Below, piece by piece: positions 1 through 64,000 of a stretch of DNA of 64,000 nt. Position numbers and translations under genes: made by a program. The notes under the pieces are model-generated. The model was not told the origin of the DNA and ran no database searches. It saw only the letters and a list, made by a program, of their open reading frames with translations. Location of the stretch: NCBI GenBank assembly GCA_026646655.1, contig JAPKHT010000005.1, positions 23,956 through 87,955 on the forward strand, read 5' to 3'. The stretch comes from Verrucomicrobiia bacterium. Its GTDB lineage: Bacteria > Verrucomicrobiota > Verrucomicrobiia > JADLBR01. Positions within the stretch are counted from its first letter, which is position 1, and each line of letters opens with the position of its first letter.

Positions 1-99
1 TAGCGCGGTGGAGTGCGGTGCGTCCTCGCACCGCTTTGCGCCGAAGCGGGTGAGGAATTTTCATCCCTCGGTGGTCCGGCAGCCGCCGGACCAGGCGGG

Positions 100-1140
100 C
101 TACAATTTCCCGATCCGGCGGATTCCGGTTTCCCTCCTTGGCGAACGGCCGAAATGCCGTTTGAAGGCGGTGGCAAAATATTGGCCCGTGGCGAATCCGC
201 ATGCGTCCGCGATCTGCTTGATCGGCATCTCGGGATGATCGCGCAGGAGGCACGCGCCGCGCGCGAGGCGGAGGCGGTTGAGGAAGGCGAGGGGCGTCTC
301 GTTGGTGAGTTCCCTGCAGTACCGCGTGAACGCGGTGGGGCCGAGGCCGCACTGGCGCGCCATGTCCGGGACCGTCCACTGCCGCGCCAACTGGGCGACG
401 TCGCGCCCCAGCTCATCGAGGAAGATCTCGACGGTGCGCTCGCTGGACGTGAGGGATTCGTCCAGCCGCGGCCTGTGGCGGCGCAGGAGCTCCAGCAACA
501 GGACGAGCAGCTCGTTGATCAGCACGCACAGGCGTGAGCCGGGGGGCGCGGATTGGGCGGAATCGATCGCGCGGGCCATGCCGTCGAAACACTGGCGGAT
601 GCCGGGGCCGGCGGCCCAGACGGGAACCTCCTGGTGGCGCAGGAGGCGGGTGAGCTCGGCGAGATCCTCGCGGGTGAGGATGATCCACGACGGCCAGCGC
701 CACGGCTGATTGGGATGACGGACGCCGACGTCGAGGATGAGCCAGTGGAGGCGCCCGGGCCCGACGCACGGGTCGCCGACACGGTGCGGTTGCCATGGCC
801 GGGTGATGGTCAAAGCGCCCGGACGGAGGGTCTCCCTGGGATGGCCCTCGACGGCGAACGCGACGCGCCCGGACTCGAGGAAGGCGAGCTCGAGGCCCTC
901 GTTGCGATGCCAGTCCAGTCCCCAGTCCTGGGGGGCCGGGGCGTCCCAGTACCCGATGCTGCAGACGCCCCGGAGTTGGCCGGAGGGCAAGCGTCGCCCG
1001 GGGTACTGGAAGCGCGCGAGGGCGCGCAGCCGCACCGCGTTGGCCCGCTCGGCGCGGACGAGGGGCTCGCAGGCGTCGGCCGCATAGGTGTGGCCGCGAT
1101 CGCGGTAGACGGCGCCCCGGGTCTTAGCGCGCATGTTCAA
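100..1140 (-). CDS. AraC-family transcriptional regulator (cupin-like N-terminus, C-terminal HTH_AraC)
   Basis: 346-aa ORF. The C-terminus carries typical AraC HTH motifs (FTRYCRELTNETPLAFLNRLRLARGACLL...IADACGFATGQYFATAFKRHFGRSP). It is divergent from a sugar-isomerase gene. Confidence 0.8.
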   Translation of the reverse strand: MNMRAKTRGAVYRDRGHTYAADACEPLVRAERANAVRLRALARFQYPGRRLPSGQLRGVCSIGYWDAPAPQDWGLDWHRNEGLELAFLESGRVAFAVEGHPRETLRPGALTITRPWQPHRVGDPCVGPGRLHWLILDVGVRHPNQPWRWPSWIILTREDLAELTRLLRHQEVPVWAAGPGIRQCFDGMARAIDSAQSAPPGSRLCVLINELLVLLLELLRRHRPRLDESLTSSERTVEIFLDELGRDVAQLARQWTVPDMARQCGLGPTAFTRYCRELTNETPLAFLNRLRLARGACLLRDHPEMPIKQIADACGFATGQYFATAFKRHFGRSPRRETGIRRIGKL

Positions 1141-1253
1141 AATCCTTCACTGAACGACATTGCACCAAAACGGGCTGGCGGCGCAAGCGCGCGGGGTGGA
1201 GAGTGATTGGGTCCGGGCGCCGCGTCGGCGTTTGGCGCGGAAGGAGAAGCGAC

Positions 1254-2078
1254 ATGGCGAAGGTGGCGATAGGGATCAACATGGAGTTCGTGCGGCACGA
1301 CGACAAGTCGTTCGAGTGGGGCGTGGCGAAGGCCGCGGAACTCGGGTACGAGTACATCGAGCCGATGGTGCACTGGGGCCGGGAACTGCTGAGCGAGGCG
1401 GGATACTTCCACAGCGTGTCGATGCTGGACGACCCGCTGCGGCTGCGGCGCGCCTGCGAGAAGCACGGCGTGAAGATGTCGGGCCTGAGCGCGCACACCC
1501 CGCTGTGCAAGCCGGAGATCGGTGTCGAGTACCTGAAGCAGGCGGTGCGGTTTGCGGCGGAGGCGGGGGCTCCGGTGGTGAATACCGACGAGGGGCCGAA
1601 GCCCGATTGGACGACGTCGGCGGAGGACCATGTCCTGATGCGGTACACGCTCGCGGAGGCGGCGAAGGCGGCCGAGCCGCGCGGCATCCTGATCGGGATC
1701 GAGCCGCACCAGCAGTACAGCAAGACGCCCGAGGGCCTCGACCGCATCCAGGGGCTTGTCGATTCCCCCGCGGTGGGGATCAATTTCGACACGGGCAACA
1801 GCTACCTCGGCGGACAGGATCCGATCGCCTGGCTGGAGCGCGTGCTGGACCGGCTGGTGCACCTTCACGCGAAAGACATCTCGGTGGCGCAGTCCGCCGC
1901 CGAGCGGGGCAAGGTGACGGGGACGCCCGTGGGCTGCGCCTGCGGCGAGGGGGTCATCGACTGGGCCAAGGTGATAGCGATCTGCAAGAAGGCGCCGCGG
2001 GACATCGTGCTGTCGGTCGAATGCGGGACAGTCGATCAGGCGGCGAGGAGTATCGGGTACCTGAGGCGCTTGATGTAG
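1254..2078 (+). CDS. Sugar phosphate isomerase/epimerase (xylose isomerase-like TIM barrel)
   Basis: Start taken at MAKVAIGINMEF, preceded by an AAGGAG SD at 1240-1245. TIM-barrel AP-endonuclease/xylose-isomerase-like motifs (GYEYIE, GIEPH, HAKD). Confidence 0.75.
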   Translation: MAKVAIGINMEFVRHDDKSFEWGVAKAAELGYEYIEPMVHWGRELLSEAGYFHSVSMLDDPLRLRRACEKHGVKMSGLSAHTPLCKPEIGVEYLKQAVRFAAEAGAPVVNTDEGPKPDWTTSAEDHVLMRYTLAEAAKAAEPRGILIGIEPHQQYSKTPEGLDRIQGLVDSPAVGINFDTGNSYLGGQDPIAWLERVLDRLVHLHAKDISVAQSAAERGKVTGTPVGCACGEGVIDWAKVIAICKKAPRDIVLSVECGTVDQAARSIGYLRRLM

Positions 2079-2172
2079 CCGCGCCGGTGACGGCGCGGTG
2101 CGCGCGGGACCGGCGATTTTGAACAGAAGGCAGCGGAGACAGCGAAGGGTGGAATCAGGAGAGGATCGAGTT

Positions 2173-3489
2173 ATGGGACAGCAAGACATGCGTATAGGCG
2201 AGGATGGCGGGCTGACCCGCAGGGGATTTATCGGCAAGGCCGGCGCGGCCGCGGCCGCGGCGGGCGTGGGGCCGTTCTTCGTGATGGGCGAGGAGGCCAA
2301 GGGCGCGAACGAGAAGATCGGGGTCGGATTCATCGGGTGCGGGGGCCGGGCGGGCGCGCACATGAGGCTGGTGAAGCAACTGCAGGAGGCCGGTTATCCG
2401 GTGGAGCCGGTCGCGGTCTGCGACACCTTCAAGCCGCGCCGGGAGCGCGCGATGCAGGCCCTCGGGGTCACCAGGGCCTATGCGGATCACAAGGCCCTGT
2501 TAGCCGATCTTAGCGTGGACCTGGTGTGCATCGCGACGCCTGACCACATCCACGGCCATCAGGCGCTCGACGCGATCGCGGCCGGGAAGGATGTCTATTG
2601 CGAGAAACCGGTGACGCACTGGCGGCAGTTCGAATTGACGAAGAGACTGGCGGACGCGGTCGCGAAGTCGGACCGGGTGTTCCAGTTGGGCACGCAGGCG
2701 ATGAGCGACCCGGTGTGGCGGCAGATGAAGAAACTGGTGAAGGAGGGGCTCATCGGGCAGCCCGTGCACGCCGAGGGAGGCTATTTCCGGACGGGCGATT
2801 TCGGGGAGCGCGGCATGAAGGTGGACGATGCCGAAGTGAGACCCGGGGAGGACCTGAACTGGGAGGCGTTCCTCGGGGACTCGCCGGGGCGGGAGTTCAG
2901 CGCGGACCGCTATTTCCGGTGGCGGCTCTTCGAGGATTACGCGGGCGGCCCGGTGACGGATCTTTACCCGCACAGCCTGACTCAGGTGGTCGATATCATG
3001 GGGCTGGGTTTTCCCGAGAGGGTCACGGGCATGGGCTCGATCGACCGGTACGATTATGAGCTGCGCGAGGTGCCGGACAGTTTTCAGCTGATCGCGCACT
3101 ATCCGGAGAAGGTGACGGTTGTCGGGATGGGGACGCAGGCGAACGATTTCACGGGGGCGACGCGGCGCGGTTCTGGGGCCAGGTGCCCGATCATCCGCGG
3201 CTGGGAGGGGGCCCTGCACATCGACGAGAATAACAAGGAGATCGTCTTCATGCCGGTGCGCGAGAAGGGAGCCAAGCCGCCGCAGCGCATCCCGATCGAG
3301 GGCGGCGAGGACAACGCGGAGCATTGGCGGAACTTGCTAGACGCCTGCCGGGCGCGAAAGAAGGACGACGTGTGGAGTCCGATGGATCTGGCGTTCCGGG
3401 TCCAGACGATGCTCCAGATGGCGATGCTCTCCCACAAGGCGGGGAAGGTCGCGAGGTTCGATGCGGCCAAGCGCGAGATCGTGATCTGA
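2173..3489 (+). CDS. Gfo/Idh/MocA family NAD(P)-dependent oxidoreductase, Tat-exported
   Basis: Tat motif TRRGFIGKAGAAAAAAGV. Rossmann motif GVGFIGCGGRAGAH. AGGAGAGG SD before the ATG at 2173. Confidence 0.85.
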   Translation: MGQQDMRIGEDGGLTRRGFIGKAGAAAAAAGVGPFFVMGEEAKGANEKIGVGFIGCGGRAGAHMRLVKQLQEAGYPVEPVAVCDTFKPRRERAMQALGVTRAYADHKALLADLSVDLVCIATPDHIHGHQALDAIAAGKDVYCEKPVTHWRQFELTKRLADAVAKSDRVFQLGTQAMSDPVWRQMKKLVKEGLIGQPVHAEGGYFRTGDFGERGMKVDDAEVRPGEDLNWEAFLGDSPGREFSADRYFRWRLFEDYAGGPVTDLYPHSLTQVVDIMGLGFPERVTGMGSIDRYDYELREVPDSFQLIAHYPEKVTVVGMGTQANDFTGATRRGSGARCPIIRGWEGALHIDENNKEIVFMPVREKGAKPPQRIPIEGGEDNAEHWRNLLDACRARKKDDVWSPMDLAFRVQTMLQMAMLSHKAGKVARFDAAKREIVI

Positions 3490-3674
3490 ACGGTGGGGAG
3501 AGAATGCGCGGGTTTGACGGGGGCCGAGGCGTGGGGGAAAGCGGTGTGGGGACGCACCGCACTCCAAAGGCCTGCGGCCGAAATGTTGTCCGGGCCGGGG
3601 ATGGCGGACAAATCTCGGGATGCCGCGGAATTTCGGGTGAAGCGCTCTGGGGTGCGGCGGGTCCCCGCGCCGCT

Positions 3675-4565
3675 TTGTCCGAGGGAAGAGAAAGACGGCG
3701 GGACTTTCTGCGGCGTCTGGGGGGCGGCGGCCTTGCCTTCGCCTGCGCGGGGTTGGCGCCCTCGTGCGGGGGGGGGCGGTCGCGGGGGCGCCCGCTGCGG
3801 CTGGCGCTATCCTCGGTGATGTTCTCCGAGGAACCGATCGAGCGGGTGTGCGCGCGGGCCAAGCGGATGGGGTTCGACGGGATCGACATCTGGTGCCCGT
3901 TTGGGCGATGCCGCCATCTGGATGATGTCCTCGAGCGGCTGGGGCCGGAGGGCTTGGGGCGGGTGCTGTCGGCGAACGGATTGGCGCTGAGCAATATCAC
4001 GGTGTACAAGGTGGGGTTCTCCCGTTACGCGGAACTGCTCGGCGGGATGGGCGGCGGGCTGGTGGTGCGCGAATCGCAATATGGCAGGGTCGCCCCGGGG
4101 GAGGTTCGCGGGCGGATCGGGGCGCTGTTCGAATCGCTCAAGCCCGACATCGCGTTGGCGGAGAAGCACGGGTGTCGCCTTGCGATCGAGAATCATTCGG
4201 GGGCCATCCTGAATTCGCCAGACTCGTTTCGCGCCTTCATGGAGATGAACCCTTCGCCGGGGCGCGTGGGGATCGCGCTGGCGCCGTACCACCTGCAGAA
4301 GGGCGGGTTTTCGGTGGAGGAGGTGATCGCCGTCTGCGGATCGCAGATCTGGTTTGTGTACGCGTGGCAGCACGCCGAGGGTGCGGGGCAGTTGCCGGGT
4401 GGCGGGCCGGCGGACTTCCGCCCGTGGCTGAAGGCGCTTGGCGATTCCGGGTACTCGGGATTTCTGAGCCCGTTCACGCATGGCGAAATGGGGGCCGACG
4501 CGATGGAGACCGCGGTGACGAAAGCGTGCGGGTACCTGGATGGCTGCATGGGGGTTGGAGGATAA
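3675..4565 (+). CDS. Sugar phosphate isomerase/epimerase (TIM barrel), Tat signal; start uncertain (TTG 3675, or ATG 3504)
   Basis: Tat motif RRDFLRRLGGGGLAFACAGLAPSC. TIM-barrel motifs (GFDGIDIW, LAIENH). The TTG at 3675 gives a normal-length signal peptide; the upstream ATG at 3504 would give a 60-aa n-region. Confidence 0.65.
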   Translation: MSEGRERRRDFLRRLGGGGLAFACAGLAPSCGGGRSRGRPLRLALSSVMFSEEPIERVCARAKRMGFDGIDIWCPFGRCRHLDDVLERLGPEGLGRVLSANGLALSNITVYKVGFSRYAELLGGMGGGLVVRESQYGRVAPGEVRGRIGALFESLKPDIALAEKHGCRLAIENHSGAILNSPDSFRAFMEMNPSPGRVGIALAPYHLQKGGFSVEEVIAVCGSQIWFVYAWQHAEGAGQLPGGGPADFRPWLKALGDSGYSGFLSPFTHGEMGADAMETAVTKACGYLDGCMGVGG

Positions 4566-4571
4566 CCACGG

Positions 4572-7500
4572 ATGAAGACGGATGGACTCGGATGGAGGTG
4601 GGTGCGCCAGAGAAAGTGTAGCCGAGCGCGTGAGCGCTTGGCCGACGGGGTTGGTGTTGGGCCGGGCCAAACGCTGACGCGTTCGGCTGCGCTGGCCACC
4701 TGGGCGCTCGTGGCGTGGTGCGTGTTTTCGGTTGCCGATGCCGCGCCCGCAAAGGTGCTCTTGTTCTCTGGGCAGAACAACCACGCCTGGGAGAAGACGA
4801 CGCCGGTGCTGAGGGGAATCCTCGAAGATGCGGGGGCCTGTTCGGTGGAGGTGACGGAGGCGCCGCAGGATCTCGATCCGGCGGGGCTGAAGGGCTTCGA
4901 TGTCATCGTCAGCAACTGGAACGCGTGGGGGGCCAAGGGCAAGGGGGCGGCGGTGGCGGATTGGCCGGAGGCGCTGAAGAAGGCGTACGTGGAATTCGTG
5001 GCGTCCGGCGGGGGGCACGTGGCGGTGCACGCGGGCACGTCGTCCTTCGAGGGCTGGGAGGATTACCAGCGGATCTGCGGGGCGACGTGGGGCCTGGGGC
5101 AGACGAGCCATGGCCCGCCGCACGAGTTCGAGGTGCGGGTGGACGACCCATCGCACCCGATCACGCGGGGTTTGGCGGCATTTCGTACGACGGACGAACT
5201 GTGGAATCGCCCCAAGGTGCAGCCGGGATTCCGGGCGATCGCCTCGTCGTTCTCGGAGACGGACCACAAGGGGACGGGGGAATGGGAGCCGACGGCGATC
5301 GTGGGGACCTTTGGGCGGGGCAGGTGCTACGCGCTTCTGCTCGGTCACGATGCGACCGCAATGGGCAACCCGGGATTCAAGGAACTGCTCCGGCGTGGCG
5401 TGGCTTGGGCCGCGGCAGGCAAGGCGGAAGCCGCGGCGGGGAAGGCCGTCCCGGCCTTACGGGACTGGACTCCTGACCAAGGGCTGGCGCCATTCAACGA
5501 GGCGGCCCGGGCGGTGCAGGCCGCCGGCAACGATCCGGCGGGTCGCGCCGAGGTGGCCAAGAAATTGGCGGGGCTATTGGGCGAGCCGGTGCCCGCGGCG
5601 GTGAAGAAGTTCGCCTGCGAGCAGCTGGCGGTCGTGGGAGGGGAGGCGGAGGCGGGGGCGCTCTGCGCGCTGCTGGGTGACGAGGCGCTGGAGACGCCGG
5701 CGAGGGGCGCGCTGGAACGGATTGGTGGACAGAGGGTGGCGGCGCTGCTGCGCGAAGCGTATTCGAGGGCGGAAACACCTGCGCGACGAGCCGGGATCCT
5801 CGGAAGCCTGGCGAAGCTCGGGGACGCGCGGGCGGTGCCTTTGGCGGCCGGGGCGCTGGCGTCGGAGGACGGGGTGCTGCGTGCGGCGGCGATGGTGGCG
5901 CTGGGGCAGATCGGCGGGGAGGCGGCCGCGGGCGCGCTGCTCGGGATCGAGGGGAGCCTGGGCGACGCGGACAAAATGCCGTGGGGCGGCGCTCTGCTGG
6001 CATGCGCCGAGGGGATGGGACCCGCGCAAGGCGGGAGGATTCTGGATCGTCTGGTGAAAGTGGGTCGACCCGCGAGCATCCGTGCCGCGGCGCTCGCGGC
6101 GAAGATCCGGCTGGCGGACCAGGGGGGGTTGGCTCTGGCTGTCCGCGCGCTGCGGGGCGCGGATGAGGCGTTGCGGCGGGGGGCACTCGATGCATTGAGG
6201 GCGGACCGGGGCGCGAGATTGCGGGCATGGCAAGGGGCCATCGCACGAGCGGTGGGCGAGTTTGCCGAGCCGGTGCGCCTGGCGGTGCTGGATGCATATG
6301 TCGCCAATCGCATCCGGGGGGGAGCCCTGCTGGCCGAGGGCTTGGCGAGATCCAAGGATCCCGCCGCTCGCGGTGCGGGTCTGCGCGCGCTTGGCGAGCT
6401 GGGGTCGGAGCCCTATTTCGACATCCTGTTTGATCATCTGGTGGGCGAATCACCGGAAGACCGTGCCGCGGCGACCGACGGATTGGCGGTATTGCGGGCG
6501 GCGTCCACCGACGGGCGACTCATCGCGTTGCTCGAAACGGTTAATCCGACCGCAGCACCCGCGGTGGTCGAAGTGCTGCGGCGCCGGGGCACGACGTCTG
6601 CCGTGCCCGCGCTGTTGACCTTGGCGCGCGGCGGGGATGCCGAGACCGCCAAGGCCGCGGCGCGAGCGGCCGGTGAACTCGGGGGCCCGGCGGCGATCCC
6701 GGGGCTCGCGGATGTCATCTCGAAAGGCGGGCCCGGTGCACAGAGCGCGGCTCAAGTGCTGGCGAAGATCGCCCGGGCGGAACCGGAGGTGGCGAAGGCG
6801 CGGCTGGCGATTGCCATTCCCATGGCGCCGGAATCCGCGCGGGAGACCTTCGGCAAGATACTGGCGCTCGTGGATGGTTCGGCAAAGGGCGGCAGCGCGG
6901 CGGTGCCGGGACTCGGGCGGAATCTGGCGGTGGGCGCCCAGGCCGAAAGCCCGACGGGACTCAAGGCGGACGGTGCCGCCGGCGGGCCGGGCGCCGCCGT
7001 GGATGGCGACCCGGCGACCTATTGGGACGAGCAGAACGGCCAACCGGAGTACCGATTGCGGGTCACGCTGAAAGAGGAGGCGACCGTCTCGAGGTTGCGG
7101 ATCACGGGCTACCGGCACCACGAATTCTCGGCCAGGGATCTCGCGGTGCTGTGCAACGGGCGAGAGGTCAAGAGGGTCGCGGACGCCACGTACGATAACA
7201 ATCAACTGCTATTACAATTTCCAGAAACCCCCTGCAAAGTCGTCGAGCTGCGCATCACGGCCTATTACGGGGGCAGCCCGGCGATCAGGGAACTGGAGAT
7301 CTTTGGCGATGCGGCGCGGAAAGAGGGGGCGAAGGTGCCGGGGGTGCCCTCGGCGGGCGGAGGCCTTTCCTGGGAGAAGGGCGATGATTCCGTGGCGCTG
7401 CTGTCGGCAGGCAAACCGGTGTGGCGGCTCACGCATGGGGCGAAGGAGCCATTCCCCTATTTTGATCCGCTGGGCCTCGTCGGCGGCGGGAATCTGGTGT

Positions 7501-8240
7501 GGAAGAGCCCGCCGGATCACATCCATCATTACGCGCACTGGTTCTCGTGGAAGGTGATCAACGGGGTGAACTACTGGGAATTCGACAAGGCGACGGGCCG
7601 TCCGGTGGGGGTGACGCGGTGCGCGGATGTGAGGCCCGAGACCCGGCCCGACGGTTCGGCGCGGATTGCGATGAGGCTGGCGTATGAGCCGTCCGGGGGA
7701 AAGGCGGTGCTGACCGAGGATAGGATCCTCGACATCTCCGCGCCTGCGGCCGACGGGGGCTACCGGATCGACTGGCGCATGGAATGGACCGCGGCAGATG
7801 AGCCCGTCGTGCTGGATCGGACGCCGCCCCCGGGCGAGCCGGATGGCAAACCGCACGGGGGCTACGCGGGGCTATCGGTGCGATTCTCGAAGGAATTCAC
7901 GGATTGGACCGTCGTCGACAGCGGGGGCGTCCAGGCGATGGACGGTCACCGGAAACGGGCGGCGGCCTCCGAATTTGGCGGGAAGATCGGCGGCAGGGAG
8001 TGCGGGGTCGCGATACTCGATCACCCGGAGAACCCGAACGCGCCGACGCCCTGGTTCTACGTGATCAACCCGGCGGTGCCGTTCGGGTACACGAATCCCG
8101 CCTTCCTGTGCGACTCGCCCAAGCGCATCGAGGCGCGCGGGAAATTGCTGTTGCGTTATCGCGTGATATTGCACGCGGGGCGCTGGGATCCCGGCGCATT
8201 GCGGGCGGCGGTCGCGGCGTACGCGAAGGAGGTGCGATGA
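4572..8240 (+). CDS. Large multidomain secreted protein: ThuA-like (class I glutamine-amidotransferase-like) N-domain, HEAT/PBS-lyase repeats, F5/8-type-C discoidin domain, C-terminal PmoA-like (DUF6807-type) domain
   Basis: 1222-aa ORF with a GGAGGA SD before the ATG at 4572. Domain motifs read directly: KVLLFSGQNNHAWEK...GGGHVAVHAG (ThuA-like), repeated ...ALG.IGGEAAAGALL (HEAT-like), GDPATYWDE...LRITGY (discoidin), HHYAHWFSWKVINGVNYWEF (PmoA-like). The 5' 130 nt contain a full repeat-A copy, so the true start is uncertain. Confidence 0.8.
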   Translation: MKTDGLGWRWVRQRKCSRARERLADGVGVGPGQTLTRSAALATWALVAWCVFSVADAAPAKVLLFSGQNNHAWEKTTPVLRGILEDAGACSVEVTEAPQDLDPAGLKGFDVIVSNWNAWGAKGKGAAVADWPEALKKAYVEFVASGGGHVAVHAGTSSFEGWEDYQRICGATWGLGQTSHGPPHEFEVRVDDPSHPITRGLAAFRTTDELWNRPKVQPGFRAIASSFSETDHKGTGEWEPTAIVGTFGRGRCYALLLGHDATAMGNPGFKELLRRGVAWAAAGKAEAAAGKAVPALRDWTPDQGLAPFNEAARAVQAAGNDPAGRAEVAKKLAGLLGEPVPAAVKKFACEQLAVVGGEAEAGALCALLGDEALETPARGALERIGGQRVAALLREAYSRAETPARRAGILGSLAKLGDARAVPLAAGALASEDGVLRAAAMVALGQIGGEAAAGALLGIEGSLGDADKMPWGGALLACAEGMGPAQGGRILDRLVKVGRPASIRAAALAAKIRLADQGGLALAVRALRGADEALRRGALDALRADRGARLRAWQGAIARAVGEFAEPVRLAVLDAYVANRIRGGALLAEGLARSKDPAARGAGLRALGELGSEPYFDILFDHLVGESPEDRAAATDGLAVLRAASTDGRLIALLETVNPTAAPAVVEVLRRRGTTSAVPALLTLARGGDAETAKAAARAAGELGGPAAIPGLADVISKGGPGAQSAAQVLAKIARAEPEVAKARLAIAIPMAPESARETFGKILALVDGSAKGGSAAVPGLGRNLAVGAQAESPTGLKADGAAGGPGAAVDGDPATYWDEQNGQPEYRLRVTLKEEATVSRLRITGYRHHEFSARDLAVLCNGREVKRVADATYDNNQLLLQFPETPCKVVELRITAYYGGSPAIRELEIFGDAARKEGAKVPGVPSAGGGLSWEKGDDSVALLSAGKPVWRLTHGAKEPFPYFDPLGLVGGGNLVWKSPPDHIHHYAHWFSWKVINGVNYWEFDKATGRPVGVTRCADVRPETRPDGSARIAMRLAYEPSGGKAVLTEDRILDISAPAADGGYRIDWRMEWTAADEPVVLDRTPPPGEPDGKPHGGYAGLSVRFSKEFTDWTVVDSGGVQAMDGHRKRAAASEFGGKIGGRECGVAILDHPENPNAPTPWFYVINPAVPFGYTNPAFLCDSPKRIEARGKLLLRYRVILHAGRWDPGALRAAVAAYAKEVR
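4612..4700 (-). repeat. Dispersed repeat family A, copy 11 (reverse, full length) inside the 5' end of the 4572-8240 ORF
   Basis: gaaagtgtagccgagcgcgtgagcgcttggccgacggggttggtgttgggccgggccaaacgctgacgcgttcggctgcgctggcc. Compare with copy 7. Confidence 0.75.
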
Positions 8241-8295
8241 AAAGCATGGGCGCGGGGATGGTGGCCGAACGCACGGGCGTCTGGCCGGGGAGGCA

Positions 8296-8336
8296 GGTGG
8301 ATCGGCCCAAACGCTTGGCGCGTTCGGCTACGTGCG
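8296..8336 (-). repeat. Partial repeat family A core (second palindrome only)
   Basis: ggcccaaacgcttggcgcgttcggctacgtgcg, between the 1222-aa gene and the preferred Gfo/Idh/MocA start. Confidence 0.6.
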
Positions 8337-8338
8337 AG

Positions 8339-9703
8339 ATGCTCGAATCGCCGGATGGGGGGACTCGCGCCACGCATTCCCGGCGGACGTTTCTCGGGCG
8401 CGGGTTTGCGGCGCTCGGTTTCCCGATGATCGTGCCGGCCCGTGTGCTGGGCGGCCCGGGGGCCCCGTCGAATCGCGTGACCCTGGCGGCGATCGGCTGC
8501 GGCGGGCGCGGGGGTGCGGTGCATCGTGGGATGGCGTCGCTGGAGGGGGTGCAGTACCTCGCGGCGGTGGATCCTTTCAGGGATCGGCGCGAGCGTTTCG
8601 TGCAAACGCTGGATGAGCAGTCCAGGTACGGGGCGGCGGCGAAGCCATGCGCGGATTTTCGGGAGGCGCTGGCGCGGGGAGACATCGATGCGGTGGTGGT
8701 GTGCACCCCGGATCACTGGCATGTGCCGATCGCGATCGCGGCGGCGCGCGCGGGCAAGGACATGTATGTGGAGAAGCCGCTGGGGGTGAGCCTGCGCTGG
8801 GCCAAGGTGTTGCGCGAGGAGGCGGGGCGCCACGGGATCGTTTTCCAGTATGGCACGCAGCAGCGATCGGACCCGAAGTTCCGGTTCGCGTGCGAGCTGG
8901 TGCGCAATGGCCGCATCGGGGAACTGAGGCGCATCGAGGCATGGTGCGCCGACATCTCGAGCCAGTATCAGGCGTTTCACGTCAAAGAGTTCGGGTCGAC
9001 GGAGGAGGTCCCGGTGCCCGAGGGTTTCGACTACGACCTGTGGCTGGGGCCGGCTCCGCCCGCGCCCTTTACGGTGGATCGGTGCACCAGTTACGGGGCG
9101 TGGCACATCTACGACTATGCGCTGGGCTTCATCGCGGGATGGGGCGCGCACCCTCTGGACATCGCGCAGTGGGGCAAGGACGCCGACCACACGGGCCCGG
9201 TGGAGTATTGGGGCACCGGGACCTTGCCCTCAAAGGGCCTGTACGACACGGTCAGCTCGTGGGACGTGATGTGCCGGTATGCCGACGGGATCGAGATGCG
9301 TTTCATGGACCACCGGGCGGCGCGCGAGGTCGTCGCAAAATATCGGACGGCGTCCGACCATGGGACGACGTTTTTCGGCACTCGCGGGTGGGTCAGCGTG
9401 GACCGGAGGGCGGTGCACGCCAGCGATCCGGCCTGGCTGCGGACGAAGTTTGGGCCCGGCGACTCGCGGCTGTACGATAGCCCACGGCACGACCAGAACT
9501 TCATCGATTGCGCGCGGAGTCGTCGGCCGACCATCTGCACGCTGGAGGCCGCGATTCGGTCGGACACGATATCCCATTTGAGCGACATCGCCGTCCGCAC
9601 GGGACGGAAGATCGCCTGGGATCCCGTGAGAGAGGAGGTCGTCGGCGACGGGGCGGCGGCGAGGATGCTGGATCGGCCCGCGCGGGGGCCGTGGGTGGTG
9701 TAG
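8339..9703 (+). CDS. Gfo/Idh/MocA family oxidoreductase, Tat-exported (alternative start 8237)
   Basis: Tat motif SRRTFLGRGFAALGFPMIVPA. Rossmann motif AAIGCGGRGGAVH. The ATG at 8339 gives a 14-aa n-region. The upstream ATG at 8237 has an AAGGAGG SD but would place a repeat-A palindrome inside the CDS. Confidence 0.8.
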   Translation: MLESPDGGTRATHSRRTFLGRGFAALGFPMIVPARVLGGPGAPSNRVTLAAIGCGGRGGAVHRGMASLEGVQYLAAVDPFRDRRERFVQTLDEQSRYGAAAKPCADFREALARGDIDAVVVCTPDHWHVPIAIAAARAGKDMYVEKPLGVSLRWAKVLREEAGRHGIVFQYGTQQRSDPKFRFACELVRNGRIGELRRIEAWCADISSQYQAFHVKEFGSTEEVPVPEGFDYDLWLGPAPPAPFTVDRCTSYGAWHIYDYALGFIAGWGAHPLDIAQWGKDADHTGPVEYWGTGTLPSKGLYDTVSSWDVMCRYADGIEMRFMDHRAAREVVAKYRTASDHGTTFFGTRGWVSVDRRAVHASDPAWLRTKFGPGDSRLYDSPRHDQNFIDCARSRRPTICTLEAAIRSDTISHLSDIAVRTGRKIAWDPVREEVVGDGAAARMLDRPARGPWVV

Positions 9704-9711
9704 GGCAAATG

Positions 9712-9802
9712 AGGCTATCTCGAGAATTGCCGCAGCACTTCCCGTAGGCGAACGCGCGAGCGTTTGGGCGCGAAAGCCTCACGGCTTCGGCTACATTTTG
9801 CC
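9712..9802 (+). repeat. Dispersed repeat family A, copy 1 (forward orientation)
   Basis: ctcgagaattgccgcagcacttcccgtaggcgaacgcgcgagcgtttgggcgcgaaagcctcacggcttcggctacattttgcc. Intergenic, between the Gfo/Idh/MocA gene and hemY. Confidence 0.85.
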
Positions 9803-9811
9803 AAGCCGGGC

Positions 9812-11179
9812 CTATTCTCGAATTAGCTTGGTCGCCAGTCCGACCCCCTGCACGAGGCAGTCGGGCAGCGAGATCCCGCCCCGGTAGTTGCCGGCGAGGT
9901 GGAGGCCGGGGCAATCCGCTTCCGCCTTGTCGCAGGCGGCGAGGAAGCGGTCGTGGTCGGCCTCGTACTGGGGGATGGCCTCGGGCCAGCGGGTCACGCG
10001 GTGGAAGGCGGGAGTGCCCCGGATGCCAAGGAGCGGCGCGATGTCGTAGAGGACGGCCGCGGTGAGATCGCGGTCGTTGAGGTGGAGGGCCTCCGGATCC
10101 TTGCGCCCGCCGATGAAGGCGGTGAGCAGGGCGTGGCCCTCCGGGGCGCGTCCCGGGAATAGCGTGGAGGAGAAGAGGACGCCGAGGGTGCGGATGCCGC
10201 GGGCGCGGGAGATGAGCGCGCCGAAGCCGTCGAGGGGATGGCCGATCTGCTCGCGGGGATATCCGAGGTGGACGACGCACATCGGGGCCTGCGGGATTTC
10301 CAGCAGGGCGCGGGCGGGTTCGGCGAGGGGTGTGGCGAGGCGCGCGGCCTCGCGCGCGGGCGTGGCGATGATGACGTGGTCCGCGTCGAAATTGCCGCGC
10401 CCGGATCGGGCGATGAAGCGGTTGCCCTGCCGGGTGATCTCCTCGATGCGGGTGGAGGGGTGGAACGAGGGGCCGAGGGGCCCCGTGAGGATCCGAAAGA
10501 AATCCGCGAAACCCCCTGGCCACGAGACGAGGCGACTCTTGATCCGCGGGGGGCCACCCTCGCGGCGGCGCGCCCTGGCCTTGCCGACGAAGCCGCGGAC
10601 GATCCCGCCGTATTGGCGTTCCATCTGGAAGATCGCCGGCATCGCGTGGCGCATGACGAGGCGCGAGGGATCGCCGGCATAGATCCCCGACACGAAGGGG
10701 TCGAGGAGCTCGCGGGCGGCCCCCATGCCGATGCGGCGCTCGAAGAACTTCAGGACCGGCTCGTTGTCATCGGTGCCCTTCGGGGCGAAGAGATCGCCGA
10801 GGACGCGCAACTTGCCCCATGGGCTCAGCAGGGGCGTGGCGATGAGGCCGGGCGGCGCGGTCGGTATCGGCAGCAGCCGCCCGCCGCGCACGAGGAAGCG
10901 GCGCTTGGCATCCGGGGCGGCATCGAGCGCCGGGGCCAGCGCGCCATGCTTTTCCATGAATGCGATCACCTCGGGTTTGGACAGGAGCGCGGTATTCGGG
11001 CCCGCCTCGCACAGGAATCCGTCCTCGCGAAAGGTGCGGGCAGAACCGCCGGCGGCGGGATCCTCCGTGACCACCGTGACGTGCCATCCCGCCCCGCGCA
11101 AGGTCAGCGCCGCGCCGAGGCCCGTGGCGCCGGCGCCAATGATGAGGGCGGTGCGGGGATCGGTTCTCCCAGGTGCCAT
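9812..11179 (-). CDS. hemY: Protoporphyrinogen oxidase (FAD-dependent, HemY type)
   Basis: N-terminal FAD dinucleotide-binding motif ALIIGAGATGLGAA. About 455 aa. Lies immediately downstream of ferrochelatase on the same strand. The first ATG, at 11179, is used (the longer ORF starts with a TTG at 11206). Confidence 0.75.
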   Translation of the reverse strand: MAPGRTDPRTALIIGAGATGLGAALTLRGAGWHVTVVTEDPAAGGSARTFREDGFLCEAGPNTALLSKPEVIAFMEKHGALAPALDAAPDAKRRFLVRGGRLLPIPTAPPGLIATPLLSPWGKLRVLGDLFAPKGTDDNEPVLKFFERRIGMGAARELLDPFVSGIYAGDPSRLVMRHAMPAIFQMERQYGGIVRGFVGKARARRREGGPPRIKSRLVSWPGGFADFFRILTGPLGPSFHPSTRIEEITRQGNRFIARSGRGNFDADHVIIATPAREAARLATPLAEPARALLEIPQAPMCVVHLGYPREQIGHPLDGFGALISRARGIRTLGVLFSSTLFPGRAPEGHALLTAFIGGRKDPEALHLNDRDLTAAVLYDIAPLLGIRGTPAFHRVTRWPEAIPQYEADHDRFLAACDKAEADCPGLHLAGNYRGGISLPDCLVQGVGLATKLIRE

Positions 11180-11237
11180 GGGGGGCAATGTAAGGTCAAA
11201 GGGCAAAGGTCAAAAGTCAAAACCACAGGTGATATCT

Positions 11238-11322
11238 GGCTCGAGAATTGCCGCATCGCTTCCCGTAGCCGAACGCGTAAGCGTTTGGCCGCCAAAGCCT
11301 CACGGCTTCGGCTGCACTTTCA
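11238..11322 (+). repeat. Dispersed repeat family A, copy 2 (forward)
   Basis: ctcgagaattgccgcatcgcttcccgtagccgaacgcgtaagcgtttggccgccaaagcctcacggcttcggctgcactttcac. Lies between hemH and hemY and overlaps the hemH 3' end. Confidence 0.85.
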
Positions 11323-12391
11323 CCCCCGGCGGTGCCCCGTCTGCGGGGCATGATGTCTGACCCGAATATGCCTCGACCCTGCGCTGGAGGAACTCGACCC
11401 ATTTTGGGTGCTCGTTGAGGCAGGGGATCAGATCGAAGGACTCGCCGCCGGCGTCGAGGAAGGTCTTCTTTCCCATGACGCCGAGTTCCTCGAGGGTCTC
11501 GAGGCAGTCGGAGACAAAAGCGGGGGAAATGAGCAGAAGGCGGCGGGTGCCGGATTTGGCCAACCGCTCCAACTCGAAATCGGTGTAGGGCCCGAGCCAC
11601 GGGTCCTTGCCCAGGCGCGACTGGAAGGAAACGGAGTATCTCTCTGGTGAGAGGCCCGCCAGTGCGGCGAAAGCGCGGGTGGTGGCAAACACCTGGTGCC
11701 GATAGCAGACCTTGTGGACGGGATGGGGAGTGTCGCAGCAATCGGGGCGCGCGAGGCAGTGCGAACCGGAGGCGTCCGCCTTGCGGCAGTGGCGCTCGGG
11801 GATGCCGTGGTAGGAGAAGAGGAGGTGGTCGTGGGGACGATCGAGCCAGGGGCGTGCGCTCGCGACCAGGGCGGCGATGTAATCCGGGTCGGCGTAGAAA
11901 GGGGGCTGGACGGTCAGCCGGCAACCCGGTGCGGCGCGGCGCAGGACCTCACGCACGCGGACGACGACCGTCTCGTAGCTCGACATGGCATAGTGGGGGT
12001 AGAGGGGTATCAGGAGCAGGTCGTCGACGCCGTCGCCCGCGAGGTTGCGGATGACATCCGGGATCGAGGGATTGCCATAGCGCATCGCCAGCGCGACGGG
12101 GACCCGGACCCGCGCGGCGAGGAGGTCCCGCAATCTCCTGCTGCTCAGCACGAGCGGTGACCCCTCGGGCGTCCATATGGAATGATATGCCTCGGCGGAA
12201 TTGTGCACGCGTTTCGGGATGATGGCCCCGCGGACCAGCAACTGGCGGAGGACCCACGGGATATCGATCACCCGCGGGTCCAGGAGGAATTCGGTCAGGT
12301 AGCGCCGCACGTCGGGCACGGATGGCGAGTCGGGCGAACCGAGGTTCACCAGGAGCACGGCGCGGCGGGCGGGGGTTGGGTCGGCGAGCAT
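11300..12391 (-). CDS. hemH: Ferrochelatase
   Basis: 363 aa. Motifs VLLVNLGSPDSP, LIPLYPHY, SYHGIPE and LLISPAFVSDCLETLEE are typical of ferrochelatase. Confidence 0.9.
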   Translation of the reverse strand: MLADPTPARRAVLLVNLGSPDSPSVPDVRRYLTEFLLDPRVIDIPWVLRQLLVRGAIIPKRVHNSAEAYHSIWTPEGSPLVLSSRRLRDLLAARVRVPVALAMRYGNPSIPDVIRNLAGDGVDDLLLIPLYPHYAMSSYETVVVRVREVLRRAAPGCRLTVQPPFYADPDYIAALVASARPWLDRPHDHLLFSYHGIPERHCRKADASGSHCLARPDCCDTPHPVHKVCYRHQVFATTRAFAALAGLSPERYSVSFQSRLGKDPWLGPYTDFELERLAKSGTRRLLLISPAFVSDCLETLEELGVMGKKTFLDAGGESFDLIPCLNEHPKWVEFLQRRVEAYSGQTSCPADGAPPGVKVQPKP

Positions 12392-12520
12392 GCCTGGATG
12401 CTATCCGGTTTTGGGTGGGCTGCAATGCACCGTCGCCCCTTGCCGGAGGAGGTTGCCGGACGGAGCCCGCCCAACTCCCGACGCCTGGTGGGGGTGTAAT
12501 ACCCGCGACGTGTCGTGGGC

Positions 12521-12949
12521 TCAGCGCGCGGCCACGCGCTCTTGGGCGAGCAGGACCGGGGTCACCCCGAGATCGCGAACATCGGCGAGCGAAGTCGAGA
12601 CCGTCGAGGGCGAATAGCTGACTCGCAGGGAGCGCGCGCCGTTGACCGTGATCAGGATCTTATCCCCCTGCGTGTGCGCCGTGGTCACGGCAAAGCCACG
12701 GGCGCAGAGTTCGCCGGCGATCTCGTTCGCAACGGTCTGGAGCGGCGTGCCTTTCGCGAAATCCCGCAGCACGACATGGGGGTCGCCGATGCCGGGTTCC
12801 GCGATCAGCCGCATCCGGGTCTTTTCGGCGATCGTGCCCTCACCGCCGACCGACCAGACATAGAGACCTATGGACCCCTTGTCAGCCGCAGTCGCCTCAA
12901 GGGCCATGGCGAACAACAAAGGCAACAGGATCAGGCAGTTCCGTCTCAT
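12521..12949 (-). CDS. Hypothetical exported protein
   Basis: ORF with a signal peptide, MRRNCLILLPLLFAMALEATAADKGS. No recognisable domain. Confidence 0.45.
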   Translation of the reverse strand: MRRNCLILLPLLFAMALEATAADKGSIGLYVWSVGGEGTIAEKTRMRLIAEPGIGDPHVVLRDFAKGTPLQTVANEIAGELCARGFAVTTAHTQGDKILITVNGARSLRVSYSPSTVSTSLADVRDLGVTPVLLAQERVAAR

Positions 12950-13118
12950 CGTCACGGGAACGTAACACAAAAGGCACGCGGCTGCAACAATCATCTGTTC
13001 CGGACCGGATGAGAAAAGTCACGGATTTGTCGCGCCGATGTCGTGGTCCCGTCATCTGGAAGCGGCACGTGGGAGGGCGAGATGAGCGACGGTCGAGAAA
13101 CACCCGGGGGTTTGCCGC

Positions 13119-13805
13119 ATGCTGGGACGCATACTGGTGGTGGAAGACGATGAGGATCTGAGGGATCTGCTGGGTTCGACCATCCGGAAGGCCGGGTATC
13201 AGGTGATCACCGCGGACGGAGGACGCGCATGCCTGCGCAAGACAATCGACGAAAAGCCCGACCTGATCCTGCTCGACATCATGCTCCCCGACCTTGCGGG
13301 CACGGACGTGTGCCGTCGCCTGCGCAGCGACGGCGCGACGGCGGCCACGCCGATCATCGTGCTTTCCGCAAAGTCCGAGGAGGCCGACAGGATCCTGGGG
13401 CTTGAGGTGGGGGCCGATGACTACGTCACCAAACCCTTCAGCCCACGGGAACTGGTGGTCCGCATCGGGAAGGTCCTGGAGAGAACGCGCGGCAGGACCA
13501 TGATGTCGGATCATGTGACGGCCGGCGAACTCGTGCTTGATCGAGCGGCATACCTACTGCTCTTCCGGGGTAACGAGGTCCGGTTGACGCGCACGGAGTT
13601 TAAGCTTCTCGGGTTGCTGATGGACCGATGCGGCCGGGTGCAGACGAGGGAGCGGTTGCTGGCGGAGGTCTGGGAGTATGACACATCCATGGATACCCGG
13701 ACCGTTGACACGCACGTCCAGCGCCTGCGGGGTAAACTTGGCGAAGCGGGGAAATACATCGAGACTGTCAGGGGTTTCGGCTATCGGCTGGTGGTGCCGT
13801 CCTGA
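13119..13805 (+). CDS. OmpR-family two-component response regulator (receiver plus winged-helix)
   Basis: 228 aa. Receiver motifs ILVVEDDEDL...DLILLDIMLPDLAGTD...IIVLSAKSEE, and a C-terminal trans_reg_C motif (LTRTEFKLLGLLM...RTVDTHVQRLRGKL). Confidence 0.9.
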   Translation: MLGRILVVEDDEDLRDLLGSTIRKAGYQVITADGGRACLRKTIDEKPDLILLDIMLPDLAGTDVCRRLRSDGATAATPIIVLSAKSEEADRILGLEVGADDYVTKPFSPRELVVRIGKVLERTRGRTMMSDHVTAGELVLDRAAYLLLFRGNEVRLTRTEFKLLGLLMDRCGRVQTRERLLAEVWEYDTSMDTRTVDTHVQRLRGKLGEAGKYIETVRGFGYRLVVPS

Positions 13806-14878
13806 TGATGGCCTTGCCGGCAGCGAGACGTCCTTGGGGAAGACTGGCGGGCTGGACTTTTCCGTCCCGCTGGATCTCGCTGGCGGCGGTCTTGGCGGGC
13901 GTGATGGGGTTCGAGGGGGAGGTCTTTTCCGGGGATGACCCCGACGCTGGGCGGATCGCGGAGTGGTTGCGCCTTCCGGAGGAATCGCTGGGGGCGGCCA
14001 TGGGCCCGGGCGACTTCGAGGGCGTGATCGCGCGCGCCGGGGGAGGCGACCCAAAGGCCCAGGCGCTGGCCGGCCGATGCCAACTGGTCGGTATCGGGGG
14101 CGCTATCGACCTGGATGCTGCGGTGGGGTGGTTCCGGCGGGCGGCGGAGGCGGGCGAACCCAATGGCGAGGTCTCGCTGGGCAAGTGCTATTACTATGGG
14201 ACATGGGTGACGCAGGACTTCCGCTGCGCCGAGGGATGGTTCCGCCGGGCGGCCGACGAGGGTCACGCGCACGCGCAGGAATACCTCGGCCTGCTGGCGC
14301 TGCGGGGCGCGGTCTCCGGTCGCCCGGACCCCGGGGTTGCCGCAAACTGGTTCGCCCGGGCGGCGGACCAGGGTCTCCCGCAAAGCATGCACAATCTGGC
14401 GCGCCTGTACTCGGAAGGGCACGGCGTTGGCAAGGACCTCGATAAGGCGGTGGGGTGGTACAGGAGGGCCGCGGAGCAGGGCTTCCCGCCATCACAATAC
14501 AATCTCGGGCGCATGTATGCCGAGGGGCTCGGGTGCCCGAAAGATCTGCGCGGGGCATTCCGCTGGTATCGGGAGGCGGCCCGCCAAAATTTCGCGCCGG
14601 CCGCATACAATCTTGGCGTCATGTACGAGAACGGCATCGGCATACCGGCCAACGCCCGCGAGGCGGCCCGGTACTACCGCGATGCCGCGGAGCTGGGAGA
14701 CCCGAAGGCGCAGTACAATCTCGCGGTCCTCCTGCTGAACGGCCAGGGCGTGCCGCCGAACGCGGAAGAGGCGGTCCGGTGGCTCAGGCTGTCGGCGGCC
14801 CAGAACGACGCCTACGCGATTCGCGCCCTCGAGGATCTGGGGGCCGGCAGACCCCGGGAAATGTCCCCGATCAACTGA
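13805..14878 (+). CDS. Sel1-like repeat (TPR-like) protein, translationally coupled to the response regulator
   Basis: Eight or more Sel1 repeats of the form AxxWFRRAAEQGxxxAQYNLGxMY. The start overlaps the response-regulator stop (TGATG). Confidence 0.85.
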   Translation: MMALPAARRPWGRLAGWTFPSRWISLAAVLAGVMGFEGEVFSGDDPDAGRIAEWLRLPEESLGAAMGPGDFEGVIARAGGGDPKAQALAGRCQLVGIGGAIDLDAAVGWFRRAAEAGEPNGEVSLGKCYYYGTWVTQDFRCAEGWFRRAADEGHAHAQEYLGLLALRGAVSGRPDPGVAANWFARAADQGLPQSMHNLARLYSEGHGVGKDLDKAVGWYRRAAEQGFPPSQYNLGRMYAEGLGCPKDLRGAFRWYREAARQNFAPAAYNLGVMYENGIGIPANAREAARYYRDAAELGDPKAQYNLAVLLLNGQGVPPNAEEAVRWLRLSAAQNDAYAIRALEDLGAGRPREMSPIN

Positions 14879-14909
14879 CGTCGGGGTCATGCGGCCGCCC
14901 GACCGGCCA

Positions 14910-15062
14910 GCTCGAAAATAGCCGCAGCGCCTCCCGCAACCGAACGCGTAAGCGTTTGGCCGCCAATGCCTGACTCGAAAATTCGTAGCCACGGTCGCCA
15001 GACCGTGGACCCGGGGTTGAGTCGAACGATCTCCGGCAACCGCCGGACCAGATGGGCTACAC
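14910..15062 (+). repeat. Dispersed repeat family A, copy 3: two tandem units (forward), the second divergent
   Basis: First unit: ctcgaaaatagccgcagcgcctcccgcaaccgaacgcgtaagcgtttggccgccaatgcctga. Second unit: ctcgaaaattcgtagccacggtcgccagaccgtggac...gggctacactttggctc. Confidence 0.75.
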
Positions 15063-15190
15063 TTTGGCTCGTGCGGAATAATGGTGGCTGTCGATGGGAC
15101 GATGGCCAAACGGACGCTCGCCGGTTTCATCGGGAACTCACGAACTCAGGAAGGGCTGGGAACGGAATGGCGCTCAGTCAGGTGATGTCT

Positions 15191-15215
15191 GGGAGGGCCC
15201 GCGGCCTCGCGGGCC
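15191..15215 (+). repeat. GC-hairpin repeat family C, copy a (GGGAGGGCCCGCGGCCTCGCGGGCC)
   Basis: Perfect 8-bp GC stem GGCCCGCG/CGCGGGCC flanked by GGGAGG. Intergenic. Confidence 0.7.
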
Positions 15216-15589
15216 GCGCTGGCCACGGCAACGGCGGCGTTCGGGTGGATGGCGGACGCCGGGGGCCAACGTCCCTCCCAAAGGAAAGCGTGTGGGTCTG
15301 GCCGGCGACATCCAGACGGATACGCTCCAGACCTTCTTTCCGGCCTTCCTGAGTTCCAGATTGCACAGGCCCGATGCCGATCACAGCCGTCGCCGAGATT
15401 CCCCGCAAAATCGGAAGCATGGCCCGACGATCGCACACTAAGTTCCCTAAAGAGCCATCATAATGTCACAGTCATGTTTCAGAAGGGTTACGGGCGCCCG
15501 CACGACACCGTAACATGATTATTACATTACGTACCTTGACCGGATACCTAACATCGGGCAACAGGGGCGAGACACGAGAGGAAGTTATC

Positions 15590-16525
15590 ATGAGACACGC
15601 GCAGAGCATATTGGTGTGGATTCTAACGTTCGCGGCGCTCTCCACCGGCCTGAGGTCAGCGGAGGCGGCCCCCGTCGCCGCGCCCGGCGGGGGCGCCCCG
15701 GCCAATGGCGGCAAGCAGGTTCAGGCGACGACCGCGGCCCCGCAGCCGGGAAACGGCCAGCCCGCCCAGGGGAACGGGGACGCATGGATGAACTTCGGCA
15801 TCGATGAGTCCGTGATCCAGGAGGAGCCCAAGAAAAAGAAGATCACGCTCAAGGGCCAGTACTTCAGGACGGACGTGGGGGTGGGCGAGGTCGAGCCGAT
15901 CGCGTTCCGGCCCGATGGGGACATCGTCGTGGGGCGCACGAAGGACGGGGGCGCCATCACGGTGGATTCGGACGAGCTGGACCGGAAGGGGCTCCGCCCG
16001 GAAATCAATACCGAGGCCGGGGTGCGGGCCGCGATCGCCGCCGGATACAATTTCAATGAATACGTCGGGGTCGAGTTCGAGATACAGGCGCAGTATGCGC
16101 GGCTCGGCAGCGTGAACATCGGCGGGGGCGTGACCAACGGCAACACGCACATCGACACGGGCGGCAGCCTCTGGCAGATCCCGGTCTTCGTCAACCTGGC
16201 CGTCCAGTACCCGACGCCCTGGAACCTGACACCGTTCGCCGGCGTCGGCGGCGGCCTGCTGTTCGCCTACACGTCCATCGACCAGCCGTCGGTCGAGGCC
16301 TTCGGCCTCGAGGACCAGGGCAAGCGCGTCACGGGCACGGTGCTGACCCCGGCCTACCAGTGGTTCGGCGGCCTGCGCTGGGAGATCTCCAAGGATATCG
16401 GCCTCTATGGCATGTACAAGTTCATGGCCACCGGCGACTACTCCTACAACGGCGACATGGAGGGCATCGAATTCGACGGGATCGAGACCCACAGCTACTC
16501 GGGCGGCCTAGTATTTCGCTATTAG
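15590..16525 (+). CDS. Outer-membrane beta-barrel protein (OmpA-like/porin-family barrel)
   Basis: Signal peptide MRHAQSILVWILTFAALSTGLRSAEA, GAGGAAG SD, alternating amphipathic beta-strands, and a C-terminal aromatic residue (LVFRY), the usual terminal-aromatic signature of OM beta-barrels. The upstream region is AT-rich. Confidence 0.65.
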   Translation: MRHAQSILVWILTFAALSTGLRSAEAAPVAAPGGGAPANGGKQVQATTAAPQPGNGQPAQGNGDAWMNFGIDESVIQEEPKKKKITLKGQYFRTDVGVGEVEPIAFRPDGDIVVGRTKDGGAITVDSDELDRKGLRPEINTEAGVRAAIAAGYNFNEYVGVEFEIQAQYARLGSVNIGGGVTNGNTHIDTGGSLWQIPVFVNLAVQYPTPWNLTPFAGVGGGLLFAYTSIDQPSVEAFGLEDQGKRVTGTVLTPAYQWFGGLRWEISKDIGLYGMYKFMATGDYSYNGDMEGIEFDGIETHSYSGGLVFRY

Positions 16526-16720
16526 CGGCTTGCGAGGACCGTAACGCGATTGACGCGCGGGGAAGGGCCAAAAACGTAACAGAGTTGTTCACGGGGCGGC
16601 GCGGATCCGAAACCTTGGACGGGCAGCCTACACGCAGATCCAGAAGATCTTTTCGAGGCACGCGGGGGCCGAAAGCTCTCAAAAGGAACAGCGGAAACTA
16701 AGAGGAAAGGACAGAGGAAA

Positions 16721-17770
16721 ATGAAGAAATTGAAGGTGGTGGGTGCGCTGGTCGCTTCGGCGCTGTGCGCGGTCGGGACCCAGGCGTCCCAGGTGGCAAG
16801 GGAGAATGGGGTGCTGGCAGTGGGATTCAATGCGTCCGAGACGAAATTCGTGGGAACTCCCTTCGTCCGTCCGCCGACGGTGCTGGGTGCCGTTGTCTCC
16901 GCTGGGCCCAGCAATATCGTCACAACCGGTGGACTGACGGATGGCGAATTCAACCCCGCAGGTCCAGATAACTACTTCGAGTTGGAATTGACCTCCGGGC
17001 GGCACATCGGACTCGTCCTTGCCGTCCTGAGCAACTCGACGACCGCTGTGTACCTTGACGGGGCGCTGCCGACAACGATTCTCGAAGATACCAGCTTCGT
17101 CGTCCGGAAGAGCTGGACGGTTGGGAGCCTCTTCGGCACGAACGCGACCCAGGTTACAGGCAAGGGATTAAAGACCGGAACGACGCAGGCAAGTTCGACG
17201 ACCGTCAGGGTCTATAACCCAGCATCGAATGCCTTTAGCGTTGAGACGTTCTTCCGCAGTTCGAGCGCGCAGTGGCGTCTGGCGGGCTCCCCCACCACGG
17301 TCACGAACCTCGCGGGCGTGCGCCTTGGACCGCAAAACGCCTTCGTGATGCAACAAGGCTCGTCTGCGGGAGCGACTATCGTGCTGTTGACGGGCGAGTA
17401 TCGCAAAACTCGGTCCCTCATCTCCGCCGGGGCAGCTGCCAGCAATGATCGCACGACGTTCGCGAATCCAAGCCCATTTGCGACGACGCTCGCGACATCA
17501 GGGCTCTTCAATACAAACGGCGAGAGTTCAGCTTCGAACAGCGTCGACACCGGAACAACGGCGGGGACGGCTGATGAAGTGACGAAGTACTTCGGATCAA
17601 ACAACAGCATCACGAACTTCTTTCGCCATGCCTCCGGTTCGAATTGGAGGATCTCCGGCACCACGACCGGCGGCGATGCCACTGCGTTGGGCGCTGGCGA
17701 AGGTTTCATTTTCAAACGCCAACCGGCTGGCGAGGCATTCGTGGCATTCGACCCAGTTTTCAATGAATAA
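16721..17770 (+). CDS. Hypothetical secreted protein (lower-GC gene)
   Basis: Signal peptide MKKLKVVGALVASALCAVGTQA, an AGAGGAAAGG SD, and a Thr/Ser/Gly-rich composition. No recognisable domain. Confidence 0.6.
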   Translation: MKKLKVVGALVASALCAVGTQASQVARENGVLAVGFNASETKFVGTPFVRPPTVLGAVVSAGPSNIVTTGGLTDGEFNPAGPDNYFELELTSGRHIGLVLAVLSNSTTAVYLDGALPTTILEDTSFVVRKSWTVGSLFGTNATQVTGKGLKTGTTQASSTTVRVYNPASNAFSVETFFRSSSAQWRLAGSPTTVTNLAGVRLGPQNAFVMQQGSSAGATIVLLTGEYRKTRSLISAGAAASNDRTTFANPSPFATTLATSGLFNTNGESSASNSVDTGTTAGTADEVTKYFGSNNSITNFFRHASGSNWRISGTTTGGDATALGAGEGFIFKRQPAGEAFVAFDPVFNE

Positions 17771-17813
17771 GAGGATGTGAAATAAAGGAACTCACAAGAA
17801 AAGGAACAGACCC

Positions 17814-18470
17814 ATGAAAAAACAACTTACAATCGCGGCGTTCGCCCTGGCTATGACTGCCAGCGGCTGGGCGCAGGTAAACGGCTACTACGCCGCTGGC
17901 AACAGCCTCGACTTCACCAACGTGCTGAGCGCTGGAGGCGGCAGCCTCGGTCTCGGGAATGTCGTGGCCTACGGGAATTTCAACGGCGCGTACTCTGATA
18001 CGGACCTCCAGAACTTCCTATCGGGCGGGCTCACTCCTGCCGAGCTGGCGTCTATCAACGGCGCATTTGATCCGCTGTTCCTTTGGGACATCGGCGATGG
18101 CACGGGTGCGGCAGGTACATTCGAAGTCACTCCGACGACGAACAACGCCACGGCAACGCCGTTTGCAGATGAGCGGATGTACATGCTGATCTACAATGTG
18201 TCTGATTTCGCTAATGCTGATCTGGCGACAGAGTTTGGAGTGTTGCGAAACGACTTCGATCTCGGCACCGGCGGTCGATTTGGAACGCCGGGCGCATTTC
18301 CGATCAGCAGCGAAGGCATCGTGTTCCCCGACAACCAGACGGCGCTGATCGGGTCCTATGTGTCTGGCGGGTTTCAATTGGCCTCGGTTGTCATTCCCGA
18401 GCCTGGGACGTGGGCGATGCTCCTGATCGGGCTGGGGATGGTGGCATGGCGCGCTCGGCGGAAGCGCTAA
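17814..18470 (+). CDS. PEP-CTERM sorting-domain protein
   Basis: Signal peptide, and a C-terminal VIPEPGTWAMLLIGLGMVAWRARRKR (PEP motif, TM helix, basic tail). Confidence 0.8.
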   Translation: MKKQLTIAAFALAMTASGWAQVNGYYAAGNSLDFTNVLSAGGGSLGLGNVVAYGNFNGAYSDTDLQNFLSGGLTPAELASINGAFDPLFLWDIGDGTGAAGTFEVTPTTNNATATPFADERMYMLIYNVSDFANADLATEFGVLRNDFDLGTGGRFGTPGAFPISSEGIVFPDNQTALIGSYVSGGFQLASVVIPEPGTWAMLLIGLGMVAWRARRKR

Positions 18471-18513
18471 TCGAGCGCGTATCAGAAACTTGAAGGGATA
18501 GGAGAAATCTGAA

Positions 18514-20523
18514 ATGAAGATGAGATTGAAGCAGTTCGGGGCGGCGGTGGCGGGGCTGGCGATGGCGGGCGCGGGGAACGCGGCGTTCAACGCGGGGCAG
18601 TACACGAATGGCGTGCCGCAGACGGTGAACGGGGTGACGTTCGTGCTGGTGACCGACCCGGCGAGCGCGATCACGCGGATCACGAACGACACGCGGTGGA
18701 CGGCGAACAACGTGTACGTGCTGGACAAGCTGACTTTCGTGGCGGGCGGGGCGACCCTGGTCATCGAGCCGGGGACGCTGATCCGGGGCGAGCGTCCCTT
18801 GAACAAGACGGGGACGCTGGCGCAGCCGGCGGACCCCGGGACGCTGATCTGCGCGAAGGGCTCGAAGATCATCGCGAACGGGACGGCGGAGTCGCCGATC
18901 ATCATGACGTCGATCGATGATCCGTACGTGCCCGGGGGGACGAACACGATCCCGCCGTGGCTGAACACCAACGCGTTCACCGACCTCGACTGGAAGTACT
19001 ACGACAACACGGTCGAGGACCTGTACGGGGGTGCCGACGAGGGCGGCAACGCGTACGGGCAGCAGGGGTGGTGGGGCGCGCTGGGGATCGCGGGGCAGGC
19101 CCGCGTGGCGCAGAACAACACGAATGGCACGACCTTCGACCTGTCGACCTTCACGAACGGGCAGAACCTGGCCGTCGGGGGCGACTATATCGAGGGCTTC
19201 CAGAGCGTGAGCGATGGCGCCTATGGCGGCACCGACGACGACGACAACAGCGGCGTCTATCGGTTCATATCGATCCGGTATTCGGGGTTCGTGCTGACGC
19301 CGAACAACGAGCTCAATGGGGTGACGTTCGGCGGCGTGGGGCGGGGCACGACGGTGGAGTTCATGGAGTCGTTCAACTCGATGGATGACGGGTTCGAGTG
19401 GTTTGGCGGCTGCGTGAACGCGAAGTATCTGGCGGCGCTCTTCGCCGCGGACGAGGCGTTCGACTACGACGAGGGGTACCGGGGCAACAACCAGTTCCTG
19501 CTGGCGATGCAGGGCAACAAGTACGTCAAGACGAACGCGTCCTCGGGGTACGTCAACACGGGTCGTCCGACCCCGACCGAACAGAATGGGAACCCGCCAT
19601 CGAGCGAGACGATGATCCACGACTCCCTGTTCGAGTGCGATGGCGCCGAGCCCGACAACGGCGGCGGGCGCCCGTATTCGATCCCGAAGTTCTACAACGT
19701 GACGGGCATCGGGCGCGGCACGAACGAGACGCAGACGAGGGACCGGAACGGCCTGCGCTTCAAGCTGGATGCGGGGGGCAAGTTCTACAACGCCATCTTC
19801 GTGGAGCAGGATGGGGGGACGGACAACCTGAGCATCGAGGATGTGACGACGAGCAACAAGTTCGTGTCGGTGCGGTCGACGGGCGGCGAGTACGGGTTCT
19901 CGACGAACGGCGCGGCGGCCACCGAGGAGGACCTGCTGTTTCGGGCGTGCTCCTGGTACGACATCGGCAATGGCGGCGCGACCACGGCGGCGGCCATCAA
20001 CCGGGATGGCTCGACGGTGAAGGATGCGCTGGCGTCGCAGTTCCTGACCAACGCGGCGTACCAGAACACGTTTGACGTGGCCCCCGGCATCGTGAGGGTG
20101 GGGCGGGTCGTCGGCCAGGAGTTCGACCCGAGGCTGACGGGTGGTTCCGCGATGCGCGGCAACACGACATTCACGGCGCCCAACGATGGGTTCTTCACGC
20201 CGAGCGCGAATTTCCGCGGCGCGTTCCGCGACAACTTCTGGCTGAAGGGCTGGTCGTTGCTGGATTATCTGGGCGTCAACACGACCAACGCGTCGGCGTC
20301 GATCAACCCGGTGGTGTCGCTGTCATCCTATGACGGCACCAACGTCGTGGTCTCCTTCGACTCGCAGGCCGGGGTGTACTACTCGATCGAGCGGTCGCTC
20401 GACGGCAAGGCGTACACGCCGCTGACGGTGATCGCGGGCGCCGGGGCCGGGACCACGGTGTACACGAACGTGAACGCCGCCCCGATCTCGGGGGCATTGC
20501 TCTACCGCGTGCTGGCGCTGTAG
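18514..20523 (+). CDS. Large hypothetical secreted protein (possible beta-helix/adhesin-like)
   Basis: 669 aa with signal peptide MKMRLKQFGAAVAGLAMAGAGNA and a GGAGAAA SD. Asn/Gly/Thr-rich. Confidence 0.6.
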   Translation: MKMRLKQFGAAVAGLAMAGAGNAAFNAGQYTNGVPQTVNGVTFVLVTDPASAITRITNDTRWTANNVYVLDKLTFVAGGATLVIEPGTLIRGERPLNKTGTLAQPADPGTLICAKGSKIIANGTAESPIIMTSIDDPYVPGGTNTIPPWLNTNAFTDLDWKYYDNTVEDLYGGADEGGNAYGQQGWWGALGIAGQARVAQNNTNGTTFDLSTFTNGQNLAVGGDYIEGFQSVSDGAYGGTDDDDNSGVYRFISIRYSGFVLTPNNELNGVTFGGVGRGTTVEFMESFNSMDDGFEWFGGCVNAKYLAALFAADEAFDYDEGYRGNNQFLLAMQGNKYVKTNASSGYVNTGRPTPTEQNGNPPSSETMIHDSLFECDGAEPDNGGGRPYSIPKFYNVTGIGRGTNETQTRDRNGLRFKLDAGGKFYNAIFVEQDGGTDNLSIEDVTTSNKFVSVRSTGGEYGFSTNGAAATEEDLLFRACSWYDIGNGGATTAAAINRDGSTVKDALASQFLTNAAYQNTFDVAPGIVRVGRVVGQEFDPRLTGGSAMRGNTTFTAPNDGFFTPSANFRGAFRDNFWLKGWSLLDYLGVNTTNASASINPVVSLSSYDGTNVVVSFDSQAGVYYSIERSLDGKAYTPLTVIAGAGAGTTVYTNVNAAPISGALLYRVLAL

Positions 20524-20672
20524 GGACCGGTCAAGCGGGTGCGGCCAGGGCCGCAGGACTCGATTAGGGGGGTCGCGCCGCCTCGGTGGCGCGGCCCCTT
20601 CGAGTTCGGGGGACGCGGGTGGATACGGTGAGGATGGTCCGGGGTGGCGTGTTGGGTCGAGAGTGTGGAGAT

Positions 20673-22235
20673 ATGGCGACGCGAATAAGACGGTTTGGTG
20701 GCGCGGTGTGCGCGTGGCTCCTGTGCCTGCCCGGGGCCGCCTGGGATGCGCAGGCGGCGGCGGGGAAGGCGGAGTTTCCCGAGGCGTACCGGATCGCCGT
20801 GGAGTTCAGCGAGTTTCTGCGGACGGATTCTGAGCGGGAGGCGAAGTACAAGGAGCGCATCGCGATCCGGTTGGCCGAGGATGGTTTCTTCAGTCAGGCG
20901 GTCGACCTGCTGGGGGGCGTGTCGATGAGCGAATGGAGGCGGCCGCAGGGCATGGCCGGGGTCGCGGCCATCGCCGCGCAGGCGGGAGAGATGGATCTGG
21001 CGCGGGAGCTGACCGGGCGTGCGTCGGCCGAGATCGAACTGCATGGCGACTGGCGGCGTGCCCGCGTGGCGGCGGAGGTGGTGGCGGCCCTCGGGGAGCA
21101 AGGGCGATTCGAGGAGGCGCGACCGCTGTGGGCGACCCTGGAGGGACACGATGGCGAACGGGACTACGCGGCCGGTCGGCTTTGCGCGGCGGCGGCGCGC
21201 CTGAATCGCAGCGACGCATGGGGGGAGCTTTCGGGGGGTGACGGGGCAGGGAAGAGTTCGGGACTCGTGACCTCGGAGGCGAACGCCCTGGTCAATGCGG
21301 CGGCATGGTGCCAGACCCGGGGCGATGCCGGGCGGGCGAAGGAATTTGCGGCACGCGCGCGGGGACTGGCGGAAGGCTTGCTCGCATGGGATGGCTCCGG
21401 GTTGATGGCGGAGGTGGCGACCCAGCTGCGCATGTCCGGGCTCCAGGACGATGCGCGGGCGATGCTCGACGAGGCCGAAACGGTGGCCCTGGCGCTGCCC
21501 GATGGGGTGGCGTGGAAGGCGCAAAATCTCGTGCGGGTCGCGGACGCGCTGCTCGGATTCGGAGATCGCGACCGGGCCGGCGCCCTGTTGGAGGTTGCGG
21601 CCAGACAGCCGGCCCTCCTCCAGCCTCTGGAACGCGGCGAGAGCGCGGCGGCCGTGGCGTACGGGTATCAGCGGCTCCATGGGGGGGACGAGGCCGCCCG
21701 GCGCTGGCTCGCGGCGGCCGAGGTGGCGCTGAAGGATGTGACACACCACCGGGTGCGGAGCATGAGCGTGATCGATACCTGCCTGGCCATGGGCAAGGCG
21801 GGTGTCGCGCCATCGGAATCCGTGAGGGCCTGCCTCGGGCAGGTGCGGGCGATCGTGGAGCGGGACGTGGCCGCGTGGGAGAAGGAGTTTGGGCCCCCGA
21901 AGAAGATCCTGCCGCCCGGGGTCCCGACAACGCGTGGCCACGGTCGCCGTGCCGTGGACGCACCCGCGGGACCATCTGGCCAGAAACTTCGAAGTTCCAT
22001 GCACCACGACGCGTTTCACAACAAACACCTAAACCGTTGGTTATGCGGATGCCGCCTTAAGGCGGCACTACGAGCCCAAGACCACGGGGGTGTTCGTAGT
22101 GCTGCCTTCAGGCAGCCCGGATCCACCAGGTGTCTCCGCATGCAGGAGGCGGGGCGTGCGCGCGCGGGCGGAGGAGTCGGTCCAGAATCACAATCGGCGC
22201 GGTGCTGCCACACGAATGTAACAGAGTGGGCCTAG
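20673..22235 (+). CDS. Hypothetical exported alpha-helical (HEAT/TPR-like) repeat protein; 3' end unreliable
   Basis: Signal peptide MATRIRRFGGAVCAWLLCLPGAAWDAQA and Ala/Leu-rich helical repeats. The frame stays open through the repeat-B element at 22021-22140, and the last ~80 codons look non-coding (Cys/His/Arg junk). Confidence 0.5.
   Translation: MATRIRRFGGAVCAWLLCLPGAAWDAQAAAGKAEFPEAYRIAVEFSEFLRTDSEREAKYKERIAIRLAEDGFFSQAVDLLGGVSMSEWRRPQGMAGVAAIAAQAGEMDLARELTGRASAEIELHGDWRRARVAAEVVAALGEQGRFEEARPLWATLEGHDGERDYAAGRLCAAAARLNRSDAWGELSGGDGAGKSSGLVTSEANALVNAAAWCQTRGDAGRAKEFAARARGLAEGLLAWDGSGLMAEVATQLRMSGLQDDARAMLDEAETVALALPDGVAWKAQNLVRVADALLGFGDRDRAGALLEVAARQPALLQPLERGESAAAVAYGYQRLHGGDEAARRWLAAAEVALKDVTHHRVRSMSVIDTCLAMGKAGVAPSESVRACLGQVRAIVERDVAAWEKEFGPPKKILPPGVPTTRGHGRRAVDAPAGPSGQKLRSSMHHDAFHNKHLNRWLCGCRLKAALRAQDHGGVRSAAFRQPGSTRCLRMQEAGRARAGGGVGPESQSARCCHTNVTEWA
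22021..22140 (+). repeat. Structured repeat family B, copy 1 (double hairpin: ccgccTTAAggcgg, cactacgag...ttcgtagtg, ctgccTTCAggcag)
   Basis: About 85% identical to 45625-45745 over the core gccgccttaaggcggcactacgagcccaagaccacgggggtgttcgtagtgctgccttcaggcag. Confidence 0.75.
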
Positions 22236-22245
22236 AGATTCTCGC

Positions 22246-25173
22246 ATGCGGGATGAGCCACAGCCTTGGATGAGGGCGCCGCGCCGGTTGGCGTGTGCCC
22301 TTGTCGCATTGGCATATGGTTTCACCGTTTCCGATGCGCGTCCGCAGGCCGAGGGCAACCTGGGCGGGATCCGGGGTTCGGTGCTGGACGCCGACGGCGG
22401 CGGGGGCATCGCCAATGCGCGGGTGAGCGTCATGGAGACGGGGGCGTCCGTCCAGACCGATTCGAGCGGGCGCTTCGTTTTCGATGCGCTGGCGCCGGGC
22501 GTCTATTCGGTGAGCGTGACGCGTGAGGGGTACGAGCGGCGGACGGCCTCGGATGTCGCGGTGGTTTCGGGCTCGTTCGCGGACCTCTCGATCCGCATGG
22601 ACTCGCAGGTGTACGAGATGGACGAACTGGTCGTGAGCGGAGAGCTCTTCGCCGAGGGCGAGTCGCAGCTGCTCATCCAGCGCCAGGAGGCCGCATCGTC
22701 CATCGAGTCCCTGGGCTCCGAGTTCTTCTCCAGGGCGGGCACGACGAGCGCGGCCGGGGCGCTGAAGAAGGTCGCGGGGACGACCGTCGTCGACGACAAG
22801 TACGTGGTGGTCCGCGGTCTGGCGGACCGGTATAACAACACGCTGCTGAATGGGGGACGGATTCCGAGCGCCGATCCGGACCGGCGCGCGGTGAACGTGG
22901 ACCTGTTCCCGACCAAGCTGCTGGACAGCATCACCGCGAGCAAGACATTCACGCCCGACATGCCCGGCGATTTCACGGGCGGGAGCATCGACATACAGAC
23001 GCGCAAGATGCCGGAGGAGTTCACGTTCTCCGTGAGCGGGAAGGTGGGCTACAAGAGCAACGCGACATTCAACGACGACTTCCTGAGCTATCGCGGGGGG
23101 GGAGTGAGCTTCCTGGGATTCGACGAGGGGGGGCGGGCGCTCCCGGATGTCACGGACAAGTACGCGCCGGAGGGCGCCCCGCCTTTCCAGACGAAGGACG
23201 AGAGCGTGGCGAAGAAGTGGGACGCGGCCACGCAGGCCCTCTCGCCGGTCCTTGGCGTGGAGGAGGACTCCGCGCCGGTCGACCGCGCGTTCTCGGCGAT
23301 CATCGGCGACACCGTGGAGTTTCTCGGGGTCCCGCTGGGCCTCGTCCTGGGGATGACCTACGACAGGCAGTTCAACGCGGTGTGGGACGGGGAGGAGGGC
23401 CGATATCAGTACTCGGGCGGCGACCAGCTCGCCCCGAAGGGCGAGGACGTGCGGAACATATACCGGTATGACGAGGGCGTCGAGGAGTTGACCTGGGGCA
23501 GCCTCTTCTCCCTCGCGCTCAAGGCGTCGGACGACCACAGCCTCTCGTTCACCATGTTCTTCTCGAAGAGCACGAGCGACACGGCCAAGTATCGCCTGAG
23601 CGAGTTCCCGAATCCGGACAACATGACGCGGTTCGAGCGCGAGACGCTGGAGTACATCGAGCGGACGCTGCTGGCATTCCAGCTCGACGGGCACCACGAG
23701 TTCCTCAACGGCGTGACGGTGGACTGGCTGATCGGCTCGGCGCTGGCGGAGCAGGACGAGCCGGACACGAGGAGCTTCGAGGCGAATGTCATCGTCGACG
23801 GGGATAACCGCACCTACCCGGACCCGGCCTCGGTCCAGAGGCTGTGGAGGTTCTTCGAGGAGAGGTCGGACACGGCGCGGATCGACGTGACGATACCCCT
23901 GGATTCCTCGGGCCGAAACGAGTCGGCGATCAAGGCGGGGTTCTCGTACGAGCGGGCGCGCAGGGATTTCGAGCAGGACGAAGTGTCTTACGTGTCCCAG
24001 TCCGGGTTCGGGTTGAACAGCTATGCCTCGGCGGATGGCACGCGGTGGTCGGAGGTCTATCTGGATCCCGAGTACCTGGGCATCTCGGGGAAGGACAGGC
24101 GGGGCAACTACCTGTTTAGGCGCCTGGCCTATCGTCCGGGCGGCGAGGAGTTGAACGAGTATATCGGGAGGCAGACCTTTGTCGCGGGGTACGCGATGGC
24201 GACGATCGACGTCGCATCTTATCTGGAGCTGATCGCCGGGGCGAGGATCGAGTCGAGCCGGATCAGCGTGCCGGAGCCGACCAGCGACCTGTTCCTGGGG
24301 GATGGCCAGATCGCGCAGAACGACATCCTGCCGGCGATACTGTGCAACTTCGACCTCGCCGAGGACGTGAAGCTCCGATTCGCGTGGTCGCAGACCGTCG
24401 CGCGCCCGACCTTCAAGGAGCTGGCGCCGATCGTCTACGAGGACCCGAATAACATCGAGTTGTTCATCGGCAACCCGGCGCTCGAGATGTCCGCCATCGA
24501 CAATTTTGACGCCAGGATGGAATGGTTCCCCGTGCCGGGCAGCGTGGTGGCGGGGAGCCTGTTCTACAAGAACATCCGCGAGCCGATCGAGCGCGCGAGG
24601 GGCCAGTTTGCCGAGACGGAGTTCGTGCGGTTCGAGAACTTCCCGGAGGCGCAGGTGTACGGGATCGAGCTGGAGATGCGGCATCGTCTCGCCGCGATGG
24701 CGGCGGCGTTCGAGGAGTGGGACATCTTCCGGAATCTGGAGGTGGGCGTCAACGGGGCGTACATCGTGTCGGAGGTCAAGAATCCTCCGGACCTCGTGGA
24801 ACAGCAGCGGCCCTACGGGTATCGGCCGGAGCGCCAGCTCCAGGATCAGCCGACCTTCACGCTCAACGCGAGCATCGCGTACGACAACCCCGACACCGGG
24901 ACATTCATCGGCCTGTTCTACAACCAGACGGGCCCGAGGCTGTACCTGATCGGCAAGAACGGGCTGCCGGACATCTACGAGTTCCCGCCGGCCCAGATCG
25001 ACCTGACCATCCAGCAGGACCTGTGGGAGCACTGGGCGGTGACGCTCCGTGCCAAGAACCTGCTCGATCTGGAGACGGAGCGGCTGCACCAGTCGTTCGG
25101 CGGGGTGGCCAAGGTCTACCAGAAGTATCGCGTCGGGCGGGAGTACTCGATCGGGCTGGAGTATTCGTGGTGA
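22246..25173 (+). CDS. TonB-dependent outer-membrane receptor with N-terminal carboxypeptidase-regulatory-like domain
   Basis: 975 aa. The CarbopepD_reg-like motifs (GSVLDADGGGGIANARVSV...TDSSGRFVF) precede a plug region (VVVRGLADRYNNTLLNGGRIPSADPDRRAVNVDLFP, the usual position of the TonB box/plug), and the C-terminus is a beta-barrel ending ...IGLEYSW. Confidence 0.85.
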   Translation: MRDEPQPWMRAPRRLACALVALAYGFTVSDARPQAEGNLGGIRGSVLDADGGGGIANARVSVMETGASVQTDSSGRFVFDALAPGVYSVSVTREGYERRTASDVAVVSGSFADLSIRMDSQVYEMDELVVSGELFAEGESQLLIQRQEAASSIESLGSEFFSRAGTTSAAGALKKVAGTTVVDDKYVVVRGLADRYNNTLLNGGRIPSADPDRRAVNVDLFPTKLLDSITASKTFTPDMPGDFTGGSIDIQTRKMPEEFTFSVSGKVGYKSNATFNDDFLSYRGGGVSFLGFDEGGRALPDVTDKYAPEGAPPFQTKDESVAKKWDAATQALSPVLGVEEDSAPVDRAFSAIIGDTVEFLGVPLGLVLGMTYDRQFNAVWDGEEGRYQYSGGDQLAPKGEDVRNIYRYDEGVEELTWGSLFSLALKASDDHSLSFTMFFSKSTSDTAKYRLSEFPNPDNMTRFERETLEYIERTLLAFQLDGHHEFLNGVTVDWLIGSALAEQDEPDTRSFEANVIVDGDNRTYPDPASVQRLWRFFEERSDTARIDVTIPLDSSGRNESAIKAGFSYERARRDFEQDEVSYVSQSGFGLNSYASADGTRWSEVYLDPEYLGISGKDRRGNYLFRRLAYRPGGEELNEYIGRQTFVAGYAMATIDVASYLELIAGARIESSRISVPEPTSDLFLGDGQIAQNDILPAILCNFDLAEDVKLRFAWSQTVARPTFKELAPIVYEDPNNIELFIGNPALEMSAIDNFDARMEWFPVPGSVVAGSLFYKNIREPIERARGQFAETEFVRFENFPEAQVYGIELEMRHRLAAMAAAFEEWDIFRNLEVGVNGAYIVSEVKNPPDLVEQQRPYGYRPERQLQDQPTFTLNASIAYDNPDTGTFIGLFYNQTGPRLYLIGKNGLPDIYEFPPAQIDLTIQQDLWEHWAVTLRAKNLLDLETERLHQSFGGVAKVYQKYRVGREYSIGLEYSW

Positions 25174-25199
25174 GGATTTGGTGGAGCAAGAGCAGGAGG

Positions 25200-25976
25200 A
25201 TGAAGACGATGAGACAGTGCACATTGACATTGGCGGCGGTTCTGATGGCGGCCGTGGCGCACGGGCAAGAGGCGTCCGTCTCGCCGCTGAAGGACGCGCG
25301 GCTGAAGCTGGAGAAGTGGGTGGAGGCCGAGCAGCTGATCTCCAAGGAGCGCCAGGACTGGGAGCTGGGCAAGCAGATCCTGGAGGAGCGGGTGTCGCTG
25401 GTGGAGCGTGAGATCAAGGAACTGGGGGAGAAGACCGCCGGGGCGCGGAAGAAGGCGGAGGATGCGGGCTCGGAGAACGGGAAGCTGCGGGCGGAGCGGG
25501 ACACGCTGGAGCAGGCGGGGGCGTTTCTGGCGGAGCGGGTGCCGACGCTGGAGCGGCGGGTGAAGGGGGAGGTGCTGCCGCTGTTGCCGGACGTGCTGCG
25601 GCAGAAGGTGAAGCCGCTGGTGCGGCGGATGCCGGAGAATCCCGCGGAGTCGAAGCTGACGTTATTGGAGCGGTACCAGAACGTGGTGGGGATCCTGAAC
25701 GAGGTGGACAAGTTCAACCGCGAGGTGGTGGTGAGCCGGGAGCTGCGGGCGGTGGGGGACGGGAAGACCGCCGAGGTGCGCACGCTGTACCTGGGGCTCG
25801 GGCAGGCGTTCTACGCGAACCCGGAGAAGGGCGTGGCCGGGCGGGGGATCCCGACGGAGGGCGGCTGGAAGTGGGAGGACATGCAGGGCGCGGCGGGCCA
25901 GATCGCGGAGGCGATCGGCATTTCGGAGAACGAGAAGGTGGCGGACTTCGTGCCGCTGCCGGTGAAGGTGCAGTGA
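25200..25976 (+). CDS. DUF3450-family periplasmic coiled-coil protein (TtpB-like component of TonB2-type systems)
   Basis: Signal peptide MKTMRQCTLTLAAVLMAAVAHGQEA, a strong AGGAGGA SD, and coiled-coil heptads. Sits immediately 5' of the ExbB-like genes. Confidence 0.6.
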   Translation: MKTMRQCTLTLAAVLMAAVAHGQEASVSPLKDARLKLEKWVEAEQLISKERQDWELGKQILEERVSLVEREIKELGEKTAGARKKAEDAGSENGKLRAERDTLEQAGAFLAERVPTLERRVKGEVLPLLPDVLRQKVKPLVRRMPENPAESKLTLLERYQNVVGILNEVDKFNREVVVSRELRAVGDGKTAEVRTLYLGLGQAFYANPEKGVAGRGIPTEGGWKWEDMQGAAGQIAEAIGISENEKVADFVPLPVKVQ

Positions 25977-26088
25977 TACCAACCACGGATGGACACGAAT
26001 GGACGCGAATGGTTTCCCTCGTAGCTGCCGACGTAAGGAGGCAGTCCCACTTAACCACGGATGGAAACGGATGAACACGGACGGGCCT

Positions 26089-27501
26089 ATGAAGATGAAG
26101 ATTTTTGAAGTGGCGGTATTGGGGGTGGCGCTGTGCCTCGCGCCCTGGGCGAGGGCGCAGGAGACGCTGCAGGGCGTGGCGAATCAGGCGGGCGCGGAGC
26201 TGGAGGAGGCGCTGGAGCAGCTCTCGGCGGCGCGCGAGGAGATCGGCAAGGAGAAGATCCCGCTGTCGAAAAAGCTCAGCGGCCTGGAGGACGAGGTGCT
26301 GGCGGCTCGGCGCCAGTACGACGAGGCGGCGCGCGAGCTGGACAACCGGAGCCTCGAGACGGCGAACCTGAAGAACGAGATCAAGGCCAAGAGCCAGGAA
26401 TCGACGTACATCGCGAACCTCCTGGATGAGTATATCCGGAATTTCGAGTCGCGGGTGCACATCGGGGAATTGCAGAGGTACAAGCCGGTGATCGAGGCGG
26501 CGCGCGCGGCATCGGTGAGCGGCGACGCGACGACGCTGTCGAGGCTGACCGAGCAGATGAAGGTGCTGGAGGGGGCGCTGGACCGGGTCAAGCGGGTGGC
26601 CGGCGGCGAGGTGTTTCCGGGGACGGCGGTGGCGCCGAACGGCGAGGTCAAGAAGGGGACCTTCGCGCTCGTGGGGCCGGTGGCGGTGTTCGCCTCGGAG
26701 GACGGGGGCGCGACGGGCCTTGTGGAGCAGAAGCTCGGCTCGACGGAGCCGAACGTGGTGGACGTCGAGGCCGGGGCGTTCGTGAAGCCGATCCGGGACC
26801 TGGTGACCTCGGGGCAGGGCGACATGCCGATGGACCCGACGATGGGCAGCGCGTTCAAGCTGGCCGAGACCAAGGAGACGATCGTGGAGCACATCATCAG
26901 CGGCGGGCCGACGATGGTGCCGATCCTGGGGCTGGCGGCGTGCGCGCTGGTGGTGGCGCTGATCAAGTGGGTCCAGATGGCGAGCGTGCGGGAGGTCGGC
27001 TCGGCGCAGATGGAGAAGCTGTTCAAGGAGGTCAATGAACGCGGCGTGCAGGCGGGGGCGGCGTTCGCGAAGCGCATCGGCGGCCACGTGGGCGACATGC
27101 TGCACGCGGGCCTGAGCCACGTGGGCGAGCCGAAGGAGCTGATCGAGGAGGTCATGTTCGAGAAGGTGCTGGCGGCGAGGCTCAAGGTGAACAACATGTT
27201 GCCCTTCATCGCGCTGTGCGCCTCGGCGGCGCCGCTGCTGGGGCTGCTGGGCACGGTGACCGGGATGATCAACACCTTCAAGATGATCACGGTGTTTGGC
27301 ACGGGCGACGCGAAGACGCTGTCGGGCGGCATCTCGGAGGCGCTGGTGACGACGGAGTACGGGCTAATCGTGGCGATCCCGTCGCTGCTGATGCACGCGT
27401 TCATGTCGCGGAAGGCGGCGGGGCTGATCCAGAACATGGAGAAGGTGGCGATCTCGTTCCTGAACCGGCTGCCTGGAGCGGAGGACCGGAAGGCGGCCTA
27501 G
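26089..27501 (+). CDS. MotA/TolQ/ExbB proton-channel protein with long N-terminal periplasmic coiled-coil extension (TtpC-like)
   Basis: Signal peptide, about 250 aa of coiled coil, then three TM helices carrying the ExbB signature (APLLGLLGTVTGMINTF...LSGGISEALVTTEYGL). Confidence 0.8.
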   Translation: MKMKIFEVAVLGVALCLAPWARAQETLQGVANQAGAELEEALEQLSAAREEIGKEKIPLSKKLSGLEDEVLAARRQYDEAARELDNRSLETANLKNEIKAKSQESTYIANLLDEYIRNFESRVHIGELQRYKPVIEAARAASVSGDATTLSRLTEQMKVLEGALDRVKRVAGGEVFPGTAVAPNGEVKKGTFALVGPVAVFASEDGGATGLVEQKLGSTEPNVVDVEAGAFVKPIRDLVTSGQGDMPMDPTMGSAFKLAETKETIVEHIISGGPTMVPILGLAACALVVALIKWVQMASVREVGSAQMEKLFKEVNERGVQAGAAFAKRIGGHVGDMLHAGLSHVGEPKELIEEVMFEKVLAARLKVNNMLPFIALCASAAPLLGLLGTVTGMINTFKMITVFGTGDAKTLSGGISEALVTTEYGLIVAIPSLLMHAFMSRKAAGLIQNMEKVAISFLNRLPGAEDRKAA

Positions 27502-27512
27502 GGTTTGCGAAG

Positions 27513-28127
27513 ATGGCGGATCTCCTGAAACAGGCGCTGGATATCTGGCAGAAGGGCGGGTGGGCGATGGTGCCCCTGGCCATCGTGAGCTTCATGCTCT
27601 TTTACAAGGGCATGGAGATACGGCTGGCGCTGAAGGACAAGGCGTACCGCAGGGTGGCGGAGCCCGAGTGGCGGGGATGGATCGGGGAGGCCGGGGGTCG
27701 GAAGGGGCCGATCGGGCGGATCATCCATTTCGCGATGCAGAGCCACGACCTCGAGGAGATCGGCGCCCGGTTTGCGGAGATCCGGATCGGGGAGCTGAAG
27801 CCCTTTGCGCGGGATCTCCGGTTCATGAAGGTGTGCGTGGCGGCGGCGCCGCTGCTGGGGCTGCTCGGGACGGTGACGGGGATGTTCGCGACGTTCCAGG
27901 GGCTGTCGATGGGGGGCGGCGGCGAGAAGACGATGGACATGGTGTCGGGCGGCATCTCGGAGGCGCTGATCACGACGCAGACGGGCCTGGTGATCGCGCT
28001 GCCCGGCTATTTCTGGCACTACCAGCTCGCGAGGGAGCGGGACCGGTACGCGGCCTTTCTGGCGCACATGGAGAGCCTGTGCGCGCAGTTCATACACAAG
28101 TGCGTCAAGAAGGGGAGGAAGGCATGA
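27513..28127 (+). CDS. exbB: MotA/TolQ/ExbB proton-channel protein
   Basis: 204 aa with ExbB signature AAPLLGLLGTVTGMFATFQG...SGGISEALITTQTGLVIALP. Confidence 0.85.
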   Translation: MADLLKQALDIWQKGGWAMVPLAIVSFMLFYKGMEIRLALKDKAYRRVAEPEWRGWIGEAGGRKGPIGRIIHFAMQSHDLEEIGARFAEIRIGELKPFARDLRFMKVCVAAAPLLGLLGTVTGMFATFQGLSMGGGGEKTMDMVSGGISEALITTQTGLVIALPGYFWHYQLARERDRYAAFLAHMESLCAQFIHKCVKKGRKA

Positions 28128-28148
28128 GCGAGAGGCTGTTCCTTAGCG

Positions 28149-28208
28149 GACGCCGGGGCCGGCGTCCCTCCGCGCTTGAGGCGGGAGGGCCCGCGGCCTC
28201 GCGGGCCG
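28149..28208 (+). repeat. GC-hairpin repeat family C, copy b (two modules: gacgccggggccggcgtc + gggagggcccgcggcctcgcgggcc)
   Basis: Intergenic between exbB and exbD. Both palindromes were read directly. Confidence 0.7.
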
Positions 28209-28227
28209 GGAGCCAGGGAGGCGATCC

Positions 28228-28638
28228 ATGAAGCGATTCCAGACACTCGAGGAAGACAGCGGGGAGGGCGGGATCGACATGTCGCCCCTCATCGACTGCG
28301 TGTTCATCCTGCTGATCTTCTTCATCGTGACGACGACGTTCGTGGAGGAGACGGGGATCGAGGTGGACAAGCCGCAGGCGGCGTCGGCGTCGAATTTGGA
28401 GAAGAACAGCATCCTGCTGGCGGTCACCGCGGACGGCGCCGTGGTGTACGGGGGGCGGGACATCGGGTTGAACGGGGTGCAGCCGCTGGTGAAGCGGATG
28501 ATCGCGCAGGAGGACATGCCGGTGATCGTGCAGGTGGACAAGAGCGCGCAGGCGGGGCTCTTCGTGCGGGTGATCGACGAGGCGAAGCTGGCGGGCGCGA
28601 CGAAGGTGAGCGTCGCGACCGCGAGGGTGGTCCAGTAG
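28228..28638 (+). CDS. exbD: ExbD/TolR biopolymer transport protein
   Basis: 136 aa with a GGGAGG SD. The TM helix and ExbD motifs are present ([21 protein letters not shown]...[15 protein letters not shown]). Confidence 0.9.
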
Positions 28639-28671
28639 GGCGGTTCGCGGGATGGCGAGCGGGCATCGTGC

Positions 28672-29337
28672 ATGAGCGCGTCACTTAAGGAAGGGCCGGG
28701 GCTGTTTCGGTGGCTGCGCTCCGTATTCTGGGCGGTCGCGTTCAGCGTGGCGGTGTTCCTGGTGCTGCCGTTGCTGCAGGTGATCGGCGGGGGCGGGGGC
28801 AAGGACGATCTGCTGCGGCTGGTGGACGTCGCGCAGCTGCCTCCGCCGGTCGCGCCGCAGGAGCCGCCGCCGGAGCAGAAGCAGGAGGAGCCGGAGCCCG
28901 AGCCGGACCAGGCGCCGCCGGCGCCGCTGGACCTGTCGCAGCTGGAGCTGGCGCTGAATCCGGGTGCGGTGGGCGGCGATGGGGCGGGCATGATCGCGGA
29001 CCTGACGCGGGCGGCGTTCAGCAGGGCGGCGGAGGGCGTGGATGTCGAGGAGGTGTTTTCGGCCTCGGACCTGGACCAGCCGCCGAAGGTGGTCAACCAG
29101 GTGAAGCCGAACTACCCGCCGGAGCTGCGCAAGCAGGAGATCACGGGGCGTGTGCTGGTGGCATTCACCGTGCTGGCCGACGGGAGGGTGACCAACGTGC
29201 GCGTCGATCAATCGACCAACCCGGCGTTCGACCAGGCGGCGCTCGCGGCGGTGCGGCAGTGGCGGTTCGAGCCGGGGCAGAAGGGCGGCAAGTCCGTCTC
29301 GTTTCGCATGAGGATACCGATCAGTTTCAAGCCGTGA
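28672..29337 (+). CDS. tonB: TonB-family energy transducer (N-terminal TM anchor, Pro-rich spacer, TonB C-terminal domain)
   Basis: Pro/Glu-rich spacer PPPVAPQEPPPEQKQEEPEPEPDQAPP, then a C-terminal domain KPNYPPELRKQEITGRVLVAFTVLADGRVTNVRVDQS...FEPG. Confidence 0.85.
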   Translation: MSASLKEGPGLFRWLRSVFWAVAFSVAVFLVLPLLQVIGGGGGKDDLLRLVDVAQLPPPVAPQEPPPEQKQEEPEPEPDQAPPAPLDLSQLELALNPGAVGGDGAGMIADLTRAAFSRAAEGVDVEEVFSASDLDQPPKVVNQVKPNYPPELRKQEITGRVLVAFTVLADGRVTNVRVDQSTNPAFDQAALAAVRQWRFEPGQKGGKSVSFRMRIPISFKP

Positions 29338-29413
29338 TGGAGGAGATATGAAATCGAGTGGAGACAGCAATCTTGCCGCGATGGGCGCTATCGTGGATGG
29401 CGCATCCTCAGAC

Positions 29414-29497
29414 CGGGAGGGACGCCGGCCCCGGCGTCCGGGTTTCACCCGCCTGCGGATGCCTTGTGGGACGCGGCCCGCGAGGCCGCGGGCCCTC
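29414..29497 (-). repeat. GC-hairpin repeat family C, copy c (both modules, opposite orientation)
   Basis: gacgccggccccggcgtc ... ggcccgcgaggccgcgggccctccc. Lies upstream of the preferred start of the TPR gene. Confidence 0.7.
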
Positions 29498-29521
29498 CCT
29501 TCCCGGATCTTGCGGTGGGGG

Positions 29522-30871
29522 ATGGTTCCCCTGGGCTTTGCCCTGGCCTCCGGGGTTTCGGCCCAAGAGCCACAGCCCTCGTGGCCGGTCAACTATTTCC
29601 GCTCGGAGGAATTCAAGCGGGATTTCTTGGGCAGCTATGGCATGCGGACCGACATCGAGCCCTACCTCTCCACCGAGGAGGAGAAGACGCGGATGCAGGA
29701 ACTCACGGACCTGATCGCGACCAACCCGCGGCAGGCGGTGCGCGACCTGATGGAGTACATCACCGACGAGACCAACGCGCAGTTCGATTTCACCCTGGGC
29801 AACCTGTATTTTCAGGGCGGTGACATCGACCGGGCGGCCTCGCGATACTTCCAGGCGACGAAGAAATTTCCGAATTTCCTCCGGGCGCACAAGAACCTGG
29901 GGATGATCCATTTTCGGAAGGGCCGGAACGCGGAGGCGATCAAGTCGCTGACGCGGGCGGTGGAGCTCGGGGGCGCGGACGGGACGGTGCTGGGGATCCT
30001 CGGCCTGGCGTACCTGAACACGGAGCGCTGGCTCTCGGCGGAGTCCGCGTACCGGAGCGCGCTGCTGCTCCAGCCCGACGTGGCGGATTGGAAGCTGGGG
30101 CTGGCGCGGGCGCTGTTCTCACAGCAGAAATTTGGCGAGGTCAGCGCGCTGATCGACGAGATGATACAGCAGTCGCCGGACCGCGCGGACTACTGGCTGC
30201 TCCAGGCCAACGCGTTCATCGGAATGAACCAGCCGATGAAGGCGGCGCAGAACTACGAGATGCTGATCCGGATGAACAAGGCGACGCCCGAGGCGCTGAA
30301 CCTGCTGGGCGACATCTACGTCAACGAGAAGCTCTACGGGCTGGCCGCGAGGGCCTACGTGATGGCGATGGATGTGGAGCCCGACAAGGGGCTGCCGTCC
30401 GGTGTCCGCGCGGCGGAGATCCTGGCGCAGCGGGGGGCCACCGCCGCGGCGAAGGATGTCGTGAAAGGGCTCCGCGACGCGGGCCTGGACAAGCTGGCGG
30501 CGGAGGACAAGCGGCGGGTGCTGAAGACCGAGGCGAGGGTGGCGGCGGCCGAGGGGGCGGGGGACGAGGCGGCGAAGGTGCTGCACGAGATCGTGGATCT
30601 CGACCCGCTCGACGGCGAGGCATTGCTGCTGCTGGGGCAGCACTACGGGCGCAAGGGCGAGCCGGAGAAGGCAATCTTCATGTACGAGCGGGCGGCGGGC
30701 ATCGAGGCCTTCGAGGCGGACGCCAAGGTGCGCCACGCGCAGTTGCTGGTGGAGCAGGGCAAGCTCGAGCCGGCCGTGCCGTTGCTCAAGCGCGCTCAGG
30801 AGATCAAGCCGCGCGACAGCGTCGGCCAGTTCCTCGACCAGGTGGAGCGGATTGTCAGGAGGCGACGGTAG
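29522..30871 (+). CDS. Tetratricopeptide-repeat protein (TtpD-like accessory of TonB2-type systems); alternative start 29348
   Basis: Signal peptide MVPLGFALASGVSAQEP followed by multiple TPR units. The upstream ATG at 29348 has a GGAGGAG SD, but it would put a repeat-C element and a 58-aa n-region inside the CDS. Confidence 0.75.
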   Translation: MVPLGFALASGVSAQEPQPSWPVNYFRSEEFKRDFLGSYGMRTDIEPYLSTEEEKTRMQELTDLIATNPRQAVRDLMEYITDETNAQFDFTLGNLYFQGGDIDRAASRYFQATKKFPNFLRAHKNLGMIHFRKGRNAEAIKSLTRAVELGGADGTVLGILGLAYLNTERWLSAESAYRSALLLQPDVADWKLGLARALFSQQKFGEVSALIDEMIQQSPDRADYWLLQANAFIGMNQPMKAAQNYEMLIRMNKATPEALNLLGDIYVNEKLYGLAARAYVMAMDVEPDKGLPSGVRAAEILAQRGATAAAKDVVKGLRDAGLDKLAAEDKRRVLKTEARVAAAEGAGDEAAKVLHEIVDLDPLDGEALLLLGQHYGRKGEPEKAIFMYERAAGIEAFEADAKVRHAQLLVEQGKLEPAVPLLKRAQEIKPRDSVGQFLDQVERIVRRRR

Positions 30872-30918
30872 CGCAGTGTCGCAGACGTCATGCGCGTCGC
30901 GGCGGGCACCACCGGGAC

Positions 30919-31006
30919 AGAAAATGCAGCCGAGGCCGTGAGGCCTTGGCGGCCAAACGCTTACGCGTTCGGCTACGGGAGGCGATGCGGCATTTTCGGG
31001 TCAGCC
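30919..31006 (-). repeat. Dispersed repeat family A, copy 4 (reverse)
   Basis: Its reverse complement (gctgacccgaaaatgccgcatcgcctcccgtagccgaacgcgtaagcgtttggccgccaaggcctcacggcctcggctgcattttc) is near-identical to copy 2. Confidence 0.85.
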
Positions 31007-31010
31007 GACG

Positions 31011-31035
31011 CGGCCCGCGAGGCCGCGGGCCCTCC
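31011..31035 (-). repeat. GC-hairpin repeat family C, copy d
   Basis: ggcccgcgaggccgcgggccctccc, directly abutting repeat-A copy 4. Confidence 0.7.
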
Positions 31036-31178
31036 CGGCGAGCGTGCCAATGAGCGACCCGCGCGACGACCGGCGTGCGGCGCGTGCCGGGGCCCGCGGT
31101 CTCTTGACAGGGGTCGGGTCTCCGCTAGGGGTTCCGGGTGTGGATGTTGCACATCTGAGGCGTTAGGAGTGACTGGCG

Positions 31179-31523
31179 GTGCATCGGCTTGCTGACATGG
31201 GTGTCCCTGGATCGTGCGGGATCGTCGGGGCGATCGACGAGGCGTCGCCTTTTGGGCGTCGGCTGCGCGAGATGGGGATCCGGGAGGGGGAGGAGTTCGA
31301 ATGGGTGTCGGGCGAGGACCCGGTGTTGCTGCGGTGCGGGGGTTCGCGGCTGGCGGTATGCCGGGAGATGCTGGGTGCGGTGTGGGTGTGCCGGTGTCGC
31401 GGGGCGGGGACGGAGTGCGGATTGACCGGGATGGCGGCGGTGTGCCCCGAGCCGTGCGGGTCGCTCCGCCGGATCGTGTGCCGGGCGGCGAGGGGGGCGA
31501 TGGCGCTGTTCCGTCGGCCATGA
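31179..31523 (+). CDS. feoA: FeoA-domain protein (GTG start) with Cys-rich C-terminal tail
   Basis: FeoA motif LADMGVPGSCGIVGAIDEASPFGRRLREMGIREGEEFEWVSGEDPVLLRCGGSRLAVCREMLGAVWV, with a TAGGAGTG SD eight nt upstream of the GTG. Confidence 0.7.
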   Translation: MHRLADMGVPGSCGIVGAIDEASPFGRRLREMGIREGEEFEWVSGEDPVLLRCGGSRLAVCREMLGAVWVCRCRGAGTECGLTGMAAVCPEPCGSLRRIVCRAARGAMALFRRP

Positions 31524-31756
31524 GGGCGCTCAGCGAGCTGCCGCTGGGAGGCTGCGGGCGATTGGCCGCGATCGATGCGGCGTGCGGGGCCTCGCAGAGG
31601 CTGATGGCGATGGGGTTTCTCCCGGGCGCAGACATTAAGGTGGTGGGCGTGGCGCCGTTCGGCGACCCGATCACGGTGGAGATCCGGGGGAGACGGGTGA
31701 GCCTGCGGCGGGCTGACGCGGCGGCGATCCGGGTTGGGGAAGCGGGTCCGGCGTAG
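31520..31756 (+). CDS. feoA: FeoA-domain protein (second copy, ATGA-overlapped with the first)
   Basis: 78 aa with FeoA motif LSELPLGGCGRLAAIDAACGASQRLMAMGFLPGADIKVVGVAPFGDPITVEIRGRRVSLRRADAAAIRV. Confidence 0.7.
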   Translation: MRALSELPLGGCGRLAAIDAACGASQRLMAMGFLPGADIKVVGVAPFGDPITVEIRGRRVSLRRADAAAIRVGEAGPA

Positions 31757-31795
31757 CTCGAAAATAGGGCGCCCGCAACGCAGCCGCGGATTTTT
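31756..31795 (+). repeat. Truncated repeat family A fragment (5' part only)
   Basis: gctcgaaaatagggcgcccgcaacgcagccgcgg matches the 5' arm of copies 2 and 3. Confidence 0.5.
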
Positions 31796-31905
31796 GGATT
31801 TGGTGTTGACGCACCGCCCGGGAACGTCTTTATTCAGCGTTTGCCCCGGCCCGGATTGGTCCGGGGCTCGCGGTATCTATATCTGTCGAATCTGGAGCAG
31901 CGCAT

Positions 31906-32610
31906 ATGGCGAAGGCGATTGATCTGAAGGCGTACGCGAGGGCGGCCAAGGGGCGCGGGCCCGTGGGCCGACTGAGGCGGAGCGGGCGCGTCCCGGCCGT
32001 GCTATACGGGAAGCGCACCGACGCGGTTTCCCTCGAGGTGGCCGAGAAGGACCTCAACGCGGCGGTCCATGGCACCTCCAGCGAGAACGTCCTGCTGGAT
32101 TTGGACATGGAGCTGGGCGACAAGAGCCGCAAGACGACGGCGTTCGTGCAGCACGTGCAGCACGATCCGGTCACCGGGAGGATCCTCCACGTGGATCTCC
32201 ACGAGATCGCGGCGAACGAGAAGCTGAAGGCGCACGTTCCGGTGCGGTCCCTGGGCGAGCCGATCGGCGTCAAGACATTCGGGGGCATCCTGGAGAACAT
32301 CCTGCGCGAGTTGCATGTCGAGTGCCTGCCGAAGGATCTGCCGGACCGGATCGAGGTGGACGTGAGCGGCCTCAACGTGGGCCAGAGCATCCACGTCAAG
32401 GAGATCGCGGTTCCCGACGGGGTGGCGGTCCTGAATTCTGGCGACGTGGTGGTCTTTGCCGTCGCGGCGCCGACCGTGGCGGAAGAAGAGGCGGCGCCCG
32501 CCGAGGGGGCCGCGGAAGGTGCGGCCGGTGCGGCCCCGGCGGCCGAGGGCGCGGCGCCCGCCGCGGAGGCCGGACAGGCCCCCGAGGCCAAGGGCAAGGG
32601 CAAGGGTTGA
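31906..32610 (+). CDS. rplY: 50S ribosomal protein L25 / general stress protein Ctc, with Ala/Glu-rich C-terminal tail
   Basis: N-terminus MAKAIDLKAYARAAKGRGPVGRLRRSGRVPAVLYG and motifs HVDLHEI...HVKEI are typical of L25/Ctc. Confidence 0.85.
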   Translation: MAKAIDLKAYARAAKGRGPVGRLRRSGRVPAVLYGKRTDAVSLEVAEKDLNAAVHGTSSENVLLDLDMELGDKSRKTTAFVQHVQHDPVTGRILHVDLHEIAANEKLKAHVPVRSLGEPIGVKTFGGILENILRELHVECLPKDLPDRIEVDVSGLNVGQSIHVKEIAVPDGVAVLNSGDVVVFAVAAPTVAEEEAAPAEGAAEGAAGAAPAAEGAAPAAEAGQAPEAKGKGKG

Positions 32611-32640
32611 TCCCGGGCTGGCGACGGAGGAATTTGACGG

Positions 32641-33246
32641 GTGGTGCGCGTGGTCGCGGGTCTTGGAAATCCTGGCGTGGAATACGAGCAGACGCGCCAC
32701 AACATCGGCTATGCGGTGCTGGACTGCGTGGCCGCCCGGCGCGGCGCGCTCTGGCGCGAGCAGCGGTGGTGCAAGGCCGCGGTCGCGGAGACCAATTTCG
32801 GCTCCGCGGAAGGGCCGCGCATCCCGGTCTGGCTGCTGAAGCCGCGCACCTACATGAACCGCTCGGGCGACGCGCTGGCGGCATTCTGCAAGGACAAGGG
32901 GGTCAATCCGGAAGAGGTGCTCGTCGTGCTCGATGACGTGGCGCTGGAGGTGGGCCAGCTGCGGCTCCGGGCGAGCGGCAGCTCGGGGGGCCACAATGGG
33001 CTGGAGTCGATCGAGGAGCGACTCGGGACGAGGGAGTACCCGCGCCTGCGCTGCGGCGTGGGGGCGCCGCGCGGCGGCGATCTGGCGGGGTTCGTGCTCG
33101 ACGCGTTCGCGCCGGGCGAGGCCCTTGCGGTCGACGGCATGATCGACCGGGCGTCCCGGGCGGTGGACGCGGCCTGCACCTTGGGATTGACTGCGGCGAT
33201 GAACGAATTTAATCGGAGGAATGACTCGGAGGGCGGTCGCGGTTAG
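32641..33246 (+). CDS. pth: Peptidyl-tRNA hydrolase
   Basis: GTG start with a GGAGGA SD. Motifs VVAGLGNPGVEYEQTRHNIG, LLKPRTYMNRSG and GGHNGLESI. Confidence 0.9.
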   Translation: MVRVVAGLGNPGVEYEQTRHNIGYAVLDCVAARRGALWREQRWCKAAVAETNFGSAEGPRIPVWLLKPRTYMNRSGDALAAFCKDKGVNPEEVLVVLDDVALEVGQLRLRASGSSGGHNGLESIEERLGTREYPRLRCGVGAPRGGDLAGFVLDAFAPGEALAVDGMIDRASRAVDAACTLGLTAAMNEFNRRNDSEGGRG

Positions 33247-33302
33247 TCGGGCCGCCCTCGTTCTGCAAAGCAATGGCACCCACGGCACCTGAGATAGAGA
33301 AC

Positions 33303-33641
33303 ATGGCGATCAAAGAATACGAGGCACTGTACATACTGGACACCCGGGGCAAGGACGAGGGCGTCGGGGAAATCATCGAGCGGATCGAGGCGGAGATTCG
33401 GGAGGCCGGGGGATTCGTCCGGGGCGTCCAGAAGATGGACCGCCACAGGTTCGAGCGGGTGGCGGGGAATCTGGACAGCGGATTTTTCGTCAACATCCAG
33501 TTCTCCGCCCCGGCGGACGCGATCGACAAGATCCGCCCGAAGCTGGCCTTCGACGCGGAGGTCTTCCGGCAATTTTACGTCAACGCGAAGGCGGGGGCCA
33601 AGCCGGGCGGCGAGGCCAAGGGCGCCGCGGCATCCGAGTAG
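33303..33641 (+). CDS. rpsF: 30S ribosomal protein S6
   Basis: MAIKEYEALYILD... N-terminus typical of S6. Immediately followed by ssb. Confidence 0.8.
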   Translation: MAIKEYEALYILDTRGKDEGVGEIIERIEAEIREAGGFVRGVQKMDRHRFERVAGNLDSGFFVNIQFSAPADAIDKIRPKLAFDAEVFRQFYVNAKAGAKPGGEAKGAAASE

Positions 33642-33654
33642 CGGGGATGGCAAG

Positions 33655-34116
33655 ATGGCGTCGCTGAACAAAGTTTTCCTGATGGGCAACCTGACCCGCG
33701 ATCCGGATGTCAGGTACACGCCCAAGGGGACCGCGGTCGCCGACATCAGCATGGCGATCAACATGGTCTACCGCACGCAGGATGGCAGCGATCGCGAGGA
33801 GGTCGTCTACGTCGACGTCGTGACGTGGGGCCGGCAGGCGGAGACCTGCGGCCAGTATCTGTCGAAGGGGTCGCCCGTATTCGTGGAGGGGCGGCTGCAG
33901 CTGGACCAGTGGGAGGACAAGGACGGACAGAAGCGGAGCCGCCTGCGGGTGCGGGCGGAGCGGGTCCAGTTTTTGGGTCGCGGCAAGGCGAGCGAGGGCA
34001 AGGCGCCGGCGCCGGCACCCTCATCCGAGGGGCAGGCGGCGCAGCGGCCGCCAGCGCCCGGGCCCGCGCCCGCCGAGGAGCATGGCCATCCCGAGGAAGA
34101 CGACATCCCGTTCTAA
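33655..34116 (+). CDS. ssb: Single-stranded DNA-binding protein
   Basis: OB-fold motifs NKVFLMGNLTRDPDVRYT...VFVEGRLQ, a Gly/Pro/Ala-rich linker, and the acidic tail EEDDIPF. Confidence 0.9.
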   Translation: MASLNKVFLMGNLTRDPDVRYTPKGTAVADISMAINMVYRTQDGSDREEVVYVDVVTWGRQAETCGQYLSKGSPVFVEGRLQLDQWEDKDGQKRSRLRVRAERVQFLGRGKASEGKAPAPAPSSEGQAAQRPPAPGPAPAEEHGHPEEDDIPF

Positions 34117-34152
34117 GGGTTGGGCGAGAATCAATCATAGGAGCACCAGACG

Positions 34153-34764
34153 ATGCACACCGAGATCATCCTCAAAGCGAAAGTGGAGGGCCTGGGGGCC
34201 GAGGCCGACCTCGTGAAGGTCCGGCCGGGCTACGCCCGGAACTACCTGATCCCGCGGGGCCTCGCCATGCCGGCGACCTCGGCGGTCAAACACCAGGTGG
34301 AGAAGCTCAAGCAGGCGCGCGCCGAGCGCGAGGCCCGCGAGCTCAACGAGGCCAACGCGCTGGCCACCCGGATCAACCGCATGACGCTCACGTTCCAGAT
34401 GACCGCGGGCGGCGAGGGCGAGAAGGTCTTCGGCTCGGTCACGGCGCACGACGTCGTGGAGCGGCTGGCCAAGGAGAATGTCCACATCGACCGCAAGAAG
34501 CTCAAGTTGCCGCACCCGATCAAGGCGACCGGCGAGCACGAGATCGAGGTGAACCTGCACCCCGACGTGAAGGGCACGCTGCGAGTCGTGCTCGAGGTCA
34601 AGCGTGTGGCGGGCGAGGACGAGGAGCACGAGGCCAAGGGCCACAAGGGCCACAAGGCCGCCAAGCGCCCCAAGAAGGGCGAGGAACCCGAGGACAAGGG
34701 CAAGGACAAGAAGGCCAAGGATTCCGGCAAGGGCGCCAAGGGCGCCAAGGCCAAGGGCGGCTGA
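34153..34764 (+). CDS. rplI: 50S ribosomal protein L9 with Lys-rich C-terminal extension
   Basis: N-terminus MHTEIILKAKVEGLGAEADLVKVRPGYARNYLIPRGLA is typical of L9. Confidence 0.9.
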   Translation: MHTEIILKAKVEGLGAEADLVKVRPGYARNYLIPRGLAMPATSAVKHQVEKLKQARAEREARELNEANALATRINRMTLTFQMTAGGEGEKVFGSVTAHDVVERLAKENVHIDRKKLKLPHPIKATGEHEIEVNLHPDVKGTLRVVLEVKRVAGEDEEHEAKGHKGHKAAKRPKKGEEPEDKGKDKKAKDSGKGAKGAKAKGG

Positions 34765-34793
34765 TGGGCCGGGGTCCCGGCGGGGGGTGAGGG

Positions 34794-36245
34794 GTGGCTG
34801 ACGCGAAGCCGAAGGGACAGCAGGGCGGCCGGGGGGCTGGCGACCGGCGCCCCGCGGCGCGGGCGGAGATGCCGCGCACCTGGCCGATCCCGCACAGCCT
34901 CGAGGCCGAGAAGGGCGTCCTGGGCTCGATGTTGCTCTCGCCCCGGGAGGCCGCCGACGAGGCGCGCGAGAAACTCGTCGAGGAGGCGTTTTTCGATCCG
35001 CGCAACCAGGACATCTTTCGCGGCATCAAGGACATCCTGGACCGGGGCATCCAGCTCGATCTGCTGACGCTGCGGCAGTGGCTCGAGGACCGCGGTCTCC
35101 TGGAGCGCGTCGGGGGCGATGGCTACATCGCCGAACTGGTCACCGAGGTGCCGACCCCGGCGCACATCTTCAGCTATATCGGCCTGGTCCGCAACAAGTA
35201 CCTGCTTCGCCGCGCGGTGCACTCCTGCGCCGAGATCGTCCATCTGGTGCACGAGTCGCCCGAGGAGCCGGCGCCGGTCCTGGAGATGGCCCAGGAGGCC
35301 TTCTTCGAGATCTCCTCGGAGAACATCACCCGGGAGGCGCGGAGCGCCAGGGAGCTGGCGGTGCCGGTGATGAGGCACATCGAGGAGCGCGTCGAGCGCC
35401 GAAAGGCCGGCGATCCGATCACGGGCGTGCCGACGGGTTTCAAGGATTTCGACAACCTCACGGGCGGGCTGAACGGCGGGGAGATGATCGTGTTCGCCGC
35501 GAGGCCGGGGGTGGGCAAGACCTCCTTCGCGCTCAACATCGCCGAGCACGCCGCGGTCGAGGCCCGCCGCAAGGTCGGCATCTTCTCCCTGGAGATGACC
35601 GCGGAGCAGCTCATGCTTCGGCTCCTGGCCTCGCGCGCCCGGATCGACCTCTCGACCATCCGCAAGGGCTTCGTCAACGAGTCCCAGTTCCACCGCCTCG
35701 CCCAGGTCACCGACGACCTGATGCAGTCCGACATCATCATCGACGACGGGGTGGGCATCACCATGCAACAGCTCAGGACCAAGTCCCGCCGGCTGCAGCG
35801 GCGACACGGGTTGGACCTGATCATCATCGACTATCTCCAGTTGCTCCAGCCGGGCGCATCCCGGCCCCACGACAGCCGCCAGACCGAGGTGGCGGAGATC
35901 TCTGGCGCCATCAAAGGGTTGGCCAAGGAACTGTCGGTGCCGGTGATCGTCCTGTGCCAGCTCAACCGCAAGCCGGAGGAGCGGGGCGGCCAACCCCGGC
36001 TCTCGGACCTCCGCGAGTCGGGGGCGATCGAGCAGGACGCCGATCTGGTCGGCATGCTCTACCGTCCGGACATGTACCGGGAGGGGGAGGCCGCCGAGGA
36101 TCCCTCCCCCGTCGGCGAGGCCGTCCTCGATATCCAGAAACACCGCAACGGACCCACGCAAAAAATTGATTTGACCTTTCTTAAGCAGCTAACCAGATTC
36201 GAGACTCGAGCCCGGGCCAGAGATGCTGAGCCCGGGGCCGAGTGA
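34794..36245 (+). CDS. dnaB: Replicative DNA helicase DnaB
   Basis: GTG start. Walker A (ARPGVGKTSFALNIA), motif H4 (LIIIDYLQLL) and the RecA-like core (SGAIEQDADLV). Confidence 0.9.
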   Translation: MADAKPKGQQGGRGAGDRRPAARAEMPRTWPIPHSLEAEKGVLGSMLLSPREAADEAREKLVEEAFFDPRNQDIFRGIKDILDRGIQLDLLTLRQWLEDRGLLERVGGDGYIAELVTEVPTPAHIFSYIGLVRNKYLLRRAVHSCAEIVHLVHESPEEPAPVLEMAQEAFFEISSENITREARSARELAVPVMRHIEERVERRKAGDPITGVPTGFKDFDNLTGGLNGGEMIVFAARPGVGKTSFALNIAEHAAVEARRKVGIFSLEMTAEQLMLRLLASRARIDLSTIRKGFVNESQFHRLAQVTDDLMQSDIIIDDGVGITMQQLRTKSRRLQRRHGLDLIIIDYLQLLQPGASRPHDSRQTEVAEISGAIKGLAKELSVPVIVLCQLNRKPEERGGQPRLSDLRESGAIEQDADLVGMLYRPDMYREGEAAEDPSPVGEAVLDIQKHRNGPTQKIDLTFLKQLTRFETRARARDAEPGAE

Positions 36246-36280
36246 GGATTTTGGAAGCCAGAAAGGTAAGGGATTGTCGT

Positions 36281-38665
36281 ATGCATAGCGCATGGGAGAA
36301 GGCGGCCCGCACGGCGGCGGCCGCGGGGTGGATGTGTTGTATCGCCCTGACGGTCAACGCGCAGCAGTTGGTGCCGCCCCCCTCGCAGTCGGATGGCCGG
36401 GCCGTCGGGCCGACCGTCCGGGAGATCGAGGTCGAGTACGCCGGCCCCAAGGCCGTCAACGAGAGCGTCGTCCGGTCCAACATGAGGACGACGGTCGGGC
36501 AGCCGTTCTCGAAGGCGATGGTCGAGGAGGACGTCCGGAACCTCTATGCCACGGGCCTGTTCACCAACCTGCGCATCTATGACGAACCGGTCGCCGACGG
36601 CGTCAAGGTCGTCGTGATCGTGCAGCCCAAGCCGATGGTCAAGCAGGTCATCCTGGCGGGGTTCTCGAAAGTCGAGGAGAAGCGGCTCCGCAAGGAGATC
36701 GCGACCAAGGCGGGGGGCAACCTCAACGAGCAGCAGATCGCGGCGGACGCGCGCAAGCTGGCCGAGTTCTACCAGAAGCGCGGGTTCAAGGACGCGAAGG
36801 TCACCTACAACACGGAGGTGTCGGAGACCTCGGGCCGCGCCACGGTCACCTTCAACATCGACGAGGGCGACAAGCGCCACGTGCGGAGCATCCAGTTCGA
36901 GGGCAACGAGAAGTTTGACGACGGCAAGCTGCTGAAGGGCAAGGTGTACGTCGGCCAGGGCCAGACGGTGCCGGTCTTCAAGACGAAGAAGCGCGGCATG
37001 CTCTCGTGGCTCTTTGGCACGGGCGTCGTGAAGGACGAGGAGTTCCAGGAGGATCTGCGCAAGCTGCGGCGCTTCTACCAGAACGAGGGATACGTCGATT
37101 TCGAGGTCAAGAACGTGGAGTTCAGGCCGGCCGAGGGCGAGGACTCGGTGGACATCGTCATCCACGTCGCCGAGGGCAACCAGTATCGCGTGGGCACGCT
37201 CAAGATCGAGGGCTACACCCTCTTCACCGAGGAGCAGATCCGGCGCCGCCTCAAGATGAAGGAGAACGAGATCTTCTCGCCGACGACGATGGAGGAGGAC
37301 GTGGAGCGGGTCCGCGAGCTCTATGGCGCCGACGGGTACATCGACTCGAACGTGGGGACGCGCCAGATGCCGGCGGTGGAATCCGGCCGGATGGACCTTC
37401 ACTACCGGATCTCCGAGGGGCCGCAGGTGTTCGTCGAGAGGATCGTCATCCAGGGCAACAACAAGACCAAGGACAAGGTCATCCGCCGGGAGATCGCGCT
37501 GGCGCCGGGCGACATCTACAGCACCGTCCGCGCGGAGGCGTCCAAGAACCGGCTCCAGAACCTCAACTACTTCTCGAAGGTCGACGTGAATCCCCAGGAC
37601 ACCGCGATCCCGAGCCGGAAGAACATGGTCATCAACGTGGAGGAGCAGCGCACCGGGTCGTTCACCTTTGGCGCGGGATTCTCGACGATCGACAGCATCC
37701 TCGGGTTCATAGAGCTGTCGCAGAGCAACTTCGACATCGCGAACTGGCCCGGTTTCACGGGCGCCGGCCAGAAGTTCCGGCTGCGCCTGCAGTTTGGCGC
37801 GAAACGGCAGGACTACATCGTGTCGTTCGTGGAGCCCTGGTTCCTCAACCAGCGCTTGGCGCTGGGGGTGGACGTGTTCTACCGGACGGCGAGCTACCTG
37901 AGCACGCTGTATGACGAGGACCGCTTCGGCATGAGCACGCGCCTCAGCAAGTCGCTGAACCAGTTCCTGAGCGCGCGCGTCGTCTACCGCTTCGAGTCGA
38001 TCGGCATCGTCAACGTCGAGGACGGGGCCCCCGACATCATCAAGGAGGAGGAGGGCAAGAGGCTCCGGAGCGCGATCGAGCTGGGCCTGACCCACGACAC
38101 CCGGGACAGCGTGTTCCTCTCGCGGAAGGGCCACAAGGTCGACGTGTTCGGCGAACTGGCCGGCGGCCCGTTCTTCGGCGACACGGACATCTATCGGTTC
38201 GGGTTCGAGGCGCAGAAGTTCTTCCTGTTGCCCAAGGATGTGATCTTCTCGCTCCAGATGGCCTCCGCGATCGTGGAGTCCTACGGGGACACCGACCGGG
38301 TGCCGATCTTCGACCGGCTCTTCGTGGGAGGCTCCAACACCGTCCGCGGTTTCCGCTATCGCGACGTCGGCCCGAAGGACGAAGACGGGGTGCCGATCGG
38401 CGGTGGCACGATGGCATACGGCAATGCCGAGGTGACGTTCCCGGTCATCGAGCGCATCCGCGGCGCGCTGTTCGTGGATGGCGGTTTCGCGAACGAGGGA
38501 TCGTTTAACTACGACATGGACAATTTCAGCCTGGGCGCCGGTTTCGGCGTCCGCCTGAATCTGCCGATCGGGCCGCTGCGGCTCGACTACGGCTTCCCGC
38601 TCATCTCGGATGAGTTCAACAACCGGGGCGGGCAATTCCACTTCAATGTGGGATACCAATTCTAA
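36281..38665 (+). CDS. bamA: Outer-membrane protein assembly factor BamA
   Basis: 794 aa: signal peptide, five POTRA-like repeats, then a C-terminal beta-barrel ending GGQFHFNVGYQF. Confidence 0.9.
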   Translation: MHSAWEKAARTAAAAGWMCCIALTVNAQQLVPPPSQSDGRAVGPTVREIEVEYAGPKAVNESVVRSNMRTTVGQPFSKAMVEEDVRNLYATGLFTNLRIYDEPVADGVKVVVIVQPKPMVKQVILAGFSKVEEKRLRKEIATKAGGNLNEQQIAADARKLAEFYQKRGFKDAKVTYNTEVSETSGRATVTFNIDEGDKRHVRSIQFEGNEKFDDGKLLKGKVYVGQGQTVPVFKTKKRGMLSWLFGTGVVKDEEFQEDLRKLRRFYQNEGYVDFEVKNVEFRPAEGEDSVDIVIHVAEGNQYRVGTLKIEGYTLFTEEQIRRRLKMKENEIFSPTTMEEDVERVRELYGADGYIDSNVGTRQMPAVESGRMDLHYRISEGPQVFVERIVIQGNNKTKDKVIRREIALAPGDIYSTVRAEASKNRLQNLNYFSKVDVNPQDTAIPSRKNMVINVEEQRTGSFTFGAGFSTIDSILGFIELSQSNFDIANWPGFTGAGQKFRLRLQFGAKRQDYIVSFVEPWFLNQRLALGVDVFYRTASYLSTLYDEDRFGMSTRLSKSLNQFLSARVVYRFESIGIVNVEDGAPDIIKEEEGKRLRSAIELGLTHDTRDSVFLSRKGHKVDVFGELAGGPFFGDTDIYRFGFEAQKFFLLPKDVIFSLQMASAIVESYGDTDRVPIFDRLFVGGSNTVRGFRYRDVGPKDEDGVPIGGGTMAYGNAEVTFPVIERIRGALFVDGGFANEGSFNYDMDNFSLGAGFGVRLNLPIGPLRLDYGFPLISDEFNNRGGQFHFNVGYQF

Positions 38666-38701
38666 CAGCAACGAGACACGCACAGGAGGGACATCACCGT
38701 C

Positions 38702-39325
38702 ATGAAAAAGACCGCACTCGCAATATGCGCCACGCTCGGCCTGGCGGCCGCCGCGCAGGCCCAGATGAAGATCGGGACCGTCGATCTGAACAAGATCTTT
38801 GAGGGTTACTACAAGACGGAGCAGGCCAAGGCGACCGTCAACACGCTGCAGAACAACTACAACAACGACCGGAAGATCAAGACCGACGATTACGCCAAGC
38901 GTCGGGACGAGGTCGTGAAGCTCCGGGACGAGGCGAACAACCCCGCGCTGAGCGCGGACATCAAGCAGCAGAAGAACCTGCTCCTCCAGGAGAAGGGGAA
39001 AGAGCTGCTGGCGCTGGAGAGGGAGATCATGGAGTTCGACCGGCAGCGGCGGGGCGACATCCAGCAGCAGATGCTGCGGATGCGCAACGAGGTCGTCAAA
39101 GAGATCACCGACACGGTGCAGGCGATCGCGAAGCAGCAGGGGTTCTCGCTGGTGTTCGACAAGACGGGCCAGTCGATGGCGGCGGCGCCGCTGCTGGTTT
39201 TCGCGAACGACGCGCTGGATTTCAGCCAGGTCGTGGTGGACCAGTTGAACGCCGGTCGCCCCCAGGGTGCCGCTGCCCCGGCCGCGGCGCCGGCGGCGCC
39301 GGCCGCACCGGCACAGCGCAGGTGA
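38702..39325 (+). CDS. skp: OmpH/Skp periplasmic chaperone
   Basis: Signal peptide MKKTALAICATLGLAAAAQAQ, coiled-coil OmpH motifs (KIGTVDLNKIF), and a position between bamA and lpxD. Confidence 0.85.
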   Translation: MKKTALAICATLGLAAAAQAQMKIGTVDLNKIFEGYYKTEQAKATVNTLQNNYNNDRKIKTDDYAKRRDEVVKLRDEANNPALSADIKQQKNLLLQEKGKELLALEREIMEFDRQRRGDIQQQMLRMRNEVVKEITDTVQAIAKQQGFSLVFDKTGQSMAAAPLLVFANDALDFSQVVVDQLNAGRPQGAAAPAAAPAAPAAPAQRR

Positions 39326-39357
39326 CGTCGGCCGTTGGCCGATCCTAGGCGGCCCGC

Positions 39358-40389
39358 GTGAGGACCGTTGGAGAGCTTTCCGCCCACGTGGGCGGGGTGG
39401 TCGAGGGCGACCCGGCCCGCGGCATAGCGGGTGTCGCTGGGCTTTCGGATGCCGAACCTGATCAGATCTCGTTTTTGGCGAGTCCTCTTTACGCCCGGGC
39501 GGCGCGGCATTCGCGGGCGGGCGCGATCTTGGTTGGGCTGAACGTGCCGCGGCCGAACGATTCGGCGGTACTGGTCCGTGCGGAGAATCCATCGCTGGCG
39601 TTCTCGCGGGTGTGCGAGATTTTCGCGCCCGAGCCGGTGCGTTTCGAGCCGGGCGTGAGTCCCCGGGCCCACGTGTCACCGGGGGCGGAAATTGGGGAGG
39701 GCGTGAGCATACAGCCCGGGGCGGTGATCGAGCCAGGGGCGCGCGTGGGGCGGCGGACGGTGATCGGGGCCAATTGTTACGTGGGGCACGAGAGCCGGAT
39801 TGGCGATGACTGCGTCATCTACCCCAACGTGTGCATCCGGGAGCGGGTGACCATCGGCAACCACGTGATCATACATTGTGGGGCGGTGATCGGGGCCGAT
39901 GGCTTTGGTTTCGACATTTCCTCTGCCGAGGCGCAGAAGATCCCACAGATCGGGACCGTCCGAATCGATGACCGCGTGGAGATTGGCGCGAATGCCACGG
40001 TGGACCGGGCGCGGTTCGGCCAGACGTGGATCCAGGAGGGGGCGAAGATCGATAATCTGGTGCAGGTGGCGCACAACGTGGTGATCGGCAAGAACTCGCT
40101 CATTGCGGCGCAGGCGGGAATTTCTGGGAGCTCGCGGCTGGGGCAACGGGTGATCTTGGCGGGGCAGGCGGGGATCGCGGGTCACGTGGCCATCGGCGAC
40201 GGGGCGATCGTGGCCGCGCAGGCCGGGGTGGGCAAGGACGTGCCGCCGCGGCTGATGGTGGCGGGATACCACGCGCAACCCATTCGACAGGAGCAGAGGA
40301 TGGAGGCGTCCATGAGGCGTCTGCCGGAGATCATTCAGAGGTTGCGCCGGGTCGAACAGCGGCTGGGCCAACGGTCGGACGATGATTGA
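39358..40389 (+). CDS. lpxD: UDP-3-O-acylglucosamine N-acyltransferase
   Basis: GTG start and left-handed beta-helix hexapeptide repeats (IGDDCVIYPNVCIRERVTIGNHVIIHCGAVIGADGFGF). Part of the conserved bamA-skp-lpxD order. Confidence 0.9.
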   Translation: MRTVGELSAHVGGVVEGDPARGIAGVAGLSDAEPDQISFLASPLYARAARHSRAGAILVGLNVPRPNDSAVLVRAENPSLAFSRVCEIFAPEPVRFEPGVSPRAHVSPGAEIGEGVSIQPGAVIEPGARVGRRTVIGANCYVGHESRIGDDCVIYPNVCIRERVTIGNHVIIHCGAVIGADGFGFDISSAEAQKIPQIGTVRIDDRVEIGANATVDRARFGQTWIQEGAKIDNLVQVAHNVVIGKNSLIAAQAGISGSSRLGQRVILAGQAGIAGHVAIGDGAIVAAQAGVGKDVPPRLMVAGYHAQPIRQEQRMEASMRRLPEIIQRLRRVEQRLGQRSDDD

Positions 40390-41908
40390 GGGACGGCCGG
40401 GGTGCGGCGTCTATTGGGCCGCGGGCGCGATGGCGCTGTCGATCTGCGGGGGTGTGTTTCTGTGCGCGCCGGAGCTGGCGCCTTGGTCGATGCGGGCCCG
40501 GGGGATTTTGGTCGGTCGCGGTGACATGGCCTCGCCCCAGCGCGCTGGCGGCGAGGCCGCCGCGGGTGAGGGGAGGCCACCGGTTCACCCAGGACCGGCG
40601 AGGGTCGTCGATGCCCGGAAGTCGGCGCCGGCAGCGCCCCCGCGAGTCCAGCAGGCCCCACCGCCGCCCCCTGAGCCGCCTTTGCCGCGGCGCTACATCC
40701 CGTATGGGCGCATCGAGACGGCCCGGATCTTCAACGGTGTCCAGCTCGAGGCGAAGGTGCAGACGGAGCAGGGGAGCGCCGCCTCCAAGGAGCGTGAGTC
40801 AGATCCGAGTTACCGCGTGGCGCTGGACGTCAGGGTCAACGTCCCGACGCCCGTCGACACCGTGGCGGGATTGGCCCGCCTGAACCCCGGGCTCCCCACC
40901 GCGCTGCCCGGATTGTCGGGGCTGGTGTCCTCGGGGAAAGTGTCGGACTTTTTTCATGGCCTGTACGAGAGGAAGGTAGCCTATCTGCACGATCAGGTCG
41001 CCCGCCTGGACCAGCTCGTCTCGCGCCACAATTTTTACGACTGCGAGACGATCCTGGAGCTGCGGGATGCGGGAACGGGCCGCAGGGCGCTGCTGATTCA
41101 GGGGGAGATGGACGTGGTGGCCGACGGATCGGACGGGGACCGCATGAGCCAGGGCGATGGCGGGAGCGCGAATTTTCAGCCGTTCACCAGCTATCGCTGG
41201 AAGAAGAGGACCGAGAGACCGAATCCATTTCTGGCCGACCGGAAGCGGAGGCTGGCGGAGGCCGAGCGGGACTTTGCGGTGAAGGGCTTGAGCGTCGAGC
41301 GCAACCGGGAACTGCGCGCGACGATCGATCAGATGCGCCGCGAGATCGTCGATCTGGAGCGCTACAGCTTTCTGGTTGCGGCGATGGACCCCTTTGTGGT
41401 CGTGCCTGGCTTCATCCTCAGGTATCCGGATTTGCCATTTGCCCCCGGCATCGGGGACATGGCCGTCGTCATTCGCGGCGGACGGGCGTATCCGGCGCTC
41501 GTTGGCGATGCGGGGCCGTCGTACAAAGCGGGCGAGGCCTCGCTGAAGATAGCACGCGCCATTGACCCGAAGAGCGACCCATATCGGCGCCCGGTGAGCG
41601 ACCTGAGCGTCACCTATATTGTATTCCCGAAGACGGCGACGGAGCCGGCCGGGCCACCGGACGTGGCGAAGATGCGCGCGAGGTGCGCGGATCTGCTGCG
41701 GGAGATTGGGGGGTTCGCGGGGGAGGTGCACGACTGGGCTCCGCCACCGCCCCCGGTCATGACAAATGCCACGGCATCCGCGGTCGCGGTCGTGGCGGGT
41801 GGCACGAACGCGGCGCCGGCCGCAGGGCCCACCTCGGACGAGCGCGCCGGGCCTCAGCCCGCCGGAACGAATGGCCGTGGCGGACCCGTGGTTTCGCCCC
41901 AAGAATGA
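40382..41908 (+). CDS. Hypothetical membrane-anchored protein (N-terminal TM, Pro-rich linker, C-terminal globular domain of unknown function)
   Basis: 508-aa ORF whose start overlaps the lpxD stop by 8 nt. N-terminal hydrophobic segment LSICGGVFLCAP. No domain confidently recognised. Confidence 0.55.
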   Translation: MIEGRPGCGVYWAAGAMALSICGGVFLCAPELAPWSMRARGILVGRGDMASPQRAGGEAAAGEGRPPVHPGPARVVDARKSAPAAPPRVQQAPPPPPEPPLPRRYIPYGRIETARIFNGVQLEAKVQTEQGSAASKERESDPSYRVALDVRVNVPTPVDTVAGLARLNPGLPTALPGLSGLVSSGKVSDFFHGLYERKVAYLHDQVARLDQLVSRHNFYDCETILELRDAGTGRRALLIQGEMDVVADGSDGDRMSQGDGGSANFQPFTSYRWKKRTERPNPFLADRKRRLAEAERDFAVKGLSVERNRELRATIDQMRREIVDLERYSFLVAAMDPFVVVPGFILRYPDLPFAPGIGDMAVVIRGGRAYPALVGDAGPSYKAGEASLKIARAIDPKSDPYRRPVSDLSVTYIVFPKTATEPAGPPDVAKMRARCADLLREIGGFAGEVHDWAPPPPPVMTNATASAVAVVAGGTNAAPAAGPTSDERAGPQPAGTNGRGGPVVSPQE

Positions 41909-42014
41909 CACGGCCCGACGGATGGGAGTGTCCTCTCCAGCAAGATGGGCGGCAACGCGCTTCCACCTCGCAAGCTCTTGCCACGGCGCGGACTTCCCAG
42001 TGCCCGTGCTTTTC

Positions 42015-42118
42015 AAAAGCCGTAAGGCTGTAGGTGTCCGGATTCGCCAAACGGAGATCCAGTGGCCGGACGCGTGAGCGTTCGGCCAAAGCCTTACGGC
42101 TTCGGCTACATTTTCATC
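42015..42118 (+). repeat. Dispersed repeat family A, copy 5 (forward, variant 5' arm)
   Basis: ...gccaaacggagatccagtggccggacgcgtgagcgttcggccaaagccttacggcttcggctacattttcatc. Confidence 0.75.
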
Positions 42119-43595
42119 GGACGAGTGGGTCGCCCTTGATCATCCGGGCGATGATCTCGCTGGCGAGTTTTGGGTTCGCCTTGCCTTTGGAGAGCTTCAT
42201 GACTTGGCCCGTGAGGAAGTTCAGCGCGGAGGCCTTGCCGTCGCGGACATCCTGGACGGGGCCTGGGTGGGCCCCGATGACCTGGCGGGCGAGGGCCTCG
42301 ATGGCCCCGGTGTCGCTGACCTGTTCGAGACCCTTGGCCCTGACGATGGCGGCGGGAGCGGCGCCGGTCTCGAACATCTCCCTGAAGACCTCCTTGGCCT
42401 GTTTGCTATTGATCCGGCCGGCGTCGATGAGTCCGACGAGTTCCCGGAGGTCGGCGGGTTGGACGGGGCATTCGGACAGCGCCTTCTCGGACGAGGCGAG
42501 GGCGCTGAGCAGGTCGTTGAGGAGGAAATTGGCGATGCCCTTGGGGTTGGATGCCCCGGAGGCGGCTGCCTCGAAGAAACGCGCCAGGTGAGGATCGGAG
42601 GCGAGGACCGAGGCATCGTACTCGGTGACGCCGAGATCGCGGGTGTAGCGGTCGGCGCGGGCGCCCGGGAGTTCGATGAGGCGGGCCCGGGCCTCCTCAA
42701 GGAGGCCATCGGTCGTCCGGATGGGCATGAGGTCGGGATCGGGGAAATAGCGGTAGTCGTGGGCCTCCTCCTTGGACCGCATCGTGGATGTCTGCCCGAT
42801 GTCGTCATCCCAGCGGCGGGTCTCTTGGGTGATGCGGCCCCCGGCGGACACGACTTCGATCTGGCGGGCGATCTCATAGGCCAGCGCGCGCCGGACGCCG
42901 CTGATGCTGTTCATGTTCTTGATCTCGCACTTCGTGCCGAACGCCTTCTGGCCCCTGGGGCGGACGCTGACGTTGCAGTCGCAGCGCAGTTGGCCCTTCT
43001 CCATGTCGGCATCGCTGACGCCGGCCTGGACGAGGATGAGGCGGAGCGCGGTGAGGAAGGCGAATGCCTCCTCGGGTGAGGCGATGTCGGCCTCGGTGAC
43101 AATCTCCATCAGGGGTGTGCCGGCGCGGTTAAAATCGATGCCGCTGGTGGTATCGAAGTGGGTGGATTTGGCGACATCTTCCTCGAGGTGGATGCGGGTG
43201 AGGTGGACCCGCTTGCGGGCAGAGGCCTCCGGGGAATCCTGCGCATCCTTCGGGAATGAGAACCGGTCCAGGGTGACGCCGCCGCCGCGGCACAGGGGCA
43301 TATCGTACTGCGATATCTGGTAGTTCTTGGGCATGTCGGGGTAGAAATAGTTCTTCCGGTCGAATTTGCAGTACTCGTCGATCTGGCAACCGAGGAGGAG
43401 GCCGGTCTGGATCGTGCGGACGATGGCCTCGCGATTGGGGACCGGCAGGACGCCGGGGTGGCCGAGGCAGACGGGGCAGGTGAGTGCGTTGGGGGACTCT
43501 CCGAAGCCGGTGCGGCAACCGCAGAACATCTTGCTGCGGGTGCGCACCTGGCAGTGCACCTCGAGCCCGATCACCGGTTCGTAGTCGGTCTTCAT
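42114..43595 (-). CDS. gatB: Asp-tRNA(Asn)/Glu-tRNA(Gln) amidotransferase subunit B
   Basis: N-terminus MKTDYEPVIGLEVHCQV and motif CGCRTGFGESPNALTCPVCLGHPG are typical of GatB. Confidence 0.9.
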   Translation of the reverse strand: MKTDYEPVIGLEVHCQVRTRSKMFCGCRTGFGESPNALTCPVCLGHPGVLPVPNREAIVRTIQTGLLLGCQIDEYCKFDRKNYFYPDMPKNYQISQYDMPLCRGGGVTLDRFSFPKDAQDSPEASARKRVHLTRIHLEEDVAKSTHFDTTSGIDFNRAGTPLMEIVTEADIASPEEAFAFLTALRLILVQAGVSDADMEKGQLRCDCNVSVRPRGQKAFGTKCEIKNMNSISGVRRALAYEIARQIEVVSAGGRITQETRRWDDDIGQTSTMRSKEEAHDYRYFPDPDLMPIRTTDGLLEEARARLIELPGARADRYTRDLGVTEYDASVLASDPHLARFFEAAASGASNPKGIANFLLNDLLSALASSEKALSECPVQPADLRELVGLIDAGRINSKQAKEVFREMFETGAAPAAIVRAKGLEQVSDTGAIEALARQVIGAHPGPVQDVRDGKASALNFLTGQVMKLSKGKANPKLASEIIARMIKGDPLVR

Positions 43596-43619
43596 GGGGT
43601 CATCGCGGGCGCCGCGCCC

Positions 43620-45068
43620 TCATATCGGCGGTCTTTCCCTGTGCCATGGCGTGGTCCGCTCGTAATGGTGGGCCGCGCGGAGGATGGTCGATTCGCCGAA
43701 CGGTCGACCGATGATCTGGAGCCCGATGGGCAGGCGTCCCCCGCCCTCATCGGCGAAGCCGCAGGGGACGGAGATGCCGCAGGTGCCGGCCATGTTGACG
43801 GCGATGGTGAAGACATCGCCGAGGTACATGCTGATGGGATCGTCCAGTTTCTCGCCCAGCCTGAAGGCGGGGGAGGGGGCCGTGGGGGTCAGGATGGCAT
43901 CGCAGGAGGCAAAGGCGCGATCGAAGTCGCGGCGTATGAGGGTGCGGACCTTCTGGGCGCGCAGGTAATAGGCGTCGTAGTATCCCGAGCTCAGGACATA
44001 GGTGCCGAGGAGGATGCGGCGCTTGACCTCGCTGCCGAAGCCCTCCCTGCGGGTCCGCGCGTAGCAGTCGATCACATCGGCGGGATCCTTGGCGCGGTGG
44101 CCGTAGCGGACGCCATCGAAGCGGGCCAGGTTCGAGGATGCCTCTGCGGGTGCGATGATGTAATAGGACGCGATCGCGTACTCGGTGTGGGGCAGGGAGA
44201 TGTCAATGATCTCGGCCCCCTCGCGGGCGAGGTGATCGATGGCGCCCCGGACCGCCCGCTCGACCGCGGGATCCATGCCCGGGATGAAGTACTCCTTGGG
44301 CACGCCGAATTTCAGCCCTTTCACCCCGCCTTCCAGCGATGCGGCGAAATCGGGGACGGGCCGGTCCACGGAGGTGCAATCGGACGGGTCGTGTCCCGAG
44401 ATGGCGCCCAGGATCAGGGCGGCGTCCTCGACGTAGTGGGCCAACGGGCCGATCTGGTCCAGCGACGACGCGAACGCCACCAGCCCAAAGCGCGAGACGC
44501 GCCCATACGTGGGTTTGAGGCCCACGCAACCGCAGAAGGACGCCGGCTGGCGGATCGAGCCGCCCGTGTCGCTGCCCAGGGCCACCACGGCCAGGCCGCC
44601 TGCCACGGCGGCGGCGCTTCCCCCGCTGCTGCCCCCCGGCGCGCGCGACGTGTCCCAGGGATTCCTGCAGGGGCCGTAGTACGAATTCTCGTTGGACGAA
44701 CCCATGGCGAACTCGTCCATGTTCACCCGGCCCGCGGGGATCGCGCCCGCCCCGCGCAACTTGCGGATGACGGTCGCATCATAGATCGACCGATGACCCT
44801 GGAGGATGCCGGAGCCGCAGGTGCACGGCTGGCCCCGCACCGCTATCACGTCCTTGATGGCGACCGGTATGCCCCCCAGCGGCAGCGCGATGTCCGCGCG
44901 GTCCGCCTCGGCACATGCCGCATCCCAGTCGGTGTGGACATAGGCGTTCAGGGCCGGGTTATGGGCCTCCACCCGCTCCCGGATCGCCGCGACGATGTCC
45001 CGCGGGCGGATCTCGCCCGCGCGCAACTGCGCCCGCAAGGCCGCGACCGACTCAAGGGGCAAGCTCAT
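43620..45068 (-). CDS. gatA: Glutamyl-tRNA(Gln) amidotransferase subunit A (amidase signature family)
   Basis: Amidase signature GGSSGGSAAAVA...GSDTGGSIRQPA. Confidence 0.9.
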   Translation of the reverse strand: MSLPLESVAALRAQLRAGEIRPRDIVAAIRERVEAHNPALNAYVHTDWDAACAEADRADIALPLGGIPVAIKDVIAVRGQPCTCGSGILQGHRSIYDATVIRKLRGAGAIPAGRVNMDEFAMGSSNENSYYGPCRNPWDTSRAPGGSSGGSAAAVAGGLAVVALGSDTGGSIRQPASFCGCVGLKPTYGRVSRFGLVAFASSLDQIGPLAHYVEDAALILGAISGHDPSDCTSVDRPVPDFAASLEGGVKGLKFGVPKEYFIPGMDPAVERAVRGAIDHLAREGAEIIDISLPHTEYAIASYYIIAPAEASSNLARFDGVRYGHRAKDPADVIDCYARTRREGFGSEVKRRILLGTYVLSSGYYDAYYLRAQKVRTLIRRDFDRAFASCDAILTPTAPSPAFRLGEKLDDPISMYLGDVFTIAVNMAGTCGISVPCGFADEGGGRLPIGLQIIGRPFGESTILRAAHHYERTTPWHRERPPI

Positions 45069-45352
45069 TCGACGATCTTTGGCGTGATGAACAAGCCGTT
45101 GGCCGCCAGCGGGGCATTGGCGAGCGCGTCGGATTCCGGAACCGACTCCCGCGGTTCGTCGGCGCGAAATACATTGTGGATCGGCGCGGCATGTGCCGTC
45201 GGCTCAATCCCTTCCAGATCCAGCCGCCCCAATGCCGCTATATGCCCCAGTACCCCATCCAGTTGCCCCTGAAACGCCTCCGCCTCGCCATCGTTCAGCT
45301 CCAGCCGCGCCAAATGGGCCACGTACGCCACGTCGATCTCGACCTTTCCCAT
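45065..45352 (-). CDS. gatC: Glutamyl-tRNA(Gln) amidotransferase subunit C
   Basis: 95 aa starting MGKVEIDVAYVAHLARLEL. The stop overlaps the gatA start (ATGA). A longer TTG-initiated form starts at 45391. Confidence 0.75.
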   Translation of the reverse strand: MGKVEIDVAYVAHLARLELNDGEAEAFQGQLDGVLGHIAALGRLDLEGIEPTAHAAPIHNVFRADEPRESVPESDALANAPLAANGLFITPKIVE

Positions 45353-45465
45353 CGCAGTTCGACCGATAGCGCGGGCCGCCGGATCTGGCAACTCCCGATG
45401 CCGGTCAGAAACCGGAATCTGCGCCCCCCAGGGTCGCTCCGATCCCCTTCGATATCCGGGGGTGA

Positions 45466-45552
45466 CTCAAAAATTACCGCGTCGCTTCCCGTAGCCGAAC
45501 GCGTGAGCGTTTGGGCGCCAATCGCCCGAGGCGATCGGCCACATTTTCCCAA
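45466..45552 (+). repeat. Dispersed repeat family A, copy 6 (forward)
   Basis: ctcaaaaattaccgcgtcgcttcccgtagccgaacgcgtgagcgtttgggcgccaatcgcccgaggcgatcggccacattttccc. Confidence 0.85.
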
Positions 45553-45624
45553 GCCGGTGGTCCGGCGGTTGCCGGATGGGATCTAACCAGAAACTTCAAA
45601 GTTGGGGACACTTCGATGCGTGTC

Positions 45625-45745
45625 ACAACATACACGGAATCAGCAGCTTATTCGGACACCGCCTGAAGGCGGCACTACGAGCACACGACCACGGGAATGT
45701 TCGTAGTGGTGCCTTCAGGCACTCCGCGACCCACCAGAGGTTTCC
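45625..45745 (+). repeat. Structured repeat family B, copy 2
   Basis: caccgcctgaaggcggcactacgagcacacgaccacgggaatgttcgtagtggtgccttcaggcac, with the same double-hairpin architecture as 22021-22140. Confidence 0.75.
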
Positions 45746-45807
45746 CCCTGAATAATCCGGCGCGTGGAGAACTCTGGCCATCTCCGCCCGCGTCAACGCA
45801 TGGGGGC

Positions 45808-45836
45808 AAAAAAAAGCGGCCGCCGAAGCGGCCGCC
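45808..45836 (-). terminator. Rho-independent terminator (minus strand): GCGGCCGC-ttcg-GCGGCCGC stem followed by U8
   Basis: The plus strand reads aaaaaaaa gcggccgccgaagcggccgcc. On the minus strand this is the hairpin followed by TTTTTTTT, about 360 nt downstream of the ECF S-component stop. Confidence 0.7.
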
Positions 45837-46192
45837 CTCTGCAGGGCGGCCAGCGTGTGCTTGGGATCAGGTGCTCCTACTCCGGGTTTTGGGATAGGGG
45901 GGGAAAGAACGAGAGTAGGAGGTGCCAACCGCGCCTGCAAATCTTCAAAATTTGCAACTCTGCCCCATATGGAACGATTTCCATTTGGAGGCCGAGTGTT
46001 CAAAGAACTGTTGAATCAATACATCGATTCGGTGCCTCGCGCAACCGAAAAGGGGACATTTGTAAACTTTATGAAAAAAATTAATGTCATGACGAGGTGT
46101 GGTTTCGATGGCATGCGGATTGCTGTCTTGGGATTTGGGGGGCCGACATCGGGGCAACGCAAGACGATATTATTCAAATAGTTATAGAAATG

Positions 46193-46801
46193 TCAGCCAT
46201 GGGGTGGTTGTCGGTGGCGGTGGAGGATGCGGAGGAGGGGTTGTGCGGCGGTGGCGATGAGGAGTGCGTTGGTGGCGGCGTGTGCGGCATCGAAGGGGAG
46301 GGAGGCGGCATTGACGGCGATCCAAGTGGCGGCGTTGAGTGGGTGGACGAAGGCGATCCAGTGCCAGAGGTTCTGGAGCCAGCCGAAGAGGAAGCCCCAG
46401 GCGATGCCGAGGGTGACGAGGAGTCCGGTGGGGGGATTTGGCCAGAGGCGTCCGATCCAGCCGAGGCTGAGTCCACAGATGCCCCAACCTGCGGCCTGCC
46501 AGAGAGTCCAGAGTCCTTGGCCGAGGAAGAAGTTCGAGCCGATGGTGGCGATGACACCGGTCATGAATCCGGCCGAGGGGCCGAGGGCGAGGCCGGCGAG
46601 CATGACGAGGAAGGTGGTGGGCTGGACGGAGGGCACGACGGCGGTGAGGACGCGGCCTAGGGCGGCGGTGGCCGCGAGCACGGCGATGAGGGGAACGTGC
46701 TGCAGGGGCCGGCGCCCGCGCTCGAACCAGAAGAGGCCCGCAGCGATGAGCGCGAGGGCCATGGCGGGCAGGAGCCAGGCGGGTGCGAAGGGGCCAGTCA
46801 T
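46193..46801 (-). CDS. ECF transporter substrate-specific (S) component; possibly cobalamin-specific CbrT-like
   Basis: About 200 aa with six predicted TM helices, ATGA-overlapped with the ecfA stop. Substrate is inferred from the upstream riboswitch only. Confidence 0.6.
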   Translation of the reverse strand: MTGPFAPAWLLPAMALALIAAGLFWFERGRRPLQHVPLIAVLAATAALGRVLTAVVPSVQPTTFLVMLAGLALGPSAGFMTGVIATIGSNFFLGQGLWTLWQAAGWGICGLSLGWIGRLWPNPPTGLLVTLGIAWGFLFGWLQNLWHWIAFVHPLNAATWIAVNAASLPFDAAHAATNALLIATAAQPLLRILHRHRQPPHG

Positions 46802-48465
46802 GAGGGGCCCTGGGTTTCGGTGAGGCGGGGGGCGAAGGCGAGGTGGGCTTGCCGTCGGGTGAGGATGCCGCGGCAATCGGACCGGCCGCGGAGGGCGCGT
46901 CCCCATGCCGTGGAGAAAAAGAGGCCTTGCTCGAGGATATCGCCGGGGGGGCCGGAGGCGACGATTTCGCCATCGAACATGAGGGCGGCGCGGTGGGCGA
47001 TGTCGGCGGCGAACTCGAAATCCTGGGTCGCCATGATGATCGTGCGGCGGCGACCGGCGACGAGGTCGGCGAGGAGGTTCGAGAGGGCCGCGCGCATGCG
47101 TTCGCTGAGCCCCCGGGTGGGTTCATCGAGGAGGAGGAGGTCGGGGTCGGTGGCCAGGGTGGATGCCAGGGCGACGCGGCGTCGCTCGCCGGCGCTCAGG
47201 TCGTGGGGGTGGCGGTGCGCGAGGGGCGCGACATGGAGCCGATCCAGCAGCGGCTGTAACTCGGCTGATCCATCGAGGTTGGCCAGGGTTCTAGAAAAAG
47301 CGATCTCCTCGGCGACCGTCTCGTGGGCGAGATGATGGTCGGGGTTCTGAGAGAGGTAGCCGATGCGGCGGAGGCGTTCAGCGGGTGGGATGACTGCCGG
47401 GTCTTTGCCGAAGACCGAGACTTCGCCGGAATTCGGGCGGAGGAGGCCCAGTAGCATTGCGAGGAGGGTGCTCTTACCCGCGCCGTTGCCGCCGAGGAGG
47501 CATAAGATCTCTCCTCGCGAGACGTCGATATCGATGCCGCGGAGGGCCTCGCGATCGTGGCCGTAGGCGAAGTGGGCGCCGCGGGCGCGGATGACCGTCT
47601 TCTGGGGCGAGGGAGGGGTTGGAGGGGCCGAGGGGCAGGGAGCGGGGATGGGAGGCAGGGAGGCGATGGCGGCGCGGGCCTCGGGAACTGTGAGGGGCAG
47701 GAGCGTGCGTCCGTCGGGGCCGGGGAACGGGATGGCCGTCTGCGGGATGTTGGCGCCGTGATCGAGCGCCCACCGGGCATAGTCGCGGGGGGGCAGGTCA
47801 CAGGCCACCCTGCCGTGATCGAGGGCGACGACGCGGTTCGCCCATGACAGGCAACCATCGAGGTGCTGTTCGATGAGAATGAGGGTGAGGCCGAGATCCT
47901 GATTCAGGCGCCTCAAAACCTCAAAGACCTCGGCGGCGGCCATCGGATCGAGCTGGGAGGTGGGTTCATCCAAGACCAGGGCGGTTTGGGCCATGGCGAG
48001 AATCGCCCCGATCACCGTCTTCTGCTTTTCGCCGCCCGAGAGTTCATGGCAGTGCCGGTCGAGCAGGGGCTCGAGGCCGAGCCAGCCGGTGACCTCGGCC
48101 ATCGAGCGGCGCATCTCACCCCTGGGAATCCCTAGGTTCTCCATCCCGGTCGCGATCTCGCGGCGCACGGTCGATGCGATGATCTGGCGCTCGGGGTCCT
48201 GAAAGACCATGCCCACGTGGCGGCGCAGGCCGGTGCCCCAGTCGGCGAGGGCGCGATCGGAGAACCGGACCGAGCCGGATAGTTCGCCCCCCTGGAACTC
48301 GGGGATGAGGCCACCCATCACGCGGGCGAGGGTGGACTTGCCGCTGCCGGATTCGCCGGTGACGAGCAGGCATTGGCCGCGCGCCACGCGAAGATCGATG
48401 CGGTCCAGGGCGGGGGAATCGGAGCCCGGGTACGAGAACGAGACGTTATCGAGTTCGAAGATCAT
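46798..48465 (-). CDS. ecfA: ECF transporter ATPase, fused tandem EcfA-EcfA' (two ABC nucleotide-binding domains)
   Basis: Two Walker A motifs (GESGSGKST and GGNGAGKST), two LSGGE/LSAGE signatures, and two Walker B motifs (LVLDEPTS and LLLDEPTR). Confidence 0.9.
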   Translation of the reverse strand: MIFELDNVSFSYPGSDSPALDRIDLRVARGQCLLVTGESGSGKSTLARVMGGLIPEFQGGELSGSVRFSDRALADWGTGLRRHVGMVFQDPERQIIASTVRREIATGMENLGIPRGEMRRSMAEVTGWLGLEPLLDRHCHELSGGEKQKTVIGAILAMAQTALVLDEPTSQLDPMAAAEVFEVLRRLNQDLGLTLILIEQHLDGCLSWANRVVALDHGRVACDLPPRDYARWALDHGANIPQTAIPFPGPDGRTLLPLTVPEARAAIASLPPIPAPCPSAPPTPPSPQKTVIRARGAHFAYGHDREALRGIDIDVSRGEILCLLGGNGAGKSTLLAMLLGLLRPNSGEVSVFGKDPAVIPPAERLRRIGYLSQNPDHHLAHETVAEEIAFSRTLANLDGSAELQPLLDRLHVAPLAHRHPHDLSAGERRRVALASTLATDPDLLLLDEPTRGLSERMRAALSNLLADLVAGRRRTIIMATQDFEFAADIAHRAALMFDGEIVASGPPGDILEQGLFFSTAWGRALRGRSDCRGILTRRQAHLAFAPRLTETQGPS

Positions 48466-48540
48466 GGATCAAGAATGTCGCTGATCGCCGGGACGAAAAA
48501 GTGTGGCCCATCTGATCCGGCAGCTGCCGGACCACCGGGG

Positions 48541-48630
48541 GTGAAAGTGTAGCCGATCGCCTCGGGCGATTGGCGGCCAAACGCTCACGCGTTCGGCTAC
48601 GGGACGCGATGCGGCCATTTTCGAGTCAGC
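48541..48630 (-). repeat. Dispersed repeat family A, copy 7 (reverse)
   Basis: gtgaaagtgtagccgatcgcctcgggcgattggcggccaaacgctcacgcgttcggctacgggacgcgatgcggccattttcgagtcagc. Confidence 0.85.
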
Positions 48631-49534
48631 ACGCACGGGCATGGCGGCGGATGAGGGTTGGCGCGCGCCAGGCGAACCAGGCGAGGGCGGCGGTGGCGAC
48701 CGGGATGGCGGCGAGGGCCAGGGAGATGGCCGGGCGGGTTGGGGTGAGCCTCGGGTAGAAGTGGAACTGTGCCGTTCCCGAGATGGCCAAGGCGAGGGCG
48801 GCGGTGGCCAGCAGGGCGCCGGCGGCCGTTGCCACCCGGTCGCGGGGCGTCAGGTGATCGGGGTCGATGAAGGATCGTGGCCCCGAGCCAAAACCCCGGG
48901 CGGCGAGCGCCTCGGCGAGATCCCTGGCGCCCTCGAGTGCCGAGGCGAGGAGGGTGCGCCACAAGAGGCCCGCGGCCGCGGCGCGCGACCGGAGGGTGCC
49001 CGCCCGCAGGTCGATGCCTTGCGACCAGAGGATCGCCTGAATCTGGCGTGCTTCTCGGAGCAATGATGGGATGAGTTGAATCACGATGCCCAAGGTCACG
49101 GCCGTGCGGGGCGCCGCCTTGCCGAGCAGGCCGAGGGAGCGATCCGTGTCACTGAGCCGCGCCCAGAGGGCGAATGTCGCCATGACGGTGGCGAGTTTCG
49201 CGCCGGCGATCGCGCCAAACGCGACAGCCTCTAGAGTGATCGCGCTCGCGCCGGGCCACCAGGCTGGGAGCGGTGACAGGATCGTGGAACCGGCCCCCGA
49301 GAAGAAGGCGTTGATCGCAGCCATCATGAGGGCCGGGGGCAGTGCGAACAGCGCCGTTTGGCGAAACTGGCCATCGCGGGCCAGCCAAGCGAAACTGGCG
49401 AGCGTGGCCCCGACCACGGCGCCGGGTTGATCCACGGCCAGAAGCCAGAGCAGGAACCCCATCGCAAATGTGGCGCCGGCGAGCGGATGGATGGGTGGGG
49501 CACTCCGCCGGGGGCATTCGAGGGGTCTGATCAT
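48626..49534 (-). CDS. ecfT: ECF transporter transmembrane (T) component EcfT/CbiQ family
   Basis: 302 aa, multi-TM, with the C-terminal EcfT coupling motifs ...LLREARQIQAILWSQGIDLRAGTL...ARGF. Confidence 0.8.
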   Translation of the reverse strand: MIRPLECPRRSAPPIHPLAGATFAMGFLLWLLAVDQPGAVVGATLASFAWLARDGQFRQTALFALPPALMMAAINAFFSGAGSTILSPLPAWWPGASAITLEAVAFGAIAGAKLATVMATFALWARLSDTDRSLGLLGKAAPRTAVTLGIVIQLIPSLLREARQIQAILWSQGIDLRAGTLRSRAAAAGLLWRTLLASALEGARDLAEALAARGFGSGPRSFIDPDHLTPRDRVATAAGALLATAALALAISGTAQFHFYPRLTPTRPAISLALAAIPVATAALAWFAWRAPTLIRRHARAC

Positions 49535-50580
49535 GGCGGGATCGCCCGGGGGCGGATGGGGAGCGGTAGCGTGACGCGTCGCCCGTCCACGATCATGAGG
49601 CCAGCGGCGCCCGCAAGGGATTCGGGCGAGCGCGCGAGCAGGCCTGCGGTCGCCCGCGTTTCAACATCGCCCGTTCCCGTGACGAGCCAGAGGCACGCCC
49701 CTCGCCGAGCGCCGGTCTTGGCGGCCAGGATGGCGCCGCCGGGCGCAGGGGGTCCAGGCGCCTCGCCGTGCCAATCGCGACCCGACGCGCCGCGGTCCGA
49801 GAACTCGACCAGCAGCCCGGTCTTTGCCGCATGGCGGTGGATGTCGGCGACCGCGGGATGGGCGACCAACGCGCCCCAGGGGCCGAGCAGCAGCGGGAAG
49901 GACGTCTCCACATCGATCGTTACGGAGGGGCCGAAAGGGACTTGCACGACATCGCGGACGCCGAGTTCCTTCAACCTGGCGGCGATCGCGCTGGCCTCCG
50001 CCTCAAAACCCGCGGCGTGGAGGAGCCGCGTGGGCGCCGTCTTGCCGCCGTGGCCATGCGCGAAAGGCTCTGGGAACGCGCCGACGAGGGCCCCGACCTG
50101 AAAGCCCTCCGACCATGGATGGTAATCCCACCAGATGTGATCGCCGGACGCCGGACGATATTGCGCGGCGCCCACCGGGGACAGCACCCCGTTGATAAAA
50201 TAGAACCAGTCCTCGTCGCGTCCCTCGAGAGTGCCCGAGCGCAGGTCGCCGATGGCGGTCACGAAGCCGGCCCGCGTTGCCTCGATGGGGATCGACGCGC
50301 GGAGCACATCGACGACGCTGCCGCCGGGGCGTTGGGCGCTCTGGACGATGGGCTCCGCCCCGAACGCGCGCGTGACGCGGAGCGTGACGTCCGCCGGGGG
50401 CGAGGCGGGGAGCGGCATGGGCGAAAGGCCGAGGACAATGGCCGTGGCAGCGAGAATGAGCGACCGGCGCGGCGGCCCGCTTGGCCACGCATTGCCCGCC
50501 CTTCGCCGGTCAAAGGGGGCCCGCGTCGCCACGGTCTGGCGAACGTGGCCACGGATTTTCGAGTCAACCGCCTGGTGCAT
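49531..50580 (-). CDS. Membrane-anchored periplasmic protein with a DUF4430-like segment (possible B12-binding, transcobalamin-beta-like)
   Basis: N-terminal TM or signal anchor LILAATAIVLGLSPMPLPA. The segment DWFYFINGVLSPVGAAQYRPASGDHIWWDYHPW resembles the DUF4430 W-Y-VNG...GD-I-W-Y motif, recalled from memory. ATGA-coupled to ecfT. Confidence 0.55.
   Translation of the reverse strand: MHQAVDSKIRGHVRQTVATRAPFDRRRAGNAWPSGPPRRSLILAATAIVLGLSPMPLPASPPADVTLRVTRAFGAEPIVQSAQRPGGSVVDVLRASIPIEATRAGFVTAIGDLRSGTLEGRDEDWFYFINGVLSPVGAAQYRPASGDHIWWDYHPWSEGFQVGALVGAFPEPFAHGHGGKTAPTRLLHAAGFEAEASAIAARLKELGVRDVVQVPFGPSVTIDVETSFPLLLGPWGALVAHPAVADIHRHAAKTGLLVEFSDRGASGRDWHGEAPGPPAPGGAILAAKTGARRGACLWLVTGTGDVETRATAGLLARSPESLAGAAGLMIVDGRRVTLPLPIRPRAIPP
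50521..50580 (-). repeat. Partial repeat family A unit (reverse) overlapping the 5' end of the 49531-50580 CDS
   Basis: The reverse complement ...ttgactcgaaaatccgtggccacgttcgccagaccgtggcg is about 90% identical to the second unit of copy 3 (14963-15012). Confidence 0.55.
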
Positions 50581-50584
50581 GGCT

Positions 50585-52837
50585 TCAGTAATTCACGGCC
50601 GTGACGGCATCGAGGTCGAAGCCGGAGTTGCCCGCCGTCCGGAGCGCGGCACCGGTAAAATTCGTGTGGCGCACCGCGTCGCCGTTGCCGTCGATGATCC
50701 AGTTGTCGCCGGTGGATTGGATCTTGACGAATCGGGCCCACGCGAGGCCGACGGTCGCGAGATCAAAGCTGTCGCCGCCAGACTCGGACGGGTTGGTCGG
50801 GTCGGCATTTGGCAGGACCGGGTTTATCCCCGCGAAGCCGCTCCCGTAGCAGTAGGGGTGCTGCAAGTTCAGGTTGCCCGCGTCGTCGTATCGCGGCGAG
50901 AAATCGATGGGGAATCGTTTCCAGGAGGAACCGTCCTGGCTGACGTAGACCACGGCGGGTTCCATGAATCGGTTGAGGTGATCCCCGCCGATGTAGAAGG
51001 CGTTTTCGAAGACCGTGAAGTCATTGCCGGGGCCATCGACGATCACGTTGTCGGTGAACTCGACGACGATCTCGCCGCCGTAGGGTGCCGAGCCACTTCC
51101 ATTGATGGCGGCCCCCAGCGAGACGACGTCCTTAGATCCATTTGCGTAGCCGAGTCCGTTGGGGGGGCCAAGTACGATGCCGGGCACGCTTGCGGCGTTG
51201 AACCGGTCGGCCCCGGCCAAGGGCGTGAAATAGGCCGCGTCGGCGTGCGGGTCGGCCGCTCCGGCTGCGGCGCGGCCCTTGGTAAAGGGCAGGATAGTCG
51301 CAGAGCCATAGGATGTCGCGTCGAGGGCGCTGTATTCCCCGTCCGGGGTGAAGGCGAAGGCCGCGTAGTGGTAGGTCGTCCCATCGGCGAGCGCCTGATC
51401 AATGGTCGTCGTGCCGACGCCCTGATAGACGATGTCGCCCTCGTCGGGGGTGGCCGGAATGGCGGCGGTGCTGCGCACCACGAGGGTCTCCGCGAACTCG
51501 GGCTCATCGGGATTGTTCCATGTTAGGACCGCCTTGCCCGCGCTGGGGTAGACCCTCAGGTCGGTGACGGGGCCAATGGGCGCCTCGGTGATCTCCAAAT
51601 AGAAATCCCCGTAGGCGATCTGTGGTTCGGGGGCGGTGGCATCCCAGACGGCGACGGAGAGCGGGCCGAAGGAGCCTATGGTTTCGGGGGTACCGGAGAA
51701 GACGCCGTCCGCGAACGTGAGGCCCGGGGGGATTTCGCCGGCGATCAGTTCCCATCGGTAGGGGGTCGTGCCGCCTTCCGCATCGAGTGGTATTTCGGCG
51801 GGTTTGCCCTGTTGGGCGGGATCGAGCTGTTGCGCGGAGACGATGCGTAGCGCCCTCGAGACGACCTTGAGGACGAGATCTTTCGATGCCTGGGTCCCCT
51901 GTGCGTCGGTCACGGTGACCGACAGCGGATAACTCTTGAACTCGCCGGTCGGGTTGCCCGAAATGGCGCCGGCGGAGGATATCGAGACGCCCGGGGGCAG
52001 TTCGCCGCTGACCGACCACTCGTATGTGGGGACGCCACCCGCCGCGGCGAGCGCGATCGCAAGCGGGTTGCCGACGCTGGCGTCGGGGAGGGACTCCGTC
52101 ACGATGCGCAGTTGATCCTCCGGTAGGATGACCAGGAGGTACTCGGCCTCGTCGCTGTTGGAGTCGGCGTCGCTGACCCGGACGCGGAGTGAATCGCTGA
52201 AGAGTTGCAGCGGGGTCCCGTAGAAGAGGCCGCGGGCGGTGTCGAATTGGAGGCCGAGGGGGAGTGTGCCCGAGGTGCTCCACGAATAGGGGGGCGTGCC
52301 CCCCGTGGCGAGGATCTGCGCGTTGAATGCCTTGGAGAGGGTGCCCTCCGGAAGCGATCCGGTCGTGATGAGCAACTGGACGAGCACGTTATCGCCCGCC
52401 GCGCCCACCCCGCTGGCCCGGGACAGGCCGCGATGGCCGCCGGGACCCGGGACCAATTCTGCCGGCAGCCACTTGCCATCTCGCAGCACCATGCCGCTGC
52501 GGCGGATCGAGGCGATGTCTTCGGCGGACGCGGGCGTCCCGCGCTGCGATTCGCAAGGTGCCTCCGCATGGCCGGCGCCATTGCGCCAGTCCTCGTCATC
52601 CCAGGGCGCCTTGTCCCCGGACCTCTTTCCCTTCCACCACGACCGGAGGAAACCGGGGTCGTCATCGGTGCCGATGATGGCACCGTCGAGGGCGAAGCGG
52701 TCGAGCGCGATACCGCCCCCGACAAGGCCGGCCATGGCGAGTGCGATGGCGGTCGTGAGCCCGGCGATGGCGTTCGGCTCCAGCGCCCGGACCGCGGCCA
52801 TCCCACGGCAAAGCCAGCCCAGTATCCCGCGGATCAT
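50585..52837 (-). CDS. Large membrane-anchored surface protein with tandem putative-Ig (He_PIG-type) repeats and a C-terminal domain of unknown function
   Basis: 750 aa: N-terminal TM anchor, about five repeats of the LPxGLxF...GxxxGTP type (for example GTPPYSWSTSGTLPLGLQFDTARGLFYGTP), then a C-terminal beta-rich domain. The stop is 4 nt from the next start. Confidence 0.65.
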   Translation of the reverse strand: MIRGILGWLCRGMAAVRALEPNAIAGLTTAIALAMAGLVGGGIALDRFALDGAIIGTDDDPGFLRSWWKGKRSGDKAPWDDEDWRNGAGHAEAPCESQRGTPASAEDIASIRRSGMVLRDGKWLPAELVPGPGGHRGLSRASGVGAAGDNVLVQLLITTGSLPEGTLSKAFNAQILATGGTPPYSWSTSGTLPLGLQFDTARGLFYGTPLQLFSDSLRVRVSDADSNSDEAEYLLVILPEDQLRIVTESLPDASVGNPLAIALAAAGGVPTYEWSVSGELPPGVSISSAGAISGNPTGEFKSYPLSVTVTDAQGTQASKDLVLKVVSRALRIVSAQQLDPAQQGKPAEIPLDAEGGTTPYRWELIAGEIPPGLTFADGVFSGTPETIGSFGPLSVAVWDATAPEPQIAYGDFYLEITEAPIGPVTDLRVYPSAGKAVLTWNNPDEPEFAETLVVRSTAAIPATPDEGDIVYQGVGTTTIDQALADGTTYHYAAFAFTPDGEYSALDATSYGSATILPFTKGRAAAGAADPHADAAYFTPLAGADRFNAASVPGIVLGPPNGLGYANGSKDVVSLGAAINGSGSAPYGGEIVVEFTDNVIVDGPGNDFTVFENAFYIGGDHLNRFMEPAVVYVSQDGSSWKRFPIDFSPRYDDAGNLNLQHPYCYGSGFAGINPVLPNADPTNPSESGGDSFDLATVGLAWARFVKIQSTGDNWIIDGNGDAVRHTNFTGAALRTAGNSGFDLDAVTAVNY

Positions 52838-54237
52838 GGTTGGATGAGCTCCGCGCGGACCCGAATGAACCGCGCCGTGCCGCCACCGGGGTCGGCGACT
52901 GTCACGCGGACCTTCTGGCCCGCTAGGGATTCGGTAATCTGTCCGGTGCCGGTGGTGGGGGTGCCGGCGGCGCTCCGCGCGATCTCCTGCCAGTCCCCGG
53001 GCTGCAGGGTGCCGGAAACCTCAACGACATAGTCGAGATCCCGATTCATGGGGTCACGGGTAAAGCGGATGCTCAGGCGGCCTCCGGAGACAGTCGGCTC
53101 GATGGCATCATGGGCGTCCGGTCGTCTCGGGTTCCCGGAGAAGGCATACTCCAATCCGTTGGGTTGGGCGTCGCCATCGGGATTTGCGAAGAATCCCGAG
53201 ACGCTGTCGTCAAGTTGTTCCGCCGGAGTGAAGAGGGTGGCGTTCCAGGAGGCACGGGAATTGGGCACCCCGACCGCGATGATCGCGTTGAAAGCCCCGA
53301 AGTCGGTCAGGAGCGCGTAGAGGGTGCCGGCGTCGTACGAGGATGGCTCAAACGGCCCGCTCCCGGGCCTAAACTGCATGGAGCTGACCACCGCAAACCC
53401 GCCCGTGATGGAACCGAAAAGGGATGGGTGACCCGATGTCGTGTCGAAGGCGTAGAGGCTGCCGGAGAAGTCGGGAAAGAAGATATCGGCATCGGAGTCT
53501 GCGGCCAGGTAGCTGGAGCCGGCGAGATTGGTGCCGACATGGACGCCGGCGGATGGCTGGAGCGCCACGCCGAGTGCGATCGCGTTGGAAACCTGGGCCC
53601 GCGTGAAGCGGAAGAGGTTATTCTGGAAACTGGCGGTGGTCTGCGCGACGTAGAGGTCGCCGTTGGTGGCGAAGGCAAGGCCGCCGGAATAGGTGGGCAT
53701 CTCGATGACGCGATTGGTCCCCGTTCCAGAGACCAGAAACACCGCGTTGGAATTGGGATTTCCGGTGAAGAAGATGCGCCCGGCGGCGTCGAGCGCGGAG
53801 GCGTAGTTCTGAAGGAGCAAGTTAGTCGTGAGGCCCGAGCCGTCGAGTCCGATGGACATGACGCGGTTGGTCTCGCTGGTGGCGTCGGGGTACGCACCCG
53901 ACTGTCCGAAGTAGACCCGGCTGCCCGCCGTCTCCACGAAACTGCCGAACGCCGTGTCTGGGAATATGTACAGGGTATTGAACGCATGGCCGATGGGGTC
54001 CCAGCGGACCAGCGATGAGGCCGCGCTCCCATAGCCGCCGCTTCCAAGGATCATGACGATGGAACCATCGTCGGCGACGTCGAAGCCGCCGATGCCGGCG
54101 TTGGTGGCAAAGATGTTCTGGACGGCGTAGCCCGCCGGGGCTGCGAAGGCCTGGGCGCGGGCCGCCTGCGGCGCGAGGGCGCCCATGGCGAGGGTCATTG
54201 CTGCCAGTCCGAATCCGCGGGCGGGAAAGCCATTCAT
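52834..54237 (-). CDS. Secreted beta-propeller-like protein (possible BtuG-like B12-capture protein)
   Basis: Signal peptide MNGFPARGFGLAAMTLAMGALAPQAARAQA, a perfect GGAGGA SD, and blade-like repeats (DGSIVMILGSGGYG..., NGDLYVAQTT...). ATGA-coupled to the next gene. The BtuG analogy is inference only. Confidence 0.55.
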   Translation of the reverse strand: MNGFPARGFGLAAMTLAMGALAPQAARAQAFAAPAGYAVQNIFATNAGIGGFDVADDGSIVMILGSGGYGSAASSLVRWDPIGHAFNTLYIFPDTAFGSFVETAGSRVYFGQSGAYPDATSETNRVMSIGLDGSGLTTNLLLQNYASALDAAGRIFFTGNPNSNAVFLVSGTGTNRVIEMPTYSGGLAFATNGDLYVAQTTASFQNNLFRFTRAQVSNAIALGVALQPSAGVHVGTNLAGSSYLAADSDADIFFPDFSGSLYAFDTTSGHPSLFGSITGGFAVVSSMQFRPGSGPFEPSSYDAGTLYALLTDFGAFNAIIAVGVPNSRASWNATLFTPAEQLDDSVSGFFANPDGDAQPNGLEYAFSGNPRRPDAHDAIEPTVSGGRLSIRFTRDPMNRDLDYVVEVSGTLQPGDWQEIARSAAGTPTTGTGQITESLAGQKVRVTVADPGGGTARFIRVRAELIQP

Positions 54238-54240
54238 GTG

Positions 54241-54272
54241 AATCCTCCAGTCTTTTGAGAACCTGGAGGCCG
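54241..54272 (-). promoter_or_regulatory. SD-sequestering hairpin (anti-SD CCUCCAGG / SD CUGGAGG) at the 3' end of the riboswitch
   Basis: The plus strand reads aatcctccag tcttttgagaa cctggagg. On the mRNA this is cctccagg...ctggagga immediately before the AUG at 54237. Confidence 0.55.
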
Positions 54273-54515
54273 GGCAGTGCGCCCGATCCCGCGGTCCTCA
54301 TTCTTCATTGTGGCGATGAAGTTTTATGCGCCCACCGCACCCGCGGCGGGCGAATGAGAGGGAGCGGCGCAGATATTCGGACTTCGGGCCTCGAACCTCG
54401 CTCCCGCCTTCACCGCCGGACTTGGACCGGAGACTGGCATCTTGGGAGTCTGTAACCCGTTACCGTAGCGCAACTGTTCCCGATTCTCACGGGATTCCCT
54501 GGAGCCGCACCCATC
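54250..54515 (-). promoter_or_regulatory. Cobalamin (AdoCbl) riboswitch with SD-sequestering expression platform
   Basis: The minus-strand RNA reads GGGUGCGGCUCCAGGGAAUCCCGUGAGAAUCGGGAACAGUUGCGCUACGGUAAC...GCACUGCCCGGCCUCCAGG...CUGGAGGAUUCACAUG. It matches the Rfam RF00174 core (GGUGC..AGGGAA..GGUGnAAnUCC..ACnGUAA) and a B12-box-like GCACUGCC. The anti-SD CCUCCAGG pairs with the SD CUGGAGG of the downstream gene. Confidence 0.55.
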
Positions 54516-54660
54516 TTGTCACCCGGTTCCCCGCATCGCGTGCCGGGGCCGGGCCGGATCTAGCAAAGAACCGGATCCAGCCTGATCGCGCGGGGGCGGG
54601 GAGTCAAGGGGAGATTCGGGACCGCGTGCCGAGGCGAGGGGGCGTCGGCCCCAGGAATTG

Positions 54661-55605
54661 TCACCCGAGTATCGCCCTGAGCACGGCGAGGTCCTTCTTG
54701 ATTGCGGCGAAGACTTCTTCGCGCGGGATGGACTGGCCGGGGGCCGGGCGCTCGGGGAGGTATTCGCTGTGGAGGCTGACGGGTGCCGAGGCGGCCGGGC
54801 CGGTGAGGAGTTTCACGAAGCGCTTGAAGTCGACCAGGCCGGTCCCCAGGGGGACGTTGTCGACGGTCTGTTTGCCATCTTTCTCTTTGAAGGCGAAGTC
54901 CTTGAAGTTGAGCGTCTGGATATATGGCATGATGGCGGCGAGGCCGAGTTGCCAGCAACCGAGGCCCTCGACGGTCGCGTGGCGGATGTCGTACTGGCAA
55001 CCGATCCACTCCGAGGTGATGTTGCGGAGCACGTGCCACAGGTCCCAGATCGCGGCGCCGAAATACTCGCCGGCGTGGTTCTGGACATTGCCGCGGATCC
55101 CGATGTCCTTGTTCATCTGCGCGAGCGCCCTGAGATGGGCCTCGATGTCGGACAACGACTTCTCGATCGGGGACGACTTGTCGTACTTGTGCCAGTTGGT
55201 GCGGTAGAATTTGATCCCGACCTTGGCGGCGGTGCGCAGTATGGTTTCGGCGTGGGGATCTTCCGGGCTGCCGATGGCGGTGACGATGGTGTCGAGGCGC
55301 ATGCCGTTGGCCCTGGCGGCCTCGGCGGCCCTGGGGAGGTCGTCGGCGGCGCGCTCGGGCAGGACGTGGCCCTTGGGGCGCACGGTGAGGTCGAGGCCGT
55401 CGAGGCCGAGTTCTGCGGCGGCGGCGAAGGCGTCCTTGCAGTCGAGCCAATGCAGTTGCTTTGAGAAAAAGGAGATGGGCCGTTTGGCCGGTGCGGCTGA
55501 TTGGGCCGGCGATGCTCCGGCGGCGGCGCCGAGGGCCAGTCCGGCGGTCGCGCCTGCGGATAGGGTCAGGAAACTCCTGCGGTTCATGCGGGGTTCAATA
55601 TTCAT
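54661..55605 (-). CDS. Sugar phosphate isomerase/epimerase (xylose isomerase-like TIM barrel), Tat-exported
   Basis: Tat motif NRRSFLTLSAGATAGLALGAAA plus TIM-barrel motifs. Start taken at 55605 (alternative at 55587). Confidence 0.75.
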   Translation of the reverse strand: MNIEPRMNRRSFLTLSAGATAGLALGAAAGASPAQSAAPAKRPISFFSKQLHWLDCKDAFAAAAELGLDGLDLTVRPKGHVLPERAADDLPRAAEAARANGMRLDTIVTAIGSPEDPHAETILRTAAKVGIKFYRTNWHKYDKSSPIEKSLSDIEAHLRALAQMNKDIGIRGNVQNHAGEYFGAAIWDLWHVLRNITSEWIGCQYDIRHATVEGLGCWQLGLAAIMPYIQTLNFKDFAFKEKDGKQTVDNVPLGTGLVDFKRFVKLLTGPAASAPVSLHSEYLPERPAPGQSIPREEVFAAIKKDLAVLRAILG

Positions 55606-55631
55606 AGGCTGGGCTCTTCTCTGGCGTGGCG

Positions 55632-56513
55632 TCAGGCCAGCGACGCCGCGGTCTTCTCCACGAAATCGATGCAGGCCTTGAGGTCGTCCAGAAGTTGGGG
55701 GGATTGATGCTCGTATTCGAGCGTCATGGTCCCCTGAAACTTCTGGCGGTGCAATTCGCGCAGGACGGCGTCGTAGCGGGCCTTGCCGGTGCCGAGGGGC
55801 ACGTCGCGGCATTTCGGGTTGCCGACCTCGGGGACATCCTTGGCGTGGACGTTGATGATGCGTCCCTCGAGTTTCTTGAGGCACTCGACGGGATCGAGGC
55901 CCGAGCGCACCCAGTGGCCGGTGTCGGGGCAGGCGCCGATCCGGGGACCGCGGTCCTTGACGGCGGCGAGCACGCTTTCGGGATTCCAGTATTTCGATGT
56001 GGGCCTGTCGTTGGGGTGGTTGTGGATGGCGAGGTTGATGGCGTAACTCTCGCAGAGTTCCTCGATGCCATCGAGCGCCTCGGTCGGGGGTTCGGCGACG
56101 AGGGTCTCGACGCCCATCTCCTTGGCGTACTCGAAGATGGCGCGGTTGGCGTCGGGGTCCGCCTCGACCTTGGCGTAGAAGTTGGTCATCGCGACGCCCG
56201 CCTTGGCCAGGCGACCCTTGAGTTCCTCGCGGAGTTCCGGGGCGAGGGACTCGGATGTGGTGAGCTTGGGCCTGGAGGCGTCGAGTTTCAGGAAGAAGGC
56301 GGGCTCGATATGGCGGATGCCGAGGCCGGCGATCTGGTCCAGCGCCTCGTAGAGGCTGATGGCGCGGAAGGTGTAGGTTGCGACGCAGAATTGCCAGCCG
56401 AGTCTTGCGGCGGCGGACGAGTCGGCCGGGGCGGAGCGGGCGCGGCGCGGGAGCGCGGCCGCGAGGCCCGAGGAGGCGAGGAATCCGCGGCGGGTGATGA
56501 CGGGTGCGACCAT
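55632..56513 (-). CDS. Sugar phosphate isomerase/epimerase (TIM barrel), Tat-exported
   Basis: Tat motif TRRGFLASSGLAAAL. Motifs GIRHIEP, LAIHNH, GHW and HAKD. Confidence 0.8.
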   Translation of the reverse strand: MVAPVITRRGFLASSGLAAALPRRARSAPADSSAAARLGWQFCVATYTFRAISLYEALDQIAGLGIRHIEPAFFLKLDASRPKLTTSESLAPELREELKGRLAKAGVAMTNFYAKVEADPDANRAIFEYAKEMGVETLVAEPPTEALDGIEELCESYAINLAIHNHPNDRPTSKYWNPESVLAAVKDRGPRIGACPDTGHWVRSGLDPVECLKKLEGRIINVHAKDVPEVGNPKCRDVPLGTGKARYDAVLRELHRQKFQGTMTLEYEHQSPQLLDDLKACIDFVEKTAASLA

Positions 56514-56709
56514 GAGGACATGTTGCTGCGGGGAGGGGCCCGCGGCAACATCATTTCAGGTCACATGATCCGACAACGAAGGCAATGCGTATTGAGGGCG
56601 ATCCGGCGCCTGGATCGCTTGGACGACTTAATCCGGCTGGCGCGCGCCCATGAGAATCATAGGCGCGCGCGGGTGCCGGACCACGGCGTGAGATAGACGG
56701 TCCTACTTG

Positions 56710-57969
56710 TCACTCGACGGTGGGTTTCACACCGGTGCGGAAGGCGACGTTGCGGGCCTTGAACTCCTGCTGGAGGCGCGGGGAGAACTCACCGGTCGTC
56801 CAGATGACGAGTTGTTTGCCGGGCAACTGGGTCGCGATCTCATCGGCGCGTTGCGCGATGCGAGGGAACCAGATGGCATAGTCCAGGTGGACGGGGATGA
56901 AGACGCGGCCCTGGGCGTCCTCGCAGAGCATCACGAGCTTGCTGGGGAGGATGCGGACGATCGGCGCCTCGGTCTTGTGGTACATGGCCATGAGCTGCGC
57001 GCAGCGCTGGAAGAAGTGGGCGTCCTCCTCGGCCTGCGAGAGCACGGCGGTCTGGAGGAAGGCGCCTGCGTCGACGCTGCGCCCGAGCGTGGCGAGGGCA
57101 TCGCAGATCACCGCCTCGTGCATCGGGGAGAACGCGTGGTGCTGGAGGAATGGCTCGGTCTGCTCGCGGCTGAGGCCCAGTTCGAGGAGCTTCTTCCGGT
57201 CCTCGATGCGGAGGTTTGCGGGGTCGGTATCGCGGACGCGCTGGTAGAGGCGGGTGTTGGCATTGACCGCGGTGACGGCGAGTCCGGCCGCGCCGCCGGT
57301 CGCGGCGCTCAGGCCGAGGTTGATCGCGCCGCCGACGCCGGCCTGGACCCAGGCGATCTTGTTCAGCTCGTCCTGGAGTTCCGGGTTGGTGGAATAGGGG
57401 TCGACGTTGTACTTCGCGGCAAGCTGGCGCTTGGCCTGCGAGGCGCCGGCGAGGTCGGTATATGCCTTGTCCTCGTAGTCGCTGGCGCCGCCCTTGAGGT
57501 TCTCGCCGATCTTGCCGAAGAAGCGGCTGGCGCCCTTGGGGACGGAGCCGATGGTCTTTAGGGGATTCATGATGGCGCTGCCCGCGGCCTTGAGCTTGTC
57601 GCCGCCGGCCTTGCCGAGGGCCTGGCCAAAGCTCTCGCTGGAGGAGACGCGGCGCATGTCCTCGATCGCGGCGGCCTCGGCGATGCGCTGGAGGAGCAAC
57701 TCGGTGCCGAGCACCTCGTAGCTCTTGCCGGACGAGAGGGTGATCTGATAGCGATTCATCAGCCCGTCGTTGTACGCCTGCGGGTACACGCTGTAGCCGG
57801 CCCCTTGCAGCGGGGCGGGCGCGGTGAAGTGCGCCGCATTTACCGGCCCTGGGTTCTCGAAGGCCCCGGTTTCCGGGGCGTCCGCCCAGGCGCCGCACGC
57901 CGCAACCCAAGCTGCCGCCATAGCCGAGAACACCCGTCCCGGCACCCTGTTGTCGCACTTGTATCTCAT
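56710..57969 (-). CDS. Hypothetical secreted protein, 26 nt downstream of the pentameric channel gene
   Basis: 419 aa with a strong AAGGAG SD, signal peptide VFSAMAAAWVAACGAWA, and no recognisable domain. Confidence 0.6.
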   Translation of the reverse strand: MRYKCDNRVPGRVFSAMAAAWVAACGAWADAPETGAFENPGPVNAAHFTAPAPLQGAGYSVYPQAYNDGLMNRYQITLSSGKSYEVLGTELLLQRIAEAAAIEDMRRVSSSESFGQALGKAGGDKLKAAGSAIMNPLKTIGSVPKGASRFFGKIGENLKGGASDYEDKAYTDLAGASQAKRQLAAKYNVDPYSTNPELQDELNKIAWVQAGVGGAINLGLSAATGGAAGLAVTAVNANTRLYQRVRDTDPANLRIEDRKKLLELGLSREQTEPFLQHHAFSPMHEAVICDALATLGRSVDAGAFLQTAVLSQAEEDAHFFQRCAQLMAMYHKTEAPIVRILPSKLVMLCEDAQGRVFIPVHLDYAIWFPRIAQRADEIATQLPGKQLVIWTTGEFSPRLQQEFKARNVAFRTGVKPTVE

Positions 57970-57995
57970 GGTTCTCCTTCTCCGTTTCAGTTGTT

Positions 57996-59195
57996 TCAAA
58001 AGCAAAAAGTCGAGATCCCCGCCACCGCGGCGATCAGCAGCGCATAGGTGATCGGAAACGCCCACCGGCAGCGGTGATCGATGCGGTGGCCGCGCGCCGA
58101 CTCGCCACGCTTTTCGCAGGCGCCGACCCAGAGGTTGACCGCGACGGTGGCGCACATCAACAGGAAACTGACGTTGAGGAAGCCGTGGATGAATGTCACG
58201 TACGCGATATCCGGGAGGATGCCGCCGATGACCATCTGGTAGGCGACGACCGTCAGGATGCCGACGAAGGACACGCTGACGCGGTCTCCGGCGGCGGACC
58301 GGTCCATCCAGAAGACCGACCAGGAGAGCATGACGATCACCACCAGCGGCAGCATGATCAGTCGCACCACGAAGAACGACTGCCTGCGCACATCGATCGC
58401 GAGGACGAATGCGGAGGACGCGCCCTCGGTGCCGGCGTAGGGGGCCTCGAGTTTTCGTGTCGACGAGGTAACGTCGCGGAGATCCCACTGGGGAACGCGG
58501 AGTTGCGGCGGGGGCTGCTCCCGGTCATCCTTTGCCACCTCGAGCGCCACGTCGCCCGACCCGAAACCGAGGACCTCGAAGACCGCCTCGAGCCGCTGGC
58601 GATCGAACGGATAGCGGCGCAGGTTGAGGTCCGACTTGGCGACGGCGTTAAATGTCTCTATCTGGGTGCACGTCCCATCCGGGCGGACGCGCAGCAGGAT
58701 CGCGTCCCGGTCGCACGTGCCGGAAACATTGGCGAGCACCACCTGGGGATACCAGGAGGGTGAGATCTCATCGCACTGATACGAGCCCTGATAGATTTTT
58801 TCGGCGACGCCCTCTTTGGCGGGGTCGAAGGCCTGCCGCGGGTCCTTCCAGACAAGTGTCAGGACGCCGGTGAACTCGAAGGTCTCCGCCTCGTCGTCGA
58901 TCCCGTTGATTTCCCAAAGGTGGAACGAGGCGCGGACGACCACAGGACGGTCGCCAGGAGGCGGCGTCAGCGCGCCGGGTGGGACGGATTGTGCCGGCGC
59001 GGCGCAGGGCGCCGCGATCACCGATGCCGCGACGAGCGACAGGGTCGGCTTGAAAAATTCCGTGGCCGAACGCGCCAGGCGTTTGGCGCGAGTCACCAGC
59101 GCCGTCGGCCAAACGCTTGCGCGTTCGGCTACATTTTCCCGGCGCGCCGCGTCCGGCGCGAGGCCCGGCCCACGCTGTTCAGACACCCGGGCCAT
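57996..59195 (-). CDS. Pentameric ligand-gated ion channel (Cys-loop receptor family, prokaryotic pLGIC); start uncertain (ATG 59195 or GTG 59096)
   Basis: Extracellular ligand-binding-domain motifs (PVVVRASFHLWEINGIDDEAETFEFTGVLTLVWKDPR) followed by four TM helices (M1: FFVVRLIMLPLVVIVMLSWSVFWM). The N-terminal about 45 codons are encoded by repeat-A copy 8. Confidence 0.75.
   Translation of the reverse strand: MARVSEQRGPGLAPDAARRENVAERASVWPTALVTRAKRLARSATEFFKPTLSLVAASVIAAPCAAPAQSVPPGALTPPPGDRPVVVRASFHLWEINGIDDEAETFEFTGVLTLVWKDPRQAFDPAKEGVAEKIYQGSYQCDEISPSWYPQVVLANVSGTCDRDAILLRVRPDGTCTQIETFNAVAKSDLNLRRYPFDRQRLEAVFEVLGFGSGDVALEVAKDDREQPPPQLRVPQWDLRDVTSSTRKLEAPYAGTEGASSAFVLAIDVRRQSFFVVRLIMLPLVVIVMLSWSVFWMDRSAAGDRVSVSFVGILTVVAYQMVIGGILPDIAYVTFIHGFLNVSFLLMCATVAVNLWVGACEKRGESARGHRIDHRCRWAFPITYALLIAAVAGISTFCF
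59052..59140 (+). repeat. Dispersed repeat family A, copy 8 (forward, two palindrome cores)
   Basis: gaaaaattccgtggccgaacgcgccaggcgtttggcgcgagtcaccagcgccgtcggccaaacgcttgcgcgttcggctacattttccc. Lies inside the 5' end of the pLGIC ORF. Confidence 0.8.
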
Positions 59196-59199
59196 CAGT

Positions 59200-61668
59200 T
59201 CACTGTCGGCCCATCGCGGCATTGATGGCGTCCTCCGGATTGACGAGATGGTCCGCGTTGTTCGGGTCATCGGCGATGGAGAGCTGGACGCCGCTGACGT
59301 CGCCGTTGAAACCATTGCCGACGGGGCCGTAATCGGGGGAGACGGGGGCGCCGGTATCCTCACCGACGTCGCAGCCGTCATCGGCGGAGAAGACGATGGC
59401 CTGTGTCATCGGGATCTCGCCCTGACCGACTGGCTTGCCATCGACGAACAGGGTGGCCTTGCCGCCCTTGCCGAGGCCGCCGCCGGCGTAGGCGAACTCC
59501 ATGCGCACCTGGCGCCGGCCCGGCGGCAGGGCATCCTTCGACTCGACGAAGAAATGCTTCACGCCGGCCAGGTTGTAGCAGTACTTCAATTTTCCGCCCT
59601 TGGCGTAGAGGCTCCAGCCGCCGATGTTCGCGCCCTGGGCGATGATCACCCCTTCGGCGCCAGATGGGGGCACATCGATCTCCGCGGTGATCGAGTGGGA
59701 TTTGTTCTTGATGCTGAGCACGCAATTCTCGGAGAGGCGGCCCATGCCGCCGAAGAGGAGCTGGGTCTTGCCCCTGACGAGGATCGGGCGTCCGGCGGTA
59801 TCCGGATCCATCTTCTCGGTGGTCCTGTCGTCGATGGGCAGCACCTTGTGGCGGGTCGCCTCGATCAGCCAGAGCCGCTGCAGGTCGCGGAGTTTCTCGG
59901 GCATCTGTTTCGACAGGTCATTCGCCTGGCTCCAGTCCTTATCCGAGTAGAGTTCCCAGACGTCGTCGTCGAGTGGGACGGTCTTCTGTCCCATGATAAT
60001 CCACGGTGTGCGGTGCTTCGTGACGGCGGTCCATCCCTTGTGGTAGATGCCGCGGTTGCCGAACATCTCGAAGTACTGGGTCTCGTGGCGCTCGGGGGCA
60101 TCTGCGCCGTTGAATGAGTACAGCATGCTGACGCCTTCGATGGGATCCTGCTGGATGCCGTTCACGAACTCGGGCTGCGGGAGTCCCGCCGCCTCGAGGA
60201 TGGTGGGCGCGACATCGATGACGTGGGCGAACTGCGATCGGATTTCGCCCCGGGCCTTGATTCCCTTGGGCCAGTGGATGACGGTGCCATTGCGGGTGCC
60301 GCCCCAGTGGGAGGCGACCTGCTTGGTCCACTGGTAGGGGGTGTTGAGCGCGTGCGCCCAGCCGACGGCATAGTGGTTGTAGGATTCCGGCCCGCCGAGC
60401 TTGTCGATGCGGGCCATGAGGAACTCGGGGGTCTCGAGGGCCGCCAGGCCATTGAAGTTGGCCATCTCGTTATACGCGCCGTTCAAGGTGCCCTCGGCCG
60501 AGGCGCCGTTGTCCCCGACGATGTAATACACGAGGGTGTCGTCGAGGATGCCGAGTTTCTCGAGGGAATCGATGATGCGGCCGACGTGGTGATCGACGTA
60601 TTCCATGTACCCCGCGTAGACTTCCATCTGGCGGCGCAGCACGGGTTTGAGGGCCTCGGGCATCTCGTCCCAGGATGGGATTTCCTTGTGGCGGGCGGTG
60701 AGCTGGCAATCGGCGGGAATGACGCCCAGCTTCTTCTGTCGGGCGAAGATCTCCTCGCGGAGCTTGTCATAGCCCTGGTCGAACTTGCCCTTGTACTTGT
60801 CAGCCCACTCCTTCGGCACATGGTGCGGCGCGTGGGTGGCGCCGGGGGCGAAATAGATGAAGAAGGGCTTGTCGGGCGTGAGGGCCTTCTGCTGGCCGAT
60901 CCATTTGAGGGCCTTGTCCGTCATGTCGGCCACGAGATGATAGCCCTGTTCGGGCGTTTTCTTGAGTTCGACGGGGGTGGTGCCCTCGTAGAGCGTGGGG
61001 TACCACTGGTTGGCCTCGCCGCCGATGAACCCGTAGAAGTACTCGAAGCCGCCGCCGCCGGTGGGCCAGGCATCGAACGGCCCGGCCGGGCTCGTCTGCC
61101 AGACCGGGACCTCGTGGCATTTGCCAAACTGCGCGGTCGCATAGCCGTTGAGCGTGAGCGTGCGCGCGAGCGGGGACATGGTGTTGGGCAGGACCGAGCA
61201 GTAGCCCGGCGCGCCGGTGGCGACCTCCGTGATGCCACCCATGCCCGCCGAGTGATGATTGCGGCCGGTGAGCAGCGCCTGGCGCGTGGGCGAGCAGAGG
61301 GCCGTGGTGTGGAACCGATTGTACTTGAGACCGCCCGCGGCGAGTCTCTCGACGGTGGGAGTCTGGCAGGGGCCGCCGAAGGCGCTGGAGGAACCGAAGC
61401 CGGCGTCATCGATGAGGATGACCAGGACGTTCGGGGCGCCCTTTGGCGGGCGGAGTTGTTGGATAGGGGGGAACTTGCTGTCCGGGTCCCTGGCATCGTA
61501 GGTGATCAGGGCGGGCCGGGTCGTATTCGGCATGGGCAGGTGGGAGCGGTGCTTGATTTCAAGCCCGGCGGTGGAGGCGGCCTTTTCCTGTGCCATGGCA
61601 GGGAAGGCGAGGGTTGCGATCGCGGCGACGAAAATTGCGGCGATTGAGGTCCGGAGGGTGTTTTTCAT
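59200..61668 (-). CDS. Arylsulfatase (formylglycine-dependent, Cys-type) with about 300-aa C-terminal extension
   Basis: Signal peptide MKNTLRTSIAAIFVAAIATLAFPAMAQE. Sulfatase signature CSPTRQALLTGR plus GKCHE. 822 aa. The stop is 4 nt upstream of the pLGIC ATG. Confidence 0.9.
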   Translation of the reverse strand: MKNTLRTSIAAIFVAAIATLAFPAMAQEKAASTAGLEIKHRSHLPMPNTTRPALITYDARDPDSKFPPIQQLRPPKGAPNVLVILIDDAGFGSSSAFGGPCQTPTVERLAAGGLKYNRFHTTALCSPTRQALLTGRNHHSAGMGGITEVATGAPGYCSVLPNTMSPLARTLTLNGYATAQFGKCHEVPVWQTSPAGPFDAWPTGGGGFEYFYGFIGGEANQWYPTLYEGTTPVELKKTPEQGYHLVADMTDKALKWIGQQKALTPDKPFFIYFAPGATHAPHHVPKEWADKYKGKFDQGYDKLREEIFARQKKLGVIPADCQLTARHKEIPSWDEMPEALKPVLRRQMEVYAGYMEYVDHHVGRIIDSLEKLGILDDTLVYYIVGDNGASAEGTLNGAYNEMANFNGLAALETPEFLMARIDKLGGPESYNHYAVGWAHALNTPYQWTKQVASHWGGTRNGTVIHWPKGIKARGEIRSQFAHVIDVAPTILEAAGLPQPEFVNGIQQDPIEGVSMLYSFNGADAPERHETQYFEMFGNRGIYHKGWTAVTKHRTPWIIMGQKTVPLDDDVWELYSDKDWSQANDLSKQMPEKLRDLQRLWLIEATRHKVLPIDDRTTEKMDPDTAGRPILVRGKTQLLFGGMGRLSENCVLSIKNKSHSITAEIDVPPSGAEGVIIAQGANIGGWSLYAKGGKLKYCYNLAGVKHFFVESKDALPPGRRQVRMEFAYAGGGLGKGGKATLFVDGKPVGQGEIPMTQAIVFSADDGCDVGEDTGAPVSPDYGPVGNGFNGDVSGVQLSIADDPNNADHLVNPEDAINAAMGRQ

Positions 61669-61734
61669 GTGTGGCTTCCGTTCGGGGGTTGCGTTGGTAG
61701 GTTCAGGAATTTGTTGTTGTGTGAGGGGCAGCCA

Positions 61735-61825
61735 CAAGCGGGAAAGAGTCTAGCCGATCGCCCCAGGCGATGGGCCGATGGTCTTGGTGGCGCGGGCCAA
61801 ACGCTGGCGCGTTCGGCTACAAATG
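61735..61825 (-). repeat. Dispersed repeat family A, copy 9 (reverse, 3' arm diverged)
   Basis: gagtctagccgatcgccccaggcgatgggccgatggtcttggtggcgcgggccaaacgctggcgcgttcggctacaaatgctcgc. Confidence 0.75.
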
Positions 61826-61874
61826 CTCGCGTCCGCTCCCATGATGCTGGCGAACCTTTCGGGCGGCCCGGGGA

Positions 61875-62768
61875 TCATTCTTCGACTTTCGACCATCCAT
61901 CGCCGGGGTTGTATTCCGTCATCGCGGACGCGGTCGTGGCCGTGTCTGGGCCAAGGTCCTTCTCGTAGACGACGCCGTAGTGATTAACGAGGAAGGTCAT
62001 CACGCCGGTCTCCCGGTATCCGGCGGGCCAGGCGACCATGGCGAAGCCGCCGATGAAGTGGTCGTTGATGATGTAGCTATACTTGCCTGCGGGCGCCTTG
62101 TCTCCCTGTGCGGTGAGGATCTTGAAGTGATAGCCCCAGTGGGGGGTATCCGGGTCTTTGATCGCGGGTCCGGCCGGGCTGGGCTCCTCGCCCTTCTTGG
62201 GATCAGAAGGCCAATAGAGGCCGTCCTTCTTGCCTGGCGAGCTCTGGATCTTGCGCGCGAATTGGCGGACCGCGGTGCCGTCGCGCGGGACGGCGGCGTA
62301 TTGCCGTTGCGCATCGACGTAGGCGCGCAGGGCGGTGATCGCCGCCAGCTCATTCTCGCCGACGCGGCGTTTCACGACCTCGTCGATGCCGGCATCGGTG
62401 TCGAACCGCCAGCCGGCGTCGGTCTTGACCAGGGGGATCGGGAAGGGCCACGCCTCGAAGCCGACGACGAGGCTGACTGAGCCATCGTCGTTGCCGCGGA
62501 GGCGCTTGCGCTCCCCGGCCATCTTGGCGAATTTGGCGCGCAACTCGCGGTCGCGCGTGGGATCGGCGGTGCCGATCTGGTCCTTGTGCTTGTCGCCAAA
62601 AATTTCCAGCAGGGGTGCCGTCTCGCCGGTTTTTGCGGCGGCGATCAGGGCCTCGCCGGCATCGTAGGGCGTGGGGAAGACGCGCTGGGCCGGGGCCTTT
62701 TCCTCCGCACCGGTGGCGTGGTTCAGGAAAGCCGCTGTCAGGATCAAGAGGATGATGCGTGTTTTCAT
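61875..62768 (-). CDS. DUF2950-family secreted protein
   Basis: Signal peptide MKTRIILLILTAAFLNHATGA, about 297 aa. Adjacent to a DUF3300-like gene (a gene pair conserved in proteobacteria). Family assignment is from memory and of moderate confidence. Confidence 0.55.
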   Translation of the reverse strand: MKTRIILLILTAAFLNHATGAEEKAPAQRVFPTPYDAGEALIAAAKTGETAPLLEIFGDKHKDQIGTADPTRDRELRAKFAKMAGERKRLRGNDDGSVSLVVGFEAWPFPIPLVKTDAGWRFDTDAGIDEVVKRRVGENELAAITALRAYVDAQRQYAAVPRDGTAVRQFARKIQSSPGKKDGLYWPSDPKKGEEPSPAGPAIKDPDTPHWGYHFKILTAQGDKAPAGKYSYIINDHFIGGFAMVAWPAGYRETGVMTFLVNHYGVVYEKDLGPDTATTASAMTEYNPGDGWSKVEE

Positions 62769-62795
62769 GTTCGGATCTCTGGTTGGGTTGTGATG

Positions 62796-64000
62796 TTACC
62801 GCCGCCCGCCCCGCGAGCGACCGCCTCCGCCACCTCCGCCGAAGCTGTGGGAGCCTCGCTCGCTGACGCCGCGGGATTGAAATCCCGAAGACGCCCCGCC
62901 GAAGGCGCCCCCGCCGGAGCGACCCTCGAAGCCTCCGCCCCCTCCCCCGAATCGATTTTCGAGCCCGCCGCCTCCACCTCCTCCAAAGCGATTCTCGACG
63001 CCGCCGGCCTGGCCCCCTCCAAGGCGGCTTTCGAGTCCTCCGGACGAGGCGCCACCGGAACGCTCACCGAATCCCGAACCGCCCCCGAAGCCGGACGAGG
63101 CGTATTGGCTGGCGCCCGCCCAGCCGCCCTGGCGGTTGGCGGCGGCGGCCTGCCAATTCTGCCCCCCAGCCGGCATGCTGGGCATCGTGCTGGGGCGCTG
63201 GGACTGGGCGCCCGAAACCGCGGTTTGGCGCTGGGCCTGCATGTCGGCCCTTTGGGTCTGGGCGCCGCTGAAGGCATCTTGCCGCTGGGATTGATTCGCG
63301 GAGGTGGTGTCGCGGAAAGCATCCTGCCGCTGGGTCTGATTGTTCTGGGCGGCCTGCTGGCGATCCTTCTGCCGATCCTCGCCGTAGTCCTGCCAATCTT
63401 CGCGCGCGTCCGTGCGGTAATCTTGCCAGTCCTCGCGGGCGTGGTTCGCGTAGTCCATCCGCTGGTCTTGGAGGTAGGCGGCCTGGGCACCGTAGGGGGC
63501 GTAATACACGGACCCGGCAGCCCAGTTCATGCTGTAGGCGGTCGCGAGCCCGGCGATGTACCCGACGGCGGCCGCCGCCCCAGGGGCGTAGTATGCAGGC
63601 GCGGGCGCCGAGTACGTGACCACGGGCGCCGCCTGTTGCACCACCACCGTAGTGGGCTGGTATTGGGGGACGTAGATCACATTCGGCTGGGCGGGCTGGA
63701 TCTGCACCACGTCCTGTTTGACGACGATGGTCTGCTTGTCGTTGGATTGGAGATTGCCGGCGCTCTGCGCCTTCCGGCGGAAGATCTGGATCGCGTCGAA
63801 CACGTCTTTCTGTTGATGCGTCACCGCATAGCCCAGCGCCTGGGTCCAATCGAGGTTATCGCCCATGAGATTCACCACTTCGGGATACGCCATGAGCCCG
63901 AGAATCGGCTGGGGAATCGAGGGGTCAGGCTTCAGGGTCTTGTCCTTGGCGTACTGCGCCAGAAAGCGCTGCGCCTTGACGATCTCCAGGGGCGTGGTGG
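62796..64000 (-). CDS. DUF3300-like protein with Gln/Arg-rich and Gly-rich low-complexity C-terminus; 5' end lies beyond the window
   Basis: The frame stays open upstream of 63893 to the window edge. The C-terminus carries degenerate QxQRQDAF and GGGGxxENRFGGGG repeats. Confidence 0.5.
   Translation of the reverse strand, partial: TTPLEIVKAQRFLAQYAKDKTLKPDPSIPQPILGLMAYPEVVNLMGDNLDWTQALGYAVTHQQKDVFDAIQIFRRKAQSAGNLQSNDKQTIVVKQDVVQIQPAQPNVIYVPQYQPTTVVVQQAAPVVTYSAPAPAYYAPGAAAAVGYIAGLATAYSMNWAAGSVYYAPYGAQAAYLQDQRMDYANHAREDWQDYRTDAREDWQDYGEDRQKDRQQAAQNNQTQRQDAFRDTTSANQSQRQDAFSGAQTQRADMQAQRQTAVSGAQSQRPSTMPSMPAGGQNWQAAAANRQGGWAGASQYASSGFGGGSGFGERSGGASSGGLESRLGGGQAGGVENRFGGGGGGGLENRFGGGGGGFEGRSGGGAFGGASSGFQSRGVSERGSHSFGGGGGGGRSRGGRR

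Follow-up and report, generated by a model that had tools for sequence, protein, structure and literature searches.

A non-autonomous dispersed DNA repeat, probably of the REP/REPIN kind, in an uncultured Verrucomicrobiae lineage

RESULTS

Two copies of a repeat unit of ~200 nt in the window and a third elsewhere

The window, i.e., the whole 64-kb stretch of DNA that was analyzed (G+C content, 66.7%), contains two look-alike hairpin stretches. Copy A lies upstream of the gene for a TonB-dependent receptor and ends 61 nt before its ATG (22246). Copy B is positioned 232 to 450 nt upstream of gatC (45065 to 45352, − strand), with the element on the opposite strand. Reading the sequence confirmed the nested architecture described for both stretches in the original prediction as well as their common orientation, A and B both being on the + strand. 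In copy A the hairpins are ccgccTTAAggcgg, the inverted repeat cactacgag...ttcgtagtg, and ctgccTTCAggcag; in copy B, the same central inverted repeat is enclosed by ccgccTGAAggcgg and gtgccTTCAggcac. A 41-nt degenerate core pattern has exactly two matches in the 64 kb, namely, copies A and B (0 expected from 100 shuffles).

While the repeat itself stood up to analysis, the extent of ~110 nt first assigned to it did not, the real unit comprising ~200 nt. The repeat finder returned an ungapped similarity of 146 nt with 79% identity (21974 to 22119 and 45581 to 45726), and gapped alignment extended the homology to ~21977 to 22184 and ~45584 to 45780, with 79 to 84% identity over ~200 nt. With nhmmer, copy A was delimited at 21967 to 22190 (E = 1e-66) and copy B at 45573 to 45787 (E = 5e-69). 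According to the alignments, the full unit of copy A, consisting of a left arm, a REP dimer core, and a right arm, covers 208 nt (21977 to 22184, + strand), including a 12-nt GC-rich insertion in the right arm relative to the other copies. In copy B, the part common to all copies covers 197 nt (45584 to 45780, + strand), from TAACCAG to CTCTGGCCA, and is followed by a 22-nt tail (TCTCCGCCCGCGTCAACGCATG; 45781 to 45802, + strand), which is also missing from the empty sites of two relatives described below (L013 and L015) and shows weak similarity to the contigs L014 and L001; it is uncertain whether this tail is part of the element or a separate indel.

Among 185,579 species, each represented by one genome, an exact-pattern scan gave a single match, which proved to be a third full-length copy on the Verrucomicrobiales metagenome-assembled genome (MAG) contig CAZYWZ010000025.1 (L001; 5669 to 5474, − strand). 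It is 84 to 85% identical to each window copy and begins 2 nt past the stop codon of a co-oriented open reading frame (ORF). At the protein level, no similarity was found between L001 and the sequence flanking either window copy. In the alignment, all three copies are homologous along the whole unit. The existence of only two copies had been named as a sign of a chance duplication; L001 provides a third.

The core consists of two inverted GTAG hairpin units

The best-conserved section of the unit is a 70-nt core, whereas the arms diverge, being conserved to ~75 to 80%. On the + strand the core reads CCGCC-TTNA-GGCGG CACTAC, a 24-nt spacer, and GTAGTG CTGCC-TTCA-GGCAG, i.e., it is composed of two inverted units, each formed by GTAGTG, a GC stem of 5 bp, and a 4-nt loop and oriented so that its GTAG points inward. 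In copy A, REP unit 1 is located at 22052 to 22071 (GTAGTG-CCGCC-TTAA-GGCGG read on the − strand) and REP unit 2 at 22096 to 22115 (+ strand, GTAGTG-CTGCC-TTCA-GGCAG); the corresponding units of copy B are found at 45659 to 45678 (GTAGTG-CCGCC-TTCA-GGCGG read on the − strand) and 45703 to 45722 (+ strand, GTAGTG-GTGCC-TTCA-GGCAC). The outer stem pair of REP unit 2, which is C-G in copy A and G-C in copy B, represents the sole compensatory change. Between the inward GTAGs of copy A lies the 24-nt spacer (22072 to 22095, + strand), whose ends pair (GAGC/GTTC) and at whose center the sequence GACCACGGG is invariant in 3/3 copies. GTAG REPs are recognized by an unpaired GTAG at one end, a stem of 5 to 13 bp, and a loop of 2 to 20 nt (PMC3733652), and the motif GTAGTG-CYGCC-TTNA-GGCRG, with two inverted occurrences in each of the three copies, has this structure. 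In REP terminology, the core is a tail-tail REP dimer, or REPIN-like. Its minimum free energy fold is one imperfect hairpin of ~27 bp (−35 to −43 kcal/mol as RNA and −15 to −26 kcal/mol as DNA), and the alternative fold with three adjacent hairpins is 3 to 10 kcal/mol less stable.

The left arm (~75 nt) starts with T(G/A)(G/A)CCAGAAACTTC(G/A)AAGTT, and the right arm (70 to 90 nt) contains CCAG(A/G)(G/A/T)GT(T/C)TC, resulting in a whole unit of ~200 nt with the termini TRRCCA...(T/G)G(G/A/T)(C/T)CA. The arms are asymmetric and not mutually complementary, and the self-complementarity detected by nhmmer is confined to model positions 87 to 159. The motif scan placed the left-end motif CCAGAAACTTCGAAGTT, which includes the palindrome AACTTCGAAGTT, at 21980 to 21996 (+ strand) in copy A; it has two forward matches in the window plus its own reverse-strand self-match, with 0.06 expected by chance. 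The GTAGTG-hairpin units of the element were found only within the conserved ~200-nt unit, never alone, and blast searches with each arm separately detected no solo arms in the window or any retrieved locus. Both the homology and the inserted segment reach ~75 nt to the left and 70 to 90 nt to the right of the REP doublet, i.e., the doublet does not form the ends of the unit as it does in a REPIN. The mobile segment thus comprises long asymmetric arms in addition to the doublet, so that the unit is no plain REPIN.

The element has no coding capacity, and the open frame shared by its copies gathers replacements and an indel. A small protein gene was therefore rejected: the frame is open in 2/3 copies (A and L001), a stop closing it ~7 codons short of the end in copy B, nearly all substitutions are replacements, a 1-nt indel shifts the frame, and there is no conserved start codon. 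Six-frame translations of the three copies, joined into a single query, had no match among 5.8 billion proteins, but as this search also missed the known read-through ORF, its negative outcome carries no weight.

The orthologous sites of relatives are empty

At site A, an ORF called as a 509-amino-acid product without a Pfam match (20586 to 22235, + strand) reads through copy A, and the element, along with the spacer that precedes the next gene, contributes ~85 codons to its tail. The protein database holds one ortholog of this ORF (76% identical), which is encoded on contig L010. This contig is collinear with the window, with 82 to 84% nucleotide identity in both flanking genes, and the site is empty in L010, having 47 nt compared to 290 nt in the window (21914 to 22203), the latter holding copy A. 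The L010 ortholog has its own stop, placed where the element starts in the window. The insertion boundary at site A is fuzzy, and a target-site duplication is not evident. Copy A would have supplanted the stop of the upstream ORF, adding a junk C-terminal tail, and would set a strong hairpin between two co-directional genes.

For site B, the gatCAB loci of six relatives were retrieved (GatA 83 to 89% identical), all of which feature a near-invariant sRNA-like sequence of ~130 nt ending in a canonical terminator upstream of gatC. In L013 and L015 (GatA 87% and 89% identical), this terminator is followed by ~55 nt and the gatC ATG, with no element, whereas in the window the element (45584 to 45802) and a cluster of other REPs lie between terminator and gatC. 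Specifically, the filled junctions read GGGATC|TAACCAG...GCATG|GGGGCAAAA and the empty ones GGATC|AGGGCAAAA; as defined by these two empty sites, the junctions show no target-site duplication. L011, L014, and L016 carry other sequence in the intergenic region upstream of gatC, and the gatCAB loci of more distant relatives (GatA identity, 72% and 68%) contained neither the element nor the classic GTAG REP of the window (REP-A; see below). Copy B would have increased the distance between gatC and the terminator of the sRNA-like gene upstream by ~220 nt; it is antisense to all surrounding transcription units.

By these comparisons, both window copies are lineage-specific insertions, not conserved leaders, because the orthologous sites in relatives are empty. 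The original assignment of copy B to the gatCAB leader region turned out to be wrong, since gatC of the relatives directly follows the sRNA-like terminator without the element, and a gatCAB leader was rejected on this ground. More generally, it is very improbable that the element serves the host in cis, as an mRNA 3′-end stabilizer, an attenuator, or a leader of the TonB-dependent receptor gene or gatCAB. Copies A and L001 do sit right at the 3′ end of an ORF running in the same direction, and REP hairpins are known to stabilize upstream mRNA (PMC3733652); yet the regions upstream of the orthologous TonB-dependent receptor gene and gatC of relatives lack the element, copy B is opposite in orientation to gatC and the upstream genes, and no gene function is common to the three contexts.

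Distribution and signs of further copies

An nhmmer search of ~120 kb from relatives (L010 to L016, L019, and L020) detected zero copies. The window is 99.75% identical to the conspecific MAG GCA_020847615.1 (JADLBR010000465.1, Verrucomicrobiae bacterium), which has the element at the identical position, and hence no recent movement was observed. In four sequencing runs, Logan contigs have their first base within the core (window position 22059 or 22080), as expected for a multicopy k-mer, since de Bruijn assembly stops wherever a k-mer occurs in more than one context. The 30-mer at the contig break is common to the L001-type copy and absent from copy B, from which we infer that at least one further copy with that core is present in those samples, in the same genome or in another. 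The mobile REP-like unit offered as one option in the original prediction thus gains support from the inverted GTAG hairpins, the empty orthologous sites, the L001 copy, and the assembly breaks within the core.

A classic GTAG REP family (GTAGCCGAACGCGTAAGCGTTTGGC), presumably the "family A" of that prediction, has 12 copies in the window, 1 in L001, and 0 in ~90 kb of the relatives L010 to L016, a distribution that equals that of the element. In total, only three independent copies of the element were retrieved, whereas typical REP/REPIN families have tens to hundreds; this number counts against a REP/REPIN assignment. A metagenome pattern scan gave three matches, each a chance match whose similarity did not extend beyond the pattern, a viral contig scan gave 0 matches, and a distant blastn search of plasmids and phages gave none.

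The region upstream of gatC in L014 contains a different repeat of ~115 nt, which includes TGGCCGGAAACTTCAAA preceded by right-arm-like sequence and has a 9-bp direct repeat, GCATCCGGT, on either side. By our own calculation, the 14-nt match found in L014 alone would be expected ~0.006 times in the loci searched. The right-arm-like sequence is joined straight to the left-end motif via a single TGGCC, an arrangement that hints at modular relatives or at a circle-junction or att-like site.

The ends of the unit bear on the possibility of a classical MITE, i.e., a derivative of a DDE-type insertion sequence (IS) that has lost internal sequence and is mobilized in trans by the transposase of this IS via the short terminal inverted repeats TGGCCAGA...TCTGGCCA, with the REP-like core as incidental cargo, a reading we regard as unlikely. 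A size of ~200 nt, the lack of coding sequence, the presence/absence polymorphism between relatives, and the TGGCCA-like hexamers at both ends would all suit a MITE, and the L014 repeat sharing TGGCCGGAAACTTCAAA hints at a wider family with common ends. However, the end motif, TGGCCA(GA), which is itself palindromic, is degenerate and only 6 to 8 nt long at both ends (TAACCA, TAGCCA, GGTCCA, and TGATCA), conservation is lower at the ends than in the core, which is the reverse of what is predicted for transposase-bound terminal repeats, target-site duplication is absent at site B and not evident at site A, and the window contains no IS. Given the weak conservation of the ends and the lack of a target-site duplication, a DDE-type MITE is the less likely reading.

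Folding potential and the case for a structured RNA

The second option in the original prediction, a small structured RNA, would take the form of a multicopy sRNA gene, maybe on a mobile unit, giving a + strand RNA of ~150 to 190 nt. Its core of three hairpins or one long hairpin would be closed by the long-range helix UGCGUGUC/GGCGCGUG, and its function might be trans-acting or protein binding, via the modeled apical sequence GACCACGGG, whose invariance in all three copies fits such a role. The + strand folds better than shuffled sequences (z = −3.8 and −5.1) and somewhat outperforms the − strand (z = −2.0 and −2.9), and the RNAalifold consensus features a G·U-rich closing helix with one GC-to-UG change that pairs only on the + strand. 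By our own reading of the left arm, it also contains a candidate ECF-sigma-like arrangement, GAAACTT-N16-CGA(T/C); an ECF-sigma or sigma-54 promoter was rejected, as there is no more than a resemblance and copy A does not conserve the −10 element.

Against these points, Rfam yielded nothing at the gathering threshold or at E ≤ 10 (best sub-threshold matches, 14 to 17 bits, E > 0.6), the promoter scan found no sigma-70-type promoter, and no hairpin is followed by a T-run, though canonical intrinsic terminators of this lineage lie 25 nt away. T-runs were judged by reading the sequence, the terminator scanner having missed an obvious terminator at 45806 to 45840. The element is missing from the orthologous loci of relatives, so that synteny is lacking, and its orientation to genes is inconsistent, copies A and L001 being oriented with their neighbors and copy B antisense. 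In the compensatory-substitution check of the three-hairpin model, 18/20 stem pairs were invariant and 1 was compensatory, a result equaled by 161/500 shuffles; with three sequences compared, this covariation is not significant. Taken together, these results leave the small structured RNA unsupported, and we consider an sRNA gene quite unlikely.

Several other readings were rejected. A tRNA-like or tmRNA sequence was discarded since ARAGORN found nothing, although the core, which is followed by CCACCA, might by eye be arranged as a cloverleaf. The differences between copies are not adenine specific and Pfam scans revealed no reverse transcriptase in the window, which speaks against the template or variable repeat of a diversity-generating retroelement (DGR). 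A retron msr-msd or an IS110 bridge RNA would have an adjacent reverse transcriptase or recombinase, neither of which is present, and an integron attC site was dismissed because the R″/R′ consensus is missing and there is no cassette array.

DISCUSSION

In our view, the element is likely a dispersed DNA repeat of the REP/REPIN kind that is lineage specific and non-autonomous. As such it belongs to a commonplace type of selfish repeat in bacteria, inserted in intergenic DNA of one uncultured Verrucomicrobiae lineage. The unit would travel whole, i.e., as the REP dimer together with the left and right arms, and its effects on the host would be by-products and not the reason for its existence. 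By analogy with known REP systems, the element is probably moved by a RAYT-type transposase (REP-associated tyrosine, HUH/Y1 transposase), which would be encoded elsewhere in the genome, as Pfam scans of the ~45 ORFs in the 64-kb window detected neither a RAYT nor another transposase domain. RAYTs cleave GTAG on single-stranded REP DNA (PMC3733652; PMC3116915; PMC3337134), and the enzyme proposed here would recognize the GTAG and hairpin on single-stranded DNA, a mode of recognition shown for E. coli REPs.

GTAG REPs are present in the PVC superphylum, and the verrucomicrobium Opitutus terrae is highly enriched in them (PMC3733652). The tag, the 5-bp stem, and the 4-nt loop of the element are within the ranges of the GTAG tail-tail REP dimers of Di Nocera et al. 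2013 (PMC3733652). Tail-tail and head-head dimers have been described with spacers of 20 to 100 bp, and heterodimers can fold singly or as one stem-loop (PMC3733652); the element is likewise inverted with the GTAGs inside and a 24-nt spacer within this usual range, and likewise a heterodimer that can form separate hairpins or one large stem-loop. REPs at ORF ends encode extra residues (PMC3733652), and the element, too, is located downstream of ORFs, sometimes in ORF ends, and is patchy among relatives. In contrast to GTAG REPs, which occur in tens to thousands of copies per genome, very few copies of the element were observed, and its GTAG hairpins are confined to the ~200-nt unit. The GTAG-19 tail-tail dimers of O. 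terrae have spacers of 1 to 2 bp compared to the 24 nt seen here, the families being compared by description (PMC3733652).

REPINs (Bertels and Rainey 2011, PMC3116915; PMC3337134) likewise consist of two inverted REPs and a spacer forming a hairpin, and they are non-autonomous and presumed to be mobilized by a single-copy RAYT, in which we liken the element to them. Unlike REPINs, the element is conserved and inserted ~75 nt and 70 to 90 nt past the REP pair, with arms that are not complementary. REP dimers are regularly embedded in larger conserved tracts (PMC3733652). The GTAG-15 dimers of Anabaena variabilis lie in long palindromes and share with the element the composite, modular combination of a REP pair and constant flanks, and the CGTC-1 dimers of Halothiobacillus neapolitanus in 41-bp palindromes (PMC3733652) and the BIMEs of E. 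coli are composite as well. In all these cases the difference lies in the flanks, which in the element are long and asymmetric and do not form a split palindrome. The ERIC/IRU elements of enterobacteria are ~130 to 200 nt long with an imperfect palindromic core, have a low to moderate copy number, are intergenic, and show presence/absence polymorphism with no obvious target-site duplication or transposase. All of these features are common to them and the element; however, ERIC is palindromic over its full length, has no GTAG-tagged sub-hairpins, and lacks sequence similarity to the element.

The ends of the unit are marked by neither a target-site duplication nor a clear terminal inverted repeat, which counts against the favored assignment. 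A quite doubtful possibility is that the unit, rather than being a REP dimer with hitchhiking flanks, is a distinct composite mobile element using site-specific integration without duplication via a TGGCCA-like core. It might also harbor a structured RNA in which a four-way junction forms the core and GACCACGGG an invariant loop. If this composite reading were true, it would represent an undescribed class in Verrucomicrobia, mobilized by a RAYT or a recombinase and larger than a REPIN.

By these findings, the TonB-dependent receptor gene and gatCAB both lack a conserved structured leader here. With respect to annotation, the element accounts for the junk C-terminal tail of a hypothetical protein (the 509-amino-acid call, MCC6356341-like), and it also accounts for the fragmentation of short-read assemblies of this lineage at these points. 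It adds a new REP-type family and a composite REP-dimer unit for the sparsely studied Verrucomicrobiae, where GTAG REPs were known mainly from Opitutus terrae. If a cognate RAYT were found, the element would offer a small, tractable REP-RAYT system outside the Proteobacteria.

A candidate small RNA gene upstream of gatC

An unannotated segment on the minus strand upstream of gatC (window positions 45806 to 45935) is a candidate small RNA (sRNA) gene. Its sequence of approximately 130 nt is nearly identical across five relatives, with divergent flanking sequence. Within it, a stem formed by CTCCTACTC and GGAGTAGGAG encloses the C-rich loop UUCUUUCCCCCCCUAUCCCAAAACCC, and the segment ends in a canonical terminator, GGCGGCCGCTTCGGCGGCCGC followed by T8 (45806 to 45840, minus strand), which was read directly from the sequence. 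The promoter/terminator scanner reported no terminators over positions 45300 to 46000 despite this textbook hairpin and its T8 tract; because it missed this terminator, negative results of the scanner are unreliable on their own. In the Rfam search of the candidate, the sole signal was Hrs13, which was below threshold (25.9 bits; gathering score, 52). Upstream, in a promoter-proximal position near 45975 to 45990, lies the conserved palindrome GGAAACGTTCC. The sRNA-like gene is separated from the gene for an ECF S component by a low-GC stretch (40 to 50%; 45940 to 46190), inside which a possible small open reading frame (ORF) begins with ATGAAAAAA on the plus strand (about 46071 to 46182); this start motif is kept in relatives, and the peptide is not conserved.

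At 54349 to 54568 on the minus strand, a match to Rfam RF00174 (45.5 bits) identifies a cobalamin riboswitch, and downstream of it lies a transport cluster of genes of unknown function, along with ECF/ABC transporter components. Relatives have, in the equivalent region upstream of gatC, a gene for a BtuB-type receptor together with cobU/cobT/cobS, after which comes a TonB gene.

Repeats in intergenic and coding positions

In one relative (locus L014, 9531 to 9665), the intergenic region upstream of gatC holds a repeat-like insert of approximately 115 nt that differs from element B, the non-coding repeat with a GTAG REP-dimer core. The direct repeat GCATCCGGT stands on both flanks, and the ends read CCCACCAG...CTGGTTGG; shared with element B are TGGCCGGAAACTTCAAA and a right-arm-like stretch, in permuted order.

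The plus-strand ORF at 20586 to 22235 encodes a hypothetical protein (509 to 520 residues in public annotations, e.g., MCC6356341.1), whose final ~85 residues come from read-through of element B copy A; the ortholog on contig L010, which is empty at that site, ends earlier. The tail is either an artefact of the annotation or a C-terminus decorated with REP sequence.

REP family A consists of the classic GTAG REP GTAGCCGAACGCGTAAGCGTTTGGC, often preceded by CTCGAAAATTG, with 12 copies in the 64-kb window (starting at 4618, 4666, 9744, 11265, 14936, 30952, 42062, 42085, 45491, 48576, 59108, and 61796). A second short hairpin repeat, TCCGGCARCCGCCGGACC (75 to 108, 15032 to 15065, 30165 to 30198, 48516 to 48549, and 45556 to 45575), mostly adjoins these copies, the two forming intergenic mosaic repeat clusters. 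One family A copy occurs in the Verrucomicrobiales contig CAZYWZ010000025.1, and none in approximately 90 kb of relatives L010 to L016 (GatA identity, 83 to 89%). The 12 copies in the window and their absence from these relatives therefore point to a lineage-specific REP expansion, which implies a REP-associated tyrosine transposase (RAYT) somewhere in the genome.

Follow-up and report, generated by a model that had tools for sequence, protein, structure and literature searches.

A probable Ttp-type Ton operon with its own outer-membrane module in a verrucomicrobial genome

We conclude from sequence comparison and structure modelling that the locus is most probably (about 0.85) a chromosomal operon of a verrucomicrobial MAG encoding a Ttp-type Ton energy-transduction system, of the Vibrio TonB2/TonB3 type, together with an outer-membrane module of its own. 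Ton machines serve nutrient import across the bacterial outer membrane, and the operon, though ordinary, is a complete version of a known energy-coupling machine built from six proteins, accompanied by its own outer-membrane transporter (TBDT). In the window, the 64-kb stretch of DNA that was analysed, seven tightly packed genes on the + strand occupy positions 22246-30871 in the order TBDT, DUF3450 (TtpB-like), long ExbB (TtpC-like), ExbB, ExbD, TonB and TPR (TtpD-like), and the domain content of all seven bears out the Vibrio TonB2/Ttp-like architecture given in the original prediction. The genes assigned to this interval stand, but its boundary does not: judged from its homologues, the conserved unit extends upstream of the TBDT, taking in a helical gene and starting at a beta-helix gene. 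The features are as follows.

18514-20523, + strand: secreted right-handed beta-helix protein, 669 aa (Pfam Beta_helix_4, PF28492, precomputed tables)
20586-22235, + strand: fast-evolving helical protein, placed by its position between the beta-helix gene and the TBDT, without a family match
22246-25173, + strand: TBDT, 975 aa (Pfam CarboxypepD_reg, Plug, TonB_dep_Rec_b-barrel)
25200-25976, + strand: TtpB-like periplasmic DUF3450 protein with signal peptide, 258 aa (PF11932)
26089-27501, + strand: TtpC-like long ExbB/TolQ/MotA-family protein, 470 aa (Pfam, AF2 model, Foldseek, BLASTP)
27513-28127, + strand: short ExbB, 204 aa (GC3 frame, translation, MotA_ExbB)
28228-28638, + strand: ExbD, 136 aa (PF02472)
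28672-29337, + strand: TonB, 221 aa (PF03544)
29348-30871, + strand: TtpD-like TPR protein, 507-aa ORF (multiple TPR families)
31197-31523: FeoA, first of a tandem pair (Pfam, 7.1e-10)
31520-31756: FeoA, second of the pair (Pfam, 6.2e-21)

Gaps within the seven-gene cluster measure 10-33 nt apart from two, one of 94-112 nt ahead of TtpC, its length set by the choice of start codon, and one of 100 nt ahead of ExbD. NCBI annotation places the TtpC start at 26089, which yields 470 aa, and starts further upstream are possible at 26071 or 25999. TtpD probably starts further in, at 29459 or 29522 (~450-470 aa), since alignment with relatives sets in only at residue ~56; from residue 56 on, the protein is 93% identical to its orthologue in the close relative L003. 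An alternative ORF for the short ExbB, 27560-28231, was rejected as off-frame, GC3 frame analysis and translation favouring 27513-28127. The genome had been thought verrucomicrobial, correctly so, as the TtpC-like protein is identical to one deposited as 'MAG: Verrucomicrobiae bacterium'. The cluster is surrounded by housekeeping and envelope genes (BamA, Skp, LpxD), and genes for ferrochelatase and protoporphyrinogen oxidase are found ~10 kb upstream on the opposite strand.

In the long ExbB paralogue, the Pfam MotA_ExbB match (1.4e-28) is limited to aa 342-457 of 476 (ORF read from 26071), and the AlphaFold2 model (pLDDT 82.5) places a ~255-aa periplasmic domain, composed of a 100-residue helix, a helical bundle and a small beta domain, before a complete three-TM ExbB fold, the arrangement expected of a Ttp-type TtpC. 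The ~250-aa periplasmic coiled-coil extension foreseen for this protein was thus recovered as a coiled-coil plus beta domain, and its absence from the predicted structure, named in advance as a possible refutation, did not occur. At the N-terminus lies a hydrophobic segment, either cleavable or anchoring, and the C-terminal ~215 residues match entire ExbB/TolQ chains in structure (Foldseek TM-score 0.62-0.69 on the target). TtpC aligns co-linearly over its full length with the V. campbellii and Alteromonas proteins, BLASTP similarity (33% over 226 aa, 2e-27, from residue 240 onward for V. campbellii; 7e-31 for Alteromonas) reaching upstream of the MotA domain, and the alignment contains N-domain residues that are invariant among PVC, Alteromonas and Vibrio sequences. 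DUF3450 has been described as an N-terminal appendage of ExbB-like subunits (PMC12505986). The DUF3450 profile PF11932 gave no match at E<=1 to the N-domain of the window's own TtpC; it matches that of Alteromonas TtpC at 1.7e-07 and those of two ~50%-identical PVC homologues at 1e-05, all below the gathering score, and profile-profile comparison of TtpB with the TtpC N-domain gave a weak match (hhalign probability 34%, HMM E-values ~1e-3).

The remaining motor components agree with this assignment. TtpB, encoded directly upstream of TtpC as in Ttp-type systems, matches DUF3450 (PF11932) at 4.5e-25, with 88.8 bits against a Pfam cut-off of 32.6 and coverage of model positions 5-240 of 241, so the other anticipated refutation, failure to detect DUF3450, did not materialise either; V. 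campbellii TtpB matches the same profile at 3e-84. Short ExbB, ExbD and TonB follow TtpC in the Ttp-type order (Pfam, frame check). The short ExbB (MotA_ExbB, 4.6e-21) shares the motifs LLGLLGTVTGM and GGISEALITT with TtpC, the channel-lining motifs being kept in both paralogues. ExbD (PF02472, 3.9e-28), 71-72% identical to Kiritimatiellota and Planctomycetota orthologues, spans the membrane once, at aa 14-44, and carries its transmembrane Asp in SPLIDCVF. TonB consists of one N-terminal TM (aa 14-43), a Pro/Glu-rich spacer and a TonB_C domain (PF03544, 8.2e-24) that matches PDB TonB domains, including V. anguillarum TonB2 (entry 2k9k), at 3e-10 to 1e-6. The last gene of the cluster, again in the Ttp-type position, encodes a protein matching TPR_16 (2.1e-29) and many other TPR models; V. 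campbellii TtpD is likewise TPR-only. Compared pairwise by BLASTP at E 0.01, neither TtpB nor TtpD resembled its Vibrio counterpart, and the two are tied to the Vibrio proteins solely by the DUF3450 profile, TPR content and position. For TtpD, this result is in keeping with the identity of ~35% that has been reported even between Vibrio species (PMC6957404).

The Vibrio TonB2 systems of V. vulnificus, V. anguillarum and V. cholerae (TtpB2-TtpC2-ExbB2-ExbD2-TonB2-TtpD2) comprise the same six genes in the same order, with a ~255-aa DUF3450 protein carrying an N-terminal coiled coil as TtpB, a ~455-aa ExbB paralogue with a long periplasmic N-domain as TtpC and a TPR protein at the end, and Vibrio too can have a TBDT gene directly upstream (Vibrio locus L001; peuA, PMC4141801). 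The differences lie in sequence and setting: TtpC identity is only 23-33% and TtpB and TtpD have none by BLASTP, the 975-aa TBDT with its N-terminal extension is unrelated to the 685-aa siderophore-type receptor of V. campbellii, no Fur box of the proteobacterial consensus is seen, and the host is a high-GC verrucomicrobium. With E. coli ExbB-ExbD-TonB the operon shares the ExbB fold, present in the C-terminal ~215 residues of TtpC and in the whole of the short ExbB, the ExbD transmembrane Asp and a related TonB C-terminal domain (9e-10), whereas it has two ExbB paralogues, one bearing a ~255-aa periplasmic domain, two extra periplasmic proteins (DUF3450 and TPR) and a TonB TM that by inspection is without the SHLS histidine.

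Rarity of this arrangement outside Vibrio, implied by the original prediction, is not what we found: this operon is the usual arrangement in Verrucomicrobiota, Planctomycetota, Kiritimatiellota, Lentisphaerota and Desulfobacterota, with further examples in other phyla. The order TtpB-TtpC-(ExbB)-ExbD-TonB-TPR is conserved across 81 related loci, drawn from over 10 phyla; 72 of them have the DUF3450 gene immediately upstream of the long ExbB, and in 63 a TPR gene comes next after TonB. The machine is common across many phyla, and its architecture is not rare. Twelve of the 81 operons are missing the short ExbB, so TtpC can presumably serve as the sole ExbB-type subunit. Alteromonas plasmid pBGP9 carries the order of the window, with a beta-helix-family 'hypothetical protein' preceding TBDT, DUF3450, long ExbB, ExbB, ExbD, TonB and TPR, and its TBDT is 27% identical to that of the window over 861 aa (3e-81); Pseudoalteromonas has the same genes, but with the beta-helix and TBDT genes downstream. 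The gammaproteobacterial TBDTs are without the CarboxypepD_reg N-domain, alignment beginning at residue 125 of the window TBDT, and the beta-helix proteins of Alteromonas and Pseudoalteromonas, at 931 and 1356 aa, exceed that of the window in size.

The outer-membrane components are less easily classified. The TBDT comprises a signal peptide, a CarboxypepD_reg N-domain (4.7e-17, aa 42-118), a putative TonB box (MDELVVSG, aa ~125-132, read from the sequence), a plug (3.1e-07) and a barrel of ~22 strands (TonB_dep_Rec_b-barrel, 1.1e-27). It falls below the cut-off of every curated NCBIfam subfamily and has no solved relative by sequence. Its best NCBIfam match is TonB-Xanth-Caul (TIGR01782), which we take to be a carbohydrate-type subfamily; membership was rejected at 218 bits against a curated cut-off of 310. 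Over its full length, the protein shares 26-41% identity with the TBDTs that neighbour related Ton clusters in 7 phyla. The beta-helix protein has a signal peptide and no lipobox, and its FCB-group homologues carry T9SS sorting domains and are therefore surface or secreted proteins; NosD and the passenger domains of adhesins give good scores against it too, and a beta-helix fold by itself is no proof of enzymatic or glycan-binding activity. The helical protein, for which Pfam gave no match, has a likely signal peptide from M29, and the coding signal of its ORF ends near 21936, GC3 falling beyond. As in Bacteroidota SusC, the CarboxypepD_reg extension precedes the TonB box and the TBDT gene is paired with one for a surface or secreted partner, and Parabacteroides distasonis has a homologous TBDT and beta-helix-family pair; unlike in SusC/SusD PULs, the partner is a beta-helix protein and the operon has no SusD gene and no annotated glycoside hydrolases or lyases. 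Assignment as a SusC/SusD polysaccharide utilisation locus was rejected, SusC/RagA being absent among the NCBIfam matches and the neighbours being the beta-helix and an unclassified helical protein.

In the mechanism that we propose, proton flow through an ExbB-type pentamer and an ExbD dimer would power TonB, which through the TonB box would pull the TBDT plug and so admit the substrate. In TtpC, the ~255-aa periplasmic domain may be a divergent DUF3450-like coiled-coil and beta module; together with TtpB, the free DUF3450 protein, and TtpD, the periplasmic TPR protein, it would build a superstructure in the periplasm, seated on the motor and positioning or regulating TonB. All six Ttp/Ton proteins are needed for TonB2 function in V. 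vulnificus (PMC6957404). The most likely role of the beta-helix and helical proteins is to capture the substrate, or process it, at the cell surface. A glycan or other polymer fragment appears a more likely substrate than an iron chelate, given the TonB-Xanth-Caul match of the TBDT, the surface or secreted FCB homologues of its partner and, by analogy, the Teredinibacter TonB2 system, which takes part in the uptake of both carbohydrates and siderophores (PMC10734418).

Those Vibrio TonB2 systems that have been characterised are under Fur control and transport siderophores (PMC6957404), and an iron or siderophore uptake system, sharing an iron regulon with the tandem FeoA genes 325 nt downstream of the TPR gene, would also suit the haem-biosynthetic genes upstream; we nevertheless consider it unlikely. 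FeoA adjoins the cluster in none of the 81 related loci (two stray matches lie kilobases off), and L003, the 86%-identical relative, has none there. As no FeoB G1 motif occurs in any frame of the window, a Feo ferrous iron transport system was rejected, and the hint of iron read into the FeoA genes is not supported. Fur/iron regulation and siderophore transport, which are specific to TonB2 and not TonB3, do not emerge from the sequence: the best Fur-box match in the window, at 12 of 19, falls within a coding region, although the consensus is proteobacterial and a lineage-specific Fur motif is possible, and the TBDT is not of siderophore type, having no BLASTP similarity to the TonB2-linked siderophore-type TBDT of V. 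campbellii and negligible NCBIfam matches to haem and transferrin receptor subfamilies. V. vulnificus TonB3, although identical in architecture, is inactive in iron transport (PMC6957404).

Two further readings would give the motor another task altogether. The TBDT could work outward, Ton energy exporting the adjacent beta-helix protein over the outer membrane as for Myxococcus Oar, with which it shares a CarboxypepD_reg N-domain (Pfam); the beta-helix protein has a signal peptide without a lipobox, T9SS, used by its FCB homologues, is missing in PVC bacteria and Proteobacteria, and the TBDT/beta-helix pair is conserved in many phyla. We regard this as quite improbable, since the barrel matched the generic PF00593 and PF14905 and no Oar-type family, the pair adjoins type II secretion genes, an ordinary export route, in Indioceanicola, and TBDT-mediated export is to our knowledge limited to a single case. 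More improbable still is a Tol-Pal-like or other envelope-maintenance 5:2 motor unconnected with nutrient uptake, even though sub-threshold TolQ/TolR NCBIfam matches equal those of the ExbB/ExbD models in quality, the neighbourhood mixes housekeeping with envelope genes and TPR proteins such as CpoB accompany Tol systems (PMC12204202). Tol-Pal membership was rejected on the grounds that TolB and Pal were not found in the operon or its flanks and that the transducer carries a Ton-type domain (TonB_C, 8e-24); moreover, the operon includes a TBDT with a TonB-box-like motif, of a type that recurs beside such clusters.

Returning to the Ttp-type system with its own outer-membrane module, the beta-helix and helical proteins accompany this TBDT type in PVC, Myxococcota, Proteobacteria and Bacteroidota, and a positional homologue of the helical protein, only 26% identical in L003, lies between the beta-helix and TBDT genes in L003, L004, L005, L006, L008, L017, L025, L030, L032 and L038. 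We tentatively raise the idea, doubtful as it is, that the three form a distinct, uncharacterised outer-membrane module found from Bacteroidota and Proteobacteria to PVC and preferentially wired to Ttp-type motors. If so, it might serve polymer-fragment uptake in SusD-less Planctomycetota and Verrucomicrobiota, and a swappable or diversifying specificity cassette would fit the divergence between close relatives, in which the surface components are 41-44% identical as against 86-93% for the motor.

Seven genes occupy 22246-30871, all co-directional on the + strand, within a window of 64-70% G+C in which coding frames are clearly resolved by GC3. Pfam matches for every one of them bear out the predicted series of TonB-dependent transporter (TBDT), DUF3450 protein, long ExbB, ExbB, ExbD, TonB and TPR protein, including the positive profile check for DUF3450 and the carboxypeptidase-regulatory-like N-terminal domain of the TBDT.

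Genes of the Ton cluster and its flanks (window coordinates; Pfam matches)
18514-20523 (+): beta-helix protein, 669 aa, with signal peptide; homologue of the Beta_helix_4 (PF28492) partner
20586-22235 (+): helical protein without family match; positional homologue between the beta-helix gene and the TBDT
22246-25173 (+): TBDT, 975 aa; CarboxypepD_reg at aa 42-118 (4.7e-17), Plug (3.1e-07), barrel (1.1e-27)
25200-25976 (+): DUF3450 protein (TtpB-like), 258 aa; 4.5e-25, 88.8 bits against a cut-off of 32.6, full model length
26071/26089-27501 (+): long ExbB paralogue (TtpC-like), 476/470 aa; MotA_ExbB at aa 342-457 only (1.4e-28)
27513-28127 (+): short ExbB, 204 aa; 4.6e-21
28228-28638 (+): ExbD; 3.9e-28
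28672-29337 (+): TonB; TonB_C (8.2e-24)
29348-30871 (+): TPR protein (TtpD-like); TPR_16 (2.1e-29)
31197-31523 and 31520-31756 (+): two tandem FeoA genes overlapping by 4 nt, after a 325-nt gap from the TPR gene

ORF 27560-28231 was rejected as the short ExbB, being in the wrong frame by GC3 with an Arg/Gly-rich nonsense translation; the true gene is 27513-28127. The guess of a verrucomicrobial origin was right, because the NCBI entry of an identical long ExbB is 'MAG: Verrucomicrobiae bacterium'. An Rfam search of the whole window returned no match within or near the cluster, and promoter and terminator scans of 15000-32500 were uninformative because their counts did not exceed those of shuffled sequence.

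The V. vulnificus tonB2 operon has the order ttpB2-ttpC2-exbB2-exbD2-tonB2-ttpD2 (PMC6957404), and the identical six-gene order in the window is an exact match to the Vibrio TonB2-type architecture that had been recognised here. In V. vulnificus, TtpB2 is a DUF3450 protein of 255 aa and TtpD2 a TPR protein of 425 aa, siderophore uptake needs all six Ttp/Ton proteins, and a paralogous TonB3 set is inactive in iron transport (PMC6957404). Pairwise BLASTP found no similarity of the window TtpB and TtpD to the Vibrio proteins, which for TtpD is unsurprising because identity among the Vibrio species themselves is ~35% (PMC6957404); the defining profile content of Vibrio TtpB and TtpD is common to the window proteins. 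The architectural interpretation of the cluster as a Ttp-type Ton system is supported.

Modelled with AlphaFold2 from 65 homologues, the long ExbB reaches a mean pLDDT of 82.5 and comprises the following elements.

Elements of the long ExbB in the AlphaFold2 model
aa 11-22: N-terminal hydrophobic segment
aa 29-128: single 100-residue helix
aa 131-176: two shorter helices
aa 180-231: small beta domain
aa 282-304: TM1
between TM1 and TM2: cytoplasmic helical domain
aa 377-466: TM2 and TM3

Its last ~215 residues superpose on whole ExbB/TolQ chains in Foldseek with target-normalised TM-scores of 0.62-0.69; the same fold search found no solved structure covering the N-terminal domain, and in a PDB sequence search the ExbB part alone was matched. 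A PDB sequence search with TtpB returned no match. By BLASTP the protein shares 33% identity with TtpC from a V. campbellii TonB2 locus (226 residues, 2e-27) and likewise 33% with Alteromonas TtpC (283 residues, 7e-31), and both alignments begin well N-terminal of the MotA domain. An alignment of 13 TtpC sequences is co-linear end to end, with G191, G202, A205, D211, G216, P227, D255, P256 and G259 invariant in the periplasmic domain. The model, the upstream reach of the BLASTP alignments and the invariant residues together confirm the TtpC-type periplasmic domain that the original prediction had assigned to the long ExbB.

The TtpC N-terminal domain is probably a divergent DUF3450 domain, as judged from profile comparisons. 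The DUF3450 profile matched the N-terminal domain of Alteromonas TtpC (1.7e-07) and two TtpC homologues, ~50% identical to the window protein (1e-05), from PVC bacteria; it gave no match to the window's own long ExbB. Profile-profile alignment of TtpB with the TtpC N-terminal domain (hhalign) was weak, with a probability of 34% over 174 co-linear columns, and direct HMM tests were marginal (E ~1e-3), largely within the coiled coil. That ExbB-like subunits can bear DUF3450 as an appendage at the N-terminus is already recorded in a 2025 survey (PMC12505986). The homologue search and alignment also turned up extra domains on many PVC TtpC homologues: an N-terminal LysM domain in those of Kiritimatiellales (P0013, P0021, P0116) and a C-terminal cytoplasmic CBS pair in those of Phycisphaerae and Sedimentisphaerales (P0033, P0099 and many others), domains suggestive of a motor anchored to peptidoglycan and equipped to sense nucleotides or energy.

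In a search with the long ExbB, 8000 candidates were scored and more than 5900 of them proved to be relatives at E<=1e-5; the top 120 all have at least 87% query coverage and 47-100% identity and represent Verrucomicrobiae, Kiritimatiellales, Sedimentisphaerales, Phycisphaeraceae and Omnitrophica, among other groups. A genome scan with one genome per GTDB species gave at least 600 pattern matches; tblastn upheld 591 of the 600 listed, though it could likewise accept short ExbB or TolQ genes. The best 80 loci belong to Planctomycetota, Verrucomicrobiota, Lentisphaerota, Acidobacteriota, Myxococcota, Desulfobacterota (broad sense), Krumholzibacteriota, Fibrobacterota and Gammaproteobacteria; these and one Kiritimatiellota genome were annotated with clean profiles from the window proteins, and the counts over the resulting 81 loci are lower bounds because many contigs are incomplete.

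Gene arrangements among the 81 annotated loci
DUF3450 gene immediately 5' of the long ExbB: at least 72
two ExbB paralogues, then ExbD: at least 62
long ExbB as the sole ExbB-type gene ahead of ExbD: at least 12
TonB adjoining the TPR gene: at least 63
TBDT of the window type within the locus: at least 29
FeoA anywhere within the locus, adjacent in none: at least 2

With TtpB and TtpC paired in so many loci over many phyla, the rarity outside Vibrio implied by the original prediction falls away, and it follows that the window cluster is nothing unusual within its phylum. We conclude that Ton systems of PVC bacteria and many other phyla usually take the Ttp-type form. This confirms that TtpB, TtpC and TtpD are no speciality of Vibrio or marine Gammaproteobacteria, as publications on Vibrio tend to present them; literature searches on DUF3450, on TtpC with Alteromonas and on PVC Ton systems found functional studies in Vibrio, Aeromonas and Teredinibacter only. 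Since the Ttp proteins are standard in a large part of bacteria, the three-protein models of TonB energisation based on E. coli omit components.

Both ExbB paralogues keep the TM2/TM3 motifs LLGLLGTVTGM and GGISEAL(V/I)TT, ExbD has its TM aspartate, TonB shows the layout of TM, Pro/Glu-rich spacer and C-terminal domain, and a TonB-box-like MDELVVSG lies in the TBDT between N-terminal extension and plug. A proton-driven ExbB/ExbD motor of the 5:2 type would power TonB, which would unplug the TBDT, and the TtpC N-terminal domain, TtpB and TtpD would form a periplasmic assembly on the motor, in which the 100-residue TtpC helix, if extended, could cover about 15 nm. Since 12 of the 81 operons do without the short ExbB, TtpC is presumably a genuine stator subunit in its own right; systems with two paralogues could build either a mixed pentamer or two separate motors. 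In L019, L038-L041, L044-L046, L048 and L058, ExbD comes immediately after the long ExbB, with no short ExbB, and a 71%-identical relative (L004, 5985-8061) has neither ExbB nor ExbD between long ExbB and TonB.

The conserved unit reaches upstream of 22246, taking in 18514-20523 and 20586-22235. In the closest relative (L003) and in L004, as well as in Tichowtungia aerotolerans (L005) and numerous Planctomycetota, the TBDT follows a Beta_helix_4 gene and a family-less gene; other lineages have the beta-helix gene and TBDT 3' of the TPR gene. The pair of beta-helix gene and window-type TBDT occurs in at least 17 of the 81 loci, among them 11 of 15 from Planctomycetota. It adjoins a Ttp cluster in Alteromonas and in Pseudoalteromonas chromosome II records; no Ttp cluster lies close by in Parabacteroides distasonis or in the alphaproteobacterium Indioceanicola, whose pair is followed by genes for type II secretion. 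The TBDTs of these pairs are 26-41% identical to the window TBDT over 860-1060 residues. A PDB sequence search with the TBDT matched its N-terminal domain alone. The beta-helix protein, in which the acidic motifs DDxDNSG, DDGFExFGG and GDDxFDxDEGYRG are conserved, would probably capture or trim the substrate at the surface, and the pair, a conserved, uncharacterised partner module, is a defined candidate for uptake specificity that can be studied in culturable Alteromonas or Pseudoalteromonas. We see the main value of the analysis in the Ttp motor as the usual Ton form and in this module.

[quoted passage not shown] In nucleotide sequence the Ton genes show 83-87% identity over 25281-30865, compared with 64-69%, and that merely in patches, for the DNA 5' of them. 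The block of high identity runs from ~80 nt inside ttpB to the stop codon of ttpD, the point at which downstream synteny with L003 also stops. Possible causes of the step are differing constraints, cassette exchange and diversifying selection acting on surface proteins.

Several smaller features lie around the upstream genes. In the 549-codon ORF 20586-22235, the GC3 coding signal is lost over the last ~100 codons (21936-22235, +), a stretch that the proteins of relatives (375-429 aa) lack; the ORF product is probably annotated too long, or a stop codon was lost in assembly. Just 5' of the beta-helix gene are two genes of lower G+C for secreted proteins, 16721-17770 and 17814-18470 (+), one product being a Thr/Ser-rich protein of 349 aa without family match and the other a 218-aa protein with a PEP-CTERM match (8e-08); L003 has size-matched genes in the same position. 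An OmpR-type response regulator (13119-13802, +), with no kinase gene adjacent, was left out of the unit because few loci have a similar upstream gene; such orphan regulators lie 5' of the beta-helix/TBDT/Ton block in Tichowtungia (L005, 1973-2665) and a Brocadiaceae MAG (L032, 3-443). The window (31906-33243, +) and P. distasonis (L090, 10456-11689) both have ribosomal protein L25/Ctc and peptidyl-tRNA hydrolase genes at a distance of a few kb from the TBDT/beta-helix pair, which is probably coincidence.

The tandem FeoA genes, the first of which (31197-31523) encodes a Cys-rich C-terminal tail, had been taken as a hint of iron transport, a suggestion that the evidence does not uphold. Synteny led us to reject a link to the cluster, as FeoA lies beside the Ton genes in none of the 81 loci, L003 with its highly similar Ton genes included. 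No FeoB G1 motif was found anywhere in the 64-kb window, and the best Fur-box 19-mer matched 12/19 positions of a consensus that is proteobacterial, from which the host's motif may differ; the two 12/19 sites within 15000-32000 are both inside coding sequence. The TBDT is not of siderophore type: its best curated model was TonB-Xanth-Caul (218 bits, below the cut-off of 310), a family whose members include carbohydrate transporters, haem and transferrin receptor models scored 18-27 bits, and BLASTP found no relation to the siderophore-type receptor adjoining V. campbellii TonB2. The operon is not to be annotated as an iron system on account of its FeoA neighbours. Ton motors usually serve several TBDTs, so iron uptake elsewhere in the genome may nonetheless draw on this one.

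Elsewhere in the window, a cobalamin riboswitch (54349-54568, -; 45.5 bits against a gathering score of 31.5) precedes an operon (52837-54237, 50588-52837 and 49534-50580, -) for a 467-aa protein without family match, a 750-aa He_PIG Ig-domain protein and a DUF4430 protein, which may be an unconventional set for B12 capture or uptake. A homologue of bacterial pentameric ligand-gated ion channels (57999-59381, -; Neur_chan_LBD 8e-14, Neur_chan_memb 5e-11) adjoins an 845-aa sulfatase, and 4572-8237 (+) encodes a 1222-aa multidomain protein with ThuA, HEAT repeats, an F5/8 type C domain and DUF6807, flanked by two GFO/IDH/MocA oxidoreductases.

Follow-up and report, generated by a model that had tools for sequence, protein, structure and literature searches.

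[quoted passage not shown] The 64-kb stretch of Verrucomicrobiia DNA analysed here (the window) contains a pLGIC gene next to the gene for an arylsulfatase, which raises the question of whether such a channel could respond to the activity of a neighboring enzyme. An original prediction, made from the sequence, had read the sulfatase, the channel and a secreted protein of 419 amino acids (unk419) as a tight three-gene operon. We asked what these genes encode, how far the unit extends, and whether the pairing of sulfatase and channel recurs in other genomes.

The channel lies within a cluster of five co-oriented genes

All three minus-strand open reading frames are present and co-oriented at the coordinates predicted for them (Table 1), and the 26-nt spacer between the channel and unk419 genes is correct. 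The proposed extent of the operon does not stand, since DUF2950 and DUF3300 genes lie upstream on the same strand. From DUF3300 through DUF2950, the sulfatase and the channel to unk419, five genes thus follow one another on one strand with spacers of 27, 206, 103 and 26 nt. The DUF2950 gene was identified by its Pfam match (2e-97), as was the DUF3300 gene (4.7e-27), whose match begins at profile position 69 and whose reading frame is open to base 63998. A terminator scan of the minus strand found no terminator-like sites in the cluster spacers, promoter (sigma-70) and terminator scans of the cluster gave nothing above shuffled expectation, and an Rfam scan found no RNA elements inside the cluster. 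The five genes may be co-transcribed, with the 103- and 206-nt spacers and their REP hairpins as a caution.

Table 1. Features of the five-gene cluster, in the order of the minus strand (positions within the window).
Feature	Position	Strand	Remarks
DUF3300 gene, truncated at window end	62796..64000	-	First gene of co-oriented cluster
DUF2950 gene, 297 aa, exported	61875..62768	-	27 nt after DUF3300
REP-like hairpin, 206-nt DUF2950/sulfatase spacer	61795..61820	-	Exact copy of dispersed intergenic element
Cys-type S1 arylsulfatase, exported, 822 aa	59200..61668	-	
REP-like hairpin, sulfatase/channel spacer	59107..59132	-	Exact copy, same element as 61795..61820
GLIC-like pLGIC (Pro-loop) subunit, 366 aa from GTG 59096	57996..59096	-	
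unk419, 419-aa exported protein, small unannotated family	56710..57969	-	26 nt after channel gene

The REP-like element, GTAGCCGAACGCGNNAGCGTTTGGCC, occurs in at least 10 copies in the 64-kb window, where 0 are expected. Every copy that could be placed falls between open reading frames, as judged from rough calls. The orthologous loci L001 and L041 lack the element. Its position bears on where the channel begins. The 4-nt gap first proposed between sulfatase and channel depends on an ATG at 59195, and the hairpin at 59107–59132 falls inside the N-terminus that this start implies; channel orthologues also begin later than this ATG. Starting at GTG 59096 instead yields a 366-aa protein with a normal signal peptide and leaves a spacer of 103 nt. 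Because the REP-like hairpin sits there, we consider 59097–59199 to be non-coding. Judged from the sequence, GTG 59096 is the most likely start, the alternatives being 59195 and 59186, the latter agreeing in length with an NCBI record of 396 aa.

The channel is a Pro-loop receptor related to GLIC

Profile searches of 57996–59195 identified both Neur_chan_LBD (6e-14; 52.4 bits against a cut-off of 26) and Neur_chan_memb (4e-11; 44.2 bits against a cut-off of 28.1). The protein also matches NCBIfam LGIC_1 (E = 1e-63), aligns with GLIC over its full length (E = 5e-39; residues 77–387), and has four hydrophobic segments within residues 236–366. The pLGIC fold, on which the original prediction had staked itself, is therefore present by both the profile matches and the GLIC alignment. 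In the subfamily alignment, P163 and D165 of the Pro-loop (RRYPFDRQ) are invariant. Also conserved are the YPFD sequence of this loop, a GDR motif just ahead of M2 and the Leu at position 9' of M2, and no Cys pair flanks the YPFD loop. By its sequence, the window channel is a Pro-loop receptor and not a strict Cys-loop receptor; bacterial members without the Cys-loop disulfide are the rule (PMC4795631).

In cation-selective pLGICs the position ahead of M2 is taken by GEK, to which the GDR of the window channel is similar. Under the selectivity rule that a GEK-type motif at this position marks cation-selective members, the window channel is probably cation-selective as well. The proton-sensing residues of GLIC are Glu35 and His235. 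The motif around Glu35, DDKAETF in GLIC, reads DDEAETF in the window channel, and the position of His235 in M2 is occupied by Val, which we count against the coupling model set out below. Prokaryotic pLGICs had been described as rare, a statement that fails for this subfamily: it comprises >1400 clusters (90% identity) at E ≤ 1e-20, is abundant in metagenomes, and is 55–60% conserved across Verrucomicrobiota, Phycisphaerae and Myxococcota.

The sulfatase carries a PAS-like core and a C-terminal domain

The predicted Cys-type sulfatase at 59200–61668 was confirmed as an 822-aa protein that matches Pfam Sulfatase (PF00884, E = 4e-68) and combines this domain with the C-S-P-T-R motif (Cys125) and the metal and catalytic residues of an S1 formylglycine sulfatase. 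Its best PDB match is the Pseudomonas arylsulfatase PAS (1hdh; E = 6e-61, residues 78–600), with which D87/D88, GKCH, the His of ATHAPH, GDNG and CSPTR all align. Beyond this PAS-like core the C-terminal extension measures ~220 aa (residues 601–822) and not the ~300 aa first estimated. In a structural model that comes from a shallow alignment at low confidence (pLDDT 57), and of which we use the fold class alone, this domain looks like a LamG/ConA-type beta-sandwich.

We take the enzyme to be probably PAS/AtsA-like, which would place it in SulfAtlas S1_4. Its scores against the NCBIfam arylsulfatase and choline-sulfatase equivalog models lie far below the cut-offs, and we dropped a choline-sulfatase reading, with choline as the ligand, on this ground (TIGR03417, 46.9 bits versus a cut-off of 433). 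The window sulfatase belongs to a clade of 790–825-aa proteins that are 80–87% identical across phyla; the sulfatase family as a whole comprises at least 8000 clusters at E ≤ 1e-50. No homologue of the formylglycine-generating enzyme (FGE) was found in the 64-kb window (best tblastn E-value 0.8); an FGE gene adjoins the sulfatase orthologue in Mesorhizobium (L126).

Sulfatase and channel genes are paired in some rearranged loci

The original prediction had also staked itself on the gene adjacency being kept in at least some relative, and it is. The order sulfatase ... pLGIC–unk419 is kept in L001 and L041, and the tight three-gene unit is not conserved. In these closest relatives two extra genes occupy the sulfatase/channel interval (both in L041, partly in L001), suggesting that the tight juxtaposition in the window is recent.

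In the channel subfamily as a whole, no true neighbour turns up more often than a sulfatase, which is present at 12 of 85 loci and at 9 of the 44 whose flanks reach 3 kb or more. The long type occurs, upstream, downstream or convergent, at 9 of 80 independently sampled metagenome loci of distant channel homologues (~10%; 42–58% identity). Channels with a long sulfatase nearby are only 47–60% identical and fall into at least six sequence clusters; when channels are clustered at 70% identity, 6 of 36 clusters are sulfatase-linked. At one locus (L131), which carries PSCyt2, PSD1 and DUF1501 genes typical of Planctomycetes, the order is reversed: the pLGIC comes first, and the sulfatase that follows it after 154 nt shares 84% identity with the window enzyme. 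In a Phycisphaerae locus (L132), a short sulfatase in divergent orientation adjoins the pLGIC. Most channel homologues have no sulfatase nearby, including those of L042, L043, L133, L134 and L135.

DUF3300–DUF2950 connects sulfatase, channel and unk419 loci

DUF3300 followed by DUF2950 has been described as a universal pair of induced, secreted proteins of unknown function that are candidate rhizobial 'plant interaction determinants', and no informative neighbourhood was found for it (PMC4653623). The sulfatase orthologues of L041, L085, L126 and L128/L129 also have DUF2950 upstream. The pair adjoins the sulfatase in Mesorhizobium and other genomes, unk419 in Chthoniobacterales, and the pLGIC in L085. 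The sulfatase, unk419 and pLGIC locus sets were seeded independently, and DUF3300–DUF2950 cross-links all three.

The unk419 protein is, as first described, a 419-aa secreted protein, with a signal-peptide-like N-terminus and an unannotated family. It has no matches in Pfam, NCBIfam or the PDB, and a profile of its family likewise found nothing in the PDB and Pfam. A lipoprotein reading (VAAC, residues 22–25) was dropped because other members do not share this Cys consistently. Outside the window lineage the family has no linkage to pLGICs, and 39 of 40 unk419 homologue loci have no channel nearby; the usual neighbours are DUF3300/DUF2950, alpha/beta-hydrolase, YkuD and Lnb_N. Alpha/beta-hydrolase and Lnb_N, together with a 296/368-aa family, are common to unk419 loci and pLGIC loci.

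A model of enzyme-linked gating and its alternatives

We put forward, tentatively, that the locus is a five-gene co-oriented envelope cluster in which the channel is gated by a sulfatase-linked cue. The arrangement would be particular to the lineage, its members coming from a loose repertoire of exported and membrane proteins that tend to occur together. In this model the sulfatase would be matured to its formylglycine form by an enzyme whose gene lies beyond the 64-kb window and would cleave sulfate esters in the periplasm, with the lectin-like C-terminal domain holding the substrate. The channel would be a homopentameric, cation-selective pLGIC of the inner membrane whose ligand-binding domain faces the periplasm, and it would open on a periplasmic cue tied to sulfatase activity. 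Candidate cues are the released alcohol or phenol, the substrate, and local acidification; opening would turn the cue into a flow of ions and so alter the membrane potential. Functional coupling of the two genes is plausible. The analysis shows what the genes encode, their predicted topologies, their common orientation and the recurring gene pairs; co-transcription, cation selectivity and, most of all, the nature of the gating cue are inferred. Weighing against the model are the many channel homologues that lack a neighbouring sulfatase, the 39 of 40 unk419 loci with no channel, the two additional genes in the closest relatives, and the borderline enrichment described below.

A rather doubtful alternative is that the genes share an envelope or stress regulon (ionic, osmotic, pH or general) with no direct coupling, the channel responding to a cue unrelated to sulfate esters. 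Related neighbourhoods do contain ion-transport and membrane proteins (an MscS-like channel, DUF202, DUF1622, DUF1269, TMEM175 and NhaA) as well as the cell-envelope enzymes YkuD and Lnb_N, and gene content and order differ widely among lineages. The channel of L085 is directly followed by a hybrid histidine kinase and a response regulator–PP2C phosphatase fusion; at the window locus, however, no regulator or shared promoter motif was found and the sigma-70 scan was empty. The reported induction and secretion of DUF3300 and DUF2950 (PMC4653623) also fit common control. Nevertheless, no other gene is seen beside the channel as often as the long sulfatase, and the pairing survives rearrangement across phyla, which loose co-regulation does not require and which counts against this explanation.

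Chance is an unlikely explanation. Under it, two common genes, one for a channel and one for a sulfatase, became neighbours in a lineage rich in sulfatases, and the recent deletion of two genes between them mimics a tight operon. PVC bacteria can hold very many sulfatases, so that a number of such neighbours should arise at random. The cluster counts given above show how large both families are, two genes of L041 (partly L001) are missing in the window, and the REP elements of both spacers are absent from those two loci. Furthermore, the pLGIC of L042, 72% identical to the window's, sits in a different upstream context: no sulfatase lies within 4 kb upstream, and a convergent unk419 homologue follows. 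The enrichment statistic is itself borderline, with sulfatases of all types threefold enriched within 1 kb of a channel (p = 0.049) and the long type alone giving p = 0.12, a test too weak to carry the argument alone. A background rate from the representative library (5328 hits in 1.84 billion) was judged unusable per gene, since a sulfatase family as conserved as this one collapses when clustered at 50% identity. What argues against chance is the kind of sulfatase that recurs: of the 12 sulfatases flanking the 80 channel loci of the metagenome scan, 9 are of the long type with a C-terminal extension and are not random S1 enzymes. The pairing also extends over at least six divergent channel clusters, several phyla and varied orientations, and further families are common to the independently seeded locus sets.

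The most specific version of the coupling model, in which a substrate of the adjoining arylsulfatase or one of its products (phenol, alcohol or acid) gates the channel and DUF3300/DUF2950 and unk419 serve as periplasmic accessory factors, we regard as improbable.

If this version is correct, an enzyme-coupled ligand-gated channel would provide the first physiological ligand and role for a bacterial pLGIC. The recurrent link to one enzyme family narrows the candidate cues to sulfate esters, desulfated products and pH. The locus also gives the widespread DUF3300–DUF2950 pair its first neighbourhood context, beside an unusually conserved long arylsulfatase, and defines unk419 as a new family of exported proteins. 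Should chance or simple co-regulation account for the link, the locus would be an unremarkable cluster of envelope genes.

Comparison with known systems

The best solved relative of the window channel is GLIC, the proton-gated pLGIC of Gloeobacter violaceus (PDB 3eam, 4hfi), with which it shares the ligand-binding domain, four transmembrane helices, a short M3–M4 loop, the YPFD Pro-loop lacking a Cys-loop disulfide, and the DDxAETF motif. It differs from GLIC in the Val at the His235 position, in the pre-M2 GDR (compare GEK in animal cationic receptors), and in a conserved APYAG motif that its subfamily carries in loop C. The sulfatase resembles PAS/AtsA of P. aeruginosa (PDB 1hdh) in its catalytic core, formylglycine Cys, DD/DN metal ligands, Lys and His, but has in addition an N-terminal signal sequence and the ~220-aa LamG-like C-terminal domain.

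Bacterial operons in which a pLGIC gene is accompanied by genes for PBP-II or Cache proteins, or for a Na+/H+ transporter, have been described (Tasneem et al. 2005, PMC549065); a sulfatase neighbourhood is not mentioned there, and we found no paper on a sulfatase–pLGIC link in the literature searched. The model proposed here shares with those operons the idea that a periplasmic accessory protein encoded beside the channel would cooperate in small-molecule sensing; the locus is unlike them in that the neighbours of the window channel are a sulfatase enzyme and DUF proteins instead of solute-binding or Cache domains. As in the pairs described previously (PMC4653623), DUF3300 lies upstream of DUF2950 and both have signal peptides; in contrast to that description, the pair recurs here beside the long arylsulfatase and also beside the unk419 family.

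Gene organization of the cluster

[quoted passage not shown] The ORF listing contains all three genes, co-oriented, but the same-strand cluster continues upstream with DUF2950 and DUF3300 genes. The predicted 4-nt gap between sulfatase and channel rests on an ATG at 59195. The N-terminus read from this ATG contains a repeat, and orthologous channels start at the equivalent of its residue 40 or later. GTG 59096 is the first in-frame start past the repeat and gives the N-terminus MTRAKRLARSATEFFKPTLSLVAASVIAAPCAAPAQS, a typical signal peptide; on these three grounds we took the channel as a 366-aa protein, leaving a 103-nt spacer that includes a REP-like hairpin. This dispersed 26-nt element (GTAGCCGAACGCGNNAGCGTTTGGCC; 9-bp stem, 4-nt loop) has at least 10 copies in the 64-kb window against 0 expected, and its placeable copies are all intergenic relative to rough ORF calls. 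It was not found in the orthologous loci L001 and L041 and is therefore specific to the window's genome or lineage.

Two neighbouring paralogous genes for xylose-isomerase-like TIM barrels (AP_endonuc_2) follow the cluster immediately, 196 nt past unk419; both have exported-looking N-termini. A cobalamin riboswitch sits upstream of a further minus-strand gene run (467-aa exported protein, He_PIG Ig-domain protein, DUF4430, an unannotated gene, ABC ATPase, ECF S-component), which is probably a B12 uptake cluster.

Positions of features in the window and in comparison loci
Sequence	Feature	Position	Strand	Remarks
Window	DUF3300 gene	from 62796, runs off window	-	27 nt from DUF2950
Window	DUF2950 gene	61875-62768	-	206 nt from sulfatase
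Window	S1 sulfatase, 822 aa	59200-61668	-	Pfam Sulfatase E=4e-68
Window	Site of missing 177-aa and LssY_C genes	59097-59199		
Window	pLGIC channel, 366 aa	57996-59096	-	start GTG 59096
Window	unk419, 419 aa	56710-57969	-	ORF listing
Window	AP_endonuc_2 pair	54661-55578, 55632-56513	-	
Window	Cobalamin riboswitch	54349-54568	-	Rfam RF00174, 45.5 bits, E=5e-9
Window	REP-like element	4618-4690, 8264-8285, 9744-9769, 11265-11290, 14936-14961, 30951-30976, 42065-42086, 45491-45516, 48575-48600, 59107-59132, 61795-61820		
L041	177-aa and LssY_C genes	4411-5411		
L001	177-aa gene and LssY_C remnant	6263-6909		
L131	DUF1254/DUF1214 three-gene set	12544-17044		with sulfatase
L135	DUF1254/DUF1214 three-gene set	9800-14119		without sulfatase
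L085	Channel, kinase, regulator/PP2C	8343-12440		

The channel is a Pro-loop pLGIC

As predicted, the channel belongs to the pLGIC family: Neur_chan_LBD and Neur_chan_memb each exceed their gathering thresholds, NCBIfam LGIC_1 matches at 1e-63, and the alignment with GLIC, the proton-gated pLGIC of Gloeobacter violaceus, is full-length (5e-39). It is a bona fide Pro-loop pLGIC, nearest GLIC, and strictly speaking no Cys-loop receptor. The supposed rarity of prokaryotic pLGICs does not apply to its subfamily, which has more than 1400 clusters (90% identity) at E≤1e-20 among the matches listed and whose members in Verrucomicrobiota, Phycisphaerae and Myxococcota share 55-60% identity. The Leu 9' gate is present, and a conserved, subfamily-specific APYAG motif in loop C suggests that the ligand may be a conserved orthosteric one. 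Bacterial pLGICs are usually homomeric and the locus holds one such gene; by analogy with established pLGIC knowledge, the channel is thus probably a homopentamer. It is also probably cation-selective, since its pre-M2 sequence GDR is similar to the GEK that marks cationic receptors.

The sulfatase is highly conserved and recurs beside DUF3300/DUF2950

The Cys-type formylglycine motif CSPTR (Cys125) bears out the predicted identity of the sulfatase. Its best solved relative is the Pseudomonas aeruginosa arylsulfatase AtsA (PAS; E=6e-61, residues 78-600 aligned to PAS 4-517), and the alignment retains the metal-binding DD, CSPTR, GKxH and DNG. Residues 4-28 are hydrophobic, consistent with export, and the C-terminal extension, put at ~300 aa in the prediction, amounts to ~220 residues (601-822) past the PAS core. 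No FGE was found within the 64-kb window.

The mature sulfatase shares 80-87% identity with records from Variovorax, Mesorhizobium, Fuerstiella, Phycisphaerae and Anaerolineales; for the homologues in L125, L126, L128, L130 and L131 the figure is 84-87%. DUF2950 is only 45% identical in the same loci, which points to either extreme conservation of the sulfatase under purifying selection or recent horizontal spread of its gene alone. The order in Mesorhizobium (L126) is DUF2092 ... DUF3300 - DUF2950 - sulfatase - 136 aa - DUF202 - second sulfatase - FGE - DUF1622, and a gene for an MscS-like channel is close by; that in L128/L129 is FadL/TodX-type porin - DUF3300 - DUF2950 - 296 aa - sulfatase - Phenol_MetA_deg - sulfatase; and that in Variovorax (L125) is MMPL - long sulfatase - DUF1214 - sulfatase - DUF1269 - transposase. 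No related neighbours were found around the homologue in L130. The contexts of these four homologues thus show DUF3300 - DUF2950 - long arylsulfatase as a unit that recurs in several phyla. L128 also encodes outer-membrane channels for hydrophobic compounds, a hint that the substrates may be hydrophobic or aromatic sulfate esters. The sole substantive mention of DUF3300/DUF2950 that we found states that their neighbourhood gave no clue (PMC4653623).

unk419 accompanies DUF3300/DUF2950

No match to unk419 was found in Pfam, NCBIfam or PDB, and its family is small: 5.8 billion clusters gave 38 matches, all lacking a Pfam domain. Conservation along the family alignment is good, with signal-peptide-like N-termini. 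In an AF2 model (mean pLDDT 73), a small beta domain at the N-terminus is followed by a helical region containing two disordered stretches rich in Gly/Ala, and then by an alpha/beta domain at the C-terminus. Across 185,579 species genomes, 40 loci were found, mostly in Chthoniobacterales with some in Nitrospirota and Alpha- and Deltaproteobacteria; a pLGIC lies within 8 kb only in L001 (Verrucomicrobiales MAG, 92% identity) and is absent from the other 39 of 40. The commonest neighbour, in loci within L004-L034, is an alpha/beta-hydrolase of ~550 aa (18 loci by clustering, 20 by tblastn), followed by Lnb_N/DUF4105 (11), YkuD L,D-transpeptidase (8), DUF2950 (8), DUF3300 (5), DUF2092 (5) and an unannotated 781-aa protein (5), usually ordered DUF3300 - DUF2950 - ... 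- hydrolase - (YkuD) - unk419 - Lnb_N. Given these recurrent neighbours and the 39 loci lacking a pLGIC, unk419 goes with DUF3300/DUF2950 rather than with channels.

Sulfatase-channel pairing in close and distant relatives

L041, whose channel is 86% identical, reads DUF2950 - sulfatase - 177-aa membrane protein - LssY_C protein - pLGIC - unk419; its last three junctions are short or 4-nt overlaps, and the two intervening genes are translationally coupled to the channel. L001 keeps the 177-aa gene, with LssY_C reduced to a 38-aa remnant, and the window, judged by this comparison, has lost both. In L042, whose channel is 72% identical, the unk419 homologue is convergent and no sulfatase lies within 4 kb upstream of the channel. 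An LssY_C protein also occurs near the channel in L108, and a 275-aa protein upstream of that in L085 has a weak LssY_C-like match (E ~3e-5).

A metagenome scan with the subfamily alignment yielded 80 further channel loci (51-60% identity), and neighbour families were counted after removing shadow ORFs. Sulfatase is the most frequent family (12/85 loci; 9/44 with at least 3 kb of flank). The long type occurs in nine metagenome loci (L046, L048, L054, L060, L080, L085, L088, L103, L114) at 42-58% identity, with the C-terminal extension where the contig allows, and lies upstream or downstream on the same strand, or convergent. Sulfatase-linked channels are 47-57% identical to the window's and spread over 6 of 36 clusters (70% identity). 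In L131 the order is reversed, with the pLGIC 154 nt ahead of a sulfatase that shares 84% identity with that of the window; this contig carries PSCyt2, PSD1 and DUF1501 genes, which we take to be typical of Planctomycetes. A short, divergent sulfatase adjoins the pLGIC of L132 (Phycisphaerae), and none lies beside the channel in L043/L044, L133, L134 or L135.

Statistical support for the link is modest: sulfatase genes are 3 times as dense within 1 kb of the channel as further out (7 versus 5 genes in 117 versus 255 kb of flank; binomial p=0.049), and the long type alone gives 5 versus 4 genes (p=0.12). The qualitative case is stronger, as 9 of the 12 sulfatase genes flanking the 80 metagenome-scan loci belong to the one long type and the pairing persists through rearrangements in different phyla. 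Chance juxtaposition following deletion, which the loss of two intervening genes in the window favours and this recurrence speaks against, is an unlikely account.

A shared network of envelope genes

Three locus sets, seeded independently by unk419, channel and sulfatase, have several families in common. The alpha/beta-hydrolase of unk419 loci also adjoins the channel in four unrelated contigs from metagenomes (L066, L074, L076, L077), Lnb_N lies near the channel in L085, a 296/368-aa family joins L085 and L128 to unk419 loci L005, L006 and L012, and a 501-aa family is common to L042 and L002. This overlap argues that the window's five genes belong to a single, loosely knit functional group whose products are exported or membrane proteins, and that in the window's lineage the group was reshuffled and recently compacted. 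Next to the channel in L131, L135, L086 and L094 stands a three-gene set conserved in a different sub-lineage: a DUF1254/DUF1214 protein and, after it, two unannotated ones (~400-460 and 510-535 aa).

L085 reads sulfatase - DUF3300 - DUF2950 - 275-aa protein - pLGIC - hybrid histidine kinase - response regulator fused to PP2C (SpoIIE) phosphatase, and through the last two genes the neighbourhood may be connected to partner switching or stress signalling. A shared envelope or stress regulon, in which sulfatase and channel are not directly coupled, would suit the abundance of genes for ion transport and the cell wall in related neighbourhoods; set beside the recurrent pairing with one sulfatase type, we consider it somewhat less likely than direct coupling.

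Proposed working and comparison with known systems

The analysis establishes gene identity, predicted topology, co-orientation and recurrence; our best reading beyond these, put forward tentatively, is a periplasmic sulfatase and a channel responding to a linked cue. The sulfatase would be a periplasmic enzyme acting on sulfate esters that its putative lectin-like domain binds, and the channel's periplasmic ligand-binding domain would respond to a cue tied to this chemistry and turn it into ion flux. The order sulfatase ... channel - unk419 is kept in L001 and L041 and the pairing recurs at a distance, so the interpretation is partly supported and not refuted. The original prediction largely holds for gene identity, and its pairing is conserved and recurrent; several of its details, the fixed operon and unk419 as a general channel partner do not hold. 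The pairing offers a cheap, specific experimental lead for an open question, and our literature search found no paper linking pLGICs with sulfatases.

Compared with GLIC, the channel keeps the Glu35 motif but not His235. The sulfatase resembles PAS in its core, but its clade is long, exported and ultra-conserved and carries an extra, predicted beta-sandwich. In published bacterial pLGIC neighbourhoods the partners are PBP-II and Cache proteins and a Na+/H+ transporter (PMC549065), whereas the channel described here adjoins a sulfatase.
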